Assembly: GCA_965207225.1 (NCBI GenBank)
Contig: CBDBLV010000005.1
Coordinates: 2,012,974 to 2,076,973 of the forward strand
From: Dehalococcoidia bacterium
Lineage (GTDB): Bacteria; Chloroflexota; Dehalococcoidia; Plut-88900
DNA length: 64,000 nucleotides
Direction of reading: 5' to 3'
Under the pieces are notes generated by a model. That model was not told where the DNA came from and made no database searches. It worked only from the letters and a program-made list of their open reading frames with translations. Within the stretch, counting starts at the first letter, position 1, and every line of letters begins with the position of its first letter. Shown one piece after another: positions 1-64,000 of the stretch. Both the position numbers and the translations under genes were made by a program.

Positions 1-42
1 ACCGCGCCGCCGATGCGACCGAGGAGGGTGCGGAGAGCCGGG

Positions 43-549
43 TCAAGGGCAAGCCTTCGCTAGAGCCTGCCTCGTACTCGATACGAGAGGCTGGAGGCCC
101 CGGAGGCTGCGCTCCGAGACCAGCTTGCCGGGCCGCCAGCGCATCCCCAGGACCGCAGCCACCTCCAGCGTCCCGTCGCCGTGGGGAACCAGCGCTGAGG
201 CTCTGCCTACGCCCTGGCTGTAGAGCACCGCGCCCCGGCCGCTGAAGCGCCGCCTGACCATCTGCTTCCACTCGGAGAAGGCCCACCGAGCCTCCCTCGG
301 CGTCGCCTGCGCCACGTTCGCACTGCCCAGCGCCGCCAGCGCCCCGTCCACGTCCCCCGCCTGCCTGAGCCGTCGGGCCTCGTGGATGGAGCGGGTTGCG
401 CTCCGCTCAACCGGCTGAGTCTCCGTCTCCCCCGTGAATCCCATCGCCGCGAACACCCGGTCCACCAGCTCCTCCAGGCTGCGCCGGGGCCGCATCGTCT
501 CTGTGGTCTCCATCGTCCGATTGCCTATTGCTGCCGTTGCCGTCGTCAT
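43..549 (-). CDS. Hypothetical leading-region protein
   Basis: ORF 43..612; likely start MTTATAA at 549 after an AGGAGG RBS. Confidence 0.65.
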   Translation of the reverse strand: MTTATAAIGNRTMETTETMRPRRSLEELVDRVFAAMGFTGETETQPVERSATRSIHEARRLRQAGDVDGALAALGSANVAQATPREARWAFSEWKQMVRRRFSGRGAVLYSQGVGRASALVPHGDGTLEVAAVLGMRWRPGKLVSERSLRGLQPLVSSTRQALAKACP

Positions 550-682
550 CGTGCACCTCCTACGTGCCTGTGTTTGTGTTGCCTTGAATCCGTTGCGCCC
601 GCTTTCGGGCAAAGAAGTAGGGGCCGCCCTCGGAGAGAGCGACCCCTGCGTGTTGTGATGGGTTGTGAGAAGCCCGAAGCCG

Positions 683-1153
683 TCAGCGACGGAACCTCCG
701 CGCCGAACGACGGGGCATGAACCGCCTGAGCAGCAGCCAGCCGATGCCCAGACCGAACAGGTTCAGGAAGAACAGCTCCAGGTCGAGGGTGAGCAGCGGC
801 GCGGCGACGACCAGGGCGACGACCCCGGCCACCACGACCTTCTTCCGCTTCCACCAGGGTTTCTTGGCCTCAGCCCCAACCGCCGCATCCCTGACCGGCT
901 CGCAGGCCGTCCAGATCGGCAGACCGGTGAGGGCCTCAAGCTCGGTGACTATCACGCCGCGACCGCAGCCCCGTGTGTGGCACCGTACGTCGATGCCGTT
1001 GCCGTCGGGTCGCTGCCGAAACGCCAGCCCGTCGGACTTCCCGCCGTGGCACACCGCCGTGCTGGTCCAGAACCACCCGTTGTGGAAACTCACGCGATGC
1101 GCCAGCAGGTCTGCGATCCGCGCCGCGCTGGGTCCGACGTACTGCTCCGCCAT
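683..1153 (-). CDS. Membrane protein with N-terminal primase-like Zn-binding motif
   Basis: AVCHGGKS...VRCHTRGC motif, two C-terminal hydrophobic segments, GGAGG RBS before MAEQ. Confidence 0.6.
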   Translation of the reverse strand: MAEQYVGPSAARIADLLAHRVSFHNGWFWTSTAVCHGGKSDGLAFRQRPDGNGIDVRCHTRGCGRGVIVTELEALTGLPIWTACEPVRDAAVGAEAKKPWWKRKKVVVAGVVALVVAAPLLTLDLELFFLNLFGLGIGWLLLRRFMPRRSARRFRR

Positions 1154-1290
1154 GCTCGTACCTCCTTCTCCGTTGTCCTGTGCCCTTGATTCGTCCATGT
1201 GCGATACCCCCTTGTGTGTTGTGTGCCGTTGACTCCGTTCCTAAGACGCACCCGGACCGCCAGCGATGCAAACGCATGGGAGACCGGGGT

Positions 1291-1766
1291 GAAAGAAGAC
1301 GCAGCTCGCCCAAGGTGAAGTCGGTCAGTGGGGAAGAGTTGCGAGACGTGAAGCGGCCAGCCTGCTCGGAGCGGCAGACCGGCGCGTGTCGTAGCTGCGG
1401 TGTAGCCGCGTGCCAGCCATCCCGCAGACGTGTCGAACTGGCCGAGGCGACAGGCGCACTTCGACCAGTTTGCCGGGGACGAGGCGCTCATGCGCACCCG
1501 TCCTCCTTGGCCCAACGGATGAGGCGATCAACCCCAGCCGTCAGACCTATGCCCAGCGGGTGAAGGATCAACGTCAAACTTCAACCGCCGGACTGAGCCG
1601 GGGACGGAGGCCCTTGCGTCAACTCCGTCGAATCGGCCCGCGCTGGTTGCGAAGGACCAACGTCAAACTCCGCATTGCCAGCATTCCCTCTTGGGCGAAG
1701 CCCGTGCAACAGGGATCACGCACCCAGGTTTCTATGGTCGGAAACCTTGGAGAAAGCCAAACAGTG
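1291..1766 (-). ncRNA. Putative large structured ncRNA or ssDNA element, copy A
   Basis: Non-coding; conserved as an inverted copy at 59016-59527; many hairpins with G-U-compatible substitutions; TGnGATAAT just upstream. Confidence 0.6.
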
Positions 1767-1771
1767 GGGTC

Positions 1772-1811
1772 ATTATCGCAGGTCTCCGACGCCGAAAAGA
1801 CCCCACGCATG
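1772..1811 (-). promoter_or_regulatory. Putative promoter with shared operator motif
   Basis: CATGCGTGGGGTCTTTTCGGCGT, then 11 nt, then GATAAT. Confidence 0.5.
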
Positions 1812-1865
1812 CCCCCACCCTGAGAATTGCTCTGGGGTTCACTCCCGCATCGGCAACGCCGGGCG

Positions 1866-2723
1866 CTACTGCGAGGGCCGCCGCCACCTCAGAGTGAGCG
1901 CCCGCCACACCTTGGTCACGACCTCGCGCCTGGCCCGCGCTCTCCGCGTGTCGAAGAGGGCCTTCCTGCGCCAGCTGACCTGGCCGCTGCGGTCGAGGCC
2001 GTGCAGGGGCTGCTTCTCCGGGGGGAGCGTCATCCCGTGCTCCTCCAGCAATGCAAGCTCCATCTCCAGCAGCCGCTCCCGCTCCACCAGCCAATCAAGG
2101 CCCTTCCCGTCGTTGGGGTGAGACTCCTTCAACGCCCGCCACCGGACGATCAGGGACCAGGCGTCTCCGAAGACCTCCTCGTCGTCATCGGCGGGCTCAA
2201 GGGTCACCAGATCGGGGTACTCGCGCCGCATCGAGGACTTTGACGCAGGACTTCCTTCGCTCACTGACCCTGCATCCTCTCCTTTATCAGCGCTCTGCTC
2301 CGAGGGACCGGCGCCGGCGTGACCGGCCCCGGTCGTCTTCGGACTCACTGTGCCCTCCTTTGCGAGAGCCTCCACCGCGCCTTCCACCCTGGACAGCCGC
2401 CTGCGCGCCTCCTTGCCCAGCGACTCCATCCCGCTCTCCAACTCCCCCAGGCGCTCCTCCAGGGCGTCGTTGCGCTCTCGCTGACGGGCCGCCGCAGAAC
2501 CCACGCCCTCCTGCAAGGCCCGCTCCAGGGACTCCCGCATCCGCCGCGACAGCCTCCCCGTCCTGGCGCTCTCGGCCACCGTGCGCTGGTCGATCTCCAA
2601 CACCCGCGCCGCGCCCTTGTATCCCCGCTCCCGCACCAGCTCTTGCAGCAACGTCATGAGCCTCATGTGGTACATGTTCTCCACGTCTCTGCTGTCCTCG
2701 ATGCCGTGTTCGGTCGTCTTCAT
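1866..2723 (-). CDS. HTH plus coiled-coil putative ICE regulator
   Basis: YKGAARVLEIDQRTVAES HTH; paralogue at 23316..23756 and remnant at 57846. Confidence 0.7.
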   Translation of the reverse strand: MKTTEHGIEDSRDVENMYHMRLMTLLQELVRERGYKGAARVLEIDQRTVAESARTGRLSRRMRESLERALQEGVGSAAARQRERNDALEERLGELESGMESLGKEARRRLSRVEGAVEALAKEGTVSPKTTGAGHAGAGPSEQSADKGEDAGSVSEGSPASKSSMRREYPDLVTLEPADDDEEVFGDAWSLIVRWRALKESHPNDGKGLDWLVERERLLEMELALLEEHGMTLPPEKQPLHGLDRSGQVSWRRKALFDTRRARARREVVTKVWRALTLRWRRPSQ

Positions 2724-2759
2724 GGCAATTTCCTCCTTCTCCGAAAACTCGTTCCAGCT

Positions 2760-3130
2760 ATGAATTCCGCCAAGTCCGTGATTCGCCCGATCTCTCGCCT
2801 CGCGTAACGCACCCCCACCTCAAGCGGACTTTTCGGCCGTTTTTGTCATCGGGCCGTCGATTTTGGCCGCGTCATGCACCCCCACCTCAAGCCTCTTTTT
2901 GTCATTGGAGACCGGACTCCGCCCTTTCATCAGATTGCTCACCGTTCACCTCCTGTAGAGGGGGTTTTGCCCCTGATTTAGCTACGAAATCACGACTTTG
3001 ACCACTCAGTCACAAAAGTCCATTTCCTGTACACCCCCAATACTGCACGAAACGGGCCTCAGATAAGAGGGCATGGATGGTGCCACCATGCGTGGGGTCT
3101 TTTTCGGCGTTTGATTTGTTCACACTCTCC
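2760..3130. promoter_or_regulatory. Divergent control region (possible oriT region)
   Basis: CACCCCCACCTCAA direct repeats; operator at 3087-3110 then CACACT; homologous copies at 57463-58690 and partial copies at 23911 and 24165. Confidence 0.55.
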
Positions 3131-3172
3131 TGCGGCGGCCCAAACCGATAGGCCGCACGAAACCGCACCGAG

Positions 3173-3790
3173 GTGAATGTCTTGGCGCAGAAATCGAAAC
3201 TCCGGTCGGCAAGACGGCTGATCCCCCTGGCCATCGCGCTGTTCTTGGCGGCGCTGGTGGCCATACCCACGAGCAACCTCGCCCTGGCCCAGTCGCCGCC
3301 CGCCGGCGACATCACCCTCGTCAACACCGACAGAGAATTCGTCGAGCGCAAGAAGGGCGGCGAGTTCGTCGCACGGCCCCTCTTCGACCGCAAGATAGCA
3401 GACCTCTTCTACGCCGTTCGCGACGCCGACACCGGCGACTGGATATCCGCCATGTACCGGGTCAGGGGCGGCGAGAAGAAGCGCTCCGACGGCTGGGAGT
3501 ACTCCTGGGAGTATCCCAGGCTCGACGAGCAGCCCGACCTCGACCCCGACAGGGCCTACCTGCTGGTCATGCTGGCTCACGCCGAGGACGGCAAGCAGGG
3601 AGACTTCTACGCCGTCGTCCCCATCCACCAGCCGGGACGCATCTGGGACAAGATTCTGAGCGCCCTCAACCCCTCCCGCTGGGCCAGGGCCTTCGCCGGC
3701 TGGGTGATCGAGGGAGTCCACGGCACGCTGTGCGGCGTGGTGGAGCGGGCCTCGGGCGAGGACGCCGACAACTGCCGGGGCGGGAGTTAG
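3173..3790 (+). CDS. Secreted protein, first gene of the transfer operon
   Basis: Signal peptide ending ALA-Q; directly upstream of the VirB6-like gene. Confidence 0.7.
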   Translation: MNVLAQKSKLRSARRLIPLAIALFLAALVAIPTSNLALAQSPPAGDITLVNTDREFVERKKGGEFVARPLFDRKIADLFYAVRDADTGDWISAMYRVRGGEKKRSDGWEYSWEYPRLDEQPDLDPDRAYLLVMLAHAEDGKQGDFYAVVPIHQPGRIWDKILSALNPSRWARAFAGWVIEGVHGTLCGVVERASGEDADNCRGGS

Positions 3791-3793
3791 CCG

Positions 3794-4774
3794 ATGAGCG
3801 ACATCCTCACCGGGACTCCCCCCGACCTCACCTACGCCCACGACCTGGTGCAGCAGGCGTGGATGGTCGTCTGGGCCATCACGTCGGGCGCCCTAATCGT
3901 GATCCTGGGCTGGATGGGGCTGTCCCTCATCGTGTCCGAGCACCTCGGAAGGTCTCAGACAGGTTGGCGGGAGATGGTCCCCCGGCTGGTGCTGGGGCTT
4001 GTGGCCGCCGCGTCCTCCCTGTGGTGGTGCGCCCTGGTCATCGACGTGGCCGACGCCGTGTCCGGCTTCGTCGCGGTATCTCTGAACGTCACCGCCGGGG
4101 ACATGCTCAGGTCCACCCTCAAGACCCTGCTCACGGCGGTTCAGGCCGGAAGCGTGGGCATGGCGTTGCTGCTGGCCCTTCTCTACCTGGTCTACGGCTT
4201 CTTCGTCCTCTACGTCATCGTGCAGATGATCCTGCGCCTTGCGTTGATCGACATCCTCCTGGCCCTGGCCCCCATCGCCTTGGGGCTGTGGATTCTGCCG
4301 CACACGGCGGGCTGGGGCCGCCACTGGCTCAGGCTCTTCATGACGACCACCTTCCAGCAGGCGATCCAGCTCATCGCGTTGGCGTTGGGGTTCGGGTTCC
4401 TGAACGAGGTGGCCGCCATCGCGGCCTTCGAGCCGGTGCAGGACCTGGCCTGGAAGCTCTTGATGAGCCTGGCCTTCGTCTACATGGCAACCCGGGTGCC
4501 GTCCCTCTTGGGCAACGCCGGCACCTTCGACTCCTGGCTTTCGATGCTCTACTTCGGCATGAACCTGCCCGCGTCCTTCGTGCGCTCTGCAAAGACCATC
4601 GGGCTGATGGCCGGGGGAGCGGCGGGCGGGCCGGGAGGCGTTGCGGTCGGAGCGGTTGCTGCCAGTGCGGGGCTGTCGGCTGCGGCTGGCGGCCTCAGCT
4701 CGGCGGCTTCCATGGCGACCCCGTCGGGCGGCGGAGACATGGGCGGCGAAGCCCCCAGGAGCGCGAACGAGTAA
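3794..4774 (+). CDS. VirB6/TrbL-like polytopic conjugation protein
   Basis: Many TM helices, LAPIALGLWILPHT motif, Gly/Ala-rich tail. Confidence 0.8.
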   Translation: MSDILTGTPPDLTYAHDLVQQAWMVVWAITSGALIVILGWMGLSLIVSEHLGRSQTGWREMVPRLVLGLVAAASSLWWCALVIDVADAVSGFVAVSLNVTAGDMLRSTLKTLLTAVQAGSVGMALLLALLYLVYGFFVLYVIVQMILRLALIDILLALAPIALGLWILPHTAGWGRHWLRLFMTTTFQQAIQLIALALGFGFLNEVAAIAAFEPVQDLAWKLLMSLAFVYMATRVPSLLGNAGTFDSWLSMLYFGMNLPASFVRSAKTIGLMAGGAAGGPGGVAVGAVAASAGLSAAAGGLSSAASMATPSGGGDMGGEAPRSANE

Positions 4775-4917
4775 CGACTAGCAAATCCACAGGCGCGGAC
4801 GAGACAAGCGCCGACCGATACCACGACGGAGGCGGAGCGATGTGCATGTGACGGAGCTGACAGACACCAACCGATAGAGACGAGCGGAAGGCTCGAAGAA
4901 CGAAGGGAGAAAAACGA

Positions 4918-5202
4918 ATGGAAAACCTGACACAGACCATATCGAACCTGGTGGGCATCCTGCTGGGGATCGTGGGAGTCGTGGGCGTGGGCTTCTTCAT
5001 CTACGGGGCCTACCTGTACCTGACGGCCAGCGGAGCACCCCACCAGATGGAGCGTGGCAAGAGCGCCATGATGACCGCCCTCGCGGGCATCGTCCTGGCG
5101 ATGGTGGCCTACGGGGTCGTCGAGCTGGTGATGAACGCGGTGGTGGGCAACCCCGTGGAGATCGATGTGCCCAACCCAGCCACACCCACCCCCGAGGAAT
5201 AG
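4918..5202 (+). CDS. VirB2/TrbC-like pilin
   Basis: Two TM helices flanking YLTASGAPHQMERGK. Confidence 0.8.
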   Translation: MENLTQTISNLVGILLGIVGVVGVGFFIYGAYLYLTASGAPHQMERGKSAMMTALAGIVLAMVAYGVVELVMNAVVGNPVEIDVPNPATPTPEE

Positions 5203-5220
5203 GTGAAGGGAGAGAAAGCA

Positions 5221-6900
5221 ATGAGAGAACACGAGGTACCGACCCATGTGCAGGCCGAGGACAGGGTGCTGCTGTGGTTCACCTTCCCGCAGATCGTGGC
5301 GGTGGTGGCGGTGTGCGCCCTGTCCTACGGCGCATACCGCTACGCACCCGTTGGGCCGTCCGAGGTGCGGATGGGATTCGCCGTCCTGTTCGGGCTGATG
5401 GGCATCGCAGTAGTGGTGGGAAAGATAGGAGGTCGGCGGCTGCCGCTGGTGGCCGCCGACCTCCTCAAGTACCGGCTTGGGGCACGGGTCTACGCCGGGC
5501 CTGTGTCCGGGCTGGTGCGTCCTGAGTCGCCCGCCCCGTTGCAGCCGGTGAAGAGCGGCCCCGGCCCCCTGCGGCTGATGGCAAGGCGGGCCGGAAAGGC
5601 CCTCAAGAGGCTGCGCCGCCGCAGGAAGCAGAAGCGCAACGGGGAAAGAAAACCCTTCCGTCCCCACTGCTGGTTCGGCAAGCGTCGTTCCCGCAAGGCG
5701 GGCCGCGACAGCCAGGGCCACGGACCAAAGGGTTGGATAGCGGTCATGGCGGTCGTCGCAGTGGCGGCCGCCGCCACGGTTCCCCAGTCGGTCCTTGCCG
5801 ACGGCCACGAGCCGTGGCGCGACGAGATCGACTTCGAGGTGACGGAGCCTGTCGAGGGTAGGCGGATATTCGTCGAATCCCTCGCCGTCTCCGGCGACCG
5901 GGCCGCGGTGACCCTGAGGGCGGCCACCGACCTGGACATCAGGGTGAGAGCCTTCGGCGGCAGCCAGGGCACGGCCCTGCGCTTCTGGGGTTCGGCGATG
6001 CTGACGGAGAGGGAGAGCATCGACTATTCGCTGCCCCTCAACGGACCAATGCCCTCCTTCACCGTTTCCTGGGAGGACGCGCTGGGACAGGCGGGGGCGC
6101 TCACCGTCGAGAGCGAGCAGATTCCCTATCCCTTGCCAGTCGTTGAAGGCGAGCTATGCGATCTGCGCATTACATCCCTGGGCTGGACGCCGGGGTCCGT
6201 CACCGGCGTCGTCGAGTCCGACTGCGTTGATGCCGTCGAGCACCTAGTCGAGCTTCAGACGGTGGCCGGACATGAGAGCGTCACCGAGACGGCGCTCATG
6301 GACGCCGGGGTGACTGCCATCACGGGAACGATCGTTGCCACGACGGGAGCATCGACCGCGAACGTCGAATTCGTCCCCGGCGGCGAGACGAGCTTCCGGC
6401 TCGCCGTGCCCACAGGCGAGGCGATTCACGCCGTGAGCGTGGACGTGAGCCTTGAGGCTAGCCTACGCATCCCCATCCCTCCGCTTACGACGCTCACCCA
6501 CCACCCGGAGCGGACGGAGAAGCGCACCGAGACGGTGAGCCTGTACAGGCCGGGGACGACCCAAACCGTCAGCGAAACGGTCACCGTCACCAACGATGAC
6601 GGAACGACCACGGAGCACACCGTCTCCGCCACCTTGTTGGTGCCCGGCGAGACGGTTCAGAAGGACGTGACCCTTACCATCGTCCACCCCGAGCACGTCA
6701 AGGCCGAGACGACCGACCGAGAACCCCTCACTAGGACAAGGGAAGAGTCCCTATCCCTGGCCTCGGAAATCGGGTCCGACGACGCCTTTGCGGCGCTGAC
6801 TCTGCCGGAGCCTGAGCCTGAAGACCCGCCCGCCGAGCAGACGCCCGGCGGCGACCTGACCGACTGGTTCCGCCGGTTGGGATGGGAGTGGCCCTGGTGA
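5221..6900 (+). CDS. PrgI/VirB3-like membrane protein fused to a large extracellular beta-rich domain
   Basis: HEVPTHVQAEDRVLLWFTFPQI N-terminus, two TM, basic linker, third hydrophobic segment, Thr/Val/Glu-rich C-terminus. Confidence 0.7.
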   Translation: MREHEVPTHVQAEDRVLLWFTFPQIVAVVAVCALSYGAYRYAPVGPSEVRMGFAVLFGLMGIAVVVGKIGGRRLPLVAADLLKYRLGARVYAGPVSGLVRPESPAPLQPVKSGPGPLRLMARRAGKALKRLRRRRKQKRNGERKPFRPHCWFGKRRSRKAGRDSQGHGPKGWIAVMAVVAVAAAATVPQSVLADGHEPWRDEIDFEVTEPVEGRRIFVESLAVSGDRAAVTLRAATDLDIRVRAFGGSQGTALRFWGSAMLTERESIDYSLPLNGPMPSFTVSWEDALGQAGALTVESEQIPYPLPVVEGELCDLRITSLGWTPGSVTGVVESDCVDAVEHLVELQTVAGHESVTETALMDAGVTAITGTIVATTGASTANVEFVPGGETSFRLAVPTGEAIHAVSVDVSLEASLRIPIPPLTTLTHHPERTEKRTETVSLYRPGTTQTVSETVTVTNDDGTTTEHTVSATLLVPGETVQKDVTLTIVHPEHVKAETTDREPLTRTREESLSLASEIGSDDAFAALTLPEPEPEDPPAEQTPGGDLTDWFRRLGWEWPW

Positions 6901-7214
6901 GGCGATTCCTGACGGCAATCCTCCTTGCCGGGGCTGCGTTGGCGACCGTCGGCGCGGCCCCGGCGGAGAAGGAAGCGATGCTGGCCGCCTTCGATGCGGT
7001 GCTGACCGCGATGGCCTACGCCGCCGCCGGACTCGCCGTCTTCGCCGTCGTCTGGGCGGGGTTCGTCCTGATGGCCGAGGGCGCGGAGGAGCGTGGCGGC
7101 GGCAGGGCCAAGACCGCAGTGGTGCTGGCCGTCATCGGCCTGGCGCTGGTTCTGTCCGCCAAGGGCGTCGCCGCGCTGCTGAGCCACGGCGTCATCCCCA
7201 TTCCAGTCCCCTAG
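6897..7214 (+). CDS. Second pilin-like protein
   Basis: Signal-like N-terminus plus two TM around AEGAEERGGGRAK; GTG overlaps the upstream stop. Confidence 0.65.
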   Translation: MRRFLTAILLAGAALATVGAAPAEKEAMLAAFDAVLTAMAYAAAGLAVFAVVWAGFVLMAEGAEERGGGRAKTAVVLAVIGLALVLSAKGVAALLSHGVIPIPVP

Positions 7215-8603
7215 TGAGAAAAGGAAGCGAACGAAGTGAAAGAGTTTTTTCTGAACCTGATGAGAGGCGGAGAGCGGCATCCCTCAGAGGAGGGCGATGT
7301 TCAGACGCGCAATGCGAACATCGAAACGAAGACCCGTTCCACGTCGGAGCCGCCCGCGCCGAAACTCCCGCCCGACCTGCCCCTGTTCTTCATGCTGTCG
7401 CACGTCGAGGAGGGCGGCCCGGTGCGGCTGGACGGGGTGAAGGTGGGAGTGTGCGAGGTGATGGGGCTCGAAATCGACGAGCCGAAGCTGGGGGCCTTCG
7501 CCGGGGCGCTCAACGCCCTCGACTTCCCCGTGCAGTTGCTCATTCGCCAGCACCCTCCACGTCTTGGCGGGCTGAGGGAGAAGCTGCAAGAGGCCCAGCC
7601 CGACGACCTTCCCCAGCAGACCAGAGCCGCCGCCGAGTCGCTGAACCGGCTGCTGACCGACCTGGAGGCCCGGGACGGCATCCTGGACCGGCGCTTCTAC
7701 GCCGTCTGCGAGCACGCCCGCATCGACGAGCTGCGGGGTCTGCTGGCGAGGGCCGGACTCTCCGTCCACCCCCTCAGGGGCAGGCAGCTTCGAATGTTTT
7801 TTGTTTCGGCGGCCTTAGGTGGTTCTCCGACCGAGTACGACGAGGAGACGACCGTCAAGGTGCAAGTAAAGAGACGCGAGATGAGCATCGGAGACCGCCT
7901 GGCCCGCTCCCTTCACCTGGGCAAGTGGCCGAGATCGTTGGCCCCGGGGTTCCTGCAAGGACTCATGGCGGCGGGAGCGCCCATGGACCTGTCCATTCAC
8001 CTGGGGTCGATCCCAGCAGAGCAGGCGGCCCGCACCCTCGAATGGCAGAAGGTCAGGTTCGAGTCGGCGCAATCACTGTCGTTCAAGCGGGGGCGAACCA
8101 TGTCGCCGGAGGCCGAGATCGCCCTGGAGGACGTGACAAGGCTCAGGGACGAGGTGCAGAGGGGCAGGGAGCGCCTATTTCACTCCTCTTTATCCGTGAC
8201 CCTCCACGCGAAGGACGAGGCGTCGCTGAAGGAGATGACCCAGAGGGCCAAGGCCCATTTTGCCGCCACTCTCGGCAAGCTGGACAACCTGGCCTTCCGC
8301 CAACGCGAGGGGCTGCTCTCGACGCTGCCCCTGGCCCTGAACGCCGTGGCCGAGTGGAGGACGCTGGACACATCGTCTCTTGCTCGCCTCTTTCCCTTCT
8401 CGCCGCCCGACCTGGATACCCGCAGCGGCACCCTCTACGGCATCGACATGCGGGCCTGCTCCCCGGTGGTCTACGACCCCTGGGACGGCACCCACCTCAA
8501 CTGTCAATGCTAAGTTAGATTTGACCCTTTTCCGCTAAGTTAGAACTGACCCACCTTGTCGTTAAGTCGCCTCCTTTCTGGCAAGCAAGAGTGCCTGTTG
8601 GAT

Positions 8604-9407
8604 TTAGACGTCGCCGGAGCTAGCGGCTTCAGGCGATGTCGATAGCAGTTGATGGGAGGCGAAGAGTCCGGCCTGCCTCTTGCCTTTAAGCCGGTAGCTC
8701 TCGCCTCGGATGTTGAGGACGTGGCTGTGGTGCAGCAGCCGGTCCAGGATGGCCGAGGCGATGACGGTATCGCCCAGAAGCTCACCCCACTCGGCGAAGC
8801 CCTTGTTGGAGGTGAGGATGATGCTGCCCCGCTCATAGCGAGCCGACACCAGGGTGAAGAAGGCGGTGGAGGCGTCCCGGTCGTAAGGCCAGATGCCGAA
8901 CTCGTCCACGATGAGTAGCTTGGGCGACAGGTAGACCCGCATGCGCCGTTGGAGGTTGTTCTCCACCCTGGCCTTCCTCAGGTCCTCCATCAGGTCGTAG
9001 GCTCGGACGAAGTAGGCCCCCTGGCTCTTCTCGATGGCCTTGAGCGCTAGGGCCACCGCCAGATGGGTCTTGCCCACACCTGGCGGTCCCAGGAGCAGCA
9101 GGTTGGTGGCTTCAGCGACGAAGGACAGGCCGGCCAGTTCCCGCACCTGTCGCTCGTCGATGGAGGGCTGGAACGAGAAGTCGAACTGCTCCAAGGTCCG
9201 GTGGAAGGGGAGGTGAGCCAGCTTCGTCCTGGTGGACATGTACCGCTCCTTCCGGGCGGCCACTTCCACGCCGAGTAGCTCTGCCAGCATCTCGGGGTAG
9301 GTCAGTTTCTTGGTGGCCGCAGCGTCCAGGGAGTTGTCCAGGGCTTCGACGGCCTGCTTGAGGCCCAGCGTCTCCAGGTGCTGGCGAGCCTGTTCCAGCG
9401 CGATCAT
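8604..9407 (-). CDS. istB: IS21 helper ATPase
   Basis: GPPGVGKTH, LLIVDEFG, AILDRLLHH. Confidence 0.95.
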   Translation of the reverse strand: MIALEQARQHLETLGLKQAVEALDNSLDAAATKKLTYPEMLAELLGVEVAARKERYMSTRTKLAHLPFHRTLEQFDFSFQPSIDERQVRELAGLSFVAEATNLLLLGPPGVGKTHLAVALALKAIEKSQGAYFVRAYDLMEDLRKARVENNLQRRMRVYLSPKLLIVDEFGIWPYDRDASTAFFTLVSARYERGSIILTSNKGFAEWGELLGDTVIASAILDRLLHHSHVLNIRGESYRLKGKRQAGLFASHQLLSTSPEAASSGDV

Positions 9408-10639
9408 CGCCCACCTCCCACCGCTGCCAACTCGTACACCTCCAGGGAGCGGCGCTCCACTTGGCCCACAGGGATCTGCACCGCCACGGCTTCCTTACGA
9501 GGACGATCATCGCCGCCGGGCAGTCCGTCCCACTGGCCCGGCAGTGTGAGGCGCTGACCGGTCCGCTGGGCTTGGGGATGCACCGCCAGCCGCACGTCGC
9601 CCGACCAGACCTCCACCGTACCGGCCCGCACACCCACCTGGACCGTCGAACCCGCCCAGCTCCAGGGCACGCCGTAGCGAGACCTCTCCCAGTGGACGTA
9701 GCCGTCCCTGGCCACCTTCCGCTCCTCCCGCATGTAGGGCGCAAGGCCCGAACGCGGCGGCAGGCTGCCCAGGTGGGCGAGCTCCTCAGCCAGCATCTCT
9801 CGGGGGACCCGGTGCGTCGTCCCATGGACTCGCCGATTGGCCACCGCATCGCACCACTCCAGGGCCTGGCGGTTCATGTCTGCGTCGTCGGTGAAGCGGA
9901 CACCGGGCCACAGGTTGCCCCGGACGTACTTCACGCCGCTCTCCACCTTGCCCTTCGTCTGCGCTCGGTAGGGTCGGCACAGACGGAGGTCGAAGCCCAT
10001 TCGCAGTGAGAAGTCCAGCATCCGGCTGTTCCACTCCGGCCTGCCCTCCCTGTCACGCCCCAGGACCACCACCTTGGCGTTGTCGTACAGGCAGCGGCGG
10101 GGAACACCACCGAAGTACTCGAAGGCGTTCAGATGGCACCTGATGAAGGTCGCCACGTCGGCGCGCCGGACGAACTCCACGTAGATGGTCCGAGACCAGC
10201 TCAGCACCATCACGAAGGCCCAGACCCGGTGCTTGCGCCCGTCCTCTCCGACATAGGCGAAGCTGCCCCAGTCCACCTGTGCCTGCTCGCCTGGCGCCGT
10301 CTCGAACCGCACCGTCGCACGGGGCTGACGCGGCCGACGCCGAGGCCGCACGTAGTTGGTCAGCGTCGGATAGCTGCCGTCGTAGCCCAACTCCCGGATC
10401 TCCCGCAGCAGCACCACGCAGTTGTCCACTCCCGCCGACAGCCGACCATCTATGTGACCCTTGTATGGGTCCAGCTTCGACCCCTGCTTCTCTCGCCGCT
10501 TGGCCTTGGGCACCTCGTCGGAGCGCACGTACTTGCGCACGGTGTTCCGGGAAATCCCCAACTCCCTCGATATCCCTCGGATCGAGCTTCCATCGCCCTT
10601 CAACTCGTATAACTCTCTCACTAACCCACCTCCTATCAT
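9404..10639 (-). CDS. istA: IS21 transposase
   Basis: RFETAPGEQAQVDWG, YDNAK, KGKVE. Confidence 0.95.
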   Translation of the reverse strand: MIGGGLVRELYELKGDGSSIRGISRELGISRNTVRKYVRSDEVPKAKRREKQGSKLDPYKGHIDGRLSAGVDNCVVLLREIRELGYDGSYPTLTNYVRPRRRPRQPRATVRFETAPGEQAQVDWGSFAYVGEDGRKHRVWAFVMVLSWSRTIYVEFVRRADVATFIRCHLNAFEYFGGVPRRCLYDNAKVVVLGRDREGRPEWNSRMLDFSLRMGFDLRLCRPYRAQTKGKVESGVKYVRGNLWPGVRFTDDADMNRQALEWCDAVANRRVHGTTHRVPREMLAEELAHLGSLPPRSGLAPYMREERKVARDGYVHWERSRYGVPWSWAGSTVQVGVRAGTVEVWSGDVRLAVHPQAQRTGQRLTLPGQWDGLPGGDDRPRKEAVAVQIPVGQVERRSLEVYELAAVGGGR

Positions 10640-11795
10640 TTGACTTGCTGCACCTCCTAATCGGTTTCCCGACGAAGATGCGTCCGCTATCGGGGTGGGT
10701 CAATTCCAAATTAGCGCTACTGGGTCAGTTTAGAGTTAGCACTAACACAACGCCAACACGGCAGTCCTCGCACGGTCGGGCAGCGGCAAGTCTTTCGCAA
10801 CCAAGCTCGGAGTGCTCAGGGGATTGACGCGCGGCGTCACCGCCTACGTCATCGACCCTGAAGGGGAGTACGCGGACATGGCTCGCGCCGCCGGAGGCAG
10901 GGTGCTGTCTCCCGGAGTGGAAGGCCAGGGCATGAACCCTTTCGTCATCGACCGGGGAGACGACGAGGAGCTGCTCCAGAGGATCGGGAGCCTGAGAAGG
11001 CTCATCGAGGTGATGGTGGGTGAGAGTCTCGGAGCGGAGCGCAGGGCCTCCCTGGACCACGCCCTGGCGGGCTACTACGCCCAGCACCGCGAACGCACAG
11101 GCTTCCGCGATTTCTACAAATACCTGGAAGGGCAGGCCCCGGACATAGCCCACCTGCTGAGGCCCTTCGCCACCGGCAGCCTCCGCAACCTCCTCTCCGA
11201 CGAGGGGGACGACCTGCTGGGGAGCGAAGCACTCGTCACCGTCTTCGACCTGCGTCTCCTCGAACCGGAGCTTAGGCCCGCAGCGGCGATGGTCTGCACC
11301 GAGACGGTGTGGGCGGCGGCCGCCCAGAACCCCAAGCCGAGGCTGCTGGTGGTGGACGAGGTGTGGAGCATCATGCAGCACCCCGAGGGCGCGGCCTTCA
11401 TGGTGTCTATGGCGAAACGCGCCAGGAAACACCGGCTGGGGCTTCAGTTCATCACCCAGGACGTCCAGGACCTTTTGTCCGAGGACTCGTCGAGGACCAT
11501 CACCGGCCATTCGGGGAGGGCGCTTCTCCAGAACGCCGCCTTCAAGCTGCTGTTGCAGCAGGACGCGGCGGCCATAGGCACCGTGGGCGACGCGTTCGAC
11601 CTGCCCGAAGACCTCCAGCGCTGGCTGCTGTCGTGTCCCCGTGGGGACGGACTGTTGCTGGCGAAGGGACACCGCTTCCCCGTCCGCATCGAGGCCACCC
11701 CGGAGGAAACGGAGGTCATCAAGTGGAGACCGGGCGGACACCGACAGAGAGGCGAGAACGCAGAAGAGACCCATACGTAGGGAGGAGTAACAGAA

Positions 11796-14327
11796 ATGAA
11801 ACAGAACCCGATACGCAAACTATTTGGAAGCGACGACAAGACCCCGGCGCTGCTTGCGGTGACGCCGCCGAGGACGGGCGAGCGGACGTTGCTGGGCGTG
11901 GAGAACCTCCTCCAGTCAATCGCGGTGCCTGAGCCCTTCTCTTTGGAGCTTGCCGGGGACATGGACGGCGTGACGCTGATGGCCCGGTGCATCGACGACC
12001 GGGTGGTACGCGGCCAGATCGCCGCCCACTACCCCCAGGCCAGGATAGAGAAGGTGGACCCAAACAACGATCCCTTGCGCCTGGGAGACGGCGAGCAGGC
12101 GTGGTCGATGACGCTCAGGGCCGACGGCCCCGAGTACGTCCCCCTGCGCACCTTCCGGGACGACGACCTCCTCGACCCCGGCTCCGACCCTCTGATCGCC
12201 CTCATGGGCGCGCTGTCGTCCCTCTACGAGGGGGAGCGCGTGGTGGCTCAACTCAAGCTGAACTCCCTCGGCCCCGACTGGTCCCAGCACCACATGGAGA
12301 AGGCCCACAAGCGGCCCGGCCAGGAGCAGCGGGAGCCGTCCTACACCTACCAAACCAAGCCCCTCCAGATGGACGGGGTGACCATGGCCGTCCTCGGCGT
12401 CGGCGCTCTCGCAGCCCTCCAAGGCTACCTGTGGGTGCAGGACGGCGAGACGTGGAAGACGGTGCTGCTTGGCATCGGAACGGCCCTGGGGCTTGGCATC
12501 GGTGGCTGGGCATGGCACCGCTTCAAGAAGGCGAGGAACCGGGTCGAAGACCCCCTGCTCATCAGGGAGAAGGTCTCCCGCATCGCCTTCGACGCCGAGA
12601 TACGGGTCACGGCGATCATGCCGGACGACACGGGGCGCGAGCGGACCGAGGAGCTCATGAGGAGGGTTGCCGCCGCCTACCGGCACTTCGACAACCCGGC
12701 AGGGGCGAGGTTCAAGGTGAGCAAGGTAAGGCCCGTCGCTCCCGCCCCGGAGAACCTGCATCCCACAGGCCCCGGCCTGTTCGGCAGGCGCAGCGTCCTG
12801 GGGGTGCGGGAGGCCGCCTGCCTCTGGCACCCGCCGGGAGCGGGGAACGAGACGCCGTTGGTGGAGCGGTCTGGCGCGCGGGCGCTCAGCCCGTCGGCGA
12901 AGGGAGTCAGGGGCGGTGCGCTGGTGGGCGACACCACGGCGGGTACCAAGAGGGAGATCAGATTCCCCGACGACCTGCTGCGCCGTCACCACCTCTACGT
13001 GGCCCGCACCCGCATGGGCAAGTCCACGCTGATGCACCACGTGGTCGCCCACAAGATGCGGGAGAAGGCGGCGGGCAGGGACGAAGACGCCATCGTCGTC
13101 ATCGACCCCCACACCGACCTGGTGGCGGGCATCCTCGAACACGTCCCGAAGGAGATAGCCGACAGGGTGAGGCTGATAGACCTGTCGGACGCGAGCCGTT
13201 CCCCCGGCGTCAATCTGCTGGACACCCGCATATTCGCAGACCGCGACCGCACCGCCGACTCGGTGGTGCGGGTGGCCAAGGGCCTCTGGGACCAGTGGGG
13301 GCCGAGGATGCAGTCGATCCTGGAACAGACCGTCAAGACGCTGCACGAGGCCAACGAGCAGATGGAGGCCGAGCAGCAGTACACCATCCTCGACGGCCTG
13401 AAGCTGCTCTCGGACGATGAGTTCGCCAAGCAGGTGCGCAAGAGGGTCTCCGACCCCTACCTGCTGGAGTGGTGGGCCAGGGACTTCGGCAAGTGGGGCC
13501 GCCAGTACAAGGCGGAGGCCCTGGCCCCCGTCCAGACCCGTCTCTCCTACTACGCGTCCTCCAAGCGGGCGAGGGCCATCCTCGGGCAGCGCCGCTCCAC
13601 CATCGACCTGAGAAGGACCATCCACGACGGCGGCGTGCTGCTGGTCTCCACCTCCCAGGGAACGGTGGGCAGGGACGTGGCCGCCCTGGTGGGCGCGTCG
13701 CTCCTGAACCTGGTGGACGCCGTGATACGGGAGCAGGGAAGTCTATCTCTCAGGGAACGTCGCGGCGCGCTGGTCGTCGTGGACGAGATGCAGTCCATGC
13801 CCGGCGTGGACTACGAGTCGATGTTGTCGGAGCTTGGGAAGTTCGGAGCGTCCTTCGTGCTGGCGACCCAGAGCCTGGCCAAGCTGGACGACCTCTCCCG
13901 CACCATGCGCGACACCATCCTCGCCAACGTGGGGTGCCTCGCCGTCTTCCAGGTGGCCGGCTCAGACGCCAGGACCCTGGTGTGGGAGCTTGGCAAGGAC
14001 CGGGTGTCCGAGGACGACATCGTGTCCCTGCCCGTGCACCACTGCTACGTCCGCGCCACCGTGGGCACCGAGCGGATGCCCGCCTTCTCGATGGAGGTGC
14101 GCAAGCCTGAGGAAGGAGACCCATCGGTCGCCGACCGCATACGTGCAGCTACGCAAGGCTACACCGTCTCGGCCCGCCAGGGAGACTACGCCGACGCCGA
14201 GGGCCACGAGAAGGTGGACGAATTTCACAAAGGCGTCGAGGCATTGGAGCAGGCCGAACGGGAGGAGAACGACGAGCAGGCGACCGAGAACCACACCGAC
14301 GAAGAGGACGAGGAGGTCGGAGAATGA
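11796..14327 (+). CDS. virD4: Type IV coupling protein (VirD4/TraD-like)
   Basis: ARTRMGKS Walker A, VIDPH, VVDEMQ, LATQS; two internal TM. Confidence 0.85.
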   Translation: MKQNPIRKLFGSDDKTPALLAVTPPRTGERTLLGVENLLQSIAVPEPFSLELAGDMDGVTLMARCIDDRVVRGQIAAHYPQARIEKVDPNNDPLRLGDGEQAWSMTLRADGPEYVPLRTFRDDDLLDPGSDPLIALMGALSSLYEGERVVAQLKLNSLGPDWSQHHMEKAHKRPGQEQREPSYTYQTKPLQMDGVTMAVLGVGALAALQGYLWVQDGETWKTVLLGIGTALGLGIGGWAWHRFKKARNRVEDPLLIREKVSRIAFDAEIRVTAIMPDDTGRERTEELMRRVAAAYRHFDNPAGARFKVSKVRPVAPAPENLHPTGPGLFGRRSVLGVREAACLWHPPGAGNETPLVERSGARALSPSAKGVRGGALVGDTTAGTKREIRFPDDLLRRHHLYVARTRMGKSTLMHHVVAHKMREKAAGRDEDAIVVIDPHTDLVAGILEHVPKEIADRVRLIDLSDASRSPGVNLLDTRIFADRDRTADSVVRVAKGLWDQWGPRMQSILEQTVKTLHEANEQMEAEQQYTILDGLKLLSDDEFAKQVRKRVSDPYLLEWWARDFGKWGRQYKAEALAPVQTRLSYYASSKRARAILGQRRSTIDLRRTIHDGGVLLVSTSQGTVGRDVAALVGASLLNLVDAVIREQGSLSLRERRGALVVVDEMQSMPGVDYESMLSELGKFGASFVLATQSLAKLDDLSRTMRDTILANVGCLAVFQVAGSDARTLVWELGKDRVSEDDIVSLPVHHCYVRATVGTERMPAFSMEVRKPEEGDPSVADRIRAATQGYTVSARQGDYADAEGHEKVDEFHKGVEALEQAEREENDEQATENHTDEEDEEVGE

Positions 14328-15985
14328 GACCCGCGGGACTGGAAGCTCAGATCATCCGCATCCTGGCCGACATGCCCTACCTCAATCGCCGGGAGATGGT
14401 CCCGGTCACGGGCCGGTCCAAGGGCGCGGTCCACGAGGCCGTAGAGAGACTGCAAAATGGCGGCCTCTGCGACTCCGTGCTCCACGCCGTCGATCCCTTT
14501 TCCCCTTCCCGCAGGTTCCACCTCACCGGGGCGGGGCTGCGCAGGCTTGCAGATGAGGACGGGATTTCGCCGGACAACCTGGTGCGTACACACCCCCTCT
14601 CCGCCGAGTGGCGGCGAAGCCTGATGGAGCGCATGGACGCCCTGGCTTCCATATACCACGTCGCATCTCTCGCTTCCGACGTTGCCTACCCCCTGCGTTT
14701 CCGCTGGTACCGCTCATCCAAGCTGGACGCGGGTATAGAACTTCCCGACGGCAGGACCGTCGGCATCGTGAGGCAGGGACTCACCGCCGACCGCTCGGTC
14801 TTCGCCCAGCGCCTCTGGCGACTGAAGGACGAACCCATGCCCGGAGTCGTCCTCGTCCTCACGATGGACGCCGTCCGTCTCAGGCACGCCCGCAGGATGC
14901 TCTCGACCACAGACGTTCCGTCCCTCCTGGCCGTCGAACGCGAGACGGTCATGGCCGACGTAGACGCCCCGATCTGGACTCCGGCCCAGGTCCACGCAGC
15001 CGTGAGCCTGCGCTATTCGTTGGACAGGACCGACCCCCGCGGCGCGTTTCCGGGGGAGCCGCAGCCCGGACTGGCGTCGGTCCCTGCCGACCTGCCCGTC
15101 ATGGGAACGGTAGCCGACATGGCCGACCACATGCTGCCCGTGACGCTCAGACCCGCCGAGAAGCGCGCCCTCGACCTGGTTTTCGACTGGCCCTGGATCG
15201 CCCTCGGCGAACTCGCCGGTCTGTTGGGCGTCTCGCCCCAGAGGGCTTCCCAGATCGTCAATCCACTGGAGGGCTTCAGCCTCGTCGTCAGGCCCCGCGA
15301 AGCGGAGGGACGGCTGGCCCTCACCGACCGGGGACTGGCCCTCCTCGCCCGCAGGGACAGGACCTCGGTGGCGGCGGCGAGGAGGAGATTGAGCGTCGCC
15401 CCGGAGGACGCCAAAGGGCCTTTCGAGTGGCGCAACCTCACCGGCAGCAGGAGCCGCCAGCTTCTCAGGAACATCGAGCACACCGAGGCCGTCCACGTCT
15501 TCCTGTCCGCGCTTGCGGCCCAGGCCCGGCACCTGGGCTGGGAGATAGCGCAGCTCGACCCGCCCAGGAGGGCGTCCCGCCACTTCCGCCACGACGAACG
15601 GATGCGCGCCGTCTACCCCGACGCCTTCGGCGTCCTGCGCAGGGGCGAAGAGACGTGGGCCTTCTTCCTGGAGTGGGAGCGAAGGGCCGTTCGGCCCTCG
15701 ACGATGGCGACGCGGCTCGCCCCCTATCTGCGCTACTACTCGTCCCACAGGCCCACCGACGACCACGGGGCCAGACCCGCCGTTCTCATCGTCTTCGACG
15801 ACGACATCGCCGCCACCCACTTCCTGCGCGTGGCGAGGGAGCGGATGCAGGCCAGCCGGGTCACGGTCCCCCTGTGGGTCTCCCACAAAGAAGCCATCGA
15901 CTCCCTGGGACCGCTGGGACGCGCCTGGCGCACCCCGGACGCCGCCTGGGAGCCGCCCCAGTCCCTGCCGACGGAAGCGAAATGA
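14324..15985 (+). CDS. Replication-relaxation family relaxase with duplicated architecture
   Basis: YPDAFG...FFLEWER motif after a wHTH; degenerate N-terminal repeat; downstream of the coupling protein. Confidence 0.75.
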   Translation: MRPAGLEAQIIRILADMPYLNRREMVPVTGRSKGAVHEAVERLQNGGLCDSVLHAVDPFSPSRRFHLTGAGLRRLADEDGISPDNLVRTHPLSAEWRRSLMERMDALASIYHVASLASDVAYPLRFRWYRSSKLDAGIELPDGRTVGIVRQGLTADRSVFAQRLWRLKDEPMPGVVLVLTMDAVRLRHARRMLSTTDVPSLLAVERETVMADVDAPIWTPAQVHAAVSLRYSLDRTDPRGAFPGEPQPGLASVPADLPVMGTVADMADHMLPVTLRPAEKRALDLVFDWPWIALGELAGLLGVSPQRASQIVNPLEGFSLVVRPREAEGRLALTDRGLALLARRDRTSVAAARRRLSVAPEDAKGPFEWRNLTGSRSRQLLRNIEHTEAVHVFLSALAAQARHLGWEIAQLDPPRRASRHFRHDERMRAVYPDAFGVLRRGEETWAFFLEWERRAVRPSTMATRLAPYLRYYSSHRPTDDHGARPAVLIVFDDDIAATHFLRVARERMQASRVTVPLWVSHKEAIDSLGPLGRAWRTPDAAWEPPQSLPTEAK

Positions 15986-16307
15986 ACGACGCAGGGAGCG
16001 TCGCGAAAACTCCCGCTCAATACCCGATAGGAGATGGAAAGCCGATGCGTTCACCGGATAACGATATAGCAAGAGGCCCCCGGAGGAGCGGAGGACGGAG
16101 CGCCGTCCGGCTCGACGCGGCGGCCCTGGGAGACGGCTCACTTCGGTGATCACCTCCCGGAACCGGCCCGCCGGGGTCGATACAGACAGACCCGGTCCCA
16201 TGTCGAAGTCGGCGCGTGGGGAGCGACCGCCCTCCGGTCGCATCCGCCGCCGGATGCACATGGCCTTGGGAACAACAACCCAAAGCTTTATGACATGGAG
16301 GATAGAC

Positions 16308-16598
16308 ATGACCAACATCGATCACATCGACGGATGGAGCGAGATGGAGCCCCTTCAGGGCGCCGACATGCCCGAGGACTTCCCCCAGCGGCTCGTGCGC
16401 CTCAAGGAGGCCAGCGGCCTCTCCTGGCGCGGCCTGTGCAGGGTCACCGGCATCGACTACAAGCTGCTGCGAAGGTGGCTCAAGGGCTGGGCGCCCAGCG
16501 GAGGCTCCATGCTCACCCTGGTCATCTTCGCCAACCGCATCGGATGCCTTCCGATCCTCCTGGGGGAGGAGCTACGGATGACCCACTTCAGGAGCTAG
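16308..16598 (+). CDS. XRE-family HTH protein
   Basis: FPQRLVRLKEASGLSWRGLCR; GGAGG RBS. Confidence 0.75.
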   Translation: MTNIDHIDGWSEMEPLQGADMPEDFPQRLVRLKEASGLSWRGLCRVTGIDYKLLRRWLKGWAPSGGSMLTLVIFANRIGCLPILLGEELRMTHFRS

Positions 16599-16764
16599 CC
16601 GGCACCCCCCGCCGGCGCCCTAACCGGCGCATCGGCGGCGCGGCGGGGTAGGACACCACAACGCCGCCGGGCGCTCGCACCCATCCGTCCGTGCCCGGCG
16701 GCCACCCAATACACCTGTAACGAGAGGCCAGCGGCCCAACGAACCGCCGCTGAGATTAGGCAAC

Positions 16765-16983
16765 ATGAAAGACACCAATAGAGAAGATACGAGGAACCGG
16801 CAAAAGAAGAGGCCGGGGAGGGATGCTCCCGAGTCATCCTCCGACAGGCCGGTGGAGTCCTATACTCCTCAGCAGCGGAGGACGATACGCAAGGGGCTGC
16901 GCATCCTGGCCAAGGTCGCCGTCCGCGCCCACATGCGCAGGAACGCGGCTCACTCAGAGGATGACGGCGAGGGCAGGCGGTGA
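16765..16983 (+). CDS. Small basic protein (possible recombination accessory factor)
   Basis: 72 aa ORF upstream of the TA pair and integrase; function inferred from position only. Confidence 0.5.
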   Translation: MKDTNREDTRNRQKKRPGRDAPESSSDRPVESYTPQQRRTIRKGLRILAKVAVRAHMRRNAAHSEDDGEGRR

Positions 16984-17079
16984 ACGTCCCGCCCAACCTT
17001 GTCCCCGGCAGACTCGTTGGAGATGGCCGCGTGAAGCTAGCATCTTGGCATAGCACGAAAGCCGTGCTATTATGTACTT

Positions 17080-17373
17080 ATGATTGTCTCATTCAGAGAC
17101 GGCGGTACAGAGGACATCTTCAACGGGCAATCCACTCAAGCGGCCCTGCGGGCATGTCCCATGCCGATATGGGGAGTGGCTCATCGAAAGCTTGACCAGA
17201 TCGATTCCGCCTCCGTTCTGGGAGACCTCAGAATACCTCCCGGCAACCGCCTGGAACGGCTGGCCGGAGATCGAAGCGGGCAACACAGTATTCGCGTCAA
17301 CGACAGGTATCGAATCTGCTTCACGTGGACACCTGCCGGACCCGCCGACGTCGAAATCACCGACTATCACTGA
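17080..17373 (+). CDS. higB: HigB/RelE-family toxin
   Basis: LRIPPGNRLERLAGDRSGQHSIRVNDRYRICF. Confidence 0.92.
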   Translation: MIVSFRDGGTEDIFNGQSTQAALRACPMPIWGVAHRKLDQIDSASVLGDLRIPPGNRLERLAGDRSGQHSIRVNDRYRICFTWTPAGPADVEITDYH

Positions 17374-17387
17374 AGAGGAGAATGAGC

Positions 17388-17747
17388 ATGGTACGCATTC
17401 CCACCGATCGAGAGCCTACGCATCCGGGCGAGATGCTTCTGACGGAGTTCCTGCTGCCCCTCGGAATGACTCAGCGCGACCTGTCCAATGCCATTCACGT
17501 GCCCTATCAGAGGGTCAACGAAGTCGTCCGAGGGAAGCGGGGGGTCACGCCAAGCACCGCCCTGAGGCTCTCTAGGTTCTTCGGCACTTCGCCCGGCTTT
17601 TGGATGAACCTGCAACTCCGTTGGGACCTCTACCACGCCGAGCGTTCCGAGGCTGAACAGATCGAGGGCATCCTTCCGCGTGAAATGGTCAGCGCGCTTG
17701 GGGAAGACACGGGTTCGATGACGACGATGCCGGGTGTTGCAGGCTAG
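17388..17747 (+). CDS. higA: HigA antitoxin
   Basis: PTHPGEML...FWMNLQLRWDL. Confidence 0.92.
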   Translation: MVRIPTDREPTHPGEMLLTEFLLPLGMTQRDLSNAIHVPYQRVNEVVRGKRGVTPSTALRLSRFFGTSPGFWMNLQLRWDLYHAERSEAEQIEGILPREMVSALGEDTGSMTTMPGVAG

Positions 17748-17791
17748 TAGTGGCCCACGGGAACGACAGGAAACAGGAGGAGGACTCACAG

Positions 17792-19723
17792 ATGAACAAT
17801 AGAAGCGACTACACCCCCGTGGCCCTCTACGCCAGGGTCTCCAGCGACAGACAGGACGTGGACCTGTCCGTGGCCGCACAGCTGCGGGCGCTCAGGGAAT
17901 ACGCCCATAAGAACGACTACGTGGTCGTCCGCGAGTACGTGGACGAGGCCGAGAGCGGGCGCGTCGCCGACCGCCCGGAGTTCCGCAAGATGATCGACGA
18001 GGCCGCCAAGCCCGAGGCCCCGTTTAGAGAAATCCTTGTCTGGAAATTTAGTAGATTCACCAGAAAGCGCGAGCACGCCGTCGCCTTCAAGTCCATGCTC
18101 AGGCGAAAAGGCGTCCGCGTCGTCTCCATCACCGAGCAGGCCGACGACACCGCCACCGGCAGGCTCCTTGAGGGAATCATCGAGTCGGTCGATGAGTTTT
18201 ACTCGGAAAATCTTGCGGAAGAGGTTCGCCGTGGGATGCGGGAGGCCGCTTCCAGAGGCTTCTGGGTCGCCAGCCGGACGCCCTACGGCTACAACCGCGT
18301 CATGGTGCAGGACGGAGCCAAGAAGCGGCCCACACTGGAGATCGACCCTGACACTGCTCCCGTCGTCAAGCGCATCTTCGACATGGCCGAGTCGGCCACC
18401 GGGATGACCGAAATCACCCGCACACTCAACTCAGAGGGCATCGCCAGCGCCACCGGCAAGCTCTGGTCCAAGAACGGCGTCCACTTCATCCTCAGAAACG
18501 AGGTCTACACGGGCACGCTGCTCTGGGGCACTACAGGGAAGGTCAAGTCCGACCCCGTACGCATAGAGAAGGCGTTCCCCGCCGTCGTCTCCAAGGCCCA
18601 ATTCAACCGCGTCAAGCGGCTCATGCGCTCCCGCGCGCCGAAGAGGACGCACCCTCGCAGGGTGGGAAGCTCCTACCTGCTCAGCGGGCTGGTCAGGTGC
18701 AAGTCCTGCAACAGGGCGCTCTCAGGCCAGGACGCCAAGAGCGGCCAGTTCGCCTACTACGTCTGCCAGTCCATCATGAAGCGGGGCAAGAACGCTTGCA
18801 CGACCCCCAGGCTCAACGCACGACGCTTCGAGGAGATGGTGGTGGAGAGGATACGGGAGAACGTCCTCACCGAGTCCAACATCACCGAACTGGTCAAGAT
18901 CGTGGACGAGGAGATGGATGGGGTGGCAGCGGAGCAGCGGCAGAAGCTGGAGACCATCGAGGCCGAGCTTGATGAGGTCAAGCGCAAGCTGGGCCGCGTC
19001 TGGCACCTGGTGGAGAACACCGACCTCGACATGGCCGACGCCTCGGAACGCATCAGGGAGCACCGGGAGCGTCAACAGTGCCTTGAGGACTCGGCGGCCG
19101 AGGCCAGGACCATCCTCTCCCAGCGCAGGGAGGTTTTGGACGACGTGGAAACCATCGCCACCTATGCCCAGGACATGAGCGAGTTCCTGAAGGAGAGCGA
19201 ACTGACCGAGCGCAGGGCCTTCATCGAGTCTTTCGTCAAGGAGATCGTCGTCATGCCCGACAACGCCCTCCTCCGGTACACCATCCCCATGCCTCAGGAT
19301 GGACCGGTAGGAGGGAAAACCGCCGAGGAGATGGACCTGAACGGCTCGGTTCTGTCTACCGTCAAAAATGGTGGGCCGGACTGGACGAAATCAAGAACCG
19401 ATGCCGACTCCCGCCTCACTCCGTCCCTGGGCATGGGCACCGTGTACGTCAGCGTCGCCTCGTCTTCCACCACCTCGATAGCCTCCACGAAGTTGCGGAT
19501 GAGGGCCTTGCGTTCGGGGATCGTCCCCTCCCTCAGGAACTCCCGGAAGTCCGCCACGTACTCCGCTATCTCCTCCGTGTCGGGAAGGGCAACCCGCCGC
19601 CGCTCAAGCTGGGTCTCGGCGTCCTCTCTCGCAGCCTCAAGCTGCTCCTCACGGTGCCGCAGGGACATGATGCGGGGCGACAGCACCTCCAAGGTCAGGT
19701 CGCTGGTCTCGATGGCCTCGTAG
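17792..19723 (+). CDS. Large serine recombinase A; residues after ~19374 are read-through into the antisense of integrase B
   Basis: YARVSS catalytic motif, recombinase domain, LLSGLVRCKSC Zn ribbon, coiled coil. Confidence 0.93.
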   Translation: MNNRSDYTPVALYARVSSDRQDVDLSVAAQLRALREYAHKNDYVVVREYVDEAESGRVADRPEFRKMIDEAAKPEAPFREILVWKFSRFTRKREHAVAFKSMLRRKGVRVVSITEQADDTATGRLLEGIIESVDEFYSENLAEEVRRGMREAASRGFWVASRTPYGYNRVMVQDGAKKRPTLEIDPDTAPVVKRIFDMAESATGMTEITRTLNSEGIASATGKLWSKNGVHFILRNEVYTGTLLWGTTGKVKSDPVRIEKAFPAVVSKAQFNRVKRLMRSRAPKRTHPRRVGSSYLLSGLVRCKSCNRALSGQDAKSGQFAYYVCQSIMKRGKNACTTPRLNARRFEEMVVERIRENVLTESNITELVKIVDEEMDGVAAEQRQKLETIEAELDEVKRKLGRVWHLVENTDLDMADASERIREHRERQQCLEDSAAEARTILSQRREVLDDVETIATYAQDMSEFLKESELTERRAFIESFVKEIVVMPDNALLRYTIPMPQDGPVGGKTAEEMDLNGSVLSTVKNGGPDWTKSRTDADSRLTPSLGMGTVYVSVASSSTTSIASTKLRMRALRSGIVPSLRNSRKSATYSAISSVSGRATRRRSSWVSASSLAASSCSSRCRRDMMRGDSTSKVRSLVSMAS

Positions 19724-20940
19724 AGCTTCCCCAGACGCCTCTGCACGTCCGATAGCTCCGCCTCGACTGACTCCAGCCTGCCGGACAGCTCTCCAGCCAT
19801 GGCGTCTATCTCCTCCGCCACCAGTTGCACCAGCTCCACGATGGTCTCCTCGGTCAGGATGCGCTCCCGTATCTTCTCCACCACGAAGTCCTCGACCTTG
19901 GGGGCGTTCAGGTAGCGGGCGCTGCACGTCCCCGCTCCCTCCCTGAACAGCGTCCCGCAGATGTAGTAGGCGAACTGCCCGCTCTTGGCTCCCTGGGCCG
20001 AGTAGGGCCTGCCGCACACTCCGCACTTCAGCAGCCCGCTCAGCAGGTACTGGCTCCCCACTCTACCGGGCCTCTGCACCTTCGGCGCACGCTCGCTCAT
20101 CGCCTGCTGCACCTCGTCGAACAGCTCCCGCGACACCAGGGCAGGCCACGCTCCCTCCACCCGCACCGGGTCCTGGGCCTTCTCGTTCTTGCCCTTGAGT
20201 CCCCATACGGCTGTTCCCGTATAGGCTTCGTTCCTCAGCACGTAGTGGAGTCCGCCCTTGTACCAGCGCTTCCCCCGGTTGGTGACGCCCCGGTCGTTCA
20301 GCTCCCTACACAGCTCCTTGAGGCCGTGACCGCTCAGGGACTTCTCGAATATCTCCTTCACTACAGGAGCGGTGGCCGGGTCAACCTCAAGTGAGGGGCG
20401 CTCCTTCGCCCCGTCCTGTACCTTGATCTTCCTGTAGCCGAAGGGGGCCTTGGAGCCGAGGAAGAAGCCTCTCGACGCCGCTTCCCTCATCCCCCTGACA
20501 ACCTCTTCCGCAAGACTCTCCGAATAGAATTCATCCACCGACTCGATGATGCCCTCCAGCAGCCTGCCGGTGACGGTGTCGTCGGCCTGCTCGGTGATGG
20601 AGATCACCCTGATGCCCTTGCGCCTAAGCTGGGACTTGAACGCGACGGCGTGCTCCCGCTTGCGGGTGAAGCGCGAGAATTTCCACACCAAGATGACCTC
20701 AAAAGGAGCCTGGGGCTTGGAGCCCTCCTCGATCATCTCCCGGAACTGGGGCCGGTCGGCGACCCTGCCGCTCTCGGCCTCGTCCACGTACTCCCGTGTC
20801 ACGGAGTAGCCGTTGGCCTTCGCATATTCCTTGAGCGCCCGCAGCTGGGCGGACACGGACAGGTCCACGTCCTGCCTGTCGCTGGACACCCTGGCGTAGA
20901 GTGCCGCCGCCGTCAGCGGCTGTAGGTGCTGCTTCTTCAT
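19294..20940 (-). CDS. Large serine recombinase B, paralogue of A
   Basis: YARVSS, LLSGLLKCGVC; 3' end crosses the att centre. Confidence 0.93.
   Translation of the reverse strand: MKKQHLQPLTAAALYARVSSDRQDVDLSVSAQLRALKEYAKANGYSVTREYVDEAESGRVADRPQFREMIEEGSKPQAPFEVILVWKFSRFTRKREHAVAFKSQLRRKGIRVISITEQADDTVTGRLLEGIIESVDEFYSESLAEEVVRGMREAASRGFFLGSKAPFGYRKIKVQDGAKERPSLEVDPATAPVVKEIFEKSLSGHGLKELCRELNDRGVTNRGKRWYKGGLHYVLRNEAYTGTAVWGLKGKNEKAQDPVRVEGAWPALVSRELFDEVQQAMSERAPKVQRPGRVGSQYLLSGLLKCGVCGRPYSAQGAKSGQFAYYICGTLFREGAGTCSARYLNAPKVEDFVVEKIRERILTEETIVELVQLVAEEIDAMAGELSGRLESVEAELSDVQRRLGKLYEAIETSDLTLEVLSPRIMSLRHREEQLEAAREDAETQLERRRVALPDTEEIAEYVADFREFLREGTIPERKALIRNFVEAIEVVEDEATLTYTVPMPRDGVRRESASVLDFVQSGPPFLTVDRTEPFRSISSAVFPPTGPS
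19346..19401. other. att junction between elements A and B
   Basis: Symmetric TCGGTTCT...AGAACCGA and CGTC...GACG around the central GG. Confidence 0.85.
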
Positions 20941-20983
20941 GTCGTCCTCCTCTGCAATCTTCTGTACTTAGGGGAGGCCAGCC

Positions 20984-22030
20984 TTAGGCCAGCCCCCAGG
21001 GGTAAGATTCACCTTTGACATATGAAATGGAACCGTCCAACCTCACCGTGATTACGGCGTCGAAGGCCGATAGGTCGCACCCATCCCAGGCTGCGGACTC
21101 CGTGCCACCGATAGAATCTACGATGTCCACTAGTAAGAGGCAGAAGCGAGAGTATTCTGGGCATTCGGCTCGCTTACCTGCTTTGTCGTTGACCTCCTCC
21201 TGTAAAACTTCACCGACCTTGTCGTTCGTTATGAAGTTCCGGAAGACATTGTTCCGTCCCCTAGCGTCCAGTTCTCGATTCACCTCCACATAAGAGACCA
21301 TGCCAGATTCTACGCGTGCAACCTCAACTGCCCATTCCTGCCCTTCCACGAGGAGTTCAAAGTCGGGAAAGCTATTCCCGAGAGGTTCGTATCGATATTT
21401 CAGGTCTTCTTGTGAGATGCCGAAACGCGAACATAGGTCAACACGGAGTGAATGGAGAGCGAAGTGCTCCATGTCTTCCTTGGAAGCATACGCGGGCGAG
21501 AATCGAAGCCCGTCCAACCGGTCGCTTTCTACGAGACGCTGTACGGCAGGGTCCGTTGGGTTGACCAGGCCGATGACGATGCTGTCTTGACTCATGTATT
21601 CGTCCTCGAAGAGGTCTACCCTGAACGCGAAGGTTTCCTTCATGTGGTGAACGCTCAATAGTTTTCGATTGTCGGTAGACAAGGGAAGATGAGACAGGAT
21701 TGAGGTCAACTTCTCCCGCTTCATTGGGTGATAACGGATGAGTACGCTATCGCATCCATGGACCCAGTCCATGTCATTCTGGGAGATGATGTGTGACACC
21801 TCTTCCCTCAGAAATCCAAGAGTCAGTTTTCTCCCGTTGGCTGGGGTATGTGGGACAGACTCGGAGAGATCTTTGGATTCTAAGGCGGCCCTCAAAGAGT
21901 TCGACGCACGCCGGTACTCATTGACGGTGCTTCCCTGTTTACCCGGAATCAAGACAAACTGATACCAGGGCAACTTCTGGTATTCAGGGTCTTCCTTCTT
22001 CACATACTTGGTCGGAAAGGCGGATGTCAT
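20984..22030 (-). CDS. Hypothetical protein with C-terminal PD-(D/E)XK-like motif
   Basis: FPDFELL...WAVEVAR; lower GC than its flanks. Confidence 0.6.
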   Translation of the reverse strand: MTSAFPTKYVKKEDPEYQKLPWYQFVLIPGKQGSTVNEYRRASNSLRAALESKDLSESVPHTPANGRKLTLGFLREEVSHIISQNDMDWVHGCDSVLIRYHPMKREKLTSILSHLPLSTDNRKLLSVHHMKETFAFRVDLFEDEYMSQDSIVIGLVNPTDPAVQRLVESDRLDGLRFSPAYASKEDMEHFALHSLRVDLCSRFGISQEDLKYRYEPLGNSFPDFELLVEGQEWAVEVARVESGMVSYVEVNRELDARGRNNVFRNFITNDKVGEVLQEEVNDKAGKRAECPEYSRFCLLLVDIVDSIGGTESAAWDGCDLSAFDAVITVRLDGSISYVKGESYPWGLA

Positions 22031-22076
22031 GAAGTTTTCCTAATCTCGCTGGGGGTTCCGAATCGTGGTTCGCAAC

Positions 22077-22409
22077 TTAACTCACCAGGACGCCTATCGT
22101 GGTGCCAAGGGCGCTGGCGATGCGTACCAGGGCCGAGGCCGATCCGGGTTTCAGCCCGCGCTCAATCTCGGAGAGGTACCCTGAGGCAAGGCCGGTCCTC
22201 TCGGACAACTCCCTCAGGGTCATGCCCTGGTGGTTCCGAAGCGCCTGGATGGGACCCTTCCCCCGCATGATGTCGAGAGCGACCTCGTGAGGGACGCGCA
22301 CGCCGTCGTCGGCGTCCTGGGCAGCCAGCATGTCCTCAAGCTGGCTGTTGCGCTCGATGAGAGCGTCGTACTCCCTTCGAGTCAAGGTTACGGTCTGTTC
22401 GCTAGTCAT
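22077..22409 (-). CDS. XRE HTH antitoxin
   Basis: ALRNHQGMTLRELSERTGLASGYLSEIERG; overlaps the toxin stop. Confidence 0.85.
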   Translation of the reverse strand: MTSEQTVTLTRREYDALIERNSQLEDMLAAQDADDGVRVPHEVALDIMRGKGPIQALRNHQGMTLRELSERTGLASGYLSEIERGLKPGSASALVRIASALGTTIGVLVS

Positions 22410-22659
22410 AAGCCTCCCTCCTGTGTCGAACTCTCAGGATTATGAGGGTTGAGGGCTCGCCATGTTCGGTGGCGAAGATGACGCGGTGTTGGCCGACCCG
22501 CAACCGGCTGTAGTCACTGCCGGTCAGCGCAGTCACCTGTCTGGCGAGAGAGGCGGGGTTCTCGGCATATTGCTCAACCTTGCCGATGATGCGCTCCCTG
22601 TCCCGCGCGGCGAGACGGCGCATATCCCTGATGGCCCGCGTCCCCCATTCGATTTGCAT
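22402..22659 (-). CDS. RelE/ParE-family toxin
   Basis: RLRVGQHRVIF...VRHRREAY. Confidence 0.85.
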   Translation of the reverse strand: MQIEWGTRAIRDMRRLAARDRERIIGKVEQYAENPASLARQVTALTGSDYSRLRVGQHRVIFATEHGEPSTLIILRVRHRREAYD

Positions 22660-22888
22660 TCCCTCATACACACCCTCTATATTCGCAAATAGAGAGCAGT
22701 GAGTCAAGGGCGCACCCACGCGGGCAGCGTCTCTAGTTTCAGCTAGAGTGATTTCCGAAAGCCGCCTCATCCGCCACTTTCGCAGGACGGTCAGCAACCG
22801 GCGCAGTGCTTGAATCTCGTATTTCGCTCGCTCTGGTTGCATACCCTCACCCCAGGCAGCATTCTCCCTTCAAACTGAGACACTACCC

Positions 22889-23323
22889 TCACGCGACCAG
22901 CCGCCACGTGAGCAGACCAACGACCACGAGCAGCACGACAACGGCCAGGCCGAGCCTGACGGCCAACCGCCTCATTCGTCTGCGGGCATCGCGCTCCTTC
23001 TCGTACTTCTCCTCCATCTCCTCAAGCGCCTGCCGGTCGGCGGCTGCGGCGTACACCGCCTCGTCCCGCTCCCGCTCCAACGCCTGCGCCCGCCGATCCA
23101 GCTCCAGCAGCCTCCGCCCAAGCTTCCCCTCACGTGCCAGAGCCCGGCGCAGCAGCTCCTCGTCGCTCACCCGGTCCGGCCCCTCCATCCGCACGTTGAC
23201 CCTCCGGCCCTCCCTGCGCACCTCGACCTCTCCCCGCCGGATCATCCGGTCGAGGGTCGAGATGGAGACCTCCATCTCCCGCGCCGCCTCCGCCTTCGCC
23301 ACCCAGCGCACCCGCTCAGCCAT
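22889..23323 (-). CDS. HTH, coiled-coil and C-terminal TM protein
   Basis: AEAAREMEVSISTLDRMIRRG; hydrophobic tail. Confidence 0.7.
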   Translation of the reverse strand: MAERVRWVAKAEAAREMEVSISTLDRMIRRGEVEVRREGRRVNVRMEGPDRVSDEELLRRALAREGKLGRRLLELDRRAQALERERDEAVYAAAADRQALEEMEEKYEKERDARRRMRRLAVRLGLAVVVLLVVVGLLTWRLVA

Positions 23324-23756
23324 CGCTCCCGTCCTCGCCCTGCCGCCTGCGCCGCCGCCACCGGCTGAACAGGCGCAGCCCACCGCCCTCGGCGTCGTCT
23401 TCCTGCTCCCGCGCCGCCTCCAGGGCCTCCACGCGCTCCGTCAGGTCATCCACGAGGTTCCTGAGATCATCCACCTCTCTGATCGCCTGCCGCATCCTCC
23501 CCTCCAGCCTGTCCAGGGGCGTCGTCCTCTCCCCATCGGGATCGTCCAGGCCGGCCATGAACCGCTGCACGGCCAGGGTCATCTTGCTCGTCAACCGCTC
23601 TTTGCTCAGGGCCAGGGCCACCGTCTTCCGGTTCACACCCAGCAGGGCCGCCGTCCTGCGCTGACCCTCCCGCTGGACGAGGTACTCCACGACCCACTTC
23701 TGGTCGGGTCGCCCGTCTACGGCCTTCGATTTCATCTTCGACTTCCCAGAGGTCAT
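23316..23756 (-). CDS. HTH regulator, paralogue of 1866..2723
   Basis: GQRRTAALLGVNRKTVALAL plus coiled coil. Confidence 0.7.
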   Translation of the reverse strand: MTSGKSKMKSKAVDGRPDQKWVVEYLVQREGQRRTAALLGVNRKTVALALSKERLTSKMTLAVQRFMAGLDDPDGERTTPLDRLEGRMRQAIREVDDLRNLVDDLTERVEALEAAREQEDDAEGGGLRLFSRWRRRRRQGEDGSDG

Positions 23757-24286
23757 CTTCGTCCTCTACCGAGATGGGCCGTTTCTGCAATTTTCGGTGG
23801 AACCGGCCCTTGACAGCGACCGGTCACATTTTTCGGCCAAACCCCCGAAATGTTGCATAAATCCAAACCTGCGTGGCCCGAAATGTCCGCTCCTGACCAT
23901 GCCCCCATTTCGCGTCATGCACCCCCACCTCAATTCCTGCAATTTCCGGTGGGCCGCCCTGGGCCAAAGACGCCGCCGACGCGCCGGTTTTGCTCCTCAT
24001 AGACGCTTCAGACCCGCATCCGTACCTACATCCCCCATGATCGGCTGACCGGTCAGGGTGGTAAGAGTGCAATTCCGGCGTCTCCGGAGCGCGCCCTAAC
24101 TTTAGCACAGCTTCTCCCCAACCTGCATTATTTGCCGTTGACCGGTCGAGGACGTTGCAGCCCGTTTCGTAGCTGAATCAGGGGAATATGACCGGTCTCG
24201 GCTATTTCGAGGCCCCGCCGGAGGTACAACTTGTACCGTTTTGCGCCCCCCAGACGCCAGGGAGGGCAGACAGCGTTGCATCGACG

Positions 24287-26116
24287 CTATCTATGTCCCC
24301 TCCTATTGGACGCCTCTACAGGACGGGTGGGACGCATCCGGTGGTACAGCGGGTCGTAGACGTAATCGCTCAGCTGGGACAGCCTCAGCCGGGGGGAGGA
24401 CGGCGCCCACAGGGGGCGCCAGGACTCCCCCAGTATCCCCGTGGTGCTAAGCACAGGGATGCAGGACACCAGGACGGGCAGCGACATCCGGTGCATCCGG
24501 GCGGCGGTGCTCATGTAGGTCTCCTCCACCTCCTCACTGTCCACGACGAACAGCGTGACCGGGTACGGCGGCAGGTCCTCTTTGTGCTCGTTGGACCAGT
24601 AGTAGTCTTCGTAGGGGTCCAGTCGTGCCATCACTCCCCTGGGGTGACGGGCTCTGAGTTCGTGCTCAAGGTAGAAGGGCACAGGATGGCCCTCGGCGAC
24701 AAGATGCCCAACGGCGTCGGGGGCGATGGCGGAGCGGCCCCAGTTGTAGGCCCGGTCGGACCTGGCGGTGGGGACAAGCCATACAAGCTCACTGTCGGGA
24801 TCGGAACGGGTCTCAGATGCAAGCTGCGAGAGGAACCAGGTGATGCCGTCCGTGTGCCTCGTCTGCCTCGCCCACGTCTCGATACGGTGGCCTACGTGCC
24901 GAGGCCGTCCCTCTTTGTCCGTGGTGCGCTCCGTGCTCCAGATACCCCGCGTGGTGGGCAGCTCGGCCCGGTCCCGGTGGGTCACGTAGCGTATCCCCTC
25001 GTCGGACAGCGTGTAGCGAACCTCGCCCCGTTTGCCCCGGCGCTCCACGAGACCCCAGGTCTTCACCAGGCCGTGCATCATCTGGCTGACCCTTCCCTCG
25101 GAGACGCCCAGCCAGGTCGCCAGGTGCTCGCGGGGGATCATCGGGTGGTCGGTGATGAGGTCCAGCGTGCGCTTCTCAGCGGGGCTGAGGCCGAAGGCCG
25201 GCGCAGCCTGCGTCATCCGCTCAGGATCGGGCAGGGAAGCTCGCTTACGCTCCGGCGACATGGTGAGGGGTCTTCGTCTCCTGCCAGCCGTGCCCCGGGA
25301 GATGACATCTTCCAACGTGTGGAAGACGTTCCCAACCCACCCCGTGGTCTCCTGCCAGACCCGGCGGTTTCGTCGTTCTAGGGCGGTCCTGGACTCTACG
25401 GCAACGAAGCAGTCACGCAGATAGACCTGCTCGCAGAACCTCCCCGTCTGCCTCCGCTCCCAGACGCTGGGAACCAGGCTGAGAATGACATCGGGGCGGC
25501 GGCTGGAGTCGTAGTGGGCCAAGGCCCGTAGCCGGTCGCGGAGGGAGCGCCTGCGTAGGGCCAGGCCCTGGCGCACCACGCCGAAGTCCCGCCCGTCGTG
25601 GAGGGTGATGGTGGCGTCGAACCGGCCCCTGCGGTGGAACTCCACGCGGGACCGCAGGCCGTCCGAGCCGGGGGACATCGTGGCGGCGAGACGGTAGACG
25701 GCGGCCACGGCGTCCATCCTGCGCAGGAGCAGCGTCAGCCACTCCCTGGACATGGGGTAGGCCCGCACGAAGTCCGAAAGCGTGTCGTAGTCCAGCAAGT
25801 CGGCTGTCTCACGTATGCCCTTCGCCGTCAGGTAGTATCGTGCGCTTGACGGCAGGTGGACGGTGCCGTGGGTGACTCTCCCGACGATGCCATCGTCCAG
25901 CAGGCCGGTCAGGGCGCGATGGACGGTCGCGTGCGGCTCGCCCAGGACAAGCGCCAGCTCCGTCGATTCGACGAAGGGCATCCGGGCAAGTGCGTCGAGC
26001 AGCTGGTGGTCAGTAAGGACCATAGCCCCACGGTAGCGATTGAGCGTCCTGGTGGGCAACTGGGACGTGTCAGCGCCGCGCTTGGCACCGACAGACTGCT
26101 GAGAAGCCTGACTCAC
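24287..26116 (-). CDS. Replication-relaxation family relaxase B (start may be 26023)
   Basis: Colinear paralogue of 14324..15985; APDAVG...FYLEHE. Confidence 0.75.
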   Translation of the reverse strand: MSQASQQSVGAKRGADTSQLPTRTLNRYRGAMVLTDHQLLDALARMPFVESTELALVLGEPHATVHRALTGLLDDGIVGRVTHGTVHLPSSARYYLTAKGIRETADLLDYDTLSDFVRAYPMSREWLTLLLRRMDAVAAVYRLAATMSPGSDGLRSRVEFHRRGRFDATITLHDGRDFGVVRQGLALRRRSLRDRLRALAHYDSSRRPDVILSLVPSVWERRQTGRFCEQVYLRDCFVAVESRTALERRNRRVWQETTGWVGNVFHTLEDVISRGTAGRRRRPLTMSPERKRASLPDPERMTQAAPAFGLSPAEKRTLDLITDHPMIPREHLATWLGVSEGRVSQMMHGLVKTWGLVERRGKRGEVRYTLSDEGIRYVTHRDRAELPTTRGIWSTERTTDKEGRPRHVGHRIETWARQTRHTDGITWFLSQLASETRSDPDSELVWLVPTARSDRAYNWGRSAIAPDAVGHLVAEGHPVPFYLEHELRARHPRGVMARLDPYEDYYWSNEHKEDLPPYPVTLFVVDSEEVEETYMSTAARMHRMSLPVLVSCIPVLSTTGILGESWRPLWAPSSPRLRLSQLSDYVYDPLYHRMRPTRPVEASNRRGHR

Positions 26117-26236
26117 AAGGAGTCACCTATGGCTAGTCGTGCTCGTAGCCAGCCCGCGCATGTCGTCTACGCGTCTCTTAGTTGAAGGCTTCTAGACGTT
26201 GAATCACCGCTACTTGAAGTATATACTTCCGAGTAG

Positions 26237-26443
26237 TTGGAAGGGAGGAGCAGCTTGAAAGGTACTGAAAATGGACAACGTGGAACTTTCCTGGTGACGG
26301 CGTATAGGTGTCGTTGTGGACACGAGTGGGTTCCAAAGAAACTGCGCAGCGCGGAACGTCCACGGGTTTGCCCAAAGTGCAAGAGCGCCAACTGGGACAG
26401 GCCCTATCAATTTCGGAGGGGAGGTGCTCCTAGCCAATCATGA
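26237..26443 (+). CDS. Small Zn-ribbon protein (start may be 26255)
   Basis: CRCGHEW...CPKCKSANW; overlaps the MTase start. Confidence 0.6.
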   Translation: MEGRSSLKGTENGQRGTFLVTAYRCRCGHEWVPKKLRSAERPRVCPKCKSANWDRPYQFRRGGAPSQS

Positions 26444-27363
26444 GTACTCTTGAAGCACCCAACTCAGCCGACTTGGTGACTGTGGACAAAGGCCACATTC
26501 TTCTTGGAAACGCATTCGACTGGCTGGAGAAGGCCGAACGAAACTCGATTCACGCCGTGGTGACCGACCCGCCGTACGGGTTAGTTGAGTACTCGCCATG
26601 TCAACTCGAAAAGCTCCGCAACGGCAACGGAGGGGTTTGGCGAATACCTCCGGCGTTCGACAACGCCGCCCGCAAGCCCGTTCCTAGATTCACAGTGCTA
26701 AATGACGACGACAAGGAGCGTCTTGAGGCGTTCTTTGATCGCTTTGCTGCCCTGCTGATGCCGGTCTTGGTTCCCGGCGCTCATGTCTTCATAGCGACCA
26801 ACCCTCTAGTCTCCCACTTCGTCTATCTGCCCTTCGTCAGGGCGGGCTTCGAGAAGCGGGGAGAGATCGTCCGTGTGGTTCAAACCTTGCGTGGTGGTGA
26901 CCGTCCCAAGAATGCACACGTTGAGTTCTCCTCTGTCTCGGTCATGCCCCGGTCCTGCTGGGAACCGTGGGGCCTGTTCCGCAAGCCATGTGAAGGACGT
27001 GTCCAAGACAATCTGCGCAAATGGAAGACAGGGGGGCTTTCGCGTGTGTCCGACACTGAGCCATTTCGGGATCTCATTCAATCCTCTCCCGCTCGGGGAC
27101 TCGAAAAGAAGGTAGCCCCTCACCCGACGCTAAAGCCTCAAGACTTCATGCGGCAACTTGCACGAGCTTCTCTTCCGTTGGGCGAAGGCGTAATCCTTGA
27201 CCCGTTTATGGGTTCTGGCTCTACGATCGCGGCAGCTGCCGCTTGTGGTCTGGACAGCATAGGTATCGAGATCGACCCGGAGTACTTCAAGATGGCGCGT
27301 ACAGCTATTCCTCAGCTAGCGAAGTACGTCCCTAACGGAAGCAGGCATAATGGTCAGAAATGA
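26440..27363 (+). CDS. N4/N6 DNA methyltransferase, beta class
   Basis: TDPPY, HPTLKP, LDPFMGSGST. Confidence 0.92.
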   Translation: MSTLEAPNSADLVTVDKGHILLGNAFDWLEKAERNSIHAVVTDPPYGLVEYSPCQLEKLRNGNGGVWRIPPAFDNAARKPVPRFTVLNDDDKERLEAFFDRFAALLMPVLVPGAHVFIATNPLVSHFVYLPFVRAGFEKRGEIVRVVQTLRGGDRPKNAHVEFSSVSVMPRSCWEPWGLFRKPCEGRVQDNLRKWKTGGLSRVSDTEPFRDLIQSSPARGLEKKVAPHPTLKPQDFMRQLARASLPLGEGVILDPFMGSGSTIAAAAACGLDSIGIEIDPEYFKMARTAIPQLAKYVPNGSRHNGQK

Positions 27364-27958
27364 CTGGTTCGATTCATCGGTGCCGCTTCCTCCAGGTCTA
27401 ACTGTCGGCGCGATCCGCAGGTCTATAGACTATGTCGAGCGTGAGCTCGCGGAGTTGGTGGAAATCTACGACGAGCAAATGAACGTATTCAGCGCAATTG
27501 TCGGAATCTTCGGTACGCGAGCACTCGACTCGGTCAGCAACTACGAGAAGCACAGGAACCTCGACACCGCCCAGCAACGGTTTCCCGATCTGCGTCGAAG
27601 AGGGTCCGGTTCGAACCCCACGGCCAACGACTCATTGGAGAGTAAGGCAAGCAAGAGGCCGTGGGCGCTGCAATCGCATTTCGACCATCCTGGATGGTAT
27701 ATCGTCTGGCGATATCTTGTTGATCCTACCGAGACGTTAGAAGCTGGCAGGCCGGTCATTGTTTGGCGCGTGGACGTCGCATTCATCGATAAGGAAGATT
27801 GGAAGTACGAATCGAGCAGCGCAGGACCGGCGGGCGGAGGACGTACTCACACCTTCGGCCTGAATCGTCCGGCAACAAAATTGCGGGGCAAGGCTGTCTA
27901 TCGACGGGGCGATGTCGCCCTAGTTGGTGGGAAGCCGATCCCTGCGAATGGCGACTAG
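27350..27958 (+). CDS. Putative type II restriction endonuclease
   Basis: RFPDL...LESKAS; overlaps the MTase. Confidence 0.6.
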   Translation: MVRNDWFDSSVPLPPGLTVGAIRRSIDYVERELAELVEIYDEQMNVFSAIVGIFGTRALDSVSNYEKHRNLDTAQQRFPDLRRRGSGSNPTANDSLESKASKRPWALQSHFDHPGWYIVWRYLVDPTETLEAGRPVIVWRVDVAFIDKEDWKYESSSAGPAGGGRTHTFGLNRPATKLRGKAVYRRGDVALVGGKPIPANGD

Positions 27959-28160
27959 ACATATTGGATCAGGTGCCGAAGGTGGATGACCGAAGATGTC
28001 GCCGCGCTTTACGCCCAAGCCTAAGTTCGCAGCCATGACTTCGTGCACCAAGTTTAGGCCACCTTCGTCTCTCCTGGAATCTGGAAGCAACATCCGCCCG
28101 ACAATGGGCATCCATCCACTTCCACCTAGCCTTGCCACTATCGGACCAGGAGCCGCCCCA

Positions 28161-30284
28161 TCACTCGCAGACCACGCCGTCGTTGTCGGCGTCGTTCATG
28201 TACTCGTATGCGGGATGTCCACGGCGCACAGGAGCAATGCCGTGGTTGCGCGCCTCCGCGCAGGTGATGCGGCCGTTCCCGTTGTCGTCGTACAGCTCTA
28301 GGGCGTTGTTGACTGCTCCGTCTCCTCGCGCAGTAGCGGGGGTCGGTGTAGGGGCGGGAGCTTCTCGCACAATCATCTCAGTGGACGTGCAGCCCGACAA
28401 GATGCTCTCCAGGGCGTCACGTTCGCTTTCGTCGATGGTCAGGTGATATCTCTCCTTGACCTCGACGACGCGGTTCGCAAACCAGCAATGATTCAGGTCG
28501 GGGACCCATTCGGCGACATCCTTGCCGCTCTTCTGGTGGCGATTCACCGAGGGACTGGCCAGGGTGAGATTGATCAGGTCTGAGGCAAACCGTCGTCTCG
28601 TTGCGGAGTCCGCTGCGCAGAGGCCGCTGTCGTGGGCCTCGGAGCGTGCGACGATATGCTCGATATCGGTGTCCGACGTGCTATCGAACCAGCTTCCCGT
28701 GTATGGGCCGTAGACGATGCCTCCCATGCTGTCAACGATTTCTTGCTCCACGGACTGGGGATAACGGTAGTCGTCAGCGTCATATGTCGAGCAGCGGTCT
28801 TCTGGCGCAACCACAAGCCCGCGCCAGGTACCCAGACGATTGTGGGCTTCTGAACCAGTATTGAGGTCAATTTCAAGGACGCAGCCGGTCTTGAAGTACT
28901 TGTCGGTATCGAGAATCTCGACGTAGAACTGCCCTCTCGCGTTGTCTATGGCAATGACGTCCGACAACTCCCCCGACACTCCGCTCAGGCGAGTCCATGA
29001 GCAAGAGTCCAGCGCCCCAGTTCCCGCCATCCCTGCATATACGCCAGGTCGGATGTCTCGTCCTACGATGTGCGTGCCGATCTCAATCTTTGACAACGGC
29101 TCATCTGGTGTGGGCCAGTCATCAAGGTGGGTCATGGAGCAGCCGGTCTTGAAGTACTTGTCGGTATCGAGAATCTCGACGTAGAACTGCCCTCTCGCGT
29201 TGTCTATGGCAATGACGTCCGACAACTCCCCCGACACTCCGCTCAGGCGAGTCCATGAGCAAGAGTCCAGCGCCCCAGTTCTCGCCATCCCTGCGTATAC
29301 GCCAGGTCGGATGTCTCGTCCTACGATGTGCGTGCCGATCTCAACCTTTGACAACGGCTCATCTGGTGCGGGCCAGTCATCAAGGTGGGTCATGGAGCAG
29401 CCGGTCTTGAAGTACTTGTCGGTATCGAGAATCTCGACGTAGAACTGCCCTCTCGCGTTGTCTATGGCAATGACGTCCGACAACTCCCCCGACACTCCGC
29501 TCAGGCGAGTCCATGAGCAAGAGTCCAGCGCCCCAGTTCCCGCCATCCCTGCATATACGCCAGGTCGGATGTCACTACCGACCTCGTACGTTCCAGGATC
29601 GAATCCAGCTTGGATGGTGGTCATCGGCTCCGGTGTTTCCGTGGGGGTTTGAGTCGATGCTGGTGTCGGTCTCGGTCCCGGATTGACAGTAGGAGGGATG
29701 CTCGTAGCGGTGGGGTCAGGCTTCGGTGTCGATACTGGCTCAGAAGTCATAGAATCGGAAGTAGTTACTTCTATGCTGATCTCTTGGCCTTCCACCCCTC
29801 CTAAACCAATTGCTCTTATGCGGTACTTGTGCTCTTCGCCGCTTCTGAGTCCCGCGTCGGTAAACATTGCCTCCGATACGAAGTGATGCTCGTCAAGGCC
29901 CAAGAATACGTCTCGGGTCACTTCATAACGTTCGACAGTAACCACATCGCTGTTTACTGGAGGTTTCCATTTGAGCGTGATTGAGTTCTCAGTAACACTG
30001 GCTACCTCAAGGTTCTGAATGACACCTGGAGGGGCGGCAGCAGAGGTGGGAGTGTCAGTCGATGCGGGCGTTGGCGTCACCAAAGGTGCCGACGTGGGGG
30101 TGTCAATCAGCGTGGGTGTTGGAGTTGCCGTAGGTGCCGGTGTGGAGGTGTCGATCGGCGTAGATTGCTCGTCGCTACATGCGGCCAGAGACATGACGAA
30201 AAGGACCACTACGAGGCTGATTAACATCACCGGGCGGGCTCTCTCCCGTGACCGTGTACGTATCGACGCCTCAAGCCTCTTCAT
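28161..30284 (-). CDS. Lipoprotein: FN3, three 86-aa repeats, DUF1524/HNH-like nuclease, Excalibur Ca-binding domain
   Basis: LAAC lipobox, DIEHIVA...N..S.N, DADNDGVVCE. Confidence 0.85.
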   Translation of the reverse strand: MKRLEASIRTRSRERARPVMLISLVVVLFVMSLAACSDEQSTPIDTSTPAPTATPTPTLIDTPTSAPLVTPTPASTDTPTSAAAPPGVIQNLEVASVTENSITLKWKPPVNSDVVTVERYEVTRDVFLGLDEHHFVSEAMFTDAGLRSGEEHKYRIRAIGLGGVEGQEISIEVTTSDSMTSEPVSTPKPDPTATSIPPTVNPGPRPTPASTQTPTETPEPMTTIQAGFDPGTYEVGSDIRPGVYAGMAGTGALDSCSWTRLSGVSGELSDVIAIDNARGQFYVEILDTDKYFKTGCSMTHLDDWPAPDEPLSKVEIGTHIVGRDIRPGVYAGMARTGALDSCSWTRLSGVSGELSDVIAIDNARGQFYVEILDTDKYFKTGCSMTHLDDWPTPDEPLSKIEIGTHIVGRDIRPGVYAGMAGTGALDSCSWTRLSGVSGELSDVIAIDNARGQFYVEILDTDKYFKTGCVLEIDLNTGSEAHNRLGTWRGLVVAPEDRCSTYDADDYRYPQSVEQEIVDSMGGIVYGPYTGSWFDSTSDTDIEHIVARSEAHDSGLCAADSATRRRFASDLINLTLASPSVNRHQKSGKDVAEWVPDLNHCWFANRVVEVKERYHLTIDESERDALESILSGCTSTEMIVREAPAPTPTPATARGDGAVNNALELYDDNGNGRITCAEARNHGIAPVRRGHPAYEYMNDADNDGVVCE
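28881..29573. repeat. 258 bp tandem repeat, about 2.7 near-identical copies
   Basis: Units start at 28881, 29139 and 29397. Confidence 0.95.
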
Positions 30285-30314
30285 TTAGACCTCCAACCTG
30301 AACCTCAACTGAAA

Positions 30315-30365
30315 GGTTCTTGATTTTGTCAAGTCTGGTGGACCGATGCTTTCTGGAACGGCCCT
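30315..30365. other. att junction between element B and herA
   Basis: GGTTCTTGATTTTGTCAAGTCTGGT-GG followed by herA sequence. Confidence 0.85.
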
Positions 30366-30566
30366 TGCACCAACTTCGGCGACTATACCGAACAGATCTT
30401 GGTACCCTTGAGGCACTCTGATGAAGCTGCCGACCTGCCCCACCTTATAGGTCTGCCCCCCGAATATGGACAAACCCGAGTCAATTGATTTAGCGAGGTG
30501 GACACTAAGGGTCGCGCCCGATACGACTGCGATAGTGCCAAGATAGGTAGGATCACGACTAAGCAT
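30340..30566 (-). pseudogene. herA: HerA ATPase, N-terminal 75 codons only
   Basis: VGQVGSFIRVPQGYQDLFGIV HAS-barrel-like start; overlaps the SIR2 stop; ends at the att centre. Confidence 0.8.
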
Positions 30567-31808
30567 TTGGGGACTCCGCTGCAACTTGTGAGTCCTTGCT
30601 GCCCGCCGTATCCTCTGTTTCATCTTGCGCTGGGGAAGTAAGTCTATGTGCCTGCGTCAATGCTAGGAACCTCGCAAGCATAGCAAAGTCTCCTAGGAGA
30701 AACTCTCCAGCATGCCCATCGGAAGAGGGCTTCCAGAACGTCTGCTGAATATCTTGCCATTCCTCATTGGGGGTCGCACCTGACACCCACTGTCCCTCAA
30801 TGCTATTGATGATGGCACCATCACGGGCGTAAACGCTTAGGTTGGGACGAGACCTCGCCATAGAGATGACCGTCTGTTCTTCATCAAGCACTCTGTATTG
30901 AAACGCGAAGATAGCTGAATGAGCATTGGCTGCCATTGCTTCGTCCAGCACAGCACAGATGTGAGAATCAAAGAACGAGAACCCAGTGCATATGAGGAGG
31001 GTGTCTGGAGTCGTCAAGAATGTACGTAGCCTTTCAAAAAGAGCGGAATACGGAAGCCGTGATACCTGGTCATATTTGAGGTGATCAGGATAAATCAACC
31101 CCGTCGCTTCTCTCCTTCCGGTTCTAACCACCGTATCTCCAGACACTTCCCAGCCAAGAGAACCGTGAAGCTTCCACAGTAAGGACCATCGAGCCGGAAG
31201 GTCTTCGTTGGACACACTTGCGGGGTCAAAAACGGCCTATATGAACCACTAAAACCATCAAAGTAAGGGACTCTGGCCCGCTCAAAAGCCTCTTCCATCA
31301 GCAGATCGTAGTTTGGAGTAAACACCTCTATGGAATGTTTCCGACGAGTACCTGCAATCCAGGAGGCGACTTCCGAATAGGGATTAGGAGCATTCGGCAA
31401 GCTAGCACTGACACATCTTCCAATCTCATCACAAATGCGCTGGGCCATTGAATCGTAGGCGGTCGCATCCAAGCCATGTACGCATGAGCTTCCGATAGCC
31501 TGCGCGAGTCTCCGAACCTGTGTTAGGACGGTTTCAATGTTGATGGGCTCCTTTAGTTGGGGCTTCAGTTTGTCGATAACCTGGCGGTCTGTTTCACTCA
31601 ATGCCTCAATAACAGAGTCGGTCAAGCCAGCTACGTCAGGCACTAAATCGTGACCACCGTGCTCAATAATCTGATTGTCTTGGTCTACACGAATGGCAGT
31701 CGGAGCACCAGCACCGATCAATATGCCGATACGTTTCCGACCCTGAGCGAGTGTCTGTCTCAGGTCGATCATATATCTATTCGGATTGTGTATAGTTACG
31801 TTCTGCAT
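30559..31808 (-). pseudogene. SIR2-family protein, frameshifted
   Basis: LIGAGA, FTPNYDLLME, KLHGSL, GFSFFDSHI; one T missing at 31228-31232 (T5 where PFFD needs T6). Confidence 0.85.
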
Positions 31809-31946
31809 CGCTTAAGCTCGAACACTAGGCAAGGGAATCACCCCCGAAAGCTTCTGAGGGCAACCCTATCGTCTGCGCTAGGGGAAAGAGACTAGCCAGC
31901 CAGCTTCTATCCCTGCCAAGACCTTGCCTCTTCAGTTCTTGTTGTA

Positions 31947-34900
31947 TCACGAAGGTGCCTCAGCTCGCGCCAGCAATTCCGGTAAGTCGTAATTCACGCT
32001 CGTCACCCCAAAGTCCGGCTCCCGGCGAAACGGCTGGCGAACGTAGTGGACCCGTTCTGTTTCTCCATTCTGGAACTCCACGATAGCCAAGATATAGTCC
32101 TCAGGCTTGTTGAGCGACGTGAGGACCTCGTTCTTAGTCACTGTCACCGTCGGCGCACCCTGAACTCTTCCCTTCACCTCGATGAACCGCAGCTTGCCTG
32201 TGCCGGGTACCCGGCTCTCGATGTCGTAGCCGAGCTTGTCCACCTCCCGGTCCACAGGCTCGAACCCTAGGTTGCGCTCCACCTCCATAATCACAGCCCT
32301 AGCCCGTGCAGCCGAGGCTTGGGTGTCAGGGGTCGTTGTAGACGTGCTGACCTCGCCCTTCATCTTGCGCAGGAGACCGGCAGGCACCACTAGCACTCCA
32401 CCTAGCACCACGGGGGGCAGCGGAGAGAGCTGGCGCTCGCGTTGAATCTCATCCATCCGCTTCTGCAACCGTGCCTGAAGGTCGTCGGCTCTACGATGGG
32501 CTTCGGAGGAGTTGAGACGTGCATTTGGCTTTCCCGCCTGCTCTTGCATCTGGAGGTCTGCAGCCCGGTGGTCCCAGTAGGCTATTTCCTTGGTCAGGCG
32601 TTCCTTGACCGCGGCTTCGGTCTTCGAGAGAAGGCCCAGCTTCCGCGACCGTACCGATTCAAGATGACCAGGAACCAGATGGGACACGGCGTACCCCACG
32701 GCCTTGCTTTCGATGTCGCCGCCAATAAAGCCACACTCAGACCTAGCTACTATCTTCGCCACGGTAGGCTCATTGTCACCCAAGGGTCGGTAGTCGAGGT
32801 AAGGCGCATAGTCCTGTCCCACTGTCTCAAGCTCCGCATCCACTTCGATGTGGAGCATCCTCTTGGAGATGGTCCGCTGCTCTCCAGAGCGGGTGCGGCT
32901 TCCGTCTTGGATACTATGTTCCAAGTAGATGAGGGTACGCGGCTGGTCGCCGTCATCGTTGTCGTCCACCAGCACCGCGCTTTGGCGGAGCAGGTCACGG
33001 TGCCGCTCCAAGGTCAGGTCTATGGTGGCGTCCAGTAATGGATGACCGGGACAGACGAATGCTGCCGGAGGCTGGCCCTGGGGAGCCATCAGCGACTTCT
33101 CAAAAGTAATGCGCTCGTAGCGTTGGAGGACCGGCTCGCCCAGGCCAATCAGACGGTCGCGGTCACGCACCTGGGCCGGAACATGGGACACCTGATAGCG
33201 TCGGTGCTCACGCTCCGTAACCCTGCCCCCTAAACGGAGGAAGGCCTCCAGGAAGAAGGACTCGATGTAGTGTGGCTGGAGTCTTCTAACCTCCGCACGT
33301 TCCATCTCTTCCCGAATCCTGAGCACCTGGCTAGTATCCATCGATTCCTTTACGAGGGCAGACTCCTCAAGGAGGTCCTGGACCTGGCCTCTGTCAAATG
33401 CGTCACTGACCGCCTGTGTCAGCCTGGTTTGGACTTCAGGACGCTCCCCGTAACGAATGGCCTCCAACAGCAGCTCGCGCAGGGGCTTCCCGTCGAATTG
33501 CACCTTGCCCAAGACGTCGAATACTTGCCCACCCAGTGCTTTTCGGGCCTCCTCCAGCTTTTCCAGCAGAGTGTGGTAGACATCTCCTTCCCTGGTCTCC
33601 TCCGCGATCAGGTTCCACAGGTGGCAGACCTCAGTCTGACCGATGCGGTGGATGCGCCCAAACCTCTGCTCAATGCGGTTCGGATTCCACGGAAGGTCGT
33701 AATTCACCATCAAGTGGGCACGCTGCAGGTTGATCCCCTCCGAGGCGGCGTCATTGGCCAGGAGTATCTTCACCTCGGGGTCGTGCAGGAATGATTCCTG
33801 GATAGCCCGTCTGTCCTCCCGCCCTATGCCGCCATGAATCATCACCACAGCTTCCTGACGACCCAAGAGAGTGGTAATCCGCTGGTGAAGGTAGTTGAGG
33901 GTGTCTCTGTGTTCGGTAAAGATGACGAGCTTCTGATGGGGGGAGGGCGTGAATGATTCCTGATCCGCTGACGGTGCGTTCGTGAAGAACCTGTTGAGGA
34001 GACCAGCCAACTCCTGCCACTTCTTGTCTTCGCCGCTGGCCCGCACCTTTCCCGCCACCGATTCCAGCTGTCTCAAACTCCGAATCTCAGCATCAAGCTC
34101 ATCTAACGTCCGCGCCGCCGTGGCGCGGTCCAGTATTTCCTCCTCGGCAGCGGTGGCCTCTTCATCCGGAGCGTCTTCCAAGTCCGCGATATCTTCGTCT
34201 TCCCATTCAGGGACGCTCGCCGATAGCGAGGCGGCGACTTCGGAGCCTCGCTGCAACAGCCGAAGCTCCCGGTGCCGGCTTTCCAGCCGTTCCTTACGTC
34301 TACGTAGAGACTGGTAGATGGCTTCCGGAGAGGATGCCAGCCGACGTTGGAGGATGGTCAGAGCAAACCCGACTGTCCCTGCTCGCTTATCGTTCTGAAG
34401 GGCCTCAGCCCGGTTGAACTCGTCCCGAACGTAGTCGGTCACCTCACGGTACAAGCGAGCTTCGCCGTCGGATAGCTTATAGGGAACTGCGTATGCGCGC
34501 CGCTCTGGGAACAGCGGCGTGGCATCGAACTTAAACAATCGTTCCTTGACCATGCGCCGCATCAAGTCTGAGACGTCTGCTGTATGCACACCATCCCTGA
34601 AGCGGCCCTCAAAACGGTCTCCATCAAGTAGGGACATGAACAGCTGGAAGTCCTCTTCCTTGCCGTTGTGTGGGGTCGCTGTCAGCAGCAAGAAGTGACG
34701 CGTGCGGGTCGAGAGCATCTGGCCCAGACGGTGGCGTTTGGTGTACCTGACTTCGCCTCCGAAGAAGGAGGCCGACATCTTGTGCGCTTCATCGCAGACC
34801 ACCAAGTCCCAACCGCCCTCTCGGGCACGGAGCAGAGCTTGCACGTCCTCGTCCCGGGCGAGCTTGTCCAGTCGAGCTATCGCCAACGGCGTCTCAGAGA

Positions 34901-35489
34901 ACCAGTTGCCCGTGCGAGCGGCCTCCAGCTTGTCGTTGGTCATAATCTCGAACGGTAGGTGGAACCGGCGATAGAGTTCATCCTGCCACTGCTCTGCAAG
35001 GCTTCCGGGGCATACAACGAGGCACCGCTCCAAATCACCACGGGCGACCAACTCTCTGATCAACAGACCAGCCATGATGGTCTTTCCGGCCCCTGGGTCA
35101 TCTGCAAGGAGAAATCTGAGGGGTTGGCGGGTCAGCATCGAGTCGTATACCGCTGTAATCTGATGTGGCAGAGGCTCGACGATGGAAGTATGTACGGCGA
35201 GCACAGGGTCGAAGAGGTGGGCCAGTCGGATTCGCTGGGCCTCTGACACGAGACGGAAGAGGTGGCCGTCTCCGTCGAAGGACCACGGCAGCCCACGCTC
35301 AAGAACCTCCAAGCTGGGCTCGTCGTCCCGGTAGAGGAGGCGAGTGCCCACGTGTCCAGTAGCCGGAGCCTTGTAAGTAAGTTCCATGGCAGAGTCGCCG
35401 AACCACTTAACGCTGATCACCTCTGTAGGCCCGTCCGACAAAACTCCTCGGACAAGGGCGCCAGTTGTCAGGCTCTCAAGATCTGCCAT
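31947..35489 (-). CDS. SNF2-family helicase with C-terminal DUF3883-like nuclease
   Basis: LADDPGAGKT, DEAH, QRFGRIHRIGQ, GYDIES...FIEVKG. Confidence 0.92.
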   Translation of the reverse strand: MADLESLTTGALVRGVLSDGPTEVISVKWFGDSAMELTYKAPATGHVGTRLLYRDDEPSLEVLERGLPWSFDGDGHLFRLVSEAQRIRLAHLFDPVLAVHTSIVEPLPHQITAVYDSMLTRQPLRFLLADDPGAGKTIMAGLLIRELVARGDLERCLVVCPGSLAEQWQDELYRRFHLPFEIMTNDKLEAARTGNWFSETPLAIARLDKLARDEDVQALLRAREGGWDLVVCDEAHKMSASFFGGEVRYTKRHRLGQMLSTRTRHFLLLTATPHNGKEEDFQLFMSLLDGDRFEGRFRDGVHTADVSDLMRRMVKERLFKFDATPLFPERRAYAVPYKLSDGEARLYREVTDYVRDEFNRAEALQNDKRAGTVGFALTILQRRLASSPEAIYQSLRRRKERLESRHRELRLLQRGSEVAASLSASVPEWEDEDIADLEDAPDEEATAAEEEILDRATAARTLDELDAEIRSLRQLESVAGKVRASGEDKKWQELAGLLNRFFTNAPSADQESFTPSPHQKLVIFTEHRDTLNYLHQRITTLLGRQEAVVMIHGGIGREDRRAIQESFLHDPEVKILLANDAASEGINLQRAHLMVNYDLPWNPNRIEQRFGRIHRIGQTEVCHLWNLIAEETREGDVYHTLLEKLEEARKALGGQVFDVLGKVQFDGKPLRELLLEAIRYGERPEVQTRLTQAVSDAFDRGQVQDLLEESALVKESMDTSQVLRIREEMERAEVRRLQPHYIESFFLEAFLRLGGRVTEREHRRYQVSHVPAQVRDRDRLIGLGEPVLQRYERITFEKSLMAPQGQPPAAFVCPGHPLLDATIDLTLERHRDLLRQSAVLVDDNDDGDQPRTLIYLEHSIQDGSRTRSGEQRTISKRMLHIEVDAELETVGQDYAPYLDYRPLGDNEPTVAKIVARSECGFIGGDIESKAVGYAVSHLVPGHLESVRSRKLGLLSKTEAAVKERLTKEIAYWDHRAADLQMQEQAGKPNARLNSSEAHRRADDLQARLQKRMDEIQRERQLSPLPPVVLGGVLVVPAGLLRKMKGEVSTSTTTPDTQASAARARAVIMEVERNLGFEPVDREVDKLGYDIESRVPGTGKLRFIEVKGRVQGAPTVTVTKNEVLTSLNKPEDYILAIVEFQNGETERVHYVRQPFRREPDFGVTSVNYDLPELLARAEAPS

Positions 35490-36250
35490 CCTAATTCTTC
35501 CTGTGGGAGATGGTTTTCATCATACTCTGAGAGAAGTGCAAAATGCAGGCACTCGTCTGCAATGTGGTTAAGAGTGTTTAAGTCCGTGGCTACGAATACC
35601 ACAGAAAGTCAGCTGACAGTCTTCTGTGCTTGAAAGCACCGAACCATTGGATGGGCTTCATTGGAACGTATGATACGGGAAGCGGTGCGGTCGTGCTTGG
35701 TCGCGGCTCACGACCGTGCCCACCAGAGTTTACGACTGACCGCGTGGCCCATCTAGATGTCGATGATCACCCGGACGCCGTAACAGTCGGCCAGCGACTC
35801 GAGGACGCTATCGCCACGACCGCACAGCGGACGGCTTCCACGATCGCTGGTGATAGCCGCTGCATCGGCATGGCGCTGAAAAAGCCTGACCGAGCAGCGG
35901 AAGGCTGAGGCGGCCTACTTCACCTGGACGACGAGTAGGTCGCACCCCTGCACCAACCGTCGACCGGCCTCCGTGTCGAGGACCGCGCGGCAGGTAGGGC
36001 CGTCTCAGACTATCACGCCGTCAATGAGTCGTCGGCTCTGCCGTCTCTCATGGTGTCTCACTTTTGCTGGTTGCCAACAGTGGGCGATCGGCCTCTAGCT
36101 GGCACGTGGTAGGACGACACGTTTCTCTCCAGTTGTCATTATCCTTCTGAGACAGGCTCCTTGGAACAGTCTTGGAGGCAGATCACGACGAGTAGCCGGT
36201 GCCTAGTGGCTCAGCGATGGCCAAGTAGGAGATCGTCGTCAGCCCTCTAA

Positions 36251-37057
36251 TCACTCGTCGACAACTTCTACTTCATACACCTTGGTCAGGCCCAATTCAG
36301 ACGTCCAGACTACGGTACAGGTGGAGCTAAGCTTGCCAATACAGTAGTTCTCATACTGCTCGTCGGTAACCACTCCATCATCTACTTCCACGCTGGCCGG
36401 AATAGAAACGCTGAACAAGCCTCTGCCCCTCAACCAAGTCTGTGACCAGTAGTCATTACCGTTCGGCCACGCCAAGCCTTCAACTCTGACTCCCCACACG
36501 ATACTAGGCGCTGACAGTCCGCCGCCTCCAAGCCAGAGATACTCGTCTCCGCCCTCTTTCCAGACAGTTATGTTATTCCGCACTGTCAGGCTGCTGACTT
36601 CCAAGTCGTCCGGGATTACCGCGTCCGCACCAGCAGGGCCAGGTTCCCCTTTCTCGCCTGGATCACCTTTAGCCCCAGGCTCACCGCGTTCCCCCTGAGG
36701 GCCAAGGTCGCCCTTTGCGCCCGGGGCACCGCGTTCTCCTTGGGGGCCACGCTCGCCCTGGGCTCCAACTGCGCCCTGAGCGCCGACGGGACCCTGCGGG
36801 CCAACGTCACCGAGCTCTCCCTGAGGGCCGGGCTCACCGCGCTCACCTGGAGAGCCAGCAGAACCACGCGGGCCTACCTGACCCCGCTCTCCCTGAGGGC
36901 CGGGCTCACCTTGGGGGCCGCGTTCACCAGGCAGCACCTCGATCTTCTCAACTTCCGCTGCGACTTGTTCGCGGACCATCTCCTGTATGTCAGCCTCCGT
37001 TGGCCCGCACGCAATGGCAAGCACTACCACAAGGACGATCAATGGTGCTAACTTCAA
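36251..37057 (-). CDS. Collagen-like lipoprotein
   Basis: LAIAC lipobox and about 33 Gly-X-Y triplets. Confidence 0.85.
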   Translation of the reverse strand: MKLAPLIVLVVVLAIACGPTEADIQEMVREQVAAEVEKIEVLPGERGPQGEPGPQGERGQVGPRGSAGSPGERGEPGPQGELGDVGPQGPVGAQGAVGAQGERGPQGERGAPGAKGDLGPQGERGEPGAKGDPGEKGEPGPAGADAVIPDDLEVSSLTVRNNITVWKEGGDEYLWLGGGGLSAPSIVWGVRVEGLAWPNGNDYWSQTWLRGRGLFSVSIPASVEVDDGVVTDEQYENYCIGKLSSTCTVVWTSELGLTKVYEVEVVDE

Positions 37058-37779
37058 GGGACTCCTCCTTTCTTTTCACTCCAGACGGAGGTCCAGGGCG
37101 GATGCACACCCCTAGTGTCCTGTTGTCCGTCAACTGACTGAGGTCGGCCTCTTGTAGAATCGATATATCCTAGGCCTCTAGCCCACGCATGAACGCTGAT
37201 CCATCCGAATTCCCTAACTCCCTGCCAGTCCCCGGTATCCGCGAGTGCTCGCCGTGGGCAACGATGAACTTGCCCCGAATGGCGCGGGCCCCCCAACGTA
37301 GGTCATGACTCGAAACGGGAAAGCGGATCTCAATGCTCTCCGATACCGAACCAGCGAGTATCAACTCCACTGCCTCATCGGGACTGGATACCAGCCGCCC
37401 TTCGCCACCGTACCAAGCTTCGAAATTGCACCCCCTGGGGGGACACGCATACCTCCCAACGCGGTGTTGGTTGCAGTTTCATTATATAGGACGCGTATGA
37501 TTTAGCAGTTAAGTTATCAGCCTTCTAAACTGCACTTGTTGTGACTTTAGTGTAAAGTTAGTAGTCTGGCCGCAATTGTCCAAGTCCTCCTCCTTGGTCT
37601 CCGGTCGTGGAAACGATCGGGCGCGACAAGTCCCAACCGAGGTCGGAGAGTGAATCGAGATGGTGACTTGGTACAAGAAATCCAATTCCAGCGGGAACGG
37701 CAGTCCAAGCTGAGCGAAGCTAGTGGCTGTCCGGGCTATGGCTAGAGCAGTGCTAGGGGAAAGAGGGAGCCTCCAACTA

Positions 37780-37995
37780 TTGTGGTGTCTGTGTGGAATC
37801 GGAGCCCGGCGAGTCCGACACGGCCAACAAGTGCTCCGTTGCCGTAGTCGTCACCGTGCTGCCTCCCTCATCCGACCTGACGGTCGAAACCCTACCGGCG
37901 GACGATAAGGGACTCATGGCGGACCAATCTTTCACGCTGAGCGCCACCGTGCGGAGCCGGGGTGACGGACCCTCCGGGCCGACCACGCTCATAGA
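37780..37995 (+). pseudogene. CARDB-like domain fragment
   Basis: ESDTANKCS...DLTVE...FTLSATVRSRGDGPS with no credible start. Confidence 0.5.
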
Positions 37996-38267
37996 TTTCA
38001 GAGGTTCGCCGGGGCTCGGCATCGATATCGGGACACCTCGAATGAGGACGTCGAGGCTATGAGTCCGCCTGCCCAACGCGATCGGCTAGTAAACGCGATC
38101 GGCTCATATGGGAGCCATCCGTCATCATTGAGAACGATAGGAGCGCCGCACTTTAGCCGAGCAAAGACAAGGTCAACGTCACTTGAGTCATCTCACCTGT
38201 CGTTGCGAAGGCAAGGTCGATCTCTTCTCCGAATTTCGCGACAACGAGAGTCAGGCAGGACCGTCAC

Positions 38268-40658
38268 TCATGGAGCCTGTGGTAGTCGGTGTTCAAGCGC
38301 ATCCGGTTTCGGCATCCTGTAGCCTACCCTAAGCTCGGTGAAGATGTAGGTCGGGTTGACGGCTTCGTCGCCCAGCTTGCGGCGCATGACGCTGATTGCG
38401 GTGCGCATAGGGCGCACGTCCCCGTCGCCATCCGAGCGCCATACCCTTCTCAGCAGGTGCTCGTATGTGAGCACACGCCCCGCGTTGGTCGATAGCTCGA
38501 CGAGCAATCGGTACTGTATGGCAGTCAAGTCTACCGGATTTCCTCTGATGGTCACGAGGCGTTCGGCGTAATCTATGGTCAGATCCCCTACGACATAGGG
38601 GACTGCTGGCTCGGAAGTCGTCCGTCTACGCAGAGCCGCTCTGATCCGCGCAACGAGCTCGGTTGGTGAAAAGGGCTTGACTACATAGTCATCTGCCCCC
38701 ATGTCGAATGCCCTGGAGACGAGCCGGTCCTGGCCGTAGGCGGACACGAATATAACCGGCACGTCGGCCTCGCCGATGACCTCTTTCATCAGTTCGATCC
38801 CGTCTGCTCCTGGCAGCATCAGGTCAAGCAGCACCAGATCGGGTTTCTCCTCCTCGACGAGGCGGGCCACGTCATCCGGGTCTCCGGTGGCGATTACCGC
38901 ATAGCCCGACTTGACCAAGGCGTCGCGGATGTACCTGAGCGCCTGGTCGTCATCGTCCACAGCCAGGATGCGCAACTGCTCACGCCCCGCTTTGCGTTTG
39001 GGTCGTGTGGCGAGCTGGGGCACCGTTGCGGGCGACACGTATCCCGCCTCATCGACCGTGGGAATCGTGAAGGTGAATTTTGCCCCCAGGCCCGGCCCAT
39101 CGCTCTCGGCCCAGATGCGGCCGCCGTGGGCCTCCACGATCCCCTTGCAGACGGCGAGTCCGAGCCCGGTGTCCCCTCCCTGCTCGTCTGCCTCGAACCG
39201 GGAAAACTTCCTGAACAGGTGCGGCAGGCTTTCCGCGGGGATGCCCATGCCCTCGTCGGAGACAGACACGGAAACCTGCAGGTCGCCCGGTGCGGCGCTC
39301 ACGCTGATGGTGGACGACTCCGGTGCATGCCGTGCCGCATTGGCCAGCAAGTTGCCAAGCACCTGGATAATGCGAGATCTGTCCGCCATGATCCAGGGCA
39401 GATCCGGTGGGATGTCTATCCGAAGGTTGTGCCGGTGCCCGCCGATTCGGAAGGCGTTCCCGGCCTCGCCGGTGAGAATCACCAGGTCCGTCGGCTCCGG
39501 TGAGACCGGTAGGGTGCCCGTTTCAATGCGAGCAGCGTCGAGAAGGTCTGCGATCAGAGCGCGCATCCGGTCGGTCTGCTCCAGGATGATTCTATAGAAC
39601 TGGCGTATCTCCGCAGGATGCATGCCGGAGGGCTCTTCCAACAGTGCGGATATAGAGCCCCTTACAGTGGCCAGGGGTGTGCGGAGCTCATGGCTCACCA
39701 TCGCCAGGAACTCGGCCCGAAGTCTCTCAACCTCCTTGAGAGGGGTCATGTCCTGCATCGTCACGATGAGGCTCTCCACCTCACCGTCATCTGAAAGGAT
39801 GGGGTTGCCGTTCAGCAGCACAGTGACACTCCGACCGTCGGGCACACTGAAGACCATCTCCTCCGCCCGCACCTTCTCTCCAGCCCTCAGCAACTGGTCT
39901 ATGGGCACGTTGGCCAGGTTGTGTTCCCGACCATCCGCACGCCGGATCGTCAGGGTCTCTCGGAGATTCTCCGGTGGTTCTTCCGGGGCCAGCAACGCGT
40001 CGATGATCCTCCTCCACTCCTGGTTGGTGGAAACAGGGGTTCCCGTTCTGGCGTCGAAGACGGCGACTCCCACCGAGGTTGTACTTATCAGGGTTTCCAG
40101 GTCAGTCCTGGCGCGCTGTTCGTCCCGGTACCTGCTGGAGATAGAGATGACCATCGCCGCCTGTGAGGCGAACATGACAAGGGTCTCAACATCCTCCTCG
40201 CTGAACTCCTCATCCTCCCGACTATGGCCCAGAAATATGATTCCCACCGGTACGCCGCGATGTCTTATGGGCGCAGCCACACCGGCGAAGACGGTCATCG
40301 GCAGCCAGCCAGCCAGTCCAACCGATACTGCATACTCACAGTAGTTGTCCACGCGGAGAGGCTTGGAGATCTTGCTGAAGTGATCGAAGATCCTTGTTCC
40401 ACCCGGCAACTCCAAGAGCTGGCGGTGCTCATCCTCCGTTGTCCCGGATGTTAGAACTGAATCCAGTCCACCGACTTCATCCATGCTTGCAATGACCCCG
40501 TAACGGGCATCGGTAAGATACCGCGCATTGTCAATTACCTCCTGGAGAACGGCATTGAAGTCCAAGCTCTCGTTGATGCGTACGCTGGCCTCGCTCAACC
40601 TGGACAGCCGTTCTCGCAGAGCCTGGTTTTCTTGCAACAGATCGTCTTCTCGATTCAC
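38268..40658 (-). CDS. Hybrid sensor: GAF-PAS-HisKA-HATPase-REC-winged helix
   Basis: SHELRTPL, GTGLGLA, DLMLPG, KPFS, TELRVGYRM. Confidence 0.92.
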   Translation of the reverse strand: MNREDDLLQENQALRERLSRLSEASVRINESLDFNAVLQEVIDNARYLTDARYGVIASMDEVGGLDSVLTSGTTEDEHRQLLELPGGTRIFDHFSKISKPLRVDNYCEYAVSVGLAGWLPMTVFAGVAAPIRHRGVPVGIIFLGHSREDEEFSEEDVETLVMFASQAAMVISISSRYRDEQRARTDLETLISTTSVGVAVFDARTGTPVSTNQEWRRIIDALLAPEEPPENLRETLTIRRADGREHNLANVPIDQLLRAGEKVRAEEMVFSVPDGRSVTVLLNGNPILSDDGEVESLIVTMQDMTPLKEVERLRAEFLAMVSHELRTPLATVRGSISALLEEPSGMHPAEIRQFYRIILEQTDRMRALIADLLDAARIETGTLPVSPEPTDLVILTGEAGNAFRIGGHRHNLRIDIPPDLPWIMADRSRIIQVLGNLLANAARHAPESSTISVSAAPGDLQVSVSVSDEGMGIPAESLPHLFRKFSRFEADEQGGDTGLGLAVCKGIVEAHGGRIWAESDGPGLGAKFTFTIPTVDEAGYVSPATVPQLATRPKRKAGREQLRILAVDDDDQALRYIRDALVKSGYAVIATGDPDDVARLVEEEKPDLVLLDLMLPGADGIELMKEVIGEADVPVIFVSAYGQDRLVSRAFDMGADDYVVKPFSPTELVARIRAALRRRTTSEPAVPYVVGDLTIDYAERLVTIRGNPVDLTAIQYRLLVELSTNAGRVLTYEHLLRRVWRSDGDGDVRPMRTAISVMRRKLGDEAVNPTYIFTELRVGYRMPKPDALEHRLPQAP

Positions 40659-41055
40659 TCCATAGCCTCGTTGGGTTTGTCGCGCCCGAGGGTCCCTCTA
40701 CCTGGGCGCCAGACTCGGGGAACTGTGGGTAATCGGGGCCACACTATCATCTTCACATCAACTTCACAACAATTGCCGTGTGAAGGGCCGAGAACTTAAT
40801 AGTGAGCTTACATCGGCTCCCTATAATGGAGTCGTGGGGCTGCGTACATTTTCGCAAGTGAGGGACAAGTCGGATTGCGGCCTGCGCTCCAGGACGCCGC
40901 GACGCCTCCTCTTGGTGTGGTCGGCCGAGACCGGGCGGGTTTGTCCGCGACTGGAGCCTTGCGTAACGCGAATGTCGCGATCTTGTGGTCAACCATCGGA
41001 GGGCCACGACTGGTACCGCACGATGTAGCCGCTTTGCGCGCGTTCGTGGAACGGG

Positions 41056-41709
41056 GTGGTGGCTGGTCATCGAAGGGTCTGCCATGCATTGGGAATGGTG
41101 GATTCGGCAGCATCATGGGCGGTCACGGGGGACATCTTGCTCAAAGGCACAGGCATCTCGTGGAACGTGAACGGCATCGACGATATCACGTCCGCTACCA
41201 CGCGATTTGACTCGCTAGCTCCTAGTCCTGGTTGGGTGTGGGCAGAGTGGCTCGCCCGCCGACATCTCGAACCGGCCCAGATGACGTTGCTGCCGGGCAT
41301 GTTCGAAAGTGCACTTGAGCTCGGTCGCACCAGGGAACTGGACTCCGCCGTCGTCCGCCTGGTGAATGAGACACCTACGCTGCCGACTTCGAGCGCGGGA
41401 GCGCGAGCCCGCCTGGCCGCCGAGGTGGCTGAGACCTTCGGTCCCTACGAGTGGCACGGGCCTCATCCGTGGGCGGCTGTGTTCCCCGGTCTCTCGGCAC
41501 AGCACGCGCGCCGCTTTGACCGCACAGTTATTTTGGACGCCAGCGGCAGCGAGTTACCCGCTGACGCTTCCAGCGGTTGGCACCACCTCCCGCCAGGTCT
41601 CTATGCACCTTCCAGCACGCTCGTAGCGATCGAGATTCCAGCCAGCCACGCCACGGGAGAGCTACGAATGTCGATGGGCGAGCTGCAAGACGGAGTGATG
41701 TTCCTATGA
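41056..41709 (+). CDS. Hypothetical protein or fragment
   Basis: 217 aa ORF whose stop overlaps the next start; no motif recognised. Confidence 0.35.
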   Translation: MVAGHRRVCHALGMVDSAASWAVTGDILLKGTGISWNVNGIDDITSATTRFDSLAPSPGWVWAEWLARRHLEPAQMTLLPGMFESALELGRTRELDSAVVRLVNETPTLPTSSAGARARLAAEVAETFGPYEWHGPHPWAAVFPGLSAQHARRFDRTVILDASGSELPADASSGWHHLPPGLYAPSSTLVAIEIPASHATGELRMSMGELQDGVMFL

Positions 41710-43758
41710 CTAGCCAAAGACTCCTCCTACTCCTGATCGCTGTCCTTGCGCTGGCGTCGGTCCTGGCACTGGTGGCGTGCGACGATACCGAGCCCACGGC
41801 TACGCATTCTGCCATCCCTACGGCGACACCCACCCAGACCGCAACGCCCACCACAGCGCCCTCACTCGTTCCTACCGCCATTCCGACGCCCACTCAGGCA
41901 GTGAAATCCACTGCAACTCCTGAACCAACGCCTGTGGTCTTGGGGGATTGTCTGCACGGCATGAAGTTGGATCCCGGTGATGGGTGTCGCTACACAGGCG
42001 GCGGTAGTCTCAGGGCCAAGGTTGTTCTATCAGTGCTGCAAGACGGCTCGATCTGCCGCGAAGGAGGGCCGGCCAAGCAGTTTGGGTTCACGATTAACAA
42101 CCTGCGACTTTGCACAAACGGATTCGAAAGGGACGAGGCGTTCGGGAGCGACATAGCGGTGAGGAAAAACCCTGACGGGAGTTGGACCTTCTACGGGTCT
42201 AGCTCGGATGCCGCATCGTCCGGGCCGCAGACTCCCACACTGACTCCCGTTCCTTCTATTGACCCAGTCTCGCTCTCCGAATTCAACGACGCGAGCTCCT
42301 CTGAGCGGGAAACCATGTTGGCGGACGGCCGGATTCACAGGTGCCGAGCGGGCCTCGCGTTGCCACTTGACAGTTTCTGCATAGATGAGAGCGCGACTTC
42401 GTTGTCAAGTATCCGGTTCCTAGTCGGCCATCTCCCTGAAGGCGACGGGCTCGTTTTGCAAGGTAGTGCTCGCTTCCAGGTCGGCGAAAATGCACAACTC
42501 GGCTGGATTACTTACGAAAAGGAGGGAAGTGATCGCGTAATCACTCATCTTGAACCGGCGAACACGGCTGCTTCCGCGCCCGAATCGCCTACGGCGACGC
42601 CCACTGCAACGCCTTCACCCTTGCCTACTGCGCCAGCGGATGGCATATGCCGCGTGGGTCTGACGGTCAGGTCGGGCGAGATCTGTACCTACCCGGGAAC
42701 CAGCGAGGACTTCTCGGTCGCTTCGTCCGGCCGTGGACGATTCCTGTTCTTCACTGCCGGGACCGGAATTGAAGCTCGCAACACGACCGTCAACGGTGTC
42801 ACGTACAACTTCAAGGCCAGCAAGCAGAGTGACGGGAGCTGGATAATTGAGGCGGTGGGAGGGGACACTCCGGCACCATCTACGGCTACAGCTACGCCCG
42901 CAACGCCCTCTGCGCCGACGGCGACTCCGACCGCCACGCCCACGCCCGAGCTTGCCCCTGCAGGAGTCTTGATATTCATACACGAACTCTTTGGCATACA
43001 CGTTGAGCTTAAGGTGCTGGAGGTTGAAAGAGGCTATGCGGGAAATGAGCGTTCTACATTTTGGTTGGAAGACGGGAATGAGTGGGTTAGGGTTGTCATT
43101 GAAGTCAAGAATCTTGGCGAGGACAAATACTCCAGTTTCTCGCGGCTAAACTTTGCTCTCGTGGATGCGAATGGTTCCGAATTGGGTGATACATTCGGAG
43201 CGCCGGACACGGGGAATCTCATATGGGACAAGGAGATTGCGCAGGGCGCAAATGTGCGGGGAGATGTCGTCTTGCAAGCGCCGATCAGCGAAAGCTATTT
43301 GGCCCTTGAGGTCAATCCAACACATTTTAGCCCCCGACACTTGCCGCTGACCGGCGGCCCTGCCCCTCAGATTCCAACCCCAACACCAGCGCCTCCTACT
43401 GCCACCCCGACTCCAGCACCGCCATGGGCGCCGAGAGTCCGGGTCGTCGACAGGGACGAATACAGCCTGACCATCTCATTGGTGACCCGGTCTTCGACCT
43501 ACTTTGAGCTGCGTCGCCGCGATGAAGGCTCCAGGGAATGGACGGCATTGGGCAAACATGACATGGGCAACATATTCATCGACGACGGACTCGTCGCGGA
43601 CTCGACCTACTACTATTCAGCGAGAGCCTGCAACGATGCCGGCTGTTCCGCATACTCCGATCAGCAAGGAGGGATCACGGAAGCATCGGGGGAGGTCGAA
43701 GTCCCCTCAACGCCGGTCAATATTGTTGCTACGCGCACTCGCTTTGTTAGAACATAAG

Positions 43759-43788
43759 GATCGCCGGTTCAAATCCGGTCACCCCGAC
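43759..43788 (+). other. tRNA 3' fragment (Pro-like)
   Basis: GCCGG-TTCAAAT-CCGGT-CACCCCG-AC: T arm and acceptor strand only. Confidence 0.7.
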
Positions 43789-43997
43789 TAACTCTCCGTC
43801 CGTCTACAGACGGTTGAACAAGCATAGGTTGTCGGCTGTGGGTTCAAGAAAAACGCTATGGGTGGCGCACTTCTCCAACTTACCGCCCTTCCCATTTTTC
43901 AGACTTGAGGTAATACCTTCACATGGAAAGCATTCCTTTTGTCGGAACGGGTTTTCAGCTACGAACGTGGCGGAGTGTTTCTTAGGGCGTTACTTTG

Positions 43998-44690
43998 TTA
44001 GGGCGGAGGCAGAGAGAGTACATTGCCTATATGTTCAGGTAGCTGGAACACCGTTATCCCTGCTTGAGCTAGACATATCCCTGCTTGAGCTAGAATAGGG
44101 CCTATCCCGCGGAGCATGGCTCCCAGCCGATACACGGCGTTGTTGAGGAAGCTGTCCCCTGTCTCTTCATAGTGCTCAATAGCCCTGAGCACTTCGTCCA
44201 GCGCTGTTAGAATGTTCTGCTTGTGGAAGCCGTCTAGGTCTGCTTCAACTACCTGTTGTCGCAACTCCTCGGCCTTTTCTTTCAGCCATTGTCGTTGGGC
44301 TGCCTCTGCCCACTCATATCCAAAGGTAGAAGGAAAGTCGTAGAGAGTTTGGTTGGGTATCACTGCCATTCTCACTGCCCGACGTAGGGACGTGCAGTCG
44401 GAGGAGAACGTGTCTGAATCTTCAGTTTGGATGGTCATGAATAGTAATTCATTAAATTCTTCCACGATTGTGTTGGTCGCCTCCGTCAAATGAGGAAGGT
44501 AAGTGATAGTTTTCTTTTGCCAGTCAGCAAGCAGAATCTGAAAAGCGGTCGCAGCGTTGGCATAGGTACTCCCACCTCCGCATTCCCCAGCGGTAATCAT
44601 TGCGTCCACCCACACAGATGTCGGTACATCGCTATGGTCGAGGTCACATATGTAGTCCAGTATTCTAAGGATCCTGTCTTGTGTGGTCAT
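43998..44690 (-). CDS. Hypothetical passenger protein
   Basis: 230 aa ORF with RBS. Confidence 0.6.
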   Translation of the reverse strand: MTTQDRILRILDYICDLDHSDVPTSVWVDAMITAGECGGGSTYANAATAFQILLADWQKKTITYLPHLTEATNTIVEEFNELLFMTIQTEDSDTFSSDCTSLRRAVRMAVIPNQTLYDFPSTFGYEWAEAAQRQWLKEKAEELRQQVVEADLDGFHKQNILTALDEVLRAIEHYEETGDSFLNNAVYRLGAMLRGIGPILAQAGICLAQAGITVFQLPEHIGNVLSLPPP

Positions 44691-45138
44691 GTTTGCCTTT
44701 CTAAATCCTAGGCTACCACAGAGGAAGCGAGTATTCGCCGTCGGTTGCCAGTCGAATCTACTCAGGTCCGACCTGAGATTCGCTAACGGATATCGCGGAT
44801 GGGGCGGATCGCTTCTCTAACTGCGTCTATTACATTGTCGATTTCACTTTTCTCTAAAGGGTTCCGCGCACTTCGATTCATTCCTACGCTCCGAAGGCGG
44901 CTATCCAAGTCTTTTAGTGCATTTATGATCACTTTGTTCTCGCATTCTAGTTGCTCTATACGCGCTTCAGTTATCAATCACCTACCTCCCAGTTCTGTAT
45001 GGAAAGCCAGCTATGCGATAATTAGGTAGTACTCAATTGTTTGGAGGTTTCCGTTGGCTTCTTAGACCAAGACTTTGCATCTTTCTCTAGATGTTTCATC
45101 AACCGGCCATTATGTATCTGGGGTAGCTATGACTAAGT

Positions 45139-45417
45139 CTATGAAGATGTACGTCGGCTTTGGAATGCCTTCCTCACCTTCTCTACATTGTCGCTCTCTA
45201 GTTGCATTCCCTCTAACCAATCTTCGGGGTCATCAACTAGCGCTAGTGTAGCTCCGCTTAGTTCATAGAACTTTCTGCCTACACAATGCAGCTCAGTGCT
45301 GTGTGATGTTCCTGGCCCGATAGAACGCTTCTTGGTGGCTAACTTAGTGCTGTTGCCAATTGTTACCACTTCACCATCTGCGAAATATGATGGCATTGTT
45401 CTCTCCTTCCGGAACAC
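45139..45417 (-). CDS. Small hypothetical passenger protein
   Basis: 92 aa ORF; GGAG before the internal Met. Confidence 0.45.
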   Translation of the reverse strand: MFRKERTMPSYFADGEVVTIGNSTKLATKKRSIGPGTSHSTELHCVGRKFYELSGATLALVDDPEDWLEGMQLESDNVEKVRKAFQSRRTSS

Positions 45418-45455
45418 TAAAAGATAAGAGGTTGTTGGGGTACTATGAAGTTAAC

Positions 45456-45722
45456 TTACTTAGGGGGACTAGGTTTTGGCTTCAAATAGCGCAAAAACTC
45501 ACTCTTCAGCTTTGCTATATCCTGCGAGTCATTACTCTGAGGATAAGGATTTGCAAAGGTTGCACAATGCTTTCGGAGAGACTGTTCTAAGTCATCTATG
45601 CTGCATGCATCCTTACAAGCGGAAGCGAGGCTTTTCAAGAAGTGTTGAAGGCTTCGAGTGCTGAGTCGTGTTATCACTGGTTCGTCAGGTTTTCCGTAGG
45701 TTCTCTTGAAGTCATCTGCCAT
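45456..45722 (-). CDS. Small hypothetical passenger protein
   Basis: 88 aa ORF with GGAGG RBS. Confidence 0.5.
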   Translation of the reverse strand: MADDFKRTYGKPDEPVITRLSTRSLQHFLKSLASACKDACSIDDLEQSLRKHCATFANPYPQSNDSQDIAKLKSEFLRYLKPKPSPPK

Positions 45723-45811
45723 GCGTGGCCTCCTGTAGTGGGTAGATAGAGAATACCATAGACTGTCAATCTGTGGACAGCCGTGTTTTTGGTTGAGCCT
45801 CTGGGTTAGCC

Positions 45812-45954
45812 TTGCCCTTAGATAGTTTCGTGCTACAATAGGGCTGCGCCCACTACAGCGCCACTACTCCGTTCCACTGTCATGCCGCAGTTGGAGGGAT
45901 ATGGGTCTTCTGTGCCCTCCTTCCGGCTGCGTGGAGTGGAAAAGCTGTAGTGGG
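45812..45954 (+). promoter_or_regulatory. Sigma70-like promoter and ~105 nt leader hairpin
   Basis: TTGCCC...TACAAT; CCCACTACAGC pairs with GCTGTAGTGGG. Confidence 0.55.
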
Positions 45955-45986
45955 TTTGCCCTATCCCCACGGAAGGAGGGCTACCC

Positions 45987-47018
45987 ATGCGGTTTGCTCC
46001 CCGTGTTGCCATACTGAGCGCGGTCCTGCTAATTGTTCTGTTTGCGTCGAACCCCGTTAGTGCTGAGTGCGAGCGTCTGTATCCAAGCGGCCTGAATCAA
46101 ACCTGTCGAGCTGCACAGTCCCCGACAATCACGCAGGTCAATCTCGAAGTAGTCACCCTCACGAACGATGCCTGTCGCTTGGACATGGTGGTACAGGGAG
46201 ACTTCTCCTCTTGGCATCAGGCAATTGAGAACGGGCGAGTAACTAAGGGGAGCGGCGGCACAAGGACTCCTGGTCGCTTCGGTGTGCCGTTCACTCTCCA
46301 CTTCATGGAGTTAAGCCCGTCAACCCTACGTGCTACGTTTTGGCGGGACAATCCCAAGTCATACGATGACTTGAATCGTGAAGGTATGCCCAGAAGTTCT
46401 AGCTTCTTGTCGGAAGTAGACTCGTTCGGCTGGAGCGTAGAGGAAGCGGACACAGGCTATAGCTGGCGATTCCCTATCTCCCCTCCTTACGAAAGCGCGA
46501 ACCTGCCAGCACTCTATCAAAAGTGTATGCAGGACATAGAGCTATCGAGAGAAGGGAAGGAGCGCAGGATCTACATCGACAAGCATGAGATAGCGATCTC
46601 GATGGCAAGGCAGTCAGCCCTAGCAGAGATAGCTTTTCTTGATGGCGAGATCATAATGATGACGCAAGCCCTTTCTGACATACAGGCGCTCATCACACAG
46701 GCAAGCGAGGCAATCAGTAACGCACTAGAAAAGAGGCGAAAGCTAATCACACTTGAGGAACAGTACGCCGAGACGATAAATGCGTTTTGGGCAGAGCAAA
46801 CGCAAGCCTATATGACCTTTTCAACATGGGCCACAGAACGACTAAGCAACATCGACCAACAACTGGCAGAAGCCGAACAGTTTAGGACGACGATAGAACA
46901 ATTGGAAACCGAATTTCAGCAGGAGTTGGCAGACACCAGAGAGCGCATCAGGCAAAAAGTGGAGGAGCTAGAAGCATTGGCAACACCTGAAACAGAGACT
47001 AATGGAGAGGAAAACTAG
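45987..47018 (+). CDS. Secreted protein with C-terminal coiled coil
   Basis: Signal peptide, GGAGG RBS, heptad-rich C-terminus. Confidence 0.7.
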   Translation: MRFAPRVAILSAVLLIVLFASNPVSAECERLYPSGLNQTCRAAQSPTITQVNLEVVTLTNDACRLDMVVQGDFSSWHQAIENGRVTKGSGGTRTPGRFGVPFTLHFMELSPSTLRATFWRDNPKSYDDLNREGMPRSSSFLSEVDSFGWSVEEADTGYSWRFPISPPYESANLPALYQKCMQDIELSREGKERRIYIDKHEIAISMARQSALAEIAFLDGEIIMMTQALSDIQALITQASEAISNALEKRRKLITLEEQYAETINAFWAEQTQAYMTFSTWATERLSNIDQQLAEAEQFRTTIEQLETEFQQELADTRERIRQKVEELEALATPETETNGEEN

Positions 47019-47166
47019 TGGCCTACCAGCATATGGTGATAAGAACGCGGGAGAGTAAGATACAGGAGCATCTAGACAAGTGGGGGCCGCGAGGATTCCG
47101 AGTAGTAGGACTCTACCGTCGTCGAGGCGTGAACATAGTTACTCTAGTCCTAGAGGCCAAGCTCTA

Positions 47167-48027
47167 GTGGATCTGCTCGATGTACTGGACTACTGGCAGG
47201 AGGAGGACGAGTGCCGACGCCTACTATTGAACCTTCGATGGCCTAACGGTGTCGCATGTCCACGATGCGGGAATCTACACATTAGCTGGATAACTACTCG
47301 GGGAACATTCGACTGTCTAGCTTGCCGGTACGTCTTTTCAGTCACCGCAGGGACTACCCTGCATAAGACCCACATCCCATTGAGCAAGTGGTTCGTTGCA
47401 ACGTACCTGATGTGCGTGTCAAAGAAAGGGATACCCGCCGTTCAACTAGCGCGGATGCTCAGAATCTCAGATCAGGCAGCGTGGTACTTGGGCCACAGAG
47501 TCCGCCATGCTATGCACCAGACAGAACGTATCTTCGGTGGAATCGTCGAGGTAGACGAAACCTACTACGGCGCAAGGAACGACAAGTCGATAGTGTTGGG
47601 CATAGTCCAGAGGGGCGGAGGAACGTATCTAAAGGTCACGACCGACCGTAGTAGACGCACTCTGCACAAGTTTGTACTGGAAGCTATCGACCCAGAGATA
47701 GTGGAGGCAGTCTTTAGCGACGGATGGCCGGGATACAACGGACTGCCCTATCACATGGCCTCGAATCACTCGAAGCGCTACTACGGGGATAGCTACATGC
47801 ACACCAACACGATTGAAGGCATCTGGTCCCTACTCAAACGGAGTATGAAGGGCATATTCCACTTCGTGCAGCCCAAGTACCTGGACTACTACATCGACGA
47901 GCTGGCATGGAAGATCAACAACCGTCACCATCCAGAGCTATGGACGCTGACACTGCAAAGGCTGGTAGCGTCTCGGCCTCTCAGCTACAGAGCGTTGACC
48001 AGACCGCAACTAGTGATTGGAAATTGA
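47167..48027 (+). CDS. IS1595-family transposase
   Basis: RWPNGVACPRCG Zn ribbon, VEVDETY, HTNTIEGIWS. Confidence 0.93.
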   Translation: MDLLDVLDYWQEEDECRRLLLNLRWPNGVACPRCGNLHISWITTRGTFDCLACRYVFSVTAGTTLHKTHIPLSKWFVATYLMCVSKKGIPAVQLARMLRISDQAAWYLGHRVRHAMHQTERIFGGIVEVDETYYGARNDKSIVLGIVQRGGGTYLKVTTDRSRRTLHKFVLEAIDPEIVEAVFSDGWPGYNGLPYHMASNHSKRYYGDSYMHTNTIEGIWSLLKRSMKGIFHFVQPKYLDYYIDELAWKINNRHHPELWTLTLQRLVASRPLSYRALTRPQLVIGN

Positions 48028-48182
48028 CCCGCTAAACTGTACTTACGGCGGGTGTGAGACGTGACCGCCGTAGGGGACAAAAGGCGGAGTAGGGCGTCAC
48101 GCAGCCGTGCCCGCGAGCTCTCCCCGACGTTGGAGGCCCCTGCCGGTGTACCCTTAAGCTGAGGGAGCCGAGCGGGGGCTTT

Positions 48183-48413
48183 CTACTCTTCCACCAATTC
48201 GTACCGGCCCATGTCCTCTGCATACTGCGCCATCGCCAACAGTGCCGCGCTTAGGACTTTGGCTTCACCGAGTTGCAGGGCATCCCGAAAGGGACGACGA
48301 GACCTCTCGTAGCCCGAAGAGAGGCGCACCCTGCTCAAATCTTCAAACATGTTGTACTCTAGCTTGACGAAGCCATCGCCCTTTTCTCCTAGCCCGTCGA
48401 TCTGGAAGAGCAT
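48183..48413 (-). CDS. Small hypothetical protein
   Basis: 76 aa ORF with GGAGG RBS. Confidence 0.45.
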   Translation of the reverse strand: MLFQIDGLGEKGDGFVKLEYNMFEDLSRVRLSSGYERSRRPFRDALQLGEAKVLSAALLAMAQYAEDMGRYELVEE

Positions 48414-49225
48414 GCCTTACCTCCTGTCTGCGGAAGGTAAAGCCCGAAGTAACAGAATGACAAGTCCTACGGGGAAAACCGTTCCGACAAAAGTAATGCT
48501 CTACACGGAAACCCATTTCCTTGGAGAAGTAGAAAAGTACCCTCTAATCCCCTCTTGAGACTGAGCAAAGGCGAAAGTCTCAAAACGTCTCTCGCTCCTG
48601 CTCCGCTCAACCCCCCGACGAGTCTCGCAACCCACGGCCTTTGAGCAAGGTGGGTAGCGTAACTGAACTATTCGGCGTATCGTGTTACCTAATCGTTTTT
48701 CGCGCGATTAGGGAGCAAGCAAGTATGGCTCGTACGATGAATGGCGCAAGGAAGGTGTCCAGCCAGCGGCCCTCCTAGGAATCGAACCTCACTAGAGATT
48801 GGTGATCATGTTAGCGCATCCGCTTACGGAAATCGTCAACTTTATGCGATAACTAGGGGGGCCGCGTTGCTACGAAAGTTGATGTACGCCTAGCATTCGA
48901 CGACGCAAGGGTAACTTGGAATGCGGTTATTGGGGCGACGTACTACGAAGTGTACCAGGGCACCCGGCTGGATGCGGAAGTCAGCGCACCGCAGACGCAG
49001 TATTACGATGGATCACCAAATTCTGGACCCTTCGGGTTTGAACCAACGAGTTACAAGGTCCGGGCATGCAACAAATCCGGCTGCTCTGACTTTTCCAACA
49101 GCGACACTGCATATTGAGCCGCCGAATAGGATTGCTAAGCAAAAGGCCTGGCGGCGCCAACCATGAGGGGAAGGCCCGCGACAGAAGAGACTGGAATGCG
49201 AAGGGTGGAAGGAGGGAGCAATCGC

Positions 49226-51829
49226 ATGCTCAAGCCCGCAATGATTTTGCTGGTGCTAGCCACTGCGCTCCTGGCCATCCTGCCGACCGGATGTTCCGAC
49301 GAGACTACCCCTACACTCATCCCCAATCCATCCGACACACCTGCTCCCACGCCCACGGCAACGCCCATATCCGTGCCGGCCGACACATCTATTCCTTCAC
49401 CCGTGCCTACTTCCACTCCCACACCCGCTCAGACCGCAACGGCCACGCCCGCGGCGACGCCCGTCCCCGCGCTGGCCGACACACCTACTCCTACACCCTT
49501 TCCTTCACCCGTGCCTACTTCCACTCCCACAGCCACTCAGACCGCAACGCCCACGCCTGTTCCCACAGCCACCCCGACGGCGACGCCCACTCAGACCGCA
49601 ACGCCCACGAGCACGCCGACGCCGATACCCAACCCCAGCATCCAATCGTTCGCGGCCATCCCTCTGACGATTGAGGACGGAGATTCAAGCACGCTGGACT
49701 GGACTACCACGGGGGCATCGTCTGTCACGGTCAGCGGTGTAACCGGACCGCTGCCCGTTGACGGCAGGACCGTGGTCAGGCCCGCTGCAACCACCACCTA
49801 TACCCTGACCGCGACCAACGAGGTTGGAACGGAGGTTTCCAAGTCTGTCACCATTACGGTCACATATCCAATCGTTTCCCTGGACGTGAACGGGACGACC
49901 ATTCTCAGTTCAATCGGCAGGACTTCTCAACTGTCAGTCACTGCCTCCCGGTCGGACGGATCGAGTCACGTGGTCGATAACTCGCTCGTGGAGTGGGGAT
50001 CTTCGGATCCCTGGGTGGCGTCGGTGTCGGAGGGGTTAGTCACTGCTGTCGGGGGTGGCAAGACCGTCATTCATGCGGCTTACCAGGGCCTGACTGCGGA
50101 GATGGACGTCTCGGTGCGAATCTCAAGGAGGTCGACCGGCACCGTCCGCGTCCTGTACGCCATACCTTCAGACCGGGAATTCCTGCCGGAAGCTAGTGAA
50201 ACAATCGCCGACATCATGGTAGACCTGCAGTCCTGGTATCGTCGGGAACTTCGCGGCCTGACGTTCTCAGTCTACGAGATAGTTCCTGAGGTGTGCCGTA
50301 TGAGCGAGCCTGAAGACTTCTACGCACGTGGCGACGCCTGGAAGAATGTAGTGGAGGGGGTGCAACATTGTGGACCAGTGCAGCAAAACTCTCCAGGTTT
50401 TGTGTGGGTTCTGTACGTGGATGTGATGGAACCGTGTGATGAGACCCACGAGCTGGGCGCCGGTGGGGCGGGCCTCACTATTCTGGGGGACGTCAGGGAT
50501 GGCTTCGTCCGAGGATCGTTCTACTTCTGTGGCGAAGGGCCGTATTACCGAACGTCAGAGCAATGGATTGGAGGACTTGGCCATGAACTGGGTCACGCGC
50601 TTGGACTTCCTCACCCGCCAGGGTGCGATGCGGGTCTTCCCACATGCGATCGAGAGGCACTGATGGGAAGCGGCAATTATGTGTACCCGGAAACATATCT
50701 GCGCGCAGACAACAAGGAAGTATTGATCCGTTCGCCGTTCATTGGTACCGAGCCTGTGCCAGGTCGTGACCCGGATGACGTCGCAAACGCTTCGAGCGTT
50801 AGCGGTGTTGCGTACGGGACAGGTGGTCAGCCGTTACAGGGTATTCGGGTCTCTCTGGTAGGCGAGGACTTCTGGAACTGGGGAGAGACTGGTGGTGATG
50901 GGTCATTCGTCATTCCTGTACCCGAGGGCGTGTCAGGTTCCTCTTTGCTCAGCGTTCACGCGGGCGAGGCTGGTGAGTGCCGATGGCTGGGCTACCACGG
51001 ACCTGACGGCATCACAACGGCGCAACCACAGGCGACACGGGTCGAGATTGGCGGCGGAAATGTGTCCGGGATTGAGATTCGGCTCCCTGCAATCGGGAAC
51101 AATCCGTGCCTTGGGGAGAGGAAGGTCGCGGGTGTAGTACTGGGCCCAGATGAGAAGCCAGTCGAGGGAATCTGGTTGGGGGCATGGTTGGGAACAGTTG
51201 GTGCATGGGTCCGGAGCGGGGAGGATGGAACCTTTGAGTTCTCTGTCCCGGAAGGCTGGGTAGGCTCTCCTATTCTGAGGATCCACGCCGACGAAGTTCC
51301 ACACTTTCCAGACTGCGGAATAGTGGGATTCTACGGACCCGGTGGGTTTACGACGTGGCCCGAAGAGGCATCGCTTGAAATCGGCGGCATTGGAGCCCCG
51401 GGACTCGAGATTCGACTGCCGGCCAGTCCGGATGAGCTATGCCGTGGACAGACGGTGGTGGCTGGAACGGTCCTCGGACCGGACGACGAGCCGGTTGAAG
51501 GGTTCCGGATCGGGCTAATCGATGCAGAACCCAGGGGCTTCTGGCCACGAAAGTGGGGAGAGACCGGGCCCGATGGCACCTTCGAGATCCGCCTGCTGGC
51601 AGGCCAGTTCGGCTCATTTGTCGTGGGAGTTTACGCTGACGAGGAGGAGATCAGTATCGTTTGCAACCAGCTGGGATTCTATGGACCCAGCGGGTTCACT
51701 ACTGTAGCGGATGATGCGACGCAGATAGAGGCCGGTCGTTCCGATGTGAAGGGCATCGAGATAGGGCTCCCGGCCAGCACGGATCAATTGTTGCCCGAAA
51801 GGGTGGGCGGCTACTACTGCGGGGAATGA
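49226..51829 (+). CDS. Lipoprotein: Pro/Thr stalk, Ig-like domain, zinc metallopeptidase, three beta-sandwich repeats
   Basis: PTGC lipobox, HELGHALGLPH, repeated GVVLGPD...GFYGP. Confidence 0.8.
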   Translation: MLKPAMILLVLATALLAILPTGCSDETTPTLIPNPSDTPAPTPTATPISVPADTSIPSPVPTSTPTPAQTATATPAATPVPALADTPTPTPFPSPVPTSTPTATQTATPTPVPTATPTATPTQTATPTSTPTPIPNPSIQSFAAIPLTIEDGDSSTLDWTTTGASSVTVSGVTGPLPVDGRTVVRPAATTTYTLTATNEVGTEVSKSVTITVTYPIVSLDVNGTTILSSIGRTSQLSVTASRSDGSSHVVDNSLVEWGSSDPWVASVSEGLVTAVGGGKTVIHAAYQGLTAEMDVSVRISRRSTGTVRVLYAIPSDREFLPEASETIADIMVDLQSWYRRELRGLTFSVYEIVPEVCRMSEPEDFYARGDAWKNVVEGVQHCGPVQQNSPGFVWVLYVDVMEPCDETHELGAGGAGLTILGDVRDGFVRGSFYFCGEGPYYRTSEQWIGGLGHELGHALGLPHPPGCDAGLPTCDREALMGSGNYVYPETYLRADNKEVLIRSPFIGTEPVPGRDPDDVANASSVSGVAYGTGGQPLQGIRVSLVGEDFWNWGETGGDGSFVIPVPEGVSGSSLLSVHAGEAGECRWLGYHGPDGITTAQPQATRVEIGGGNVSGIEIRLPAIGNNPCLGERKVAGVVLGPDEKPVEGIWLGAWLGTVGAWVRSGEDGTFEFSVPEGWVGSPILRIHADEVPHFPDCGIVGFYGPGGFTTWPEEASLEIGGIGAPGLEIRLPASPDELCRGQTVVAGTVLGPDDEPVEGFRIGLIDAEPRGFWPRKWGETGPDGTFEIRLLAGQFGSFVVGVYADEEEISIVCNQLGFYGPSGFTTVADDATQIEAGRSDVKGIEIGLPASTDQLLPERVGGYYCGE

Positions 51830-51984
51830 AGTGGCCGGTCATCGCCACTAGATGTGGCCTAGTTTCGGGCTCATCGATTTGGCATTCGACAGGCTGATAC
51901 ATGGAATAGAACACATGCCCCCGGTTGTCTGTCCTCTTCGATCCTTACCCGGGGCCGGTAAACACTCGACAGAGAGAGGTAGTG

Positions 51985-54561
51985 ATGCTTCCTATGACTA
52001 GTCGCCGACTCTCTCTCTTGCTGATCGTTGCCCTCGCGCAGGCGTCGGGCCTGGTACTGGCGGCATGCAGCGACGACGCCGAGCCCCCAGTCGCCCGCAT
52101 GACCATCCCAACGTCCACTGCCACACCGTCAGCCGTTCCTACGGCAATACCCACTTCCTCATCCGTGCCTACGCCGAAGCCGACAGCCGCGCCTATGCCT
52201 ACGCCGGAGCCGACAGCCACAGCAACCGCCTCGCCCACGCCAGTACCCACGCAGACCCCAACGCCCACCGCAGCGGCCACGTCAGTTCCCTCCGACACTC
52301 CCACGCCGACGCCGACCGCCACACCCACACCCTCACCCACGCCGACCCCAGCGACGACTCCTACGGCCGCGGCAACGGCAACACCGACGCCATTTCCGAC
52401 CCCTGAGCCGAGTCCGACCGCCACCTCTACCGCGACACCCGCACCCACTCCAACGCCCGTTGCCATTGACATCACCCCGGTCGGCGGCGGTGTCTCCATT
52501 ACCTCGGAAGACCAGATCATCGTGGAGCTCAAGACCGACGATATTGTGCCAGCAAATCCGTTCGACTTGGCCGGCCGATCCCTGGTCTTCACTCCCGACG
52601 GGAGCGGCGGATACTCGCGCTCGGTCCACGCACTCGCCTGGGAAGAGGACATCGGATCCCCGGAGAAGAACAACGCGGAGATCGAGTTGCCCTTTCAATT
52701 CAGATTTTCCGGCCAGGATTGGGGTTCGTTCTTCCTCAGCCGCTACGGCCTGGTCACCTTCGACGAGCCCTACCCCTTCCCTCGGAATGGGCCCGACCGA
52801 TGGGGAACGATGTCGCAGATTGCCGCCCATATCAGCTCGCTCAACGCAATCAGTGCGCTCTACAAGCCGATGCTCGGAGGGTGGAGCCCCTGGGACGCCG
52901 ATGAGGCTGGAAACACGCAGCACGTCTCCCGCAGACCGGATCGGGTCGTCCTCACCTGGATCACGGAAGATCACAGATTCTATGTCCACGGGCGTCCGCA
53001 CACGGAGAAAACCCGTTTCCAGATGGTCCTGCACGCCGATGGCCGCGTCGCGTTCAACTACGCCCCTGAACCCGAAAACTCCGAGGAAGCGATCCGGGAC
53101 GGCATCGTGGGGCTGTTCCCAGGAGCGAGCCAGACCGAGCTGATCGCAAGGATCTCCAGTGCAACGCAGTCCTCCGCTCCCGATCACCTCGACCTCTTGG
53201 AAATCGCCGTCCATCGCACCTCGCATCCGGACTTCGTGATGGTCGAGTTCACAACGAGGGGGCCCATCCGTCCTGAACCGAACCTGGAATTCACCTATTT
53301 TCTGTTTGTCGATGCGGACCGGCCTTGGTGGACAGACCGGTACCGTGACAGGGACGATCAAGATTTGTACTGGTCTGTGACGGTGGGTCCGGACGGCAAC
53401 AGTTGGACGCGCGGTCCTGGCGCCGTCGGTTCACACTGGAGCGACAATCGGGTTTTCTTTACAGTTCGTTTGAGCGACCTCGGCGTCACTTCTGCGTCCG
53501 TCGTCGCCAACGCGGGGGAACGGAATGTCGCCACGAAGTCCTGGGGACGTCCCGGAAATGCCAACACCGATCCCGTGCTCATCGAGTTCCCCGTAGCGCC
53601 GGAACTGGAAACCGACCTGTCCCGCCCGGCATCCCGAAGCTCGGCGGCGCAGCACGAAGTGTTCCAACATGTCCACCCGAAGGACGACCTCATTCCGCTG
53701 GCCTGCCGAATCATCGATGCCCTGGGGGACGAGTTCGATCTCATTGTGTTCCACAGCCAGTTCCGAACCGACCATCAGTTCAACGGCTCCTGGTGGGGCT
53801 ATTACCCCGGGAACGTGGCCGTCAAGGGGATCGGGCAGGAGAGAGTCCACCACAGGAAGTCCTCCTGCTCCGCCCGGATGCGTGGGCAGTGGAACTTCCC
53901 TATCTGGGTGAAATCCAGTTACGTTGCCAACATAGACGGCGCGGGCGAATACCTGGCCAGTCCCAAGGGCCTTTGGCACTTTGGCCATGAGTTCACCCAC
54001 ACCTGGACTGCGTCCGTTGGGTACTTGAATAACGGGGAATACGAGCCCCTGCACGACGGATCTCACTGGGTGCTGGCACTCCATACCGTGGCGCCGTTTC
54101 CCTGGGAGGGGCCGCCGCAAGGGTCCATCATGGGCGGGCGCTTCTGGCGCGAGAACAGCGACGGCACGTTCACGCCCGTTACGACCGGCTGGGGAGGACT
54201 CTCCTGGCTCGATCTGTACCTGGCGGGCCTCGCCACGCCTAGCGAGGTGCCGGACATGTTCATCCTAAGGAACCTTCAAGAAACCGGGGGCGGCTGGCGT
54301 GGCCCCCACACGGGAGAAAAGGAAGTCATCTCTATAGAGCAGATTATCGCCGCCGAGGGGCCGAGAGACCCGCCAGCGGCGCGATCGCAGAAGACGTTCA
54401 ATGCCGGATTCGTCTACCTGACCCTGCCCGGTGAGCCTCCTGACCCGGACCTGTTGGAGTTGCACGCGCTGTTTGTTGATGGAGCGGTTGTCTACTGGCG
54501 CCATGTCACCGGCGGCCGGGGGAGCCTCACCACCAAGTTGGTTCTGTTGGAGGGATCGTGA
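51985..54561 (+). CDS. Lipoprotein: Pro/Thr stalk and putative zinc metallopeptidase
   Basis: LAAC lipobox, GHEFTH, LDLYLAGL. Confidence 0.8.
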   Translation: MLPMTSRRLSLLLIVALAQASGLVLAACSDDAEPPVARMTIPTSTATPSAVPTAIPTSSSVPTPKPTAAPMPTPEPTATATASPTPVPTQTPTPTAAATSVPSDTPTPTPTATPTPSPTPTPATTPTAAATATPTPFPTPEPSPTATSTATPAPTPTPVAIDITPVGGGVSITSEDQIIVELKTDDIVPANPFDLAGRSLVFTPDGSGGYSRSVHALAWEEDIGSPEKNNAEIELPFQFRFSGQDWGSFFLSRYGLVTFDEPYPFPRNGPDRWGTMSQIAAHISSLNAISALYKPMLGGWSPWDADEAGNTQHVSRRPDRVVLTWITEDHRFYVHGRPHTEKTRFQMVLHADGRVAFNYAPEPENSEEAIRDGIVGLFPGASQTELIARISSATQSSAPDHLDLLEIAVHRTSHPDFVMVEFTTRGPIRPEPNLEFTYFLFVDADRPWWTDRYRDRDDQDLYWSVTVGPDGNSWTRGPGAVGSHWSDNRVFFTVRLSDLGVTSASVVANAGERNVATKSWGRPGNANTDPVLIEFPVAPELETDLSRPASRSSAAQHEVFQHVHPKDDLIPLACRIIDALGDEFDLIVFHSQFRTDHQFNGSWWGYYPGNVAVKGIGQERVHHRKSSCSARMRGQWNFPIWVKSSYVANIDGAGEYLASPKGLWHFGHEFTHTWTASVGYLNNGEYEPLHDGSHWVLALHTVAPFPWEGPPQGSIMGGRFWRENSDGTFTPVTTGWGGLSWLDLYLAGLATPSEVPDMFILRNLQETGGGWRGPHTGEKEVISIEQIIAAEGPRDPPAARSQKTFNAGFVYLTLPGEPPDPDLLELHALFVDGAVVYWRHVTGGRGSLTTKLVLLEGS

Positions 54562-55203
54562 ACATGTGAAAACGAAGAGGCTAGGGAAAGCCGCCCTATA
54601 AGGTGGGCTGATCAACGCTGCAGTACGACCTCCCACCGAAAAGTTCGCAAATCGGTACGCCATGACCCACCACTGCAGGACTTTCCCATACCCTCCCCCA
54701 TTGTCCCTGTATGTATCAGTAAGGCCCGCTGCGTAGCTGTTCTAAGTATCATCAGTCTCCGCCTCGGGGGAGATCGTCTACGCGACGGGTTCGGCCAGGG
54801 CGATGCTGCCTCTTGGCGCCGCCTCTTTAACAATCTCTCCAGAGGATAACGCTGACAGACCGGGGGAAGCGCGCTAGCTGATGGGCCACCACCATCTCTT
54901 CCCGACAGAGGGCTTGGACTGGCGCCGACGACCCGGAATCTCGATTCGGCTGCTGGCTGAACATCCTGAGCTGGCGCACGACCGTATCCAGTCGCCAGAC
55001 GTCGAGGGGCTTTGCTCCACGACTCGAGTGTGCCTCAGGCACCGACTCGGCAGTCGACGATGTGGCGAGCGGCAGGCGCCTACACGTCCAAGTCGACGTC
55101 CTGTCAATGCTAAGTTAGATTTGACCCTTTTCCGCTAAGTTAGAACTGACCCACCTTGTCGTTAAGTCGCCTCCTTTCTGGCAAGCAAGAGTGCCTGTTG
55201 GAT

Positions 55204-56007
55204 TTAGACGTCGCCGGAGCTAGCGGCTTCAGGCGATGTCGATAGCAGTTGATGGGAGGCGAAGAGTCCGGCCTGCCTCTTGCCTTTAAGCCGGTAGCTC
55301 TCGCCTCGGATGTTGAGGACGTGGCTGTGGTGCAGCAGCCGGTCCAGGATGGCCGAGGCGATGACGGTATCGCCCAGAAGCTCACCCCACTCGGCGAAGC
55401 CCTTGTTGGAGGTGAGGATGATGCTGCCCCGCTCATAGCGAGCCGACACCAGGGTGAAGAAGGCGGTGGAGGCGTCCCGGTCGTAAGGCCAGATGCCGAA
55501 CTCGTCCACGATGAGTAGCTTGGGCGACAGGTAGACCCGCATGCGCCGTTGGAGGTTGTTCTCCACCCTGGCCTTCCTCAGGTCCTCCATCAGGTCGTAG
55601 GCTCGGACGAAGTAGGCCCCCTGGCTCTTCTCGATGGCCTTGAGCGCTAGGGCCACCGCCAGATGGGTCTTGCCCACACCTGGCGGTCCCAGGAGCAGCA
55701 GGTTGGTGGCTTCAGCGACGAAGGACAGGCCGGCCAGTTCCCGCACCTGTCGCTCGTCGATGGAGGGCTGGAACGAGAAGTCGAACTGCTCCAAGGTCCG
55801 GTGGAAGGGGAGGTGAGCCAGCTTCGTCCTGGTGGACATGTACCGCTCCTTCCGGGCGGCCACTTCCACGCCGAGTAGCTCTGCCAGCATCTCGGGGTAG
55901 GTCAGTTTCTTGGTGGCCGCAGCGTCCAGGGAGTTGTCCAGGGCTTCGACGGCCTGCTTGAGGCCCAGCGTCTCCAGGTGCTGGCGAGCCTGTTCCAGCG
56001 CGATCAT
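55204..56007 (-). CDS. istB: IS21 helper ATPase
   Basis: Identical to copy 1. Confidence 0.95.
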   Translation of the reverse strand: MIALEQARQHLETLGLKQAVEALDNSLDAAATKKLTYPEMLAELLGVEVAARKERYMSTRTKLAHLPFHRTLEQFDFSFQPSIDERQVRELAGLSFVAEATNLLLLGPPGVGKTHLAVALALKAIEKSQGAYFVRAYDLMEDLRKARVENNLQRRMRVYLSPKLLIVDEFGIWPYDRDASTAFFTLVSARYERGSIILTSNKGFAEWGELLGDTVIASAILDRLLHHSHVLNIRGESYRLKGKRQAGLFASHQLLSTSPEAASSGDV

Positions 56008-57239
56008 CGCCCACCTCCCACCGCTGCCAACTCGTACACCTCCAGGGAGCGGCGCTCCACTTGGCCCACAGGGATCTGCACCGCCACGGCTTCCTTACGA
56101 GGACGATCATCGCCGCCGGGCAGTCCGTCCCACTGGCCCGGCAGTGTGAGGCGCTGACCGGTCCGCTGGGCTTGGGGATGCACCGCCAGCCGCACGTCGC
56201 CCGACCAGACCTCCACCGTACCGGCCCGCACACCCACCTGGACCGTCGAACCCGCCCAGCTCCAGGGCACGCCGTAGCGAGACCTCTCCCAGTGGACGTA
56301 GCCGTCCCTGGCCACCTTCCGCTCCTCCCGCATGTAGGGCGCAAGGCCCGAACGCGGCGGCAGGCTGCCCAGGTGGGCGAGCTCCTCAGCCAGCATCTCT
56401 CGGGGGACCCGGTGCGTCGTCCCATGGACTCGCCGATTGGCCACCGCATCGCACCACTCCAGGGCCTGGCGGTTCATGTCTGCGTCGTCGGTGAAGCGGA
56501 CACCGGGCCACAGGTTGCCCCGGACGTACTTCACGCCGCTCTCCACCTTGCCCTTCGTCTGCGCTCGGTAGGGTCGGCACAGACGGAGGTCGAAGCCCAT
56601 TCGCAGTGAGAAGTCCAGCATCCGGCTGTTCCACTCCGGCCTGCCCTCCCTGTCACGCCCCAGGACCACCACCTTGGCGTTGTCGTACAGGCAGCGGCGG
56701 GGAACACCACCGAAGTACTCGAAGGCGTTCAGATGGCACCTGATGAAGGTCGCCACGTCGGCGCGCCGGACGAACTCCACGTAGATGGTCCGAGACCAGC
56801 TCAGCACCATCACGAAGGCCCAGACCCGGTGCTTGCGCCCGTCCTCTCCGACATAGGCGAAGCTGCCCCAGTCCACCTGTGCCTGCTCGCCTGGCGCCGT
56901 CTCGAACCGCACCGTCGCACGGGGCTGACGCGGCCGACGCCGAGGCCGCACGTAGTTGGTCAGCGTCGGATAGCTGCCGTCGTAGCCCAACTCCCGGATC
57001 TCCCGCAGCAGCACCACGCAGTTGTCCACTCCCGCCGACAGCCGACCATCTATGTGACCCTTGTATGGGTCCAGCTTCGACCCCTGCTTCTCTCGCCGCT
57101 TGGCCTTGGGCACCTCGTCGGAGCGCACGTACTTGCGCACGGTGTTCCGGGAAATCCCCAACTCCCTCGATATCCCTCGGATCGAGCTTCCATCGCCCTT
57201 CAACTCGTATAACTCTCTCACTAACCCACCTCCTATCAT
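56004..57239 (-). CDS. istA: IS21 transposase
   Basis: Identical to copy 1. Confidence 0.95.
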   Translation of the reverse strand: MIGGGLVRELYELKGDGSSIRGISRELGISRNTVRKYVRSDEVPKAKRREKQGSKLDPYKGHIDGRLSAGVDNCVVLLREIRELGYDGSYPTLTNYVRPRRRPRQPRATVRFETAPGEQAQVDWGSFAYVGEDGRKHRVWAFVMVLSWSRTIYVEFVRRADVATFIRCHLNAFEYFGGVPRRCLYDNAKVVVLGRDREGRPEWNSRMLDFSLRMGFDLRLCRPYRAQTKGKVESGVKYVRGNLWPGVRFTDDADMNRQALEWCDAVANRRVHGTTHRVPREMLAEELAHLGSLPPRSGLAPYMREERKVARDGYVHWERSRYGVPWSWAGSTVQVGVRAGTVEVWSGDVRLAVHPQAQRTGQRLTLPGQWDGLPGGDDRPRKEAVAVQIPVGQVERRSLEVYELAAVGGGR

Positions 57240-57462
57240 TTGACTTGCTGCACCTCCTAATCGGTTTCCCGACGAAGATGCGTCCGCTATCGGGGTGGGT
57301 CAATTCCAAATTAGCGCTACTGGGTCAGTTTAGAGTTAGCACTAACACCGGAGCGTAGTTCCCGGTGGAATGAGTCGTCCTGCCGAACGGAGCTTCAACT
57401 TCAGCGCCAACTCGCTCACCTCCTGTGGTTTGCTGTGGTTCATCGGATCGCAGCCCTTGCCA

Positions 57463-58690
57463 GAGAGTGTGAACAAATCAAGCGCCGAAAAAGACCTCAC
57501 GCATGGTGGCACCACGCATGGTCTGCAATCGGGGAGCCGTTTCTTGCAGTAGCGGGGGTGTACAGGAAATGGAGTTTGGTGACTGACTGGTCAAAGTCGT
57601 GATTTCGTAGCTGAATCAGGGGCAAAACCCTCTCTACTGGACGTGAGCGGTGAGCAATCTGGTGAAAGGGCGGATTCCGGTCTCCGATGACAAAAAGAGG
57701 CTTGAGGTGTGGGTATGTGACGCGGGCAAATTCGGCGGCCCGATGACAAAAGCGGCCCAAAAGGCCGCTTGAGGTGGGGGTGCGTGACGCCGGACGGGAT
57801 AGATTCCGAAGCCGGAACGAGTTCCCCGTCAAGAACGAAGAGTCGATGAGGACGACCCAACACGGCGTCGAGGACGGCGGGGACTTCGAGAACGTGTACC
57901 ACATGAGACTCTTGGACCTCCTGAAAGAGCTGGCGTGAAAGCTGGGCAACGACAGCACCGAGGCACGCTTCAACGGGCCGCAGCACTCCGCAAGAGAGTG
58001 TGAACAACGGATATGCGATCCGGAACCTCCCATGCGCAGGTGCGGAGATGCACCTGCACGCGTGGGGTTACGAAACCGCACCCTTCGCGCTGTAGCTGGG
58101 GTGTACAGGGAAGTGGTGTTGGGTTGGAAAATCCAAGTGAGGTCATTTCGTAGCTGGAGCAGGAGGAAATAGCCTCCTATTGGACGTAACTGGGAAGCAC
58201 TTTGGGGGAAGGGCTCCTTCCGGCAGTGACTTGGAAAACCACGGTGTCAGAGTTGGATATTCCAACTGCGAAGACATGGGCCGGACTTGGAAGAGTCTCG
58301 AATGAAACTTGGATTCTCCAGGTGAGAAGGCTTTGGACACGCGGGAGAGTGTGAACAAACGAAAAACGCTTGGATACTATCCACGGTGTGCATCGCCAGT
58401 GATGCACCCTCCGAGGTCGTCGTGAATCGCCCTGACAGACGCAGTGGTAGGGGTGTACAGGAAACTGAGTTTTGTGAGGAATCGAAGAGTCGGTCGCGGC
58501 AAAGCTGAAATAGCCGTAAACAGCCCCCTACAGGACGTGCTCAGTGAACGACTTTTTGAAAGAGTGCGTTCAGGTCAATCTGCTCAAAACCCGTTGGATG
58601 GTGGGGGGCACGCATCGCGGGAAGTCGGCGGGTGGAGCGTAAAACGGGGCGATAAACACCGGGGACGTGGGGGAGTATGACGCCGGGCGG
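57463..58690. repeat. Three diverged tandem copies of the ICE control region
   Basis: GAGAGTGTGAACAA at 57463, 57994, 58345; GGGGTGTACAGG at 57555, 58098, 58450. Confidence 0.8.
57846..57938 (+). pseudogene. Truncated homologue of regulator 1866..2723
   Basis: MRTTQHGVEDGGDFENVYHMRLLDLLKELA*. Confidence 0.8.
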
Positions 58691-59015
58691 CAACCGGGGG
58701 CCAACGGCCTGGCCGGGATGGTGTGGAGACCGTGATAGGACCGGTCAATAGCTCCTGGTCGTCACTGGATGGGACTTGGCGCAAGGCCGCGCTCTCCGGC
58801 ACGCGGAGGGCACGGGAGAATGGGGAGTGTATGGATACACTGAGGCGCTTGCTGTCCCTGTGGCTATGGTCGAAGTGACAGGCTTGACTATGCACAAGGT
58901 CGGATCGTCAAGGATGTGAACTTTAGTTGAAGTGGATATGAACTAAATCAACCGATCTGGGCCATAACGCCGTCAAAGCCTTCTCAACGCCGCGACGGTC
59001 TGCTAATAATGGTTG

Positions 59016-59527
59016 CACTGTTTGGCTTTCTCCAAGGTTTCCGACCATAGAAACCTGGGTGCGTGATCCCTGTTGCACGGGCTTTGCCCAAGAGGGAATG
59101 CTGGCGATGCGGAGTGACAAGCCCTTCGCAACCAGCGCGGGCCGATTCGACGGAGTGAACAAGCCCTCCGTTCTCGGCTCAGTCCAGAGGGCTGAAGTTT
59201 GACGTTGGTCCTTCACCCGCTGGGCAATCGTCCGGCGCATCGGAGTTGATCGCTCCGGTTGCTGGGCACAGGTCCAACGGCTGGGGTTGATCACCTCAAC
59301 GTCGGACCCATGGGACTCGGTGTGCGTTCAGCGTCTCGCCCCCGGCAAACTGGTTGAAGTGCGCCTGTCGCCTCGGCTAGTTCAGCATGTCTGCGGTCAG
59401 GCTGGCAAACAGCTAGGCTACAGCTTCGCAACGCGCCGGTCTGTAGCTCTGAGCAGGCTGGCCGCTTCACGTCCCGCAGCTTTCCCGTTGTCGTTGTTCA
59501 CCTCGGGCCGGACTGCGTCCTCTTCTC
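59016..59527 (+). ncRNA. Putative large structured ncRNA or ssDNA element, copy C
   Basis: Homologue of 1291-1766 with one extra hairpin; TGCTAATAAT upstream. Confidence 0.6.
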
Positions 59528-60069
59528 GTTGCGTCATCCTGTGGTTTGCGCCGCAGGTCAGACGCTTCCCCTCATCGCGGCTTCTTCCCGACTGACGATG
59601 CTCGTCCTGGGCCGAGCTGCGCCTTTCGCATTCCACTCCGTAACACGCGTCCGGCATTCGACCGTGGGCGGAGTGCGTCTTCCGTCGAACGATCCCATCA
59701 CGCACGCACAACCCACGCCACGGATGCCGCGCGGGTCAACAACCAGAAGGAGGTGCACATGCACATTGAGTAACCGGTAGGCGAGGTCGAGGGCGTCGCA
59801 GTCTGCTTCGGCAGCTTTGGCGTCTCGACATACGGCCTGGAGTCCACTTCGTCGCTGACGATCGGGGCTTCCGGCTTCTCGCATACAAGACCCATAGCAG
59901 TTGGCGAGCACAGGGCCGCTTCTCTTCACCAAGAGGAGCGGCCCTTCTCTTTGCAAACACAAACCCACGGAGACAGTCCCGGCATTCGGGACAACCAATT
60001 CGAGCGGGACTGTCTCCACCCCACGGGGGTGGTGGGCCGTCCCGCTTCTTCATTGAAAGGAGAAGCGAC

Positions 60070-61227
60070 ATGACGACGGCAACCACGACGAGGACCAATA
60101 GGACCAAGGACACGGAAACCACGACGGATGCGGCGGCGCCCGCCGAGCGCAGGGGCAGGCCCGAGAGCGAGCTCAGGGCGGCGGCCCGCAAGCGCGGCCT
60201 CACCTTGAAGGAGCTTGCGGCCCTGATGGGCGTCAGCGCAAGCCACCTGTCCCAGGTCGGCACAGGCAAGAAGCCCTGGACCCCCAACCTGCGGGAGAAG
60301 GCGATGGCCGTGCTGGGAGAGGTCCCTGGGCAGGGGATCGTCTACCGACAGACCCGCGAGGTAGATGCAGAAAGTACCTTCATCCGGGAGCGCGCACGCG
60401 AGATAGGAATCACCATGCTGGAACTGTCCGACCGGTCGGGAGTGAGCTACGGCTACCTGACGCAGGTGGCAAGGGGACGCCGGAACATGGGACCCAAGGT
60501 GCAGGCCAGCATCGAGTCGGTCCTGAACGCTCCGGCCAGGGTCGCCCCCGCACAGTGCGCCAACCGCCAGGGTGACGTGATCGAGAGTGAGGCCAGCAGC
60601 TTCATCAGGGAGACCGCCCGCGCCCTCGGACTAACCATGAGGGAGCTGGCCGAGAAGGTCGGCGTGTCCGCCGGGTACCTCAGCCAGGTGTCCAGAGGGC
60701 ACCGTAGCATGGGGGTGAAGCTCCAGGCCAGGGTCGAGGCCATGCTTGGGGGACGGGCGAAGGTCGAGTCCGCCCAGTGTCCCAACCTCGACCAACAGGC
60801 CGTCTGGGACCGGATGAAGGAGCTCGACGTCAGCCAGAACGAGGTGGCGCGTAGGGCGGGCATCAGCTCCGGCCACCTCTCCCAGATCATGAACGGCAGA
60901 AGCACCCCGTCAGCCGTGGTCCTCAGGAAGCTGCACGGGGCGCTGTTCCGGCGGGCGGAGGACTCGGAGCGGGTGATGCCCGTGGCCTTGAAGGTGCTGG
61001 GCTGGAAGAAGGGGGAGCGCAGCGGGATGGTGGTGCACGGCGCTCGCGGCAGGGATGGCACGGCCAGGGGCGGCGCGGTCCGCGTCGGCGGGCGCGTGCC
61101 CTGGGGAGCGGAGGTGGAGTACGCCTTCCGCGCCGGGTACGACGGCGCAGGGAAGGTGTCCGTGGATCACGTGGTCGCCCCGGGCTACTCCGCACTGCTG
61201 ACACAGCCCCAGGCCGGAGCCGCGTAA
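60070..61227 (+). CDS. Protein with four XRE-type HTH domains
   Basis: Four repeats of the type LTxxELAxxxGVSxxYLSQV. Confidence 0.85.
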   Translation: MTTATTTRTNRTKDTETTTDAAAPAERRGRPESELRAAARKRGLTLKELAALMGVSASHLSQVGTGKKPWTPNLREKAMAVLGEVPGQGIVYRQTREVDAESTFIRERAREIGITMLELSDRSGVSYGYLTQVARGRRNMGPKVQASIESVLNAPARVAPAQCANRQGDVIESEASSFIRETARALGLTMRELAEKVGVSAGYLSQVSRGHRSMGVKLQARVEAMLGGRAKVESAQCPNLDQQAVWDRMKELDVSQNEVARRAGISSGHLSQIMNGRSTPSAVVLRKLHGALFRRAEDSERVMPVALKVLGWKKGERSGMVVHGARGRDGTARGGAVRVGGRVPWGAEVEYAFRAGYDGAGKVSVDHVVAPGYSALLTQPQAGAA

Positions 61228-61398
61228 GGAAGACGGCCCAGAGTGGGCCGCACACACAACGAGGCCCGCACATGCGCGGGCCTCGCATATCCAACAAGAC
61301 GCCTGGGGGGCGTTGCCGGGACCCCAGCGCTCCCACGGGGGGCCGCCCTGCGGGTTCCGACGGCGTCCTCCGGTCACCAAGCATCAGGAGGACGACAC

Positions 61399-61603
61399 CA
61401 TGAACCTCGGAGACTTCATAGACACCTATCGCAACGCCGTCGCCCAGCGGGTGATGGCGTCCTACCCGCCGCTGTACCGGCCCCCGCATCAAGTGCGGGA
61501 CAGGCTCTCGGAGAACGGCGGCGAGTTGCCCCGCCTGCTCAGGAATCCCTGGGGGCGCAGGCCGACGCCATCAGGGGCGCGGCCCTCTCCCTACAGACCC
61601 ACC
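61399..61603 (+). pseudogene. N-terminal fragment of a probable ICE helicase-type gene
   Basis: MNLGDFIDTYRNAVAQRV... with frameshift to LGAQADAIRGAALSL, then truncated; family assignment from recollection. Confidence 0.5.
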
Positions 61604-61646
61604 CGGTCAGCCGTACGCGGTGCAGTAAAAAGGCGACATGCCATGG

Positions 61647-62183
61647 TCAGCGTGATTGACGGATTCTTGCCCACATCCAGAGCGTCCCGCCGGCGCCTAC
61701 CGCCGCCAGCGTGGCCACAATCAGGCCCGTCTTCACCAGGGTGAACACGGCGGCCAGCCAGGTCAGCGGAGAAGGCTCACCGTCGTAGCTCAGGGCTAGC
61801 GCAGCGATGGTGGTATTCTCCAGCACGTCCGCAAGGGCGAGGGCCAGCGGCAGCAGGTACAGCGGCGCTCCGCCTCGAAAGAGCCGGAACAGCAGGACGG
61901 CGAACAGCAGGCCGTACGAGGCCGGAAAGAGCATGTCGACGGTGAGCGCGGTGGTCGCATAGACGACCCTTGCGCTGGCGTCGAGCCGGTCCAGGGCGTC
62001 GAAGAGGGCCGCCGCCTCTGCGGGTGTGTACCAGCCTCGACCGTCGAGCAAGTCCAGTCCTCCCAGCCGCGTCTGCCGCCAAGCGAGTCCCGCCACACAA
62101 CCGACGACGCCATTCAGGGCTGCGACCGTCATTCGCCAGGTTGCGAATCGCTCCACCATCCTGCCCATCTGCAATGCCTTCAC
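61647..62183 (-). CDS. Integral membrane protein
   Basis: DMLFPASYG, LADVLEN; about four TM. Confidence 0.75.
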   Translation of the reverse strand: MKALQMGRMVERFATWRMTVAALNGVVGCVAGLAWRQTRLGGLDLLDGRGWYTPAEAAALFDALDRLDASARVVYATTALTVDMLFPASYGLLFAVLLFRLFRGGAPLYLLPLALALADVLENTTIAALALSYDGEPSPLTWLAAVFTLVKTGLIVATLAAVGAGGTLWMWARIRQSR

Positions 62184-62707
62184 CTCCGCTAAACCGGGTG
62201 TCTCCTCAGGACCTGCCCATCACCCGCCCCACGGCCAGCGCAAGGGGGGGCCTGCGACATTGCCGCAGGCCCCCTTCCGTTCTCTTGCCGGTCCGGCCGG
62301 GCCGGACTAGTCGTCGTCCACGATCGTCATGGTTCCCACGGCGTCGGGCGGGTAGAGGGTCCCGGGCAGGAACGCCTCCACCACGAAGTACTCGTCCGGC
62401 TCCTCATCGTCGTCGTGCTCCAGCCACACACAACAGCGCCGTCTTTTCCCGGTCTCCCAGGTACACCCCGTCCGTCCATATGTAGGCGTGGCGACACTCG
62501 TCGAGGCGACTACCCCGTCATTCTTGGTACTCAGCCTCCCAACGACTCTTGCAGTCTCACGATCGCTTGCTGGATGCGGTGTATAAGGGTAGTGGCAATC
62601 CAGTCTCGGTGGCGGACATGGATTGATACGGGAACGACAACGTTGCTTCGCTGCGCCTCTTGGCAATTGCTTAATGGGTGCGCGGAGTGTGCCGACGGCG
62701 CTGCCGC

Positions 62708-64000
62708 TTAGTCGTCGTCCACTATGGTCATGATTGCCTCTCCGTCACCCAAAGTGGCTCCATCCAGCGAATACTCATCCAGAATCACGGTGAAGTACTC
62801 ATCCGGCTCATCTTTAGTGTCTTGTTCCAGGCATATCTCAAATGTTTTGCTGGTCTCTCCAGGAGCGAATACCGCAAGGTCGGTTGCGGACTTGTAATCA
62901 AGGCTGGTAGCGCGTTGGTCCGCACTGGCTAGGGGCAGGGTCAACCACCTTACCGTTACCTCTCTGCCCGATGCTGTGGAGAGGGTTACCTGAAATTCCA
63001 GCAGCCCGCCCTCCGTTTCCGACCCATCCCCAACGGACACGGTCGGCGAAGCGTCGTCGTCCGCTACGTTGACTGTGGCTGCACCGTGGGAATTGGACAG
63101 AGTGTAACCGTCGCCGGATTTCAGTGTCGCCGTAATCGACCCTTCCAAATCGTCCAGCAAGTCGTCAGTGGTGGCAATGGTGAGGGTCACGCTGCTGCCG
63201 GGGGAGACAACGACCGTCTTCGGCCCCGTGAATGCGTCATAGTCACCGATGGATTCAATGGCTACGTTTACAGAAAGGTCACCTGACGGTGCATCCGGAT
63301 GCGCCTCACTGGCGCTGATGGTGAATACGGCGTCTTCACCCTCCGTAATATCTTGACCAGCAGTAATGCTCACTACCGGCTTGGGAAGGTCGTTGTCCAG
63401 TACGTTGACCCTGGCTTCGCTTTGAGAGGCATCCACCTGGTAGTCATCGCCCGCGATCAACGTAGCCGTTACCGAGCCATCGACTTCATCGTTATCATCG
63501 TCGGTGGTGGCAATGGTGAGGGTCACGCTGCCACCGGGAGATACAGTAACCGTCTTTGACCCGGTGAACGCCACATAGTCACCGCTGGTCTCGATGGTCA
63601 CCTCTACCGAAAGGTCATCTGATGGCGCGCCGGGAGGCACCGCGCTCGCCTTGATGGTGAATACGACATCGTCGCCCTCGGTTATATCGCCATCTGCGGT
63701 AATGCTCACTACCGGCTTGGGGAAGTCGTTGTCCCTTATGGACACAGTGGCCGTCTTATCGGAGGGAGACATTTTGTACTCTTTGCCTTCCATCAGGGTC
63801 ACGGTCAGCGACCCGTCGGGCTCGTCAACATCGTCATCGGCAGTGGCAACTGAAAAACTGGTTGTGCCACTGGTAGAAACGGTCACCGTTCTTGAACCGG
63901 CGGTTGCCCCGTAATCGCCGCTGGCCCCGACCATTACGCTCACCGGCAGGTTGCCCGTTGGCTTCGGGTTGGCCTTGACAGTGAACTGGGCCGTGCCGCC
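62708..64000 (-). CDS. Calx-beta repeat protein (partial; continues past the window)
   Basis: Repeated VVSITA..ITEG...TIATTDD..DE.DGS motifs. Confidence 0.85.
   Translation of the reverse strand, partial: GGTAQFTVKANPKPTGNLPVSVMVGASGDYGATAGSRTVTVSTSGTTSFSVATADDDVDEPDGSLTVTLMEGKEYKMSPSDKTATVSIRDNDFPKPVVSITADGDITEGDDVVFTIKASAVPPGAPSDDLSVEVTIETSGDYVAFTGSKTVTVSPGGSVTLTIATTDDDNDEVDGSVTATLIAGDDYQVDASQSEARVNVLDNDLPKPVVSITAGQDITEGEDAVFTISASEAHPDAPSGDLSVNVAIESIGDYDAFTGPKTVVVSPGSSVTLTIATTDDLLDDLEGSITATLKSGDGYTLSNSHGAATVNVADDDASPTVSVGDGSETEGGLLEFQVTLSTASGREVTVRWLTLPLASADQRATSLDYKSATDLAVFAPGETSKTFEICLEQDTKDEPDEYFTVILDEYSLDGATLGDGEAIMTIVDDD

Follow-up and report, generated by a model that had tools for sequence, protein, structure and literature searches.

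A strand-specifically folded element of a Chloroflexota ICE family that looks like an undescribed RNA with its own promoter

The window analysed here, that is, the whole stretch of 64,000 nucleotides from a Dehalococcoidia bacterium, contains the same non-coding element in two copies, copy A (1291-1766, minus strand) and copy C (59016-59526, plus strand). Judged from its sequence, the element appears to be an elaborately folded RNA that has not been described before and that has a promoter of its own. Its conservation, the strand-specificity of its pairing, the fixed position of its -10 box and its synteny are directly observed here. We tentatively hypothesize, with a probability of roughly 45%, that it is a cis-acting structured leader, in which a factor bound to repeated hairpins sets the read-through of a terminator-like 3′ module.

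Copies A and C share 390 of 465 aligned letters (84%; 390 of 522 with gaps counted as mismatches) and, as the initial annotation had reported, neither flank can be aligned. The sequence details that it quoted, including the -10 boxes, were likewise all found as described. The arms of helix H7 change from AACTGGTCGA/TCGGCCAGTT in copy A to AACTGGTTGA/TCGGCTAGTT in copy C, another pair of arms changes from GGTCTGACG/CGTTGGGCC to GGTCCAACG/CGTCGGACC, and CCGG/CTGG becomes CCAG/CTGG. Four hairpins in copy A and five in copy C have loops that begin with T(T)(T)GA, and their closing stems pair GGAG, GAAG or GGGG with CTTC or CTCC. The element folds on the sense strand only, into about 10 helices and an array of similar hairpins, which are placed as follows.

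1291..1766, minus strand: putative RNA body of copy A, with the predicted start at the A at 1765
1724..1750, minus strand: hairpin H1 of copy A, CCAAGGUUUC-CGACCAUA-GAAACCUGG, the most conserved part of the family
1704..1723, minus strand: H2 of copy A (GUGCG ... UGCAC)
1693..1703, minus strand: H3 of copy A in its minimal form, GGGC-UUC-GCCC
1641..1683, minus strand: H4 of copy A, an outer stem UGCUGG/CCAGCG enclosing the hairpin GGAG-UUUGACGUUGGUC-CUUC
1595..1639, minus strand: H5 of copy A, GGGCCGA...GACGGAG-UUGACGCAAGGGC-CUCCGUC...GGCUC
1510..1593, minus strand: central array of copy A, two hairpin units of ~42 nt with the loops UUUGACGUUGAUC and UUGAUCG
1476..1505, minus strand: H6 of copy A (GAGGACGGGUGCGC-AUGA-GCGCCUCGUCCC)
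1436..1470, minus strand: H7 of copy A (AACUGGUCGA ... UCGGCCAGUU)
1394..1429, minus strand: H8 of copy A (CUGCGG ... GGCUG-loop-CGGCU ... CCGCAG)
1353..1385, minus strand: H9 of copy A (GCGCCGGUCUGC-loop-GCAGGCUGGCCGC), with two conserved G.U pairs
1291..1343, minus strand: H10 of copy A, a terminator-like long hairpin (CGCAACUC ... GAGCUGCG) and the tail UCUUCUUUC
1299-1291, minus strand: pyrimidine tail, taken as the 3′ end of the copy A RNA
59016..59526, plus strand: putative RNA body of copy C, with the predicted start at ~59017
59032-59058, 59099-59137 and 59139-59180, plus strand: H1, H4 and H5 of copy C
59182-59307, plus strand: array of copy C, three units
59312-59342, 59348-59382 and 59389-59424, plus strand: H6, H7 and H8 of copy C
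59433-59465 and 59475-59517, plus strand: H9 and H10 of copy C
59577..59629, plus strand: second H10-like hairpin of copy C (CGCGGCUU ... GAGCUGCG, then CCUUUCGC)

One-strand pairing, first proposed from the two copies alone, is borne out by 49-63 homologues in which base pairing is kept. Folded as RNA, the minus strand of copy A reaches -223.3 kcal/mol (z -3.97, with 0 of 100 shuffles as good), compared with -193.8 kcal/mol for the plus strand (z -0.66, 29 of 100). Across 116 pairs and 49 sequences, 95.6% of the cells are paired against 36.6-48.3% when the partners are slid, and 89 cells have changed on both sides against 10-44. For the 5′ domain in 63 sequences the corresponding values are 96.3% against 43-53% and 84 against 8-27; 87.7% of the cells are paired in 71 distinct UUGAUCG hairpin units (37-53% slid), and across subfamilies both-sided changes are found in 13 of the 28 pairs of the 3′ domain (2-6 slid), but unrelated alignment columns co-vary too, through shared descent, and the shuffle controls therefore overstate covariation. 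G.U outnumbers A.C by 737 to 102 among the 5649 paired cells of the domains and by 241 to 22 among the 1063 of the hairpin units; G.U-type pairs account for 13% and 23% of paired cells, respectively, and several are fixed in position. In the hairpin units the loops are invariant and the stems variable.

These properties also bear on whether the element acts as RNA or as DNA. It has to be considered that the hairpins might form a priming site of the ssi or sso type in single-stranded DNA, after transfer or in rolling-circle replication, where they would prime for an ICE-encoded DnaG-type primase or for host enzymes. Strand-specific structure, repeated hairpins and conserved loops are consistent with such a site, the downstream operon of related loci encodes a DnaG-type primase and a Rad52/22 protein, and with DNA parameters the sense strand of copy A still folds at z -2.00 (3 of 100 shuffles as good). 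However, the fold stands out further from shuffled sequences when computed as RNA (z -3.97) than when computed as DNA (z -2.00), the G.U-type pairs would become G.T mismatches that weaken DNA hairpins, H3 can carry GNRA caps, and a DNA site does not need the -10 box found 5 nt before the block in 81 of 82 upstream sequences. Hence, we regard a single-stranded DNA site as distinctly unlikely. A double-stranded DNA site, comprising either palindromic operators or iterons at ~42-bp spacing for the adjacent HTH proteins or an oriT, seems highly improbable: the units are indeed inverted repeats with a period of ~42 bp (four helical turns) and HTH proteins are encoded on both sides (one of 285 aa, the other of 385 aa with four HTH_3 stretches), but departures from symmetry are 7-11 times more often of the G.T than of the A.C type on one strand, the stems change on both sides around invariant loops whereas a palindromic operator would conserve its half-sites, long-range helices and a variable-length H3 are meaningless in duplex DNA, and the Replic_Relax gene is 12 kb away.

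The helices differ in the kind of variation they show. The pairs of H1 are almost invariant in 63 sequences; distant relatives also retain H1, with one-sided changes in a 49.9-bit match and in the form of CACUUUCC/GGAAAGUG in a 28.4-bit match. At pair 53-72 of H2 (alignment A4), 41 sequences have UA and 21 have GC, and pair 137-172 of H4 (alignment A2) is CG in 26 and GC in 20. The length of H3 ranges from 12 to 46 nt among copies, with its pairing kept, and 5 of 63 copies cap it with a GNRA loop (GCAA in 3, GAAA in 1 and GUGA in 1). The array comprises 1-5 units among the 64 full-length copies. Both-sided changes are seen in 4 of the 11 pairs of H6 (49-sequence alignment), in 5 of the 10 pairs of H7, where 21 sequences have GC and 18 have AU at pair 603-639, and, across subfamilies in the alignment fitted to the model, in 9 of the 10 pairs of H8. 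Of the two conserved G.U pairs of H9, one is GU in 46 and the other UG in 44 of the 49 sequences. Two long-range pairs suggested by RNAalifold on the whole alignment were rejected: 79-82/655-659 competes with the covarying local H3, and 229-242/515-527 is an artefact of aligning unequal numbers of repeat units. A further RNAalifold alternative, pairing the 5′ end with H10, shows one-sided changes only and cannot be traced by eye in subfamily 3.

H10 encloses an interior of 25-45 nt and, because this loop is large, is not a canonical intrinsic terminator. Over the first 9 nt of its tail the median number of U is 5, but 14 of 46 copies have only 3. The size of the interior and the U-poor tail of these copies count against a leader function, and H10 may not be a working terminator at all. 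In copy C, the second H10-like hairpin lies downstream of the first, and tandem 3′ (H9-H10) modules, 2 to 5 per locus, are present in at least 11 of the 72 loci scored (for example, as five nhmmer pieces in locus L074), placed between the core and the next gene.

The promoter assignment rests on the sequences immediately upstream of the conserved start, where the following elements are recognized.

1772..1777, minus strand: -10 box GATAAT of copy A, ending 5 nt before the conserved start
1795..1800, minus strand: weak -35-like hexamer TCTTTT of copy A, 17 nt upstream of the -10 box
59005..59010, plus strand: -10 box AATAAT of copy C, 5 nt before the conserved start

The -10-like box that had been pointed out before the 5′ boundary of both copies proved to be a fixed feature of the family. 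A -10-like hexamer, defined by A in position 2 and T in position 6, is present in all 82 distinct upstream sequences and ends exactly 5 nt before the conserved start in 81 of them; shuffled upstream sequences contain any such hexamer in a mean of 21.5 of 82. In 67 of the 82, the hexamer agrees with TATAAT in 5 of 6 positions. The best -35 hexamer is TCTTTT in 21 and TTCACA in 18 of these sequences. At the thresholds applied, a simple scan of 600-3200 predicted no promoter, nor did it place a terminator within the element. Apart from the -10 box, which is not part of the folded block, the upstream sequence has diverged. Both flanking genes have the folding strand as their sense strand, so that it cannot be their template, which excludes a single-strand promoter for the neighbouring genes. 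Thus, while the interpretation of the initial annotation as an unrecognised, strand-specific, multi-hairpin ICE element stands, the single-strand promoter that it also envisaged does not.

A conserved reading frame was said to be absent, and the larger alignment agrees, with a median of 4-5 stops in the sense frames and only 66 of 748 indels relative to copy A being a multiple of 3 in length. The longest stop-free stretch per sequence has a median of 151 aa, and antisense frames have the fewest stops, which could speak for a gene; yet long stop-free stretches are usual in DNA of 65% G+C, conservation tracks base pairing and there are more than 100 homologous loci, which makes a protein-coding gene, a decayed gene or a chance similarity between two repeats extremely improbable. 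The impression that the element is not a known RNA held when Rfam was searched. No match at the gathering threshold was obtained in a cmscan of the whole window against Rfam 15, nor was there any match for 10 loci covering all three subfamilies, and at E up to 10 the sole match in the region 1100-1950, to MAT2A_D (16.7 bits; gathering score 32), is due to chance and falls outside the element. Literature searches covering the main text of articles returned no description of the element. Mimicry of a CRISPR repeat was rejected, as all 10 of 10 matches to the unit motif in the element's own genome fall within element copies. A resemblance between the hairpin unit and the 3′ end of the 16S rRNA of the same genome, which share CGGCUGG, GAUC and CCUC, was also set aside as most likely due to chance, because the shared 5′ part varies between units.

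Across the family the element measures ~480 to 870 bases. We recovered 64 full-length copies (49 non-redundant) and two more distant subfamilies, making three subfamilies in total, with host genomes that are nearly all Dehalococcoidia/Chloroflexota. The element's own genome gives 15 BLAST matches, corresponding to about 9-10 copies, and three distant ones. In a pattern scan of species genomes, 73 of 76 among the matches listed are Dehalococcoidia, Chloroflexota or SAR202 records, and a plasmid collection returned no blastn match to the element.

The genetic setting is that of an ICE, as had been proposed, and includes genes for TrbL/VirB6, a T4SS pilin, a coupling protein, a Replic_Relax protein and serine recombinases. 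Within this T4SS-type ICE the position of the element is always the same. The operon of the element is divergent from the T4SS genes and lies downstream of a regulator-like gene. The genes next to copy A are the following.

1866..2723, minus strand: upstream gene for a 285-aa protein, the conserved neighbour of the RNA
683..1198, minus strand: downstream gene, whose product is Zn-ribbon-like and has a hydrophobic segment at its C-terminus

The N-terminus of the 285-aa protein is HTH-like; the protein also has a coiled coil, and its C-terminal domain is conserved. It belongs to no Pfam or NCBIfam family at cut-off, and a protein atlas gives only sub-threshold leads to XRE-type HTH regulators (0.82). 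By tblastn, a homologue is encoded upstream on the same strand in 79 of the 85 loci whose upstream sequence extends for 1000 nt or more, and the match stops some 90-330 nt, in most cases 100-210 nt, short of the RNA start. The downstream genes are also on the strand of the element and differ between loci while the RNA is unchanged, being either a Zn-ribbon/primase operon or a multi-HTH gene. Zn-ribbon-like homologues follow the element in 40 of 99 loci; in copy A the likely start of this gene is the ATG at 1153 behind AAGGAGGT, 139 nt after H10, and the 171-aa downstream protein has no Pfam or NCBIfam match. In the Zn-ribbon class, the next same-strand gene, with a strong SD, begins 28-140 nt after H10. 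The multi-HTH class has 290-430 nt before the next gene, enough to accommodate another promoter, which is a point against a leader. Among the 72 loci scored for this spacing a start could be called in 58, of which 12-13 have a strong SD and ATG only 28-49 nt after H10.

This spacing helps to weigh a cis-acting leader against a stand-alone, trans-acting RNA that ends at H10 and serves as a scaffold or sponge for an RNA-binding protein of the ICE or the host, or assembles with itself through its loops, many of which contain the palindrome GAUC; the downstream genes would then be expressed independently. Such an RNA would have its own putative promoter and a hairpin with a pyrimidine tail at its 3′ end. 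Neither neighbour comes close to the RNA in conservation (identity in the upstream protein drops to 44-50% where the 5′ domain of the RNA stays nearly invariant), the RNA is retained where the downstream genes differ, and near-identical apical motifs in 1 to 5 array units, with invariant loops on variable stems, recall protein-sponge RNAs. However, in the 12-13 loci where the SD follows H10 after only 28-49 nt there is no room for a separate promoter and transcription must therefore continue through the element, at least in those loci. Tandem H9-H10 modules are also hard to explain if the RNA stops at the first, and the GAUC loop is not universal, with UUGACUC, UUGACCC and GUGUUUAAGUC also occurring in subfamily 2. 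A stand-alone RNA is thus possible, although we would rather doubt it. That a constant RNA is accompanied by differing downstream genes counts against the leader and fits a self-contained RNA equally well.

If the element is a cis-acting leader, as we favour, a putative transcript would start from its own sigma-70-type promoter, at ~1765 on the minus strand in copy A and at ~59017 on the plus strand in copy C, and run in the same direction as the flanking genes. It would fold into a 5′ domain of high conservation (H1-H5), 1-5 additional hairpins of ~42 nt that form a variable array and carry the conserved apical motifs GGAG-U(U)UGA...-CUUC, and a 3′ domain (H6-H9), and would end in one or more terminator-like modules (H9-H10 and the pyrimidine tail). 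The operon that follows this presumed leader encodes Zn-ribbon, 189-aa, DnaG-type primase and Rad52-type proteins, or a multi-HTH regulator. The repeated hairpins would bind a factor, most likely a protein, and depending on the resulting fold RNA polymerase would stop at H10 or read through, leading to conditional expression of establishment and replication genes. Transcription, factor binding and attenuation or antitermination are all steps that we infer, and likewise termination at H10.

We further speculate, as an idea with long odds, that the element represents a new class of ornate RNA, large (0.5-0.9 kb) and modular, which is a fixed part of a widespread Chloroflexota ICE family, and that its array is a multivalent platform licensing replication and establishment genes. 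In that case the array would capture a protein or self-associate via its palindromic GAUC loops, and this would amount to RNA-based control of the establishment of a conjugative element, which has no described counterpart. A leader, in turn, would add an RNA layer to the timing of the primase and recombination genes of conjugative elements, and a stand-alone RNA would represent a new ornate RNA class. To our knowledge, few bacterial RNAs longer than ~400 nt have conserved complex folds. Several of the known large bacterial RNAs proved mechanistically unusual. The element is tractable, having a defined context, many copies and natural variants (unit number, three subfamilies and tandem 3′ modules) that form a ready-made mutational series, and models R1 and R2 provide a sensitive marker for finding such ICEs in the genomes of Chloroflexota, an uncultured and environmentally abundant phylum.

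Several known systems resemble the element in part. ToxI-like RNAs of type III toxin-antitoxin systems consist of near-identical direct repeats in tandem, after which come a terminator and a gene for a ToxN/AbiQ-type endoribonuclease; this class was rejected, as the stems of the units differ with compensating changes, the downstream genes vary and the 171-aa protein lacks a family assignment. CsrB/RsmZ-type sponge RNAs expose GGA motifs in hairpin loops. In the element, GGAG is base-paired to CUUC/CUCC as the 5′ side of the apical stem, the four pairs of this closure being 100% standard in 71 units, and the Rfam models of CsrB/RsmZ gave no match, so that this type was likewise discarded. With the single-strand promoters and initiation sites (Frpo and ssi) of plasmid leading regions the element shares a strand-specific, folded, non-coding sequence of a few hundred nucleotides beside genes needed early in the recipient. 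The Frpo hairpin, however, forms on the strand that is the template for the genes under its control and contains the -35 and -10 hexamers in its stem, whereas the element folds on the sense strand of its neighbours and has its -10 box outside the fold.

Tandem structural units, a location in mobile DNA and adjoining genes for DNA-handling proteins link the element to the STAXI motif (RF01728). STAXI consists of pseudoknot units repeated two or three times and is listed for Enterobacteriales, and Weinberg et al. 2010 raised the same question of RNA or single-stranded DNA for it (PMC2864571). In contrast to STAXI, the units of the element fold as simple, plain 15-bp hairpins within an RNA of 0.5-0.9 kb with unique 5′ and 3′ domains, the element occurs in Chloroflexota, and the RF01728 model gave no cmscan match to it. 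ROOL and GOLLD, which are carried by phages or plasmids, are like the element multi-helix RNAs of hundreds of nucleotides and of unknown function. GOLLD and ROOL form homo-oligomers (PMC12286853), and the palindromic GAUC loops of the element could in principle pair loop to loop, although its oligomerisation is speculative. Both RNAs are in Rfam and neither model matched the element by cmscan; the element differs from them in being specific to an ICE and to Chloroflexota and in its modular array of variable copy number.

Finally, the conjugative plasmid pLS20 has a relaxase that we take to belong to the same Pfam family as the Replic_Relax protein of the ICE in the window, and its conAn antitermination system is reportedly a further precedent. 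The pLS20 conjugation operon begins with a 456-nt leader that encodes an attenuator and is followed by an antitermination system (PMC13401043). Both this leader and the element are long, head an operon of a conjugative element and have a terminator, putative in the element, preceded by long imperfect stem-loops, but the pLS20 leader heads the T4SS operon and the element a divergent one, and the abstract of PMC13401043 mentions neither an array of repeated hairpins nor loops of strong conservation for the pLS20 leader. The two were compared by description rather than by sequence, and the antiterminator pairing of the element is putative. Of the features of an attenuator, the element has H10 and the pyrimidine tail, in atypical form, and for the 5′-end/H10 pairing there is a prediction with one-sided changes only; it occupies the position of a conjugation-operon leader, between the putative promoter and the first gene of the operon.

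Two diverged versions of one element, copy A (1291-1766, minus strand) and copy C (59016-59526, plus strand), are identical at 390 of 465 aligned letters, and their flanks do not align on either side. The initial annotation had described a conserved structured element whose copies match while the flanks diverge, and this description holds: the paired substitutions, the GGAG/CUUC-closed hairpins (four in copy A, five in copy C) and the -10-like box are all where it had placed them. The window's own genome gives 15 BLAST matches, corresponding to about 9-10 copies, of which three are identical and the others 77-91% identical, some being split by insertions; matches were also found in 9 of 61 related genomes. 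When a 24-letter degenerate pattern from the 5' hairpin was used to scan a collection of species genomes, at least 76 loci were obtained; among the 76 pattern matches listed, 73 are Dehalococcoidia, Chloroflexota or SAR202 records and three are unrelated chance matches. Seven of 18 metagenome contigs carrying the pattern are strong members (151-188 bits). The 64 full-length copies were reduced to 49 with less than 95% mutual identity, which are 490-638 nt long and have one shared plan. The element is real, well-delimited, strand-specific and structured, and it is a new family and a fixed part of a Chloroflexota integrative conjugative element (ICE) lineage.

The predicted anatomy of copy A, with helices H1-H10 numbered from the 5' end, is as follows (all minus strand):

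1750-1724, H1, 5' domain
1723-1704, H2, 5' domain
1703-1693, H3, 5' domain
possible enclosing helix CUUUC/GAGGG, 5' domain
1683-1641, H4, 5' domain
1639-1595, H5, 5' domain
1593-1510, central hairpin array, units of about 42 nt
1505-1476, H6, 3' domain
1470-1436, H7, 3' domain
1429-1394, H8, 3' domain
1385-1353, H9, 3' domain
1343-1300, H10, long terminator-like hairpin, followed by UCUUCUUUC

Copy A has two array units and copy C three, with 1-5 across the 64 copies. H4, H5 and the array units have a common apical motif, in which GGAG, GAAG or GGGG is paired with CUUC or CUCC and the loop starts with U(U)UGA. Comparison of the 71 distinct units whose 7-nt loop reads UUGAUCG shows a variable 15-bp stem but an invariant loop and invariant closing pairs. 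The unit at 1510-1552 (CGGCUGG GGUU GAUCGCCUC) resembles the 16S rRNA 3' end of the genome (L114:1493-1516, CGGCUGGAUCACCUCC), a likeness that is probably due to chance, since the 5' portion in common differs from one unit to another. More than one H9-H10 module is present in at least 11 of the 72 loci scored, with three in tandem in L097, L093 and L042 and five nhmmer pieces of the module in L074. In copy C, another H10-like hairpin lies downstream of the first, at 59577-59629.

Of 82 distinct upstream sequences, 81 have a -10-like hexamer, mostly GATAAT or AATAAT, whose end is exactly 5 nt away from the conserved block, and in 67 of the 82 the hexamer matches TATAAT at five of six positions; in the shuffled upstream control, a mean of 21.5 of 82 had any such hexamer in the scanned window. 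The remaining upstream sequence diverges, save for a variable -35 hexamer (TCTTTT in 21, TTCACA in 18), and a simple consensus promoter scan did not pick up the copy A promoter because its -35 is poor. As the -10 box is fixed relative to the block, conservation starts at the predicted transcription start, which is expected of an RNA gene or leader and not required of a DNA site. The sense strand folds better than its shuffles with RNA parameters (-223.3 kcal/mol, z -3.97, 0/100 shuffles as good), whereas the antisense strand does not (-193.8 kcal/mol, z -0.66, 29/100); with DNA parameters, the sense strand gives -102.6 kcal/mol (z -2.00, 3/100). We consider it highly improbable that the element is a duplex operator array.

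The pairing is conserved in four alignments; the domain structure tested was obtained with RNAalifold run on each domain separately.

Pairing conservation. Slid, every 3' partner moved by 1-3 columns with relatedness kept; shuffled, mean of 500 shuffles.
5' and 3' domains, 116 pairs, 17 helices, 49 sequences: 95.6% of cells paired (slid 36.6-48.3%); 89 cells changed on both sides (shuffled 32.4; slid 10-44)
5' domain with 14 more divergent copies, 53 pairs, 63 sequences: 96.3% paired (slid 43-53%); 84 changed on both sides (shuffled 22.4; slid 8-27)
Hairpin units, 15 pairs, 71 units: 87.7% paired (slid 37-53%); 56 changed on both sides (shuffled 23.8; slid 3-26)
3' domain across subfamilies, 28 pairs, 22 distinct sequences, alignment fitted to the 3'-domain covariance model R2 and leaning towards the structure: 93.4% paired (slid 29-51%); 23 changed on both sides (shuffled 5.4; slid 2-9)

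None of 500 shuffles reached the observed count of cells changed on both sides in any of the four tests, and as unrelated columns also co-vary through shared descent in an all-column-pair scan, the shuffle controls overstate the significance of these tests. Counted by pairs, 23 were changed on both sides in the 116-pair test, which is not far above the slid controls (7-21; shuffled mean 12.9), and 13 of 28 in the cross-subfamily 3' test (slid 2-6). Examples are pair 137-172 of the copy alignment (CG in 26 sequences, GC in 20), pair 603-639 (GC in 21, AU in 18) and an H2 pair (UA in 41, GC in 21). The length of H3 varies, from 12 nt in the GGGC-UUC-GCCC hairpin to 46 nt in an extended form, without loss of pairing, and in five copies the cap is GCAA, GAAA or GUGA. 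Among non-Watson-Crick cells, G.U far exceeds A.C in the domains (737 vs 102) and in the hairpin units (241 vs 22), and the pairing therefore exists on the sense strand only. The initial annotation had seen no conserved ORF, and none emerged here: sense frames have a median of 4-5 stops, and indels ignore codon phase (66 of 748 have a length that is a multiple of three). A coding or chance origin is thus scarcely credible. The element is likely to be a functional structured RNA of one kind or another, and probably an RNA leader or non-coding RNA.

Copy A sits in a T4SS-type ICE whose T4SS genes lie on the plus strand from 3173, and the element belongs to a divergent, minus-strand operon:

1866-2723, same strand as the element, gene for a 285-aa protein, directly upstream of copy A
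plus strand, TrbL/VirB6-like protein
plus strand, T4SS pilin
11796-14327, plus strand, coupling protein
14324-15985, plus strand, Replic_Relax protein
also in this ICE, two large serine recombinases and an IS21 insertion

The 285-aa protein combines an HTH-like N-terminus with a coiled coil and a conserved C-terminal domain. Among the 85 loci whose upstream sequence is long enough, 79 encode a homologue of it upstream on the same strand, ending about 90-330 nt (in most cases 100-210 nt) ahead of the RNA start; TrbL homologues lie farther upstream, divergently, in 31 of 41 eligible loci. Upstream of copy C (57463-59005), the 285-aa HTH gene is not intact and is represented only by a tblastn remnant of 29 residues; its place is taken by an 82-nt divergent-promoter-region motif that occurs three times (57599, 58142, 58493). 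The serine recombinase genes (17750-19723, plus; 19294-20940, minus) face each other, with 568-nt arms (17821-18388 and 20338-20905) that are 78% complementary, and are probably the integration end of this ICE. An IS21-family element (IstA-like, 411 aa; IstB, 267 aa) is present twice, at 8501-~10700, splitting the T4SS gene row, and at 55101-~57300, adjoining the remnant that holds copy C; the two are 100% identical over the 300-nt stretches compared. Elsewhere in the window, three tandem 258-nt repeats (28881-29654; 98% and 79% identical to the first) fall inside a 707-aa ORF (28161-30284, minus strand). The large ORFs 41577-43757 and 51925-54561 start with a similar 85-nt 5' segment (41701-41785 and 51989-52073, 76% identical), and both contain ACGCC-rich repeats (41792-52367) that read like Thr/Pro-rich linkers.

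Downstream genes are always on the element's strand, in two arrangements. The first comprises genes for a 171-aa Zn-ribbon-like protein (40 of 99 loci) and a protein of 189 aa (37 of 99), after which related loci encode a DnaG-type primase and a Rad52/22 protein; a strong Shine-Dalgarno sequence and ATG lie 28-49 nt after H10 in 12-13 loci, counted among the 58 with a callable start in the two arrangements together, and about 100-140 nt after it in many others. In the second (38 of 99 loci, including copy C), a 385-aa protein with four HTH_3 stretches is encoded after a gap of about 290-430 nt. The neighbouring primase suggests a single-stranded-DNA priming site, akin to the single-strand origin that the initial annotation had considered; this part of its interpretation is unlikely, fitting poorly with a boundary aligned to the promoter, with the GNRA caps and with the large number of conserved G.U pairs, and the structured, strand-specific ICE element is the part that stands. 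A stand-alone scaffold or sponge RNA would suit the element's independence from downstream gene identity and is possible, if doubtful. We tentatively favour, with a probability of roughly 0.45, a cis-acting leader of the primase-containing operon, because of the predicted promoter, the large conserved fold with its multivalent hairpin array, the hairpin and pyrimidine-tail module(s) and the co-oriented gene, sometimes only about 30 nt past the element. In such a leader, a putative factor would bind the element, and the bound factor and resulting fold would set the level of read-through into the operon.

The family extends further. With the 5'-domain covariance model R1, 12 of 151 genomes matched in a class sample, with strong scores (>170 bits) for three members of the window's own family and weak ones (22-50 bits) in three other families; two of 151 matched in a phylum sample, one being the window's own genome. 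R1 also gave a 186-bit match (L127, G277:C1:360484-360657) in a genome that belongs to the phylum but to a different class, which suggests that the ICE moved between classes. The weak matches are true relatives: all five fetched, three of them from the own genome, have an HTH-protein homologue upstream (29-43% identity), all four examined closely share a related 5' hairpin and a -10 box placed 5 nt ahead of the start, and three of the five (L130, L132, L134) have a 3' domain detectable with R2 (73-79 bits). The three own-genome copies, of subfamily 3 (L130-L132: G000:C4:864353-864497, G000:C5:1561700-1561908, G000:C4:744928-745070), each have the upstream homologue at 29-40% identity, and in L130 and L132 the -10 box again precedes the start by 5 nt; adding these copies gives about 13 such ICEs, or remnants, in this genome. 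A further subfamily of about 870 nt has an insert in which a AAGGAGGUG...GAAACAGSACGGCRUCCCGG segment is conserved, with no start codon after it. In the subfamily 2 RNAs L079, L082, L059, L046, L064 and L102, the conserved AAGGAGGUG segment lies around positions +480 to +540, counted from the RNA start, is complementary over at most 11 nt to the genome's 16S rRNA 3' end, and is followed by no start codon at a usable distance and, in several copies, by stop codons.

The initial annotation had not recognised a known RNA, and searches agree: no Rfam 15 family matched across the whole window, in the element region at permissive thresholds, or in ten loci from all subfamilies. A plasmid collection held no DNA similar to the element, and we found no description of it in the main texts of the literature searched. 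The element is not a member of STAXI, the pLS20 leader, ROOL or GOLLD. These are its closest analogues: the STAXI motif of mobile DNA, whose structured units also stand in tandem near DNA-handling genes and whose authors did not decide between RNA and ssDNA (PMC2864571); the large ornate RNAs ROOL and GOLLD; and the 456-nt leader with attenuator that heads the pLS20 conjugation operon (PMC13401043).

Follow-up and report, generated by a model that had tools for sequence, protein, structure and literature searches.

Convergent large serine recombinase genes at a probable hybrid attachment site between two integrative elements in a Dehalococcoidia genome

Results and Discussion

A stretch of 64,000 nucleotides from a Dehalococcoidia genome (the window) contains two large serine recombinase (LSR) genes, ORF A and ORF B, which lie tail to tail and overlap by 430 nt. 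On sequence comparison, this locus is probably a hybrid attachment site between two side-by-side integrative elements, such pairs arising by accretion at tRNA genes. The left-hand element (E6) would be an A-type, ICE-like element whose LSR ends in the half-site alpha, and the right-hand element (E7) a B-type element whose LSR ends in the half-site beta. Tail-to-tail pairs of this kind are a frequent side effect when elements accumulate at tRNA genes. The features of the window are listed in Table 1.

Table 1. Features of the window in order of position (window coordinates; C5 denotes the contig containing the window)
Feature	Position	Strand	Remarks
E6, A-type ICE-like element, right-hand part	1-19374	+	start at C5:~2003432, beyond the window; terminal gene LSR A
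T4SS pilin (E6)	4918-5202		Pfam T4SS_pilin
IS21-family insertion (istA/istB) inside E6	8502-10747	-	
Coupling-protein-like ORF (E6)	11796-14327		weak TrwB-like match
Replic_Relax ORF (E6)	14324-15985		
HigB toxin (E6)	17080-17373		
ORF A, A-type LSR	17750-19723	+	stop codon 19721-19723
ORF B, B-type LSR	19294-20940	-	stop codon 19294-19296
Read-through of ORF B	19294-19371	-	25 aa antisense to A
alpha half-site	19348-19372	+	P-type (long) arm; GGTTC + 20 nt
Core TGGTGGGCC	19369-19377	+	9 bp
Own coding end of B	19372-19374	-	inside codon CCA
Own coding end of A	19373-19375	+	inside codon GGG
beta half-site	19375-19399	-	P-type (long) arm; GGTTC + 20 nt on minus strand
Read-through of ORF A	19375-19723	+	115 aa antisense to B
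E7, B-type element, 11 kb	19375-30339	-	LSR B, HTH + ParE pair, DNA methylase, GmrSD-like protein
Replic_Relax ORF (E7)	24287-26116		
beta2 half-site (GGTTC + 20 nt) + core TGGTGGACC	30315-30344	+	opposite end of E7
HerA, N-terminal 76 codons	30339-30566	-	cut by E7
SIR2-like gene	30559-31215	-	upstream of broken HerA; SIR2-HerA type defence pair

Two recombinase genes without a stop codon before the crossover

As the initial annotation had described, neither ORF stops before the centre of the attachment site. ORF A reads ...NGSVLSTVKNGG and continues antisense to B, while ORF B reads ...SASVLDFVQSGP and continues antisense to A. The true start of ORF A is likely the ATG at 17792, as the database homologs with the same 115-aa tail have a length of 643 aa. 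The two proteins share 58% amino acid identity over 532 aa, with the similarity stopping at the junction, and both contain Resolvase, Recombinase and Zn_ribbon_recom domains. The N-terminal resolvase catalytic domain (PF00239) is matched with e-values of 6e-34 for A and 7e-33 for B, and residues Y15, A16, R17, V18, S19, S20, R22 and Q23 are invariant among 44 sequences, where we take the nucleophile to be the serine of the Y-x-R-x-S motif. Both proteins also match PF07508 and PF13408, with the cysteines C306, C309, C328 and C339 invariant in the 44 sequences, and long helices at residues 364-449 of a low-confidence model agree with the zinc ribbon and inserted coiled coil of LSRs. The AF2 model of B (44 sequences) has a mean pLDDT of 62, and its residues 521-548 score lower than 50; the B tail is not predicted to fold, and the model is otherwise too poor to interpret.

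The reading frames of A and B are offset such that their third codon positions coincide at a GC3 of 0.86 in both genes, which explains the long antisense frames. In all seven convergent pairs of this genome the A tail is 115 aa long. Elsewhere, A tails past the crossover codon measure 16-40 aa at tRNA junctions, and tails that cross the non-genic alpha copies described below measure 15-22 aa, ending ..FE[LM][WR][LM]G... The borrowing of stop codons from each other's antisense strand, noted initially, is passive: the ORFs have no stop codon before the crossover, at tRNA junctions and inferred attP sites as well as here, and the stop would be supplied by whatever DNA follows. The A and B tails correspond in sequence to what an integrase ORF would produce if it contained attP and had its 3′ end replaced on integration. 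A scan of positions 19000 to 20000 returned no terminators or promoters. Folding of the junction RNA gives z = -3.0 for the plus and -1.8 for the minus strand, values that the palindrome alone accounts for, and no further conclusion is drawn from them.

Anatomy of the attachment site

The junction forms an imperfect 52-bp palindrome (19348-19399; GGTTC + 20 nt + GG + 20 nt + GAACC), and by sequence comparison this inverted repeat of the gene 3′ ends is far above chance. Its centre by symmetry is the GG at 19373-19374, read as CC by B, in keeping with the dinucleotides originally assigned to the two genes. Both arms consist of integrase coding sequence, as had also been noted, with alpha encoding SVLSTVKNG and beta SVLDFVQSG. 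A 17-nt stretch of alpha (GTTCTGTCTACCGTCAA) is identical in 12/13 A-type genes compared, and 15/18 of the inner nucleotides of beta agree with the tRNA-Ile 3′ end. The core, TGGT[GG]GCC, is the reverse complement of the tRNA 3′ end GGCCCACCA (GGC[CC]ACCA). Matches between the left side and other genomic copies end at 19377-19386, and those between the right side and lone B genes begin at 19369-19372, such that both sets of breakpoints bracket the 9-bp core.

The gap between GGTTC and the centre is 20 nt in alpha, beta and beta2, and 14 nt in the tRNA arm and in the pseudo-site in HerA. The LSRs of phages phiC31, Bxb1 and SPbeta have the same domain set as A and B and, according to the available text of PMC11722253, recognise imperfect palindromes of ~50 bp (attP) and a shorter attB with a 2-bp crossover, the outer motif of attB half-sites lying 4-5 bp nearer the centre than that of attP half-sites. 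The imperfect palindrome, the 2-bp crossover and the P/B spacing difference are likewise found here, but the shift is 6 nt, attP overlaps the integrase ORF, and the targets are a set of related tRNA ends rather than one unique locus. No directionality factor was identified for the A- and B-type elements.

With sites and protein tails classed by our own motif rules, the second arms are type-specific, with a non-genic copy of alpha ('FEL-alpha') in A-type elements and beta2 in B-type elements. The -20..-11 block of the arms is invariant in both families; with the flanking blocks already at a conservation of 0.76-0.98, this invariance may lend weak additional support to the arms.

The flanking elements

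The gene content of E6, with a T4SS_pilin protein, a weak TrwB-like match, Replic_Relax and an LSR, makes the A-type elements look ICE-like, while most of its ORFs have no Pfam match. The IS21 insertion interrupts a DUF87/VirB4-like ATPase gene of E6, of which the copy on contig C4 is intact (770-aa frame). Among the nine called ORFs of E7 no T4SS families were found with Pfam, where missing matches are weak evidence, and the B-type elements are smaller and mobilisable-looking from their sequences.

Recurrence in this genome and its relatives

The genome encodes 33 LSR genes, 20 A-like and 13 B-like, and the same convergent A/B pair occurs at seven loci with diverged sequences. The proteins of the other six pairs are 78-95% (A) and 85-92% (B) identical to those of the window (tblastn). 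When the tails of the best 120 B homologs are classed, 73 are antisense A, 22 FEL-alpha, 12 a short arm, four beta2′ and nine other; the A homologs are labelled Chloroflexi. With seven copies here, arrays in relatives and these 73 homologs, the junction is not a rare oddity.

Seven A-like genes read antisense into tRNA 3′ ends (Ile-gat, Ala-tgc, Lys-ctt, Val-tac, Gln-ttg, Val-gac and Met-cat). CCACCA ends are present in 11/49 tRNA genes, and 6/11 of these are occupied, as against 1/38 of the remaining tRNAs. At these seven tRNA genes the integrase of the A-type element is tRNA-proximal and antisense to the tRNA, while B-type elements in relatives are found at the same tRNAs with the integrase distal and running in the tRNA direction. 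The initial suggestion of two sub-families sharing one att chemistry with opposite polarity is broadly supported by the same core, the same tRNA targets and the integrases on opposite sides.

Arrays of co-oriented elements at one target, with their own integrases and arms, as in site-specific accretion, are represented by the tRNA-Met array (A, A2, B, A, B; C5:1912002-1990340) and by an array on contig C3 (B, A.., B, A, B, A, host). In relative G004, tRNA-Val(tac) is followed by a B element and host DNA, and in G010 by B, A and host, including the same tail-to-tail pair. The junction is also found in G002, where tRNA-Val(cac) is followed by B and an A2-like element. B-type elements adjacent to a tRNA come from relatives only. 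The genome comparison did not recover an empty site, and host-side arms vary between genomes.

A split HerA gene and a proposed inversion

The host arm beside beta2 is not a tRNA, as tRNA and Rfam scans of the window returned no matches and the arm is HerA coding sequence. At C5:1990340 (+), 53 kb off and on the opposite strand, a different B gene forms an in-frame fusion with the remainder of HerA. Residues 10-78 of 8wiv_A align to 30339-30566 (-) of the window, and residues 88-588 to the fusion. The junction sequences GGTCCA/CCAGAC and GGCCCA/GTGAGT place the HerA crossover within CCA. Across C5:1.91-2.05 Mb, the region checked, the opposite core orientation is confined to sites in or beside the proposed inverted segment. 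We propose that a 42-kb segment was inverted between two beta-bearing sites, with this A/B pair at one of its ends, and that by the sequence evidence this inversion separated the two halves of the HerA defence gene. The inverted B genes are ~89% identical at the DNA level, and the inversion may have been either site-specific or homologous. The SIR2-HerA locus is absent from 11/11 other genomes of the order searched for an empty HerA site. A continuation of the HerA frame to the left of E6, which would make a single composite insertion, was also considered; the translation there is un-HerA-like, the real continuation lying at C5:1990340.

Origin of the junction and alternative explanations

Which LSR acts on which site, and the order of insertion, we infer from the sequences. 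In both families the 3′ end of the integrase ORF would contain attP, with the final own codons forming a P-type half-site and the crossover dinucleotide falling in a Gly codon of A and a Pro codon of B. Both would recombine with tRNA genes ending ...CC-A-CCA, at about tRNA positions 71-72, with the tRNA T-arm and acceptor strand serving as the short, B-type half-site. Since integration would leave the tRNA arm intact, further elements could enter the same tRNA, and repeated entry would build co-oriented arrays by site-specific accretion. With the A integrase tRNA-proximal and the B integrase distal, each B-A boundary in an array would fuse the 3′ ends of the integrases. The two P-type arms from different elements fit an incoming attP recombining with an already occupied, hybrid tRNA site; the non-canonical event invoked in the initial annotation is retained in this form, but excision between neighbouring elements, also offered there, is unneeded. 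In arrays of the order tRNA, B, A, entry of A at a beta/host site could equally be the source. Recombination between attP and a hybrid site is not expected to be efficient for LSRs, and array building would therefore need a relaxed rule or rare events.

The B-type elements could instead home to the alpha arms of A-type elements, as mobilisable hitch-hikers at an ICE attachment site, and not primarily to tRNA arms, the pair then representing attL/attR of B within the attP of A or within an A-A junction. Of the 12 beta2 arms in this genome, 10 lie against non-genic arms of the alpha type and none against a tRNA, so B might prefer A-type att sites; furthermore, 8/13 beta arms in B genes abut alpha arms, and 8/25 beta2 sites read in relatives lie beside alpha′- or alpha2′-like arms. 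However, 4/25 beta2 sites in relatives directly abut a tRNA gene, one such element having plain host DNA distally, and E7 went into a HerA site that had no alpha arm. The mimicry of the tRNA 3′ end by the inner part of beta also speaks against homing to alpha, and a later A-type entry at tRNA/beta2′ would likewise yield alpha/beta2′ junctions, making this an unlikely explanation. The stricter rule that B always lands on the distal arm of A is weakened by the tRNA-adjacent B elements in relatives. Somewhat less probable still is that the convergent pair constitutes the attP of one composite element needing both LSRs in the manner of CcrA/CcrB, A binding alpha and B binding beta, with lone A or B genes as the two ends of integrated composites. 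The two long P-type arms are attP-like, the majority of the best 120 B homologs occur in this pairing, and units with a tRNA-proximal leftward A and a rightward B next to host DNA exist (for example C5:130504-165921 and C5:1036580-1069888). Yet these units hold an internal alpha/beta2′ junction, each half with its own palindromic arm pair. Lone A-type elements end in FEL-alpha against host DNA (for example C3:106893, C2:88265 and C5:2003423), a B-type element stands alone at a tRNA in G004 and another once stood alone in HerA, and the beta/beta2′ tails among the best 120 homologs represent attP for B alone.

There is, finally, a very slight chance that the junction is an assembly chimera of two repeated integrase genes. 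The region is highly repeated, and public runs with sponge or marine metagenome labels hold parts of the stretch in short-read contigs that break at 19365-19377. The longest piece over the centre (19105-19395) extends only 21 nt past it, and no short-read contig bridges the centre by at least 31 nt on both sides, such that the evidence for this copy of the junction is the assembly itself. Against a chimera stand the seven diverged copies in the assembly, the same junction in G010 and G002, the 73 independent database proteins that imply it, and the divergence of the inverted B genes, which are too different for assembler confusion.

Comparison with known systems

The accretion at tRNA genes proposed here resembles the ssrA islands of Dehalococcoides, from the same phylum-level host group, with their recombinase DsiB (McMurdie et al. 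2011; PMC3146451). In the available parts of that paper, a ~540-aa serine recombinase gene lies by attL on the strand opposite the tRNA-like gene, integration occurs into the 3′ region of the target gene, and islands are stacked in tandem downstream. These islands use a single tmRNA target, have a 20-bp direct repeat and were inferred to insert in the T-loop, whereas at least seven tRNA genes are targeted here, with the crossover near positions 71-72. The same parts do not describe ORFs through the crossover, a second family with opposite placement, or tail-to-tail pairs. Next to A and B, the window has neither a small DsiA-like recombinase nor any further ORF with a resolvase domain; with this and the tRNA targets, the likeness to the ssrA-GI module is one of mechanism, not of membership.

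Site-specific accretion has been described for ICEs, IMEs and CIMEs, mostly with tyrosine integrases at tRNA or 3′ gene ends (available text of PMC5704250), and phage-ICE tandems provide a further case for comparison (PMC13651849, in part). Here, both partners are LSRs, and arrays comprise up to five elements now and up to six before the inversion. An attP within the int gene, with integration giving a new 3′ end and C-terminus, is described for phage Mx8 (PMC6070905, in part), and an attachment site within the integrase ORF for the SSV-type 'suicidal' integrases (PMC7253208, in part). Those are tyrosine recombinases, in contrast to the serine recombinases A and B, and, unlike the mid-gene split in SSV, only the last 17-25 codons are exchanged here, with a tail that can be antisense integrase. 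Serine integrases were not known to use tRNA 3′ ends according to the part consulted of a 2014 database paper (PMC4383910), and our literature search for serine integrases at tRNA-type 3′ ends returned the Dehalococcoides tmRNA case only. While site-specific accretion is a known process, what is unusual here is the targeting of tRNA ends and the swapping of the integrase C-terminus.

Implications for integrase state and genome structure

Once excised as a circle, an A-type element would encode an LSR with the C-terminus ..GGP.LT..RT[VI]FE[LM][WR][LM]G, read across attP; in the LSR frame, most changes within the GGP...FE[LM][WR][LM]G stretch are synonymous or conservative. On integration this peptide would give way to a tRNA-antisense one or, within an array, to 115 aa read antisense from an integrase gene. 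A C-terminal change in Mx8 Int is reported, in the part of the literature available, to alter activity or directionality. We advance only tentatively, as a rather doubtful proposition, that the C-terminal peptide of the integrase reports the state of the element, that the terminator-less overlap could silence both genes, and that tRNA-class targeting is native. If true, the C-terminal swap could change the activity or directionality of the A-type LSR, and the convergent overlap could silence integrases in arrays, locking older elements in place.

The A and B proteins would represent a serine integrase family that uses tRNA 3′ ends as targets and whose sites are readable from the genome, the P-type arms lying in the integrase ORF and the B-type ones in the T-arm and acceptor strand of the tRNA. 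Ready-made attP/attB pairs, hybrid sites included, are thereby available for testing LSR rules. For annotation, it implies that the 643-657-aa 'recombinase family proteins' of the clade carry ~115 aa of read-through that is not enzyme. The accretion of such elements would account for 33 integrases and arrays of up to 78 kb in one symbiont genome, where att sites appear to have driven chromosome rearrangement, inverting 42 kb and breaking a SIR2-HerA defence system.

Convergent integrase genes and their recurrence

By their three Pfam domains, the tail-to-tail open reading frames (ORFs) A and B are both large serine recombinases (LSRs), and they share 58% identity over 532 amino acids, the similarity ending at ...SVLSTVKNGGP in A and ...SVLDFVQSGPP in B. 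The junction DNA reads GGTTC-20 nt-GG-20 nt-GAACC, with the central GG being CC in the reading of B. Past the codon holding this centre, A continues for a further 115 amino acids and B for 25, and the two ORFs overlap by 430 nt. The initial annotation, which described convergent integrases that borrow stop codons from each other's antisense strand, was thus accurate as to the overlap, the centre and both tails. There is nothing unusual in the origin of the long antisense frames: GC3 is 0.86 in both genes and the frame offset places their third codon positions in register. Database homologs sharing the long tail of A are 643 amino acids in length, so A probably starts at the ATG at 17792.

The genome (five contigs, C1-C5; 4.03 Mb), of which the window forms the end of C5, contains 44 matches to B, which correspond to 33 genes, 20 of them A-like and 13 B-like. 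Full-length copies share 62-98% (A-like) and 81-94% (B-like) identity with the window proteins (tblastn). The convergent A-B pair occurs seven times, with the 115 amino acid A tail present in 7/7 pairs. On the left side of the window, homology to the other copies stops at 19377-19386, and on the right side, homology to lone B genes starts at 19369-19372, so the 9-bp core TGGTGGGCC is enclosed by the points of exchange.

Coordinates of features in the window (plain positions) and elsewhere on the contigs
Feature	Position	Strand	Remarks
ORF A	17750-19723	+	657 aa from GTG
ORF B	19294-20940	-	548 aa
Junction DNA	19348-19399		centre at 19373-19374
Core	19369-19377
Convergent A-B pairs	C3:24850, C3:58980, C3:86855, C4:735689, C4:873342, C5:1962021, window
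A gene joined to non-tRNA DNA	C4:892742		tail of 2 aa
Reversed-core block	C4:664769-735689		includes other A(+)/B(-) pair
Far end of ICE-like element	C5:2003423		X/alpha' (FEL) site
HigB-like toxin gene	17080-17373		adjoins A
HTH (Xre) and ParE-like toxin genes	22077-22842		in B element
beta2 arm	30315-30344		other end of B-type element
HerA codons 1-76	30339-30566	-	past beta2
SIR2-like gene	30559-31215	-
Defence-like gene run	26440-35489
Lone B gene	C5:1988772-1990340	+
B-HerA fusion ORF	C5:1988772-1991945	+	1057 aa; outside window
IS21-family copies	8502-10747, 55102-57350		2.25 kb; istA (with rve) and istB
ISXO2-like (IS1595 family) transposase ORF	47080-48027
Repeated block	57367-62429
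Multi-HTH ORF in repeated block	60070-61227		385 aa

Core sequence, tRNA targets and half-sites

Seven A-like genes without a B partner run directly into the 3′ end of an opposite-strand tRNA gene, namely Ile-gat, Ala-tgc, Lys-ctt, Val-tac, Gln-ttg, Val-gac and Met-cat. The core is the reverse complement of the tRNA 3′ end ...GGCCCACCA, and the central dinucleotide, placed by symmetry, corresponds to tRNA positions 71-72. CCA is genome-encoded in 49/49 tRNA genes, while a CCACCA end is found in 11 of them; elements occupy six of these 11, versus 1/38 of the others. In this sole exception, tRNA-Gln, the occupant is an A-like gene that is divergent and has another core. At one irregular locus, an A gene adjoins non-tRNA DNA at the core.

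The long arms are of four recurrent kinds: alpha and beta, at the 3′ ends of A and B genes, respectively, and their non-genic copies FEL-alpha and beta2 (a prime denotes an arm read from the other side). The A2 subfamily has an arm of its own, alpha2. The distance from GGTTC to the central dinucleotide is 20 nt in all five and 14 nt in the tRNA arm, where GGTTC represents the T-loop, and the inner 12 nt are alike across arms (GTCAAAAATGGT, GTCCAGTCCGGC and, in tRNA-Ile, GTCCAGGATGGC). As described for serine integrases in PMC11722253, the outer motif of attB lies 4-5 bp nearer the centre than that of attP; the arms here follow the same logic of P-type and B-type half-sites, although with a shift of 6 nt. 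The arms therefore give each element its own palindromic attP, alpha/alpha' (FEL) for the A-type and beta/beta2' for the B-type, and the A-B junction consists of two P-type arms, each from a different element.

Among the 8,000 candidates scored, database relatives at E ≤ 1e-50 exceed 4,000 for both families; few are named, these being labelled as MAGs of Chloroflexi. When tail classes were assigned to the 120 best B homologs, by regular expressions on proteins and not DNA, the tail read an antisense A gene in 73, FEL-alpha in 22, a short arm, in which ..RT (AGAACC) is two codons nearer (the B-type spacing), in 12, beta2' (the attP of B itself or a B-B junction) in four and other sequence in nine. 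The list of A homologs is skewed towards paired forms, as the query contained the long tail. In the public sequencing runs X15 and X17, summed contig depth, which does not equal copy number, is 230-9,000 over 17000-21000 versus 10-17 over the unique DNA at 21008-22000, which suggests that far more copies, strains or organisms in those samples carry the integrase ends than the unique DNA.

Across the FEL-alpha arms (15 sites), the LSR frame from the core reads GGP[IEK]LT..RT[VI]FE[LM][WR][LM]G.. and ends at a stop codon after 15-22 codons. Over seven codons from the T of RT, the differing codon pairs among eight distinct sequences, which are not independent, comprise 67 synonymous and 56 non-synonymous pairs in this frame, versus 0-48 and 83-131, respectively, in the other five frames. 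This pattern suggests that the tail in the attP state is real coding sequence, which is replaced on integration. A parallel is provided by Mx8, in which attP is located within int (PMC6070905).

Elements flanking the junction

An ICE-like A-type element (E6) is located left of the junction, and encodes a T4SS pilin, coupling-protein-like and Replic_Relax ORFs, a HigB toxin and LSR A, with copies at 91-98% identity on contigs C1, C4 and C5. Its DUF87/VirB4-like ATPase gene is interrupted by the first IS21-family copy, flanked by a 4-bp duplication (CAAC); both window copies are 99.6-100% identical to those at C2:8092, C5:160809, C5:1833482 and C5:1981100. To the right, an 11-kb B-type element (E7) encodes LSR B, an HTH and ParE pair, a Replic_Relax ORF, a methylase and a GmrSD-like protein; no T4SS families were detected in this element. 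The toxin-antitoxin-like genes beside each integrase are probably maintenance modules. An ISXO2-like transposase ORF is also found in the window. The repeated block near the contig end is 74-95% identical to at least eight places flanking A-type elements (e.g. C4:717010-718256 and C5:2011426-2012665), which suggests that it forms part of a further element.

Arrays and the order of integration

Sites along the contigs form co-oriented arrays, such as tRNA-Met (C5:1912002)-A-A2-B-A-B (~78 kb), tRNA-Val(gac)-A-B, tRNA-Val(tac)-A2-B and, on C3, B-A..-B-A-B-A-host. The A-type integrase is always tRNA-adjacent and antisense to the tRNA, while that of the B-type is always at the far end of its element and directed away. 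As such, a B/A boundary yields a tail-to-tail pair and an A/B boundary FEL-alpha/beta2'.

In the window genome, 0/12 beta2 arms adjoin a tRNA gene and 10/12 adjoin alpha-type arms, which first suggested that B might home to the sites of A. Cases adjacent to tRNA genes in relatives, however, made this less likely. Among 25 sites read of 32, from 9/11 other genomes of the order, the beta2 neighbour is a tRNA gene in four, FEL-alpha' in two, alpha2'-like arms in six and other DNA in 13. The arrangements tRNA-Val(tac)-B element (26 kb)-host in genome G004, tRNA-Val(tac)-B (19 kb)-A (18 kb)-host in G010, which carries the same A-B pair, and tRNA-Val(cac) followed by a pair of B and A2-like in G002 therefore indicate that the tRNA ends used are the same for the two families and that the pair is a product of site-specific accretion. 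For tRNA-B-A, entry of B into tRNA/alpha' is favoured over entry of A into beta/host, as a conserved B-type arm survives only at the tRNA-proximal junction.

A split HerA gene and a proposed inversion

The DNA past the beta2 arm encodes the N-terminal part of HerA, downstream of a SIR2-like gene, and aligns to residues 10-78 of PDB 8wiv_A (E 6e-16). The remainder (residues 88-588; E 1e-150) lies 53 kb away on the plus strand, in frame with the lone B gene; in this fusion ORF, an entire B-type serine recombinase precedes HerA from residue ~88 to its end. The HerA-N/beta2' junction reads ..ATCGGTCCA followed by CCAGAC, and beta/HerA-C reads ..CCGGCCCA followed by GTGAGT. A B-type element therefore entered HerA at GGT[CC]A, with the crossover inside CCA; the entry site has CGTTC at the B-type spacing. 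The fusion ORF is the product of this integration and an inversion.

In the simplest history, there would have been two parts at the start: the array tRNA-Met-A-A2-B-A-B(E5)-A(E6)-host, where E5 is the B-type element at C5:1990340, and SIR2-HerA-N/B(E7)/HerA-C, located 13 kb further on the other strand. Inversion of C5:~1990340-2032346 between two beta-bearing sites would have given the present order, in which E5 beta meets HerA-C and, at the other end, alpha of E6 meets beta' of E7 with the A and B genes converging. In keeping with this, reversed cores within C5:1.91-2.05 Mb occur only at two sites inside the inverted segment and one at HerA. The exchange would have taken place either at the cores, mediated by an LSR, or by homologous recombination, with the B genes (~89% identical at the DNA level) as substrates; in the latter case the window junction would itself be an ordinary array boundary carried along. 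The reversed-core block on C4 may mark another rearrangement.

The SIR2-HerA type defence pair is inactivated by the mobile element inserted in HerA, and the locus is absent from all 11 other genomes of the order. Within the B element, the surrounding defence-like run includes an N6/N4 DNA methylase and the GmrSD-like protein, which has Excalibur and fn3 domains; the SIR2-like gene and a 1180 amino acid SNF2/ResIII helicase with a NOV_C domain follow.

Relation to known systems

Tandem accretion and LSR-driven islands adjoining a tRNA-like gene are already known, the closest case found being the Dehalococcoides ssrA islands with the DsiB recombinase (PMC3146451). In the literature searched, with subscription journals and supplements outside its scope, no description was found of an attP located within an LSR ORF whose tail is exchanged when the element integrates, of two LSR families with opposite gene placement and one common core, or of overlapping integrase pairs from such families. 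The initial interpretation is partly supported, in that two such families share a core and an event beyond plain attP x attB is required; the junction itself recurs. It is probably a common by-product of tRNA-gene accretion by two related LSR element families, combined at the window copy with an inversion.

Follow-up and report, generated by a model that had tools for sequence, protein, structure and literature searches.

A probable 11-kb integrative element of a sponge-associated Dehalococcoidia bacterium whose attP site appears to lie within its own serine integrase gene

We analysed a stretch of 64,000 nucleotides (the window) from a sponge-associated genome of the Dehalococcoidia (Chloroflexota), and the reading that we favour, with somewhat better than even confidence, is that an 11-kb element in it, element B, carries its attP site inside its own serine integrase gene, and that the tail encoded beyond this site alters the integrase encoded by the circular form. 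Element B itself is an 11-kb integrative element that is probably mobilisable, and its family is abundant in Dehalococcoidia genomes, many of them sponge-derived. As read from the sequence, each integration would sever 17 codons from the integrase gene and strand them at the element's distal end. The full 540-residue integrase could accordingly be made only where the P arm meets the P' arm, either on a circle or at a tandem junction, and the integrated gene would take the C-terminus of its product from whatever flank is present. The position of the crossover inside the integrase ORF and the conservation of the detached tail as protein together point to an integrase with state-dependent C-termini.

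Element B is bounded by a GG dinucleotide (CC on the intB strand), the predicted crossover, at 19373-19374 (A|B junction) and at 30340-30341 (B|herA junction). Flanking this core, the P' arm (30315-30339, plus strand) agrees at 21 of 25 positions with the reverse complement of the P arm (19375-19399, minus strand, within the final intB codons), and the inverted repeat described in the sequence-only reading was thus reproduced; calculated from base composition, at least 21 agreements in 25 at a given fixed place would arise by chance with a probability of about 3e-9. Short imperfect inverted-repeat arms around a 2-bp GG/CC crossover fit a predicted att site of the large serine recombinases, and the same dinucleotide appears to be the breakpoint in all seven A|B pairs of the genome and at tRNAs. 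In run X7, the match of a relative's contig to the window ends at 30339. The P arm of B and a tRNA 3' end share 17 of 25 positions; a tRNA scan found no tRNA genes in the window, and hence the arms are not tRNA genes.

The intB gene (19375-20940, minus strand; 522 codons within the element) encodes a B-type large serine recombinase with all three Pfam domains of these enzymes above cut-off (Resolvase, 7e-33; Recombinase, 8.9e-25; Zn_ribbon_recom, 1.8e-15). The same holds for the neighbouring intA (5.7e-34, 6.6e-21, and 4.7e-12, respectively), whose product is 59% identical to IntB. When the ends of B were joined by coordinates in a script, intB continued in frame, as had been claimed, with ...SGPPDLTKSRTFQLRFRLEV up to the stop, giving a protein of 540 residues with the C-terminus ...SVLDFVQSGPPDLTKSRTFQLRFRLEV. 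In the integrated state, the ORF continues to 19294, and the protein has 548 residues and ends in ...SGPPFLTVDRTEPFRSISSAVFPPTGPS, encoded by the antisense strand of intA. The 2-bp crossover falls in Gly-Pro codons, 17 codons ahead of the stop, which places it inside the ORF, and the integrated and free forms are predicted to encode different C-termini. The attP arms encode ...SVLDFVQSG and PDLTKSRT, and nine further codons past the distal arm read F-x-L-x-F-x-L-x-V before the stop. The detached tail (30285-30339, minus strand) comprises the codons for DLTKSRTFQLRFRLEV and the stop, along with the final base of the core-spanning Pro codon.

Conservation of this tail at distal element ends had been set beforehand as a check, and it was borne out in 20 distinct tails from 23 sites in the same genome and 11 metagenome loci, in which the tail is kept as protein. 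Positions 9, 11, 13, 15, and 17 are hydrophobic in all 20 distinct tails, with two to eight different codons used at each, and Leu15 is invariant, being written with five codons; positions 10 and 16 are hydrophobic in none, and positions 12 and 14 in 15% and 30%, respectively. The stop is codon 18 in 19 of the 20, with TAA, TAG, and TGA all in use, and the codon after it occurs in 16 variants. At 5 of the 11 metagenome loci, the tail comes straight after a tRNA gene in the same orientation, a position that rules out its being read as a portion of a gene. These codon patterns mark the tail as genuine coding sequence under selection. A scan of viral contigs for the distal arm gave no matches, and no paper describing a serine integrase with a conserved distal tail was found in the literature searched (main texts, mostly outside subscription journals).

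The same split is visible among relatives. Among the 120 closest database relatives, B-like tails were found in 3 (one of 540 aa) and the sister tail ...TVDRTIFEMWLGGL in 21 (several of 540 aa), and the C-terminus is the antisense of another integrase gene in 72, which come from many other assemblies. Such arbitrary tails are very common among integrated copies, so the tail-less form is at least tolerated, which counts against the favoured reading. The sister A family (59% identity) is split alike, with distal arms of the form P-x-LT[VI][DG]RT[VI]FE[LM][RW][LM]G.. followed by the stop. More remote relatives (31-56% identical) mostly have antisense-tRNA C-termini, such as ..GWTRT..INSRMLHH, and in small Dehalococcoidia genomes, the 3' end of the integrase gene abuts the 3' end of a tRNA in eight of nine loci. 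Contiguous P and P' arms in frame, reading ...SVLDFVRSGPPDLTKSRTFTLRFRLLV to the stop, were present in 1 of 401 Dehalococcoidia genomes; this intact joined site is a relic in which only the last 48 int codons are left.

As to what the tail does, we infer that it would endow the circle-encoded integrase with a property missing from the integrated form, most likely control of integrase activity or lifetime in the integration phase. Structure prediction suggests that the tail may be a short C-terminal motif carried on a flexible linker. In the AlphaFold2 model of a natural full-length relative, residues 505-540 have pLDDT values of 28-36 (all below 50), as against a mean of 81, and the tail is placed in no docked position, which speaks against the structural strand that had been proposed. 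As regards the degradation tag that had also been proposed, what is seen is a disordered tail with alternating hydrophobic residues. In the AlphaFold2 model of relative P0039, long helices (346-484) separate the zinc ribbon strands from the final two strands (485-499) and correspond to the coiled-coil insertion in the zinc ribbon domain that is typical of large serine recombinases. Matches to solved structures span the body of the protein only, not the tail.

An alternative that we consider unlikely is that the overlap is neutral: attP would happen to fall in a C-terminal extension that is disordered and tolerant, the two isoforms would not differ in function, and the distal segment would be kept as the leader and RBS region of the next gene or as an extended recombinase-binding site. 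The predicted disorder of the tail and the arbitrary C-termini frequent among relatives are in keeping with such neutrality, and a "trivial explanation" for the Dehalococcoides integrase DsiB is named in the accessible text of McMurdie et al. (PMC3146451). The gene that follows the tail of B also lends itself to this view. On the minus strand, the tail's TAA (30287-30285) directly abuts the ATG (30284-30282) of a lipoprotein gene, and a GGAGG (30294-30290) stands inside the tail, five bases ahead of the ATG, just as the sequence-only reading had described. In five tails, the codons for ..LEV and the stop hold the GGAGG of a lipoprotein gene starting at -1 to +28 nt. However, a gene start no more than 28 nt from the tail stop was found in only these 5 of 21 distinct tails, all with lipoprotein genes and all in this genome, and the proposed rewiring of the cargo operon is not upheld. 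In three other tails, an ORF of at least 60 aa begins 8-23 nt past the stop, and in 13 of the 21, no ORF of at least 60 aa begins within 80 nt. The marks of translation (conservation with a three-base period, hydrophobic positions whose synonymous codons turn over, and a stop that stays in place) persist in those 13 tails and behind tRNA genes; moreover, the nine distal codons fall outside the 25-bp arm. These data argue against the neutral reading.

The lipoprotein gene (28161-30284, minus strand), present in one copy in the genome, has matches to fn3, GmrSD_C nuclease, and Excalibur domains. Further inside, the cargo consists of an N6_N4 DNA methylase gene (26440-27363) and two unknown ORFs, together spanning 26440-28301 on the plus strand. 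The remaining genes lie on the minus strand: a Replic_Relax/MarR-type gene (24287-26116; Pfam Replic_Relax, 6.4e-11), which is a core gene of B-type elements, with copies of 74-87% identity adjoining other B-type integrases; a 146-aa ORF common to B-type elements (23316-23756); a ParE-like toxin ORF (22402-22842); an HTH protein gene (22077-22409); and an unknown 348-aa ORF (20984-22030). Element B keeps the whole gene order of its family, that is, tail, cargo, Replic_Relax, and int.

The intA gene (17750-19372, plus strand), encoding an A-type large serine recombinase, forms the right end of a second element, A, and its ORF extends to 19723 through the antisense strand of intB. The P arm of A, GGTTCTGTCTACCGTCAAAAATGGT, lies at 19348-19372 (plus strand), and at six solo A-type integrases the A-type P arm stands ahead of tRNA 3' ends. 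The distal arm of A is located at C5:2003436, to the left of the window, and a search for it within the window, allowing up to three mismatches, returned known sites only. The left flank of B is not herA: position 19373 adjoins the 3' end of the converging intA, and the left site of B is a P_A|P_B hybrid without a herA half-site.

On the right, the ORF at 30285-30623 (minus strand) is the N-terminus of HerA in frame with the tail (PADLOC HerA, E = 1.4e-6, model positions 7-68 of 576; the stub proper occupies 30342-30623), and the fusion claimed for the integrated state was therefore confirmed. It is incidental; the usual neighbours of such tails are tRNA genes or other elements. The rest of herA (G000:C5:1990344-1991876, plus strand) lies 53 kb away in inverted orientation, fused to a third integrase gene, intC, and herA is broken exactly at the core on both sides, in frame. 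A check for recent exchange between intB and intC found an even identity of 81-94% in 150-nt windows, which is neutral as to whether homologous recombination caused the inversion. Upstream of herA, the target operon (30559-35489, minus strand) contains SIR2, in two apparently frameshifted ORFs (PADLOC model positions 2-188 and 190-391 of 399), and the HmaA helicase (E = 0); run X7 has an extra A behind 31227. By PADLOC, SIR2 and HerA stand beside HmaA, HmaB, and HmaC, and this SIR2-HerA/Hma locus is broken, with herA split, SIR2 in two ORFs, and the two halves inverted relative to each other.

This arrangement bears on a second alternative, which we judge less likely still, namely, that B actively excises from herA as a circle, thereby restoring a strand or degron of IntB and shifting the nuclease gene from the herA to the int operon. 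Its sequence elements do exist (a joined frame, TAA abutting ATG, and an RBS within the tail), B is complete in its gene order, and in runs X1 and X2 the contigs cover the right part of B 2.6 times as deeply as the herA flank. However, the herA half-site that is paired with a B-type P arm is the distant, inverted one, so recombination with B would invert the intervening segment and not excise it. With intA, converging intB, the tail, and the herA stub in one rearranged array and the other half of herA inverted, the picture of a simple, excisable insertion into herA does not fit this copy of B, and excision dependence as originally proposed is not supported for it. The left unique part of B (20880-22212) is at single-copy depth, and hence the extra depth does not represent a circle of the whole element. 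The predicted circle junction of B, with its own 13 central letters, was absent from the contigs of runs X1, X2, X5, and X7, a negative of little weight because contigs lose rare forms; a natural joined form is seen in one contig of run X2, which connects 30334 to 19381 with 13 letters between them that differ from those of B. Nor, as mentioned above, is the tail modelled as a docked strand.

A very improbable explanation is assembly error, in which mis-joins across repeated integrase genes would have produced the converging integrases and the split herA: the genome does hold 12 B-type and 19 A-type integrase copies, two of the B-type genes being identical across 1502 nt, and the long-range arrangement comes from one metagenome assembly with 1.5-kb repeats, uneven depth, 92% completeness, and 8% contamination, but seven converging A|B pairs are all joined exactly at the core, the antisense-integrase ending recurs in relatives from other assemblies, and the break in herA is exact and in frame on both sides.

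The favoured reading, an attP site within the integrase gene and a tail that alters the circle-encoded enzyme, has precedents. The idea of a split integrase was published in 2011 for DsiB of the Dehalococcoides ssrA genomic islands (McMurdie et al., PMC3146451). According to the accessible text of that paper, DsiB resembles IntB in belonging to the same bacterial class and in being an island-edge serine recombinase with about 540 residues, whose gene overlaps the left att site and has no stop inside the island; tandem islands are a further shared feature. The target of DsiB is the tmRNA gene (ssrA), whereas the targets seen here are tRNA 3' ends, the sites of other elements, and, for this copy, herA. 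The same text describes divergent C-termini and reports no conserved distal tail, and the DsiB module has a second, small serine recombinase (DsiA), whereas, of the ORFs of B scanned with Pfam, none other than intB had a Resolvase domain. The suggested analogy to attP-within-gene switches proved apt: in the integration-dependent immunity of phages BPs and Brujita, as far as covered in PMC3694055, attP lies in an ORF and the viral and prophage C-termini differ. In those phages, however, a tyrosine integrase splits a repressor gene, and experiments have shown the part removed to be a degradation tag, whereas in B it is the gene of the serine integrase itself that is split. SSV1-type "suicidal" archaeal integrases likewise have the att site inside the integrase gene, which is partitioned by integration, and the pertinent part of a review (PMC8371274) discusses the complete integrase as its own directionality factor. 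These are tyrosine recombinases, stated there to be restricted to archaea, and their split detaches the catalytic domain, whereas IntB is a serine recombinase that loses only 17 codons and keeps its Pfam-matched domains together.

Relative to the idea of 2011, our analysis adds evidence and breadth, and the principle is not new. Element B necessarily codes for one integrase isoform in one of its states and for another in the other, and the stretch in which they differ shows clear selection at the protein level across many copies. What makes a serine integrase integrate or excise is under active study, the established answer being a separate directionality factor. Dehalococcoidia genomes carry dozens of such elements, stacked side by side, with many tRNA genes targeted, and the split-integrase design seems common in this class; within the window, these elements disrupted a SIR2-HerA/Hma defence operon. 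A tentative and rather doubtful extension is that an entire clade of serine integrases has, in its detachable tail, an inbuilt switch of directionality or lifetime. If it is true, full integrase would be made from the excised or entering element only, tuned for integration or short-lived, and the tail-less enzyme of the integrated element would differ in competence, for example, for excision, or in stability. Part of the job that phage systems leave to a separate directionality factor would then fall to the state of the DNA itself.

At the left boundary of element B (19373..30341), intA of the neighbouring element A (17750-19372, + strand) and intB (19375-20940, − strand), both with Resolvase, Recombinase and Zn_ribbon_recom domains, converge and meet at the GG dinucleotide 19373-19374. 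The right end of element B (30315-30341) reads GGTTCTTGATTTTGTCAAGTCTGGT-GG, and its arm shares 21 of 25 positions with the reverse complement of 19375-19399, an agreement with a chance of about 3e-9 at one fixed place. When the two ends are joined by coordinates, IntB becomes a 540-residue protein ending in SGPPDLTKSRTFQLRFRLEV and a stop; its last 17 codons (the tail) lie detached at the distal end of the integrated element. The ATG of a lipoprotein ORF (28161-30284; fn3, GmrSD_C and Excalibur domains) directly follows the TAA of joined IntB, with a GGAGG within the tail codons five bases 5' of this ATG. In the chromosomal state, the tail is instead joined in frame to a 95-residue HerA N-terminus. 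The inverted arms at GG, the joined frame, the TAA/ATG abutment with its internal GGAGG and the fusion to the herA stub had all been described in a sequence-only reading, whose observations were reproduced throughout.

The tail was compared among 23 distal B-type arms (20 distinct) from the same genome and 11 metagenome loci. All collected tails carry PDL[TI]KSRT followed by F-x-[LIV]-x-[FLIV]-x-L-x-[VLI]. Each of the 20 tails is hydrophobic at five alternating positions, which use 2 to 8 different codons apiece, and five codons specify the invariant Leu. Hydrophobic residues occupy positions 12 and 14 in 15% and 30% of tails, respectively, but positions 10 and 16 in none. The stop, which may be TAA, TAG or TGA, falls at one fixed codon in 19 of 20 tails, and the codon past it occurs in 16 variants. 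Conservation at distal element ends, proposed earlier as a check, thus holds across the 20 distinct tails, and its pattern is that of a translated and selected peptide. At five of the 11 metagenome loci, the tail begins at the CCACCA end of a same-strand tRNA gene, and hence is unreadable from any protein there; the tail has a reading frame only in the joined attP, as the end of the integrase. The distal arms of the related A family (P-x-LT[VI][DG]RT[VI]FE[LM][RW][LM]G.. and stop; element A ends distally at C5:2003436) follow the same design.

Joined forms occur in nature. A relic of one was found in 1 of 401 Dehalococcoidia genomes, in which the last 48 integrase codons continue in frame into ...PPDLTKSRTFTLRFRLLV and a stop. 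Among the 120 closest database relatives, B-like tails occur in 3 and the sister tail in 21; a further 72 terminate in sequence antisense to a converging integrase gene, 10 have antisense-tRNA-like peptides at the C-terminus, and the other 14 end differently. The C-termini of remote relatives (31-56% identical) are mostly antisense-tRNA peptides, and in small Dehalococcoidia genomes a tRNA 3' end lies at the integrase 3' end in 8 of 9 homologous loci; a crossover site close to the integrase gene's terminus is therefore an old and general trait.

AlphaFold2 modelling (mean pLDDT 81, 87-row alignment) of a natural 540-residue relative gave residues 505-540 a pLDDT of 28-36; the att arms are thus predicted to code for a flexible linker. 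The structural strand suggested earlier for the tail was not borne out, this region being undocked in the monomer model, and the nine conserved residues look like a short terminal motif. The tail may serve as a degron, as a peptide that binds a partner, or as an element active only in the DNA-bound tetramer. For the mRNA of the natural relic, the folding energy is -43.5 kcal/mol (z = -2.3), and pairing of both arms in the joined form can be regarded as a putative second state-dependent feature.

The proposed coupling of the tail to a downstream gene proved real for one subgroup, but is no general part of the design: a fitting gene starts -1 to +28 nt past the tail in only 5 of 21 distinct tails. 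All five are in the same genome, end in ..LEV and a stop with GGAGG, and precede lipoprotein genes (window 28161-30284; C4:9961; C5:1054267; C5:1944388; C5:1973014) with one common signal peptide and differing bodies (343-857 aa). After three further tails, an ORF of >=60 aa begins at a distance of 8 to 23 nt; after the remaining 13 of 21, no ORF of that length starts within 80 nt of the stop.

The genome assembly (five contigs, 4.03 Mb; window at C5:2012974-2076973) contains 12 full-length B-type integrase genes, at 86-100% identity to IntB, and 19 A-type genes, at 61-100% identity to IntA; between the types, identity is 59%. Close relatives of IntB occur in MAGs of Dehalococcoidia and other Chloroflexota, several of them sponge-derived, and sponge metagenomes are among the runs containing the window stretch. 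Seven of the 12 B-type genes face a convergent A-type gene exactly as in the window, and among the 12 solo A-type genes, 6 enter the 3' end of an opposite-strand tRNA gene (Ile, Ala, Lys, Val, Met, Gln; at least six different genes, e.g., C1:177682-177758 and C5:1036504-1036580), which remains intact because the arm supplies ACCA. Targeting of tRNA genes by serine integrases thus seems common in Dehalococcoidia. Of 25 positions, 17 are shared between such a tRNA end and the 3' end of a B-type integrase gene (..GTCCAGTCCGGCCCACCA), and we infer that A-type elements insert beside B-type integrases because of this resemblance. A third kind of arm (..AGTTCGCAGT..) adjoins some B-type tails (C4:9961, C5:145322, C5:1944388), and many database relatives have a C-terminus read from the antisense strand of a third type of integrase gene (..TVLRT..). 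At least three element families seem to insert into one another. Element A (window 1-19372 plus G000:C5:2003436-2012973, about 29 kb) encodes a coupling-protein-like product (11796-14327) and Replic_Relax (14324-15985), and therefore may be conjugative. An IS21-family element is present in two copies whose IstA-like and IstB ORFs are of equal sizes: 8604-10639, inside element A, and 55204-57239.

Element B had been taken for an excisable copy, but it lies in a rearranged array, where its left site forms a hybrid with intA. The remainder of herA (model positions 80-573 of 576; C5:1990344-1991876, + strand) lies inverted, 53 kb left of the stub, and forms an in-frame fusion with intC, a third B-type integrase gene (...SVLDFVQSGP/VSETGRW...). 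HmaA and SIR2 adjoin the stub, and HmaB and HmaC follow the herA remainder; the two halves (window 30285-35489 and G000:C5:1990344-1999202, in opposite orientation) therefore represent a single defence operon, HmaA, SIR2, HerA, HmaB and HmaC, cut inside herA at the att core. Two histories fit this arrangement: either the attP junction of two tandem B-type elements recombined in one step with a secondary herA site on the same chromosome, or B first inserted into herA in the normal way, and inverted integrase genes then underwent homologous recombination. Identity between intB and intC is even (81-94% in 150-nt windows). intC is identical to another B-type copy over 1502 nt, after which 10 of the last 64 positions differ (G000:C5:1988772-1990337 and C5:1960450-1962015), so the 3' ends of these two genes are mosaic and exchanges near integrase 3' ends occur. 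Under either history, the two herA half-sites, if they recombined now, would give an inversion of the segment rather than its excision.

Contigs of four sequencing runs (X1, X2, X5 and X7) were compared with the window. The one joint resembling the predicted B circle junction, 30334 to 19381 in an X2 contig with 13 other letters, belongs to a sibling element and not to B. In X7, a contig of a different sponge metagenome agrees with the window over herA and SIR2 as far as 30339, with 34 other letters in 1662 bases; there the match ends although the contig has further letters, which fits an empty site in a relative. This contig has one extra A behind 31227, and the window SIR2 (30559-31808, two overlapping ORFs) therefore looks frameshifted. 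In X1 and X2 contigs, the right part of B (25956-30341) had about 2.6x the depth of both the herA flank (30342-32000) and the left unique part of B (20880-22212), the latter being at single depth.

The principle of splitting a gene at an att site is already known. For dsiB of Dehalococcoides ssrA islands, McMurdie et al. (2011, PMC3146451) describe a constant attL overlap in which the island itself supplies no stop, and suggest that full function of dsiB may require the circular element, or a neighbouring island with the 3' fragment. The integration-dependent immunity switch of mycobacteriophages, as described in PMC3694055, was proven by experiment for a repressor, whereas a serine integrase is split here; the archaeal 'suicidal' integrases of PMC8371274 demonstrate the principle for tyrosine integrases, unlike the present serine type. 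The literature searched, with incomplete coverage, gave no report of a serine integrase whose distal tail is conserved. The earlier interpretation is thus partly supported: this copy is not a clean excisable insertion, the structural strand was not borne out and the gene coupling holds for a subgroup only, but there is strong sequence evidence for state-dependent integrase isoforms.
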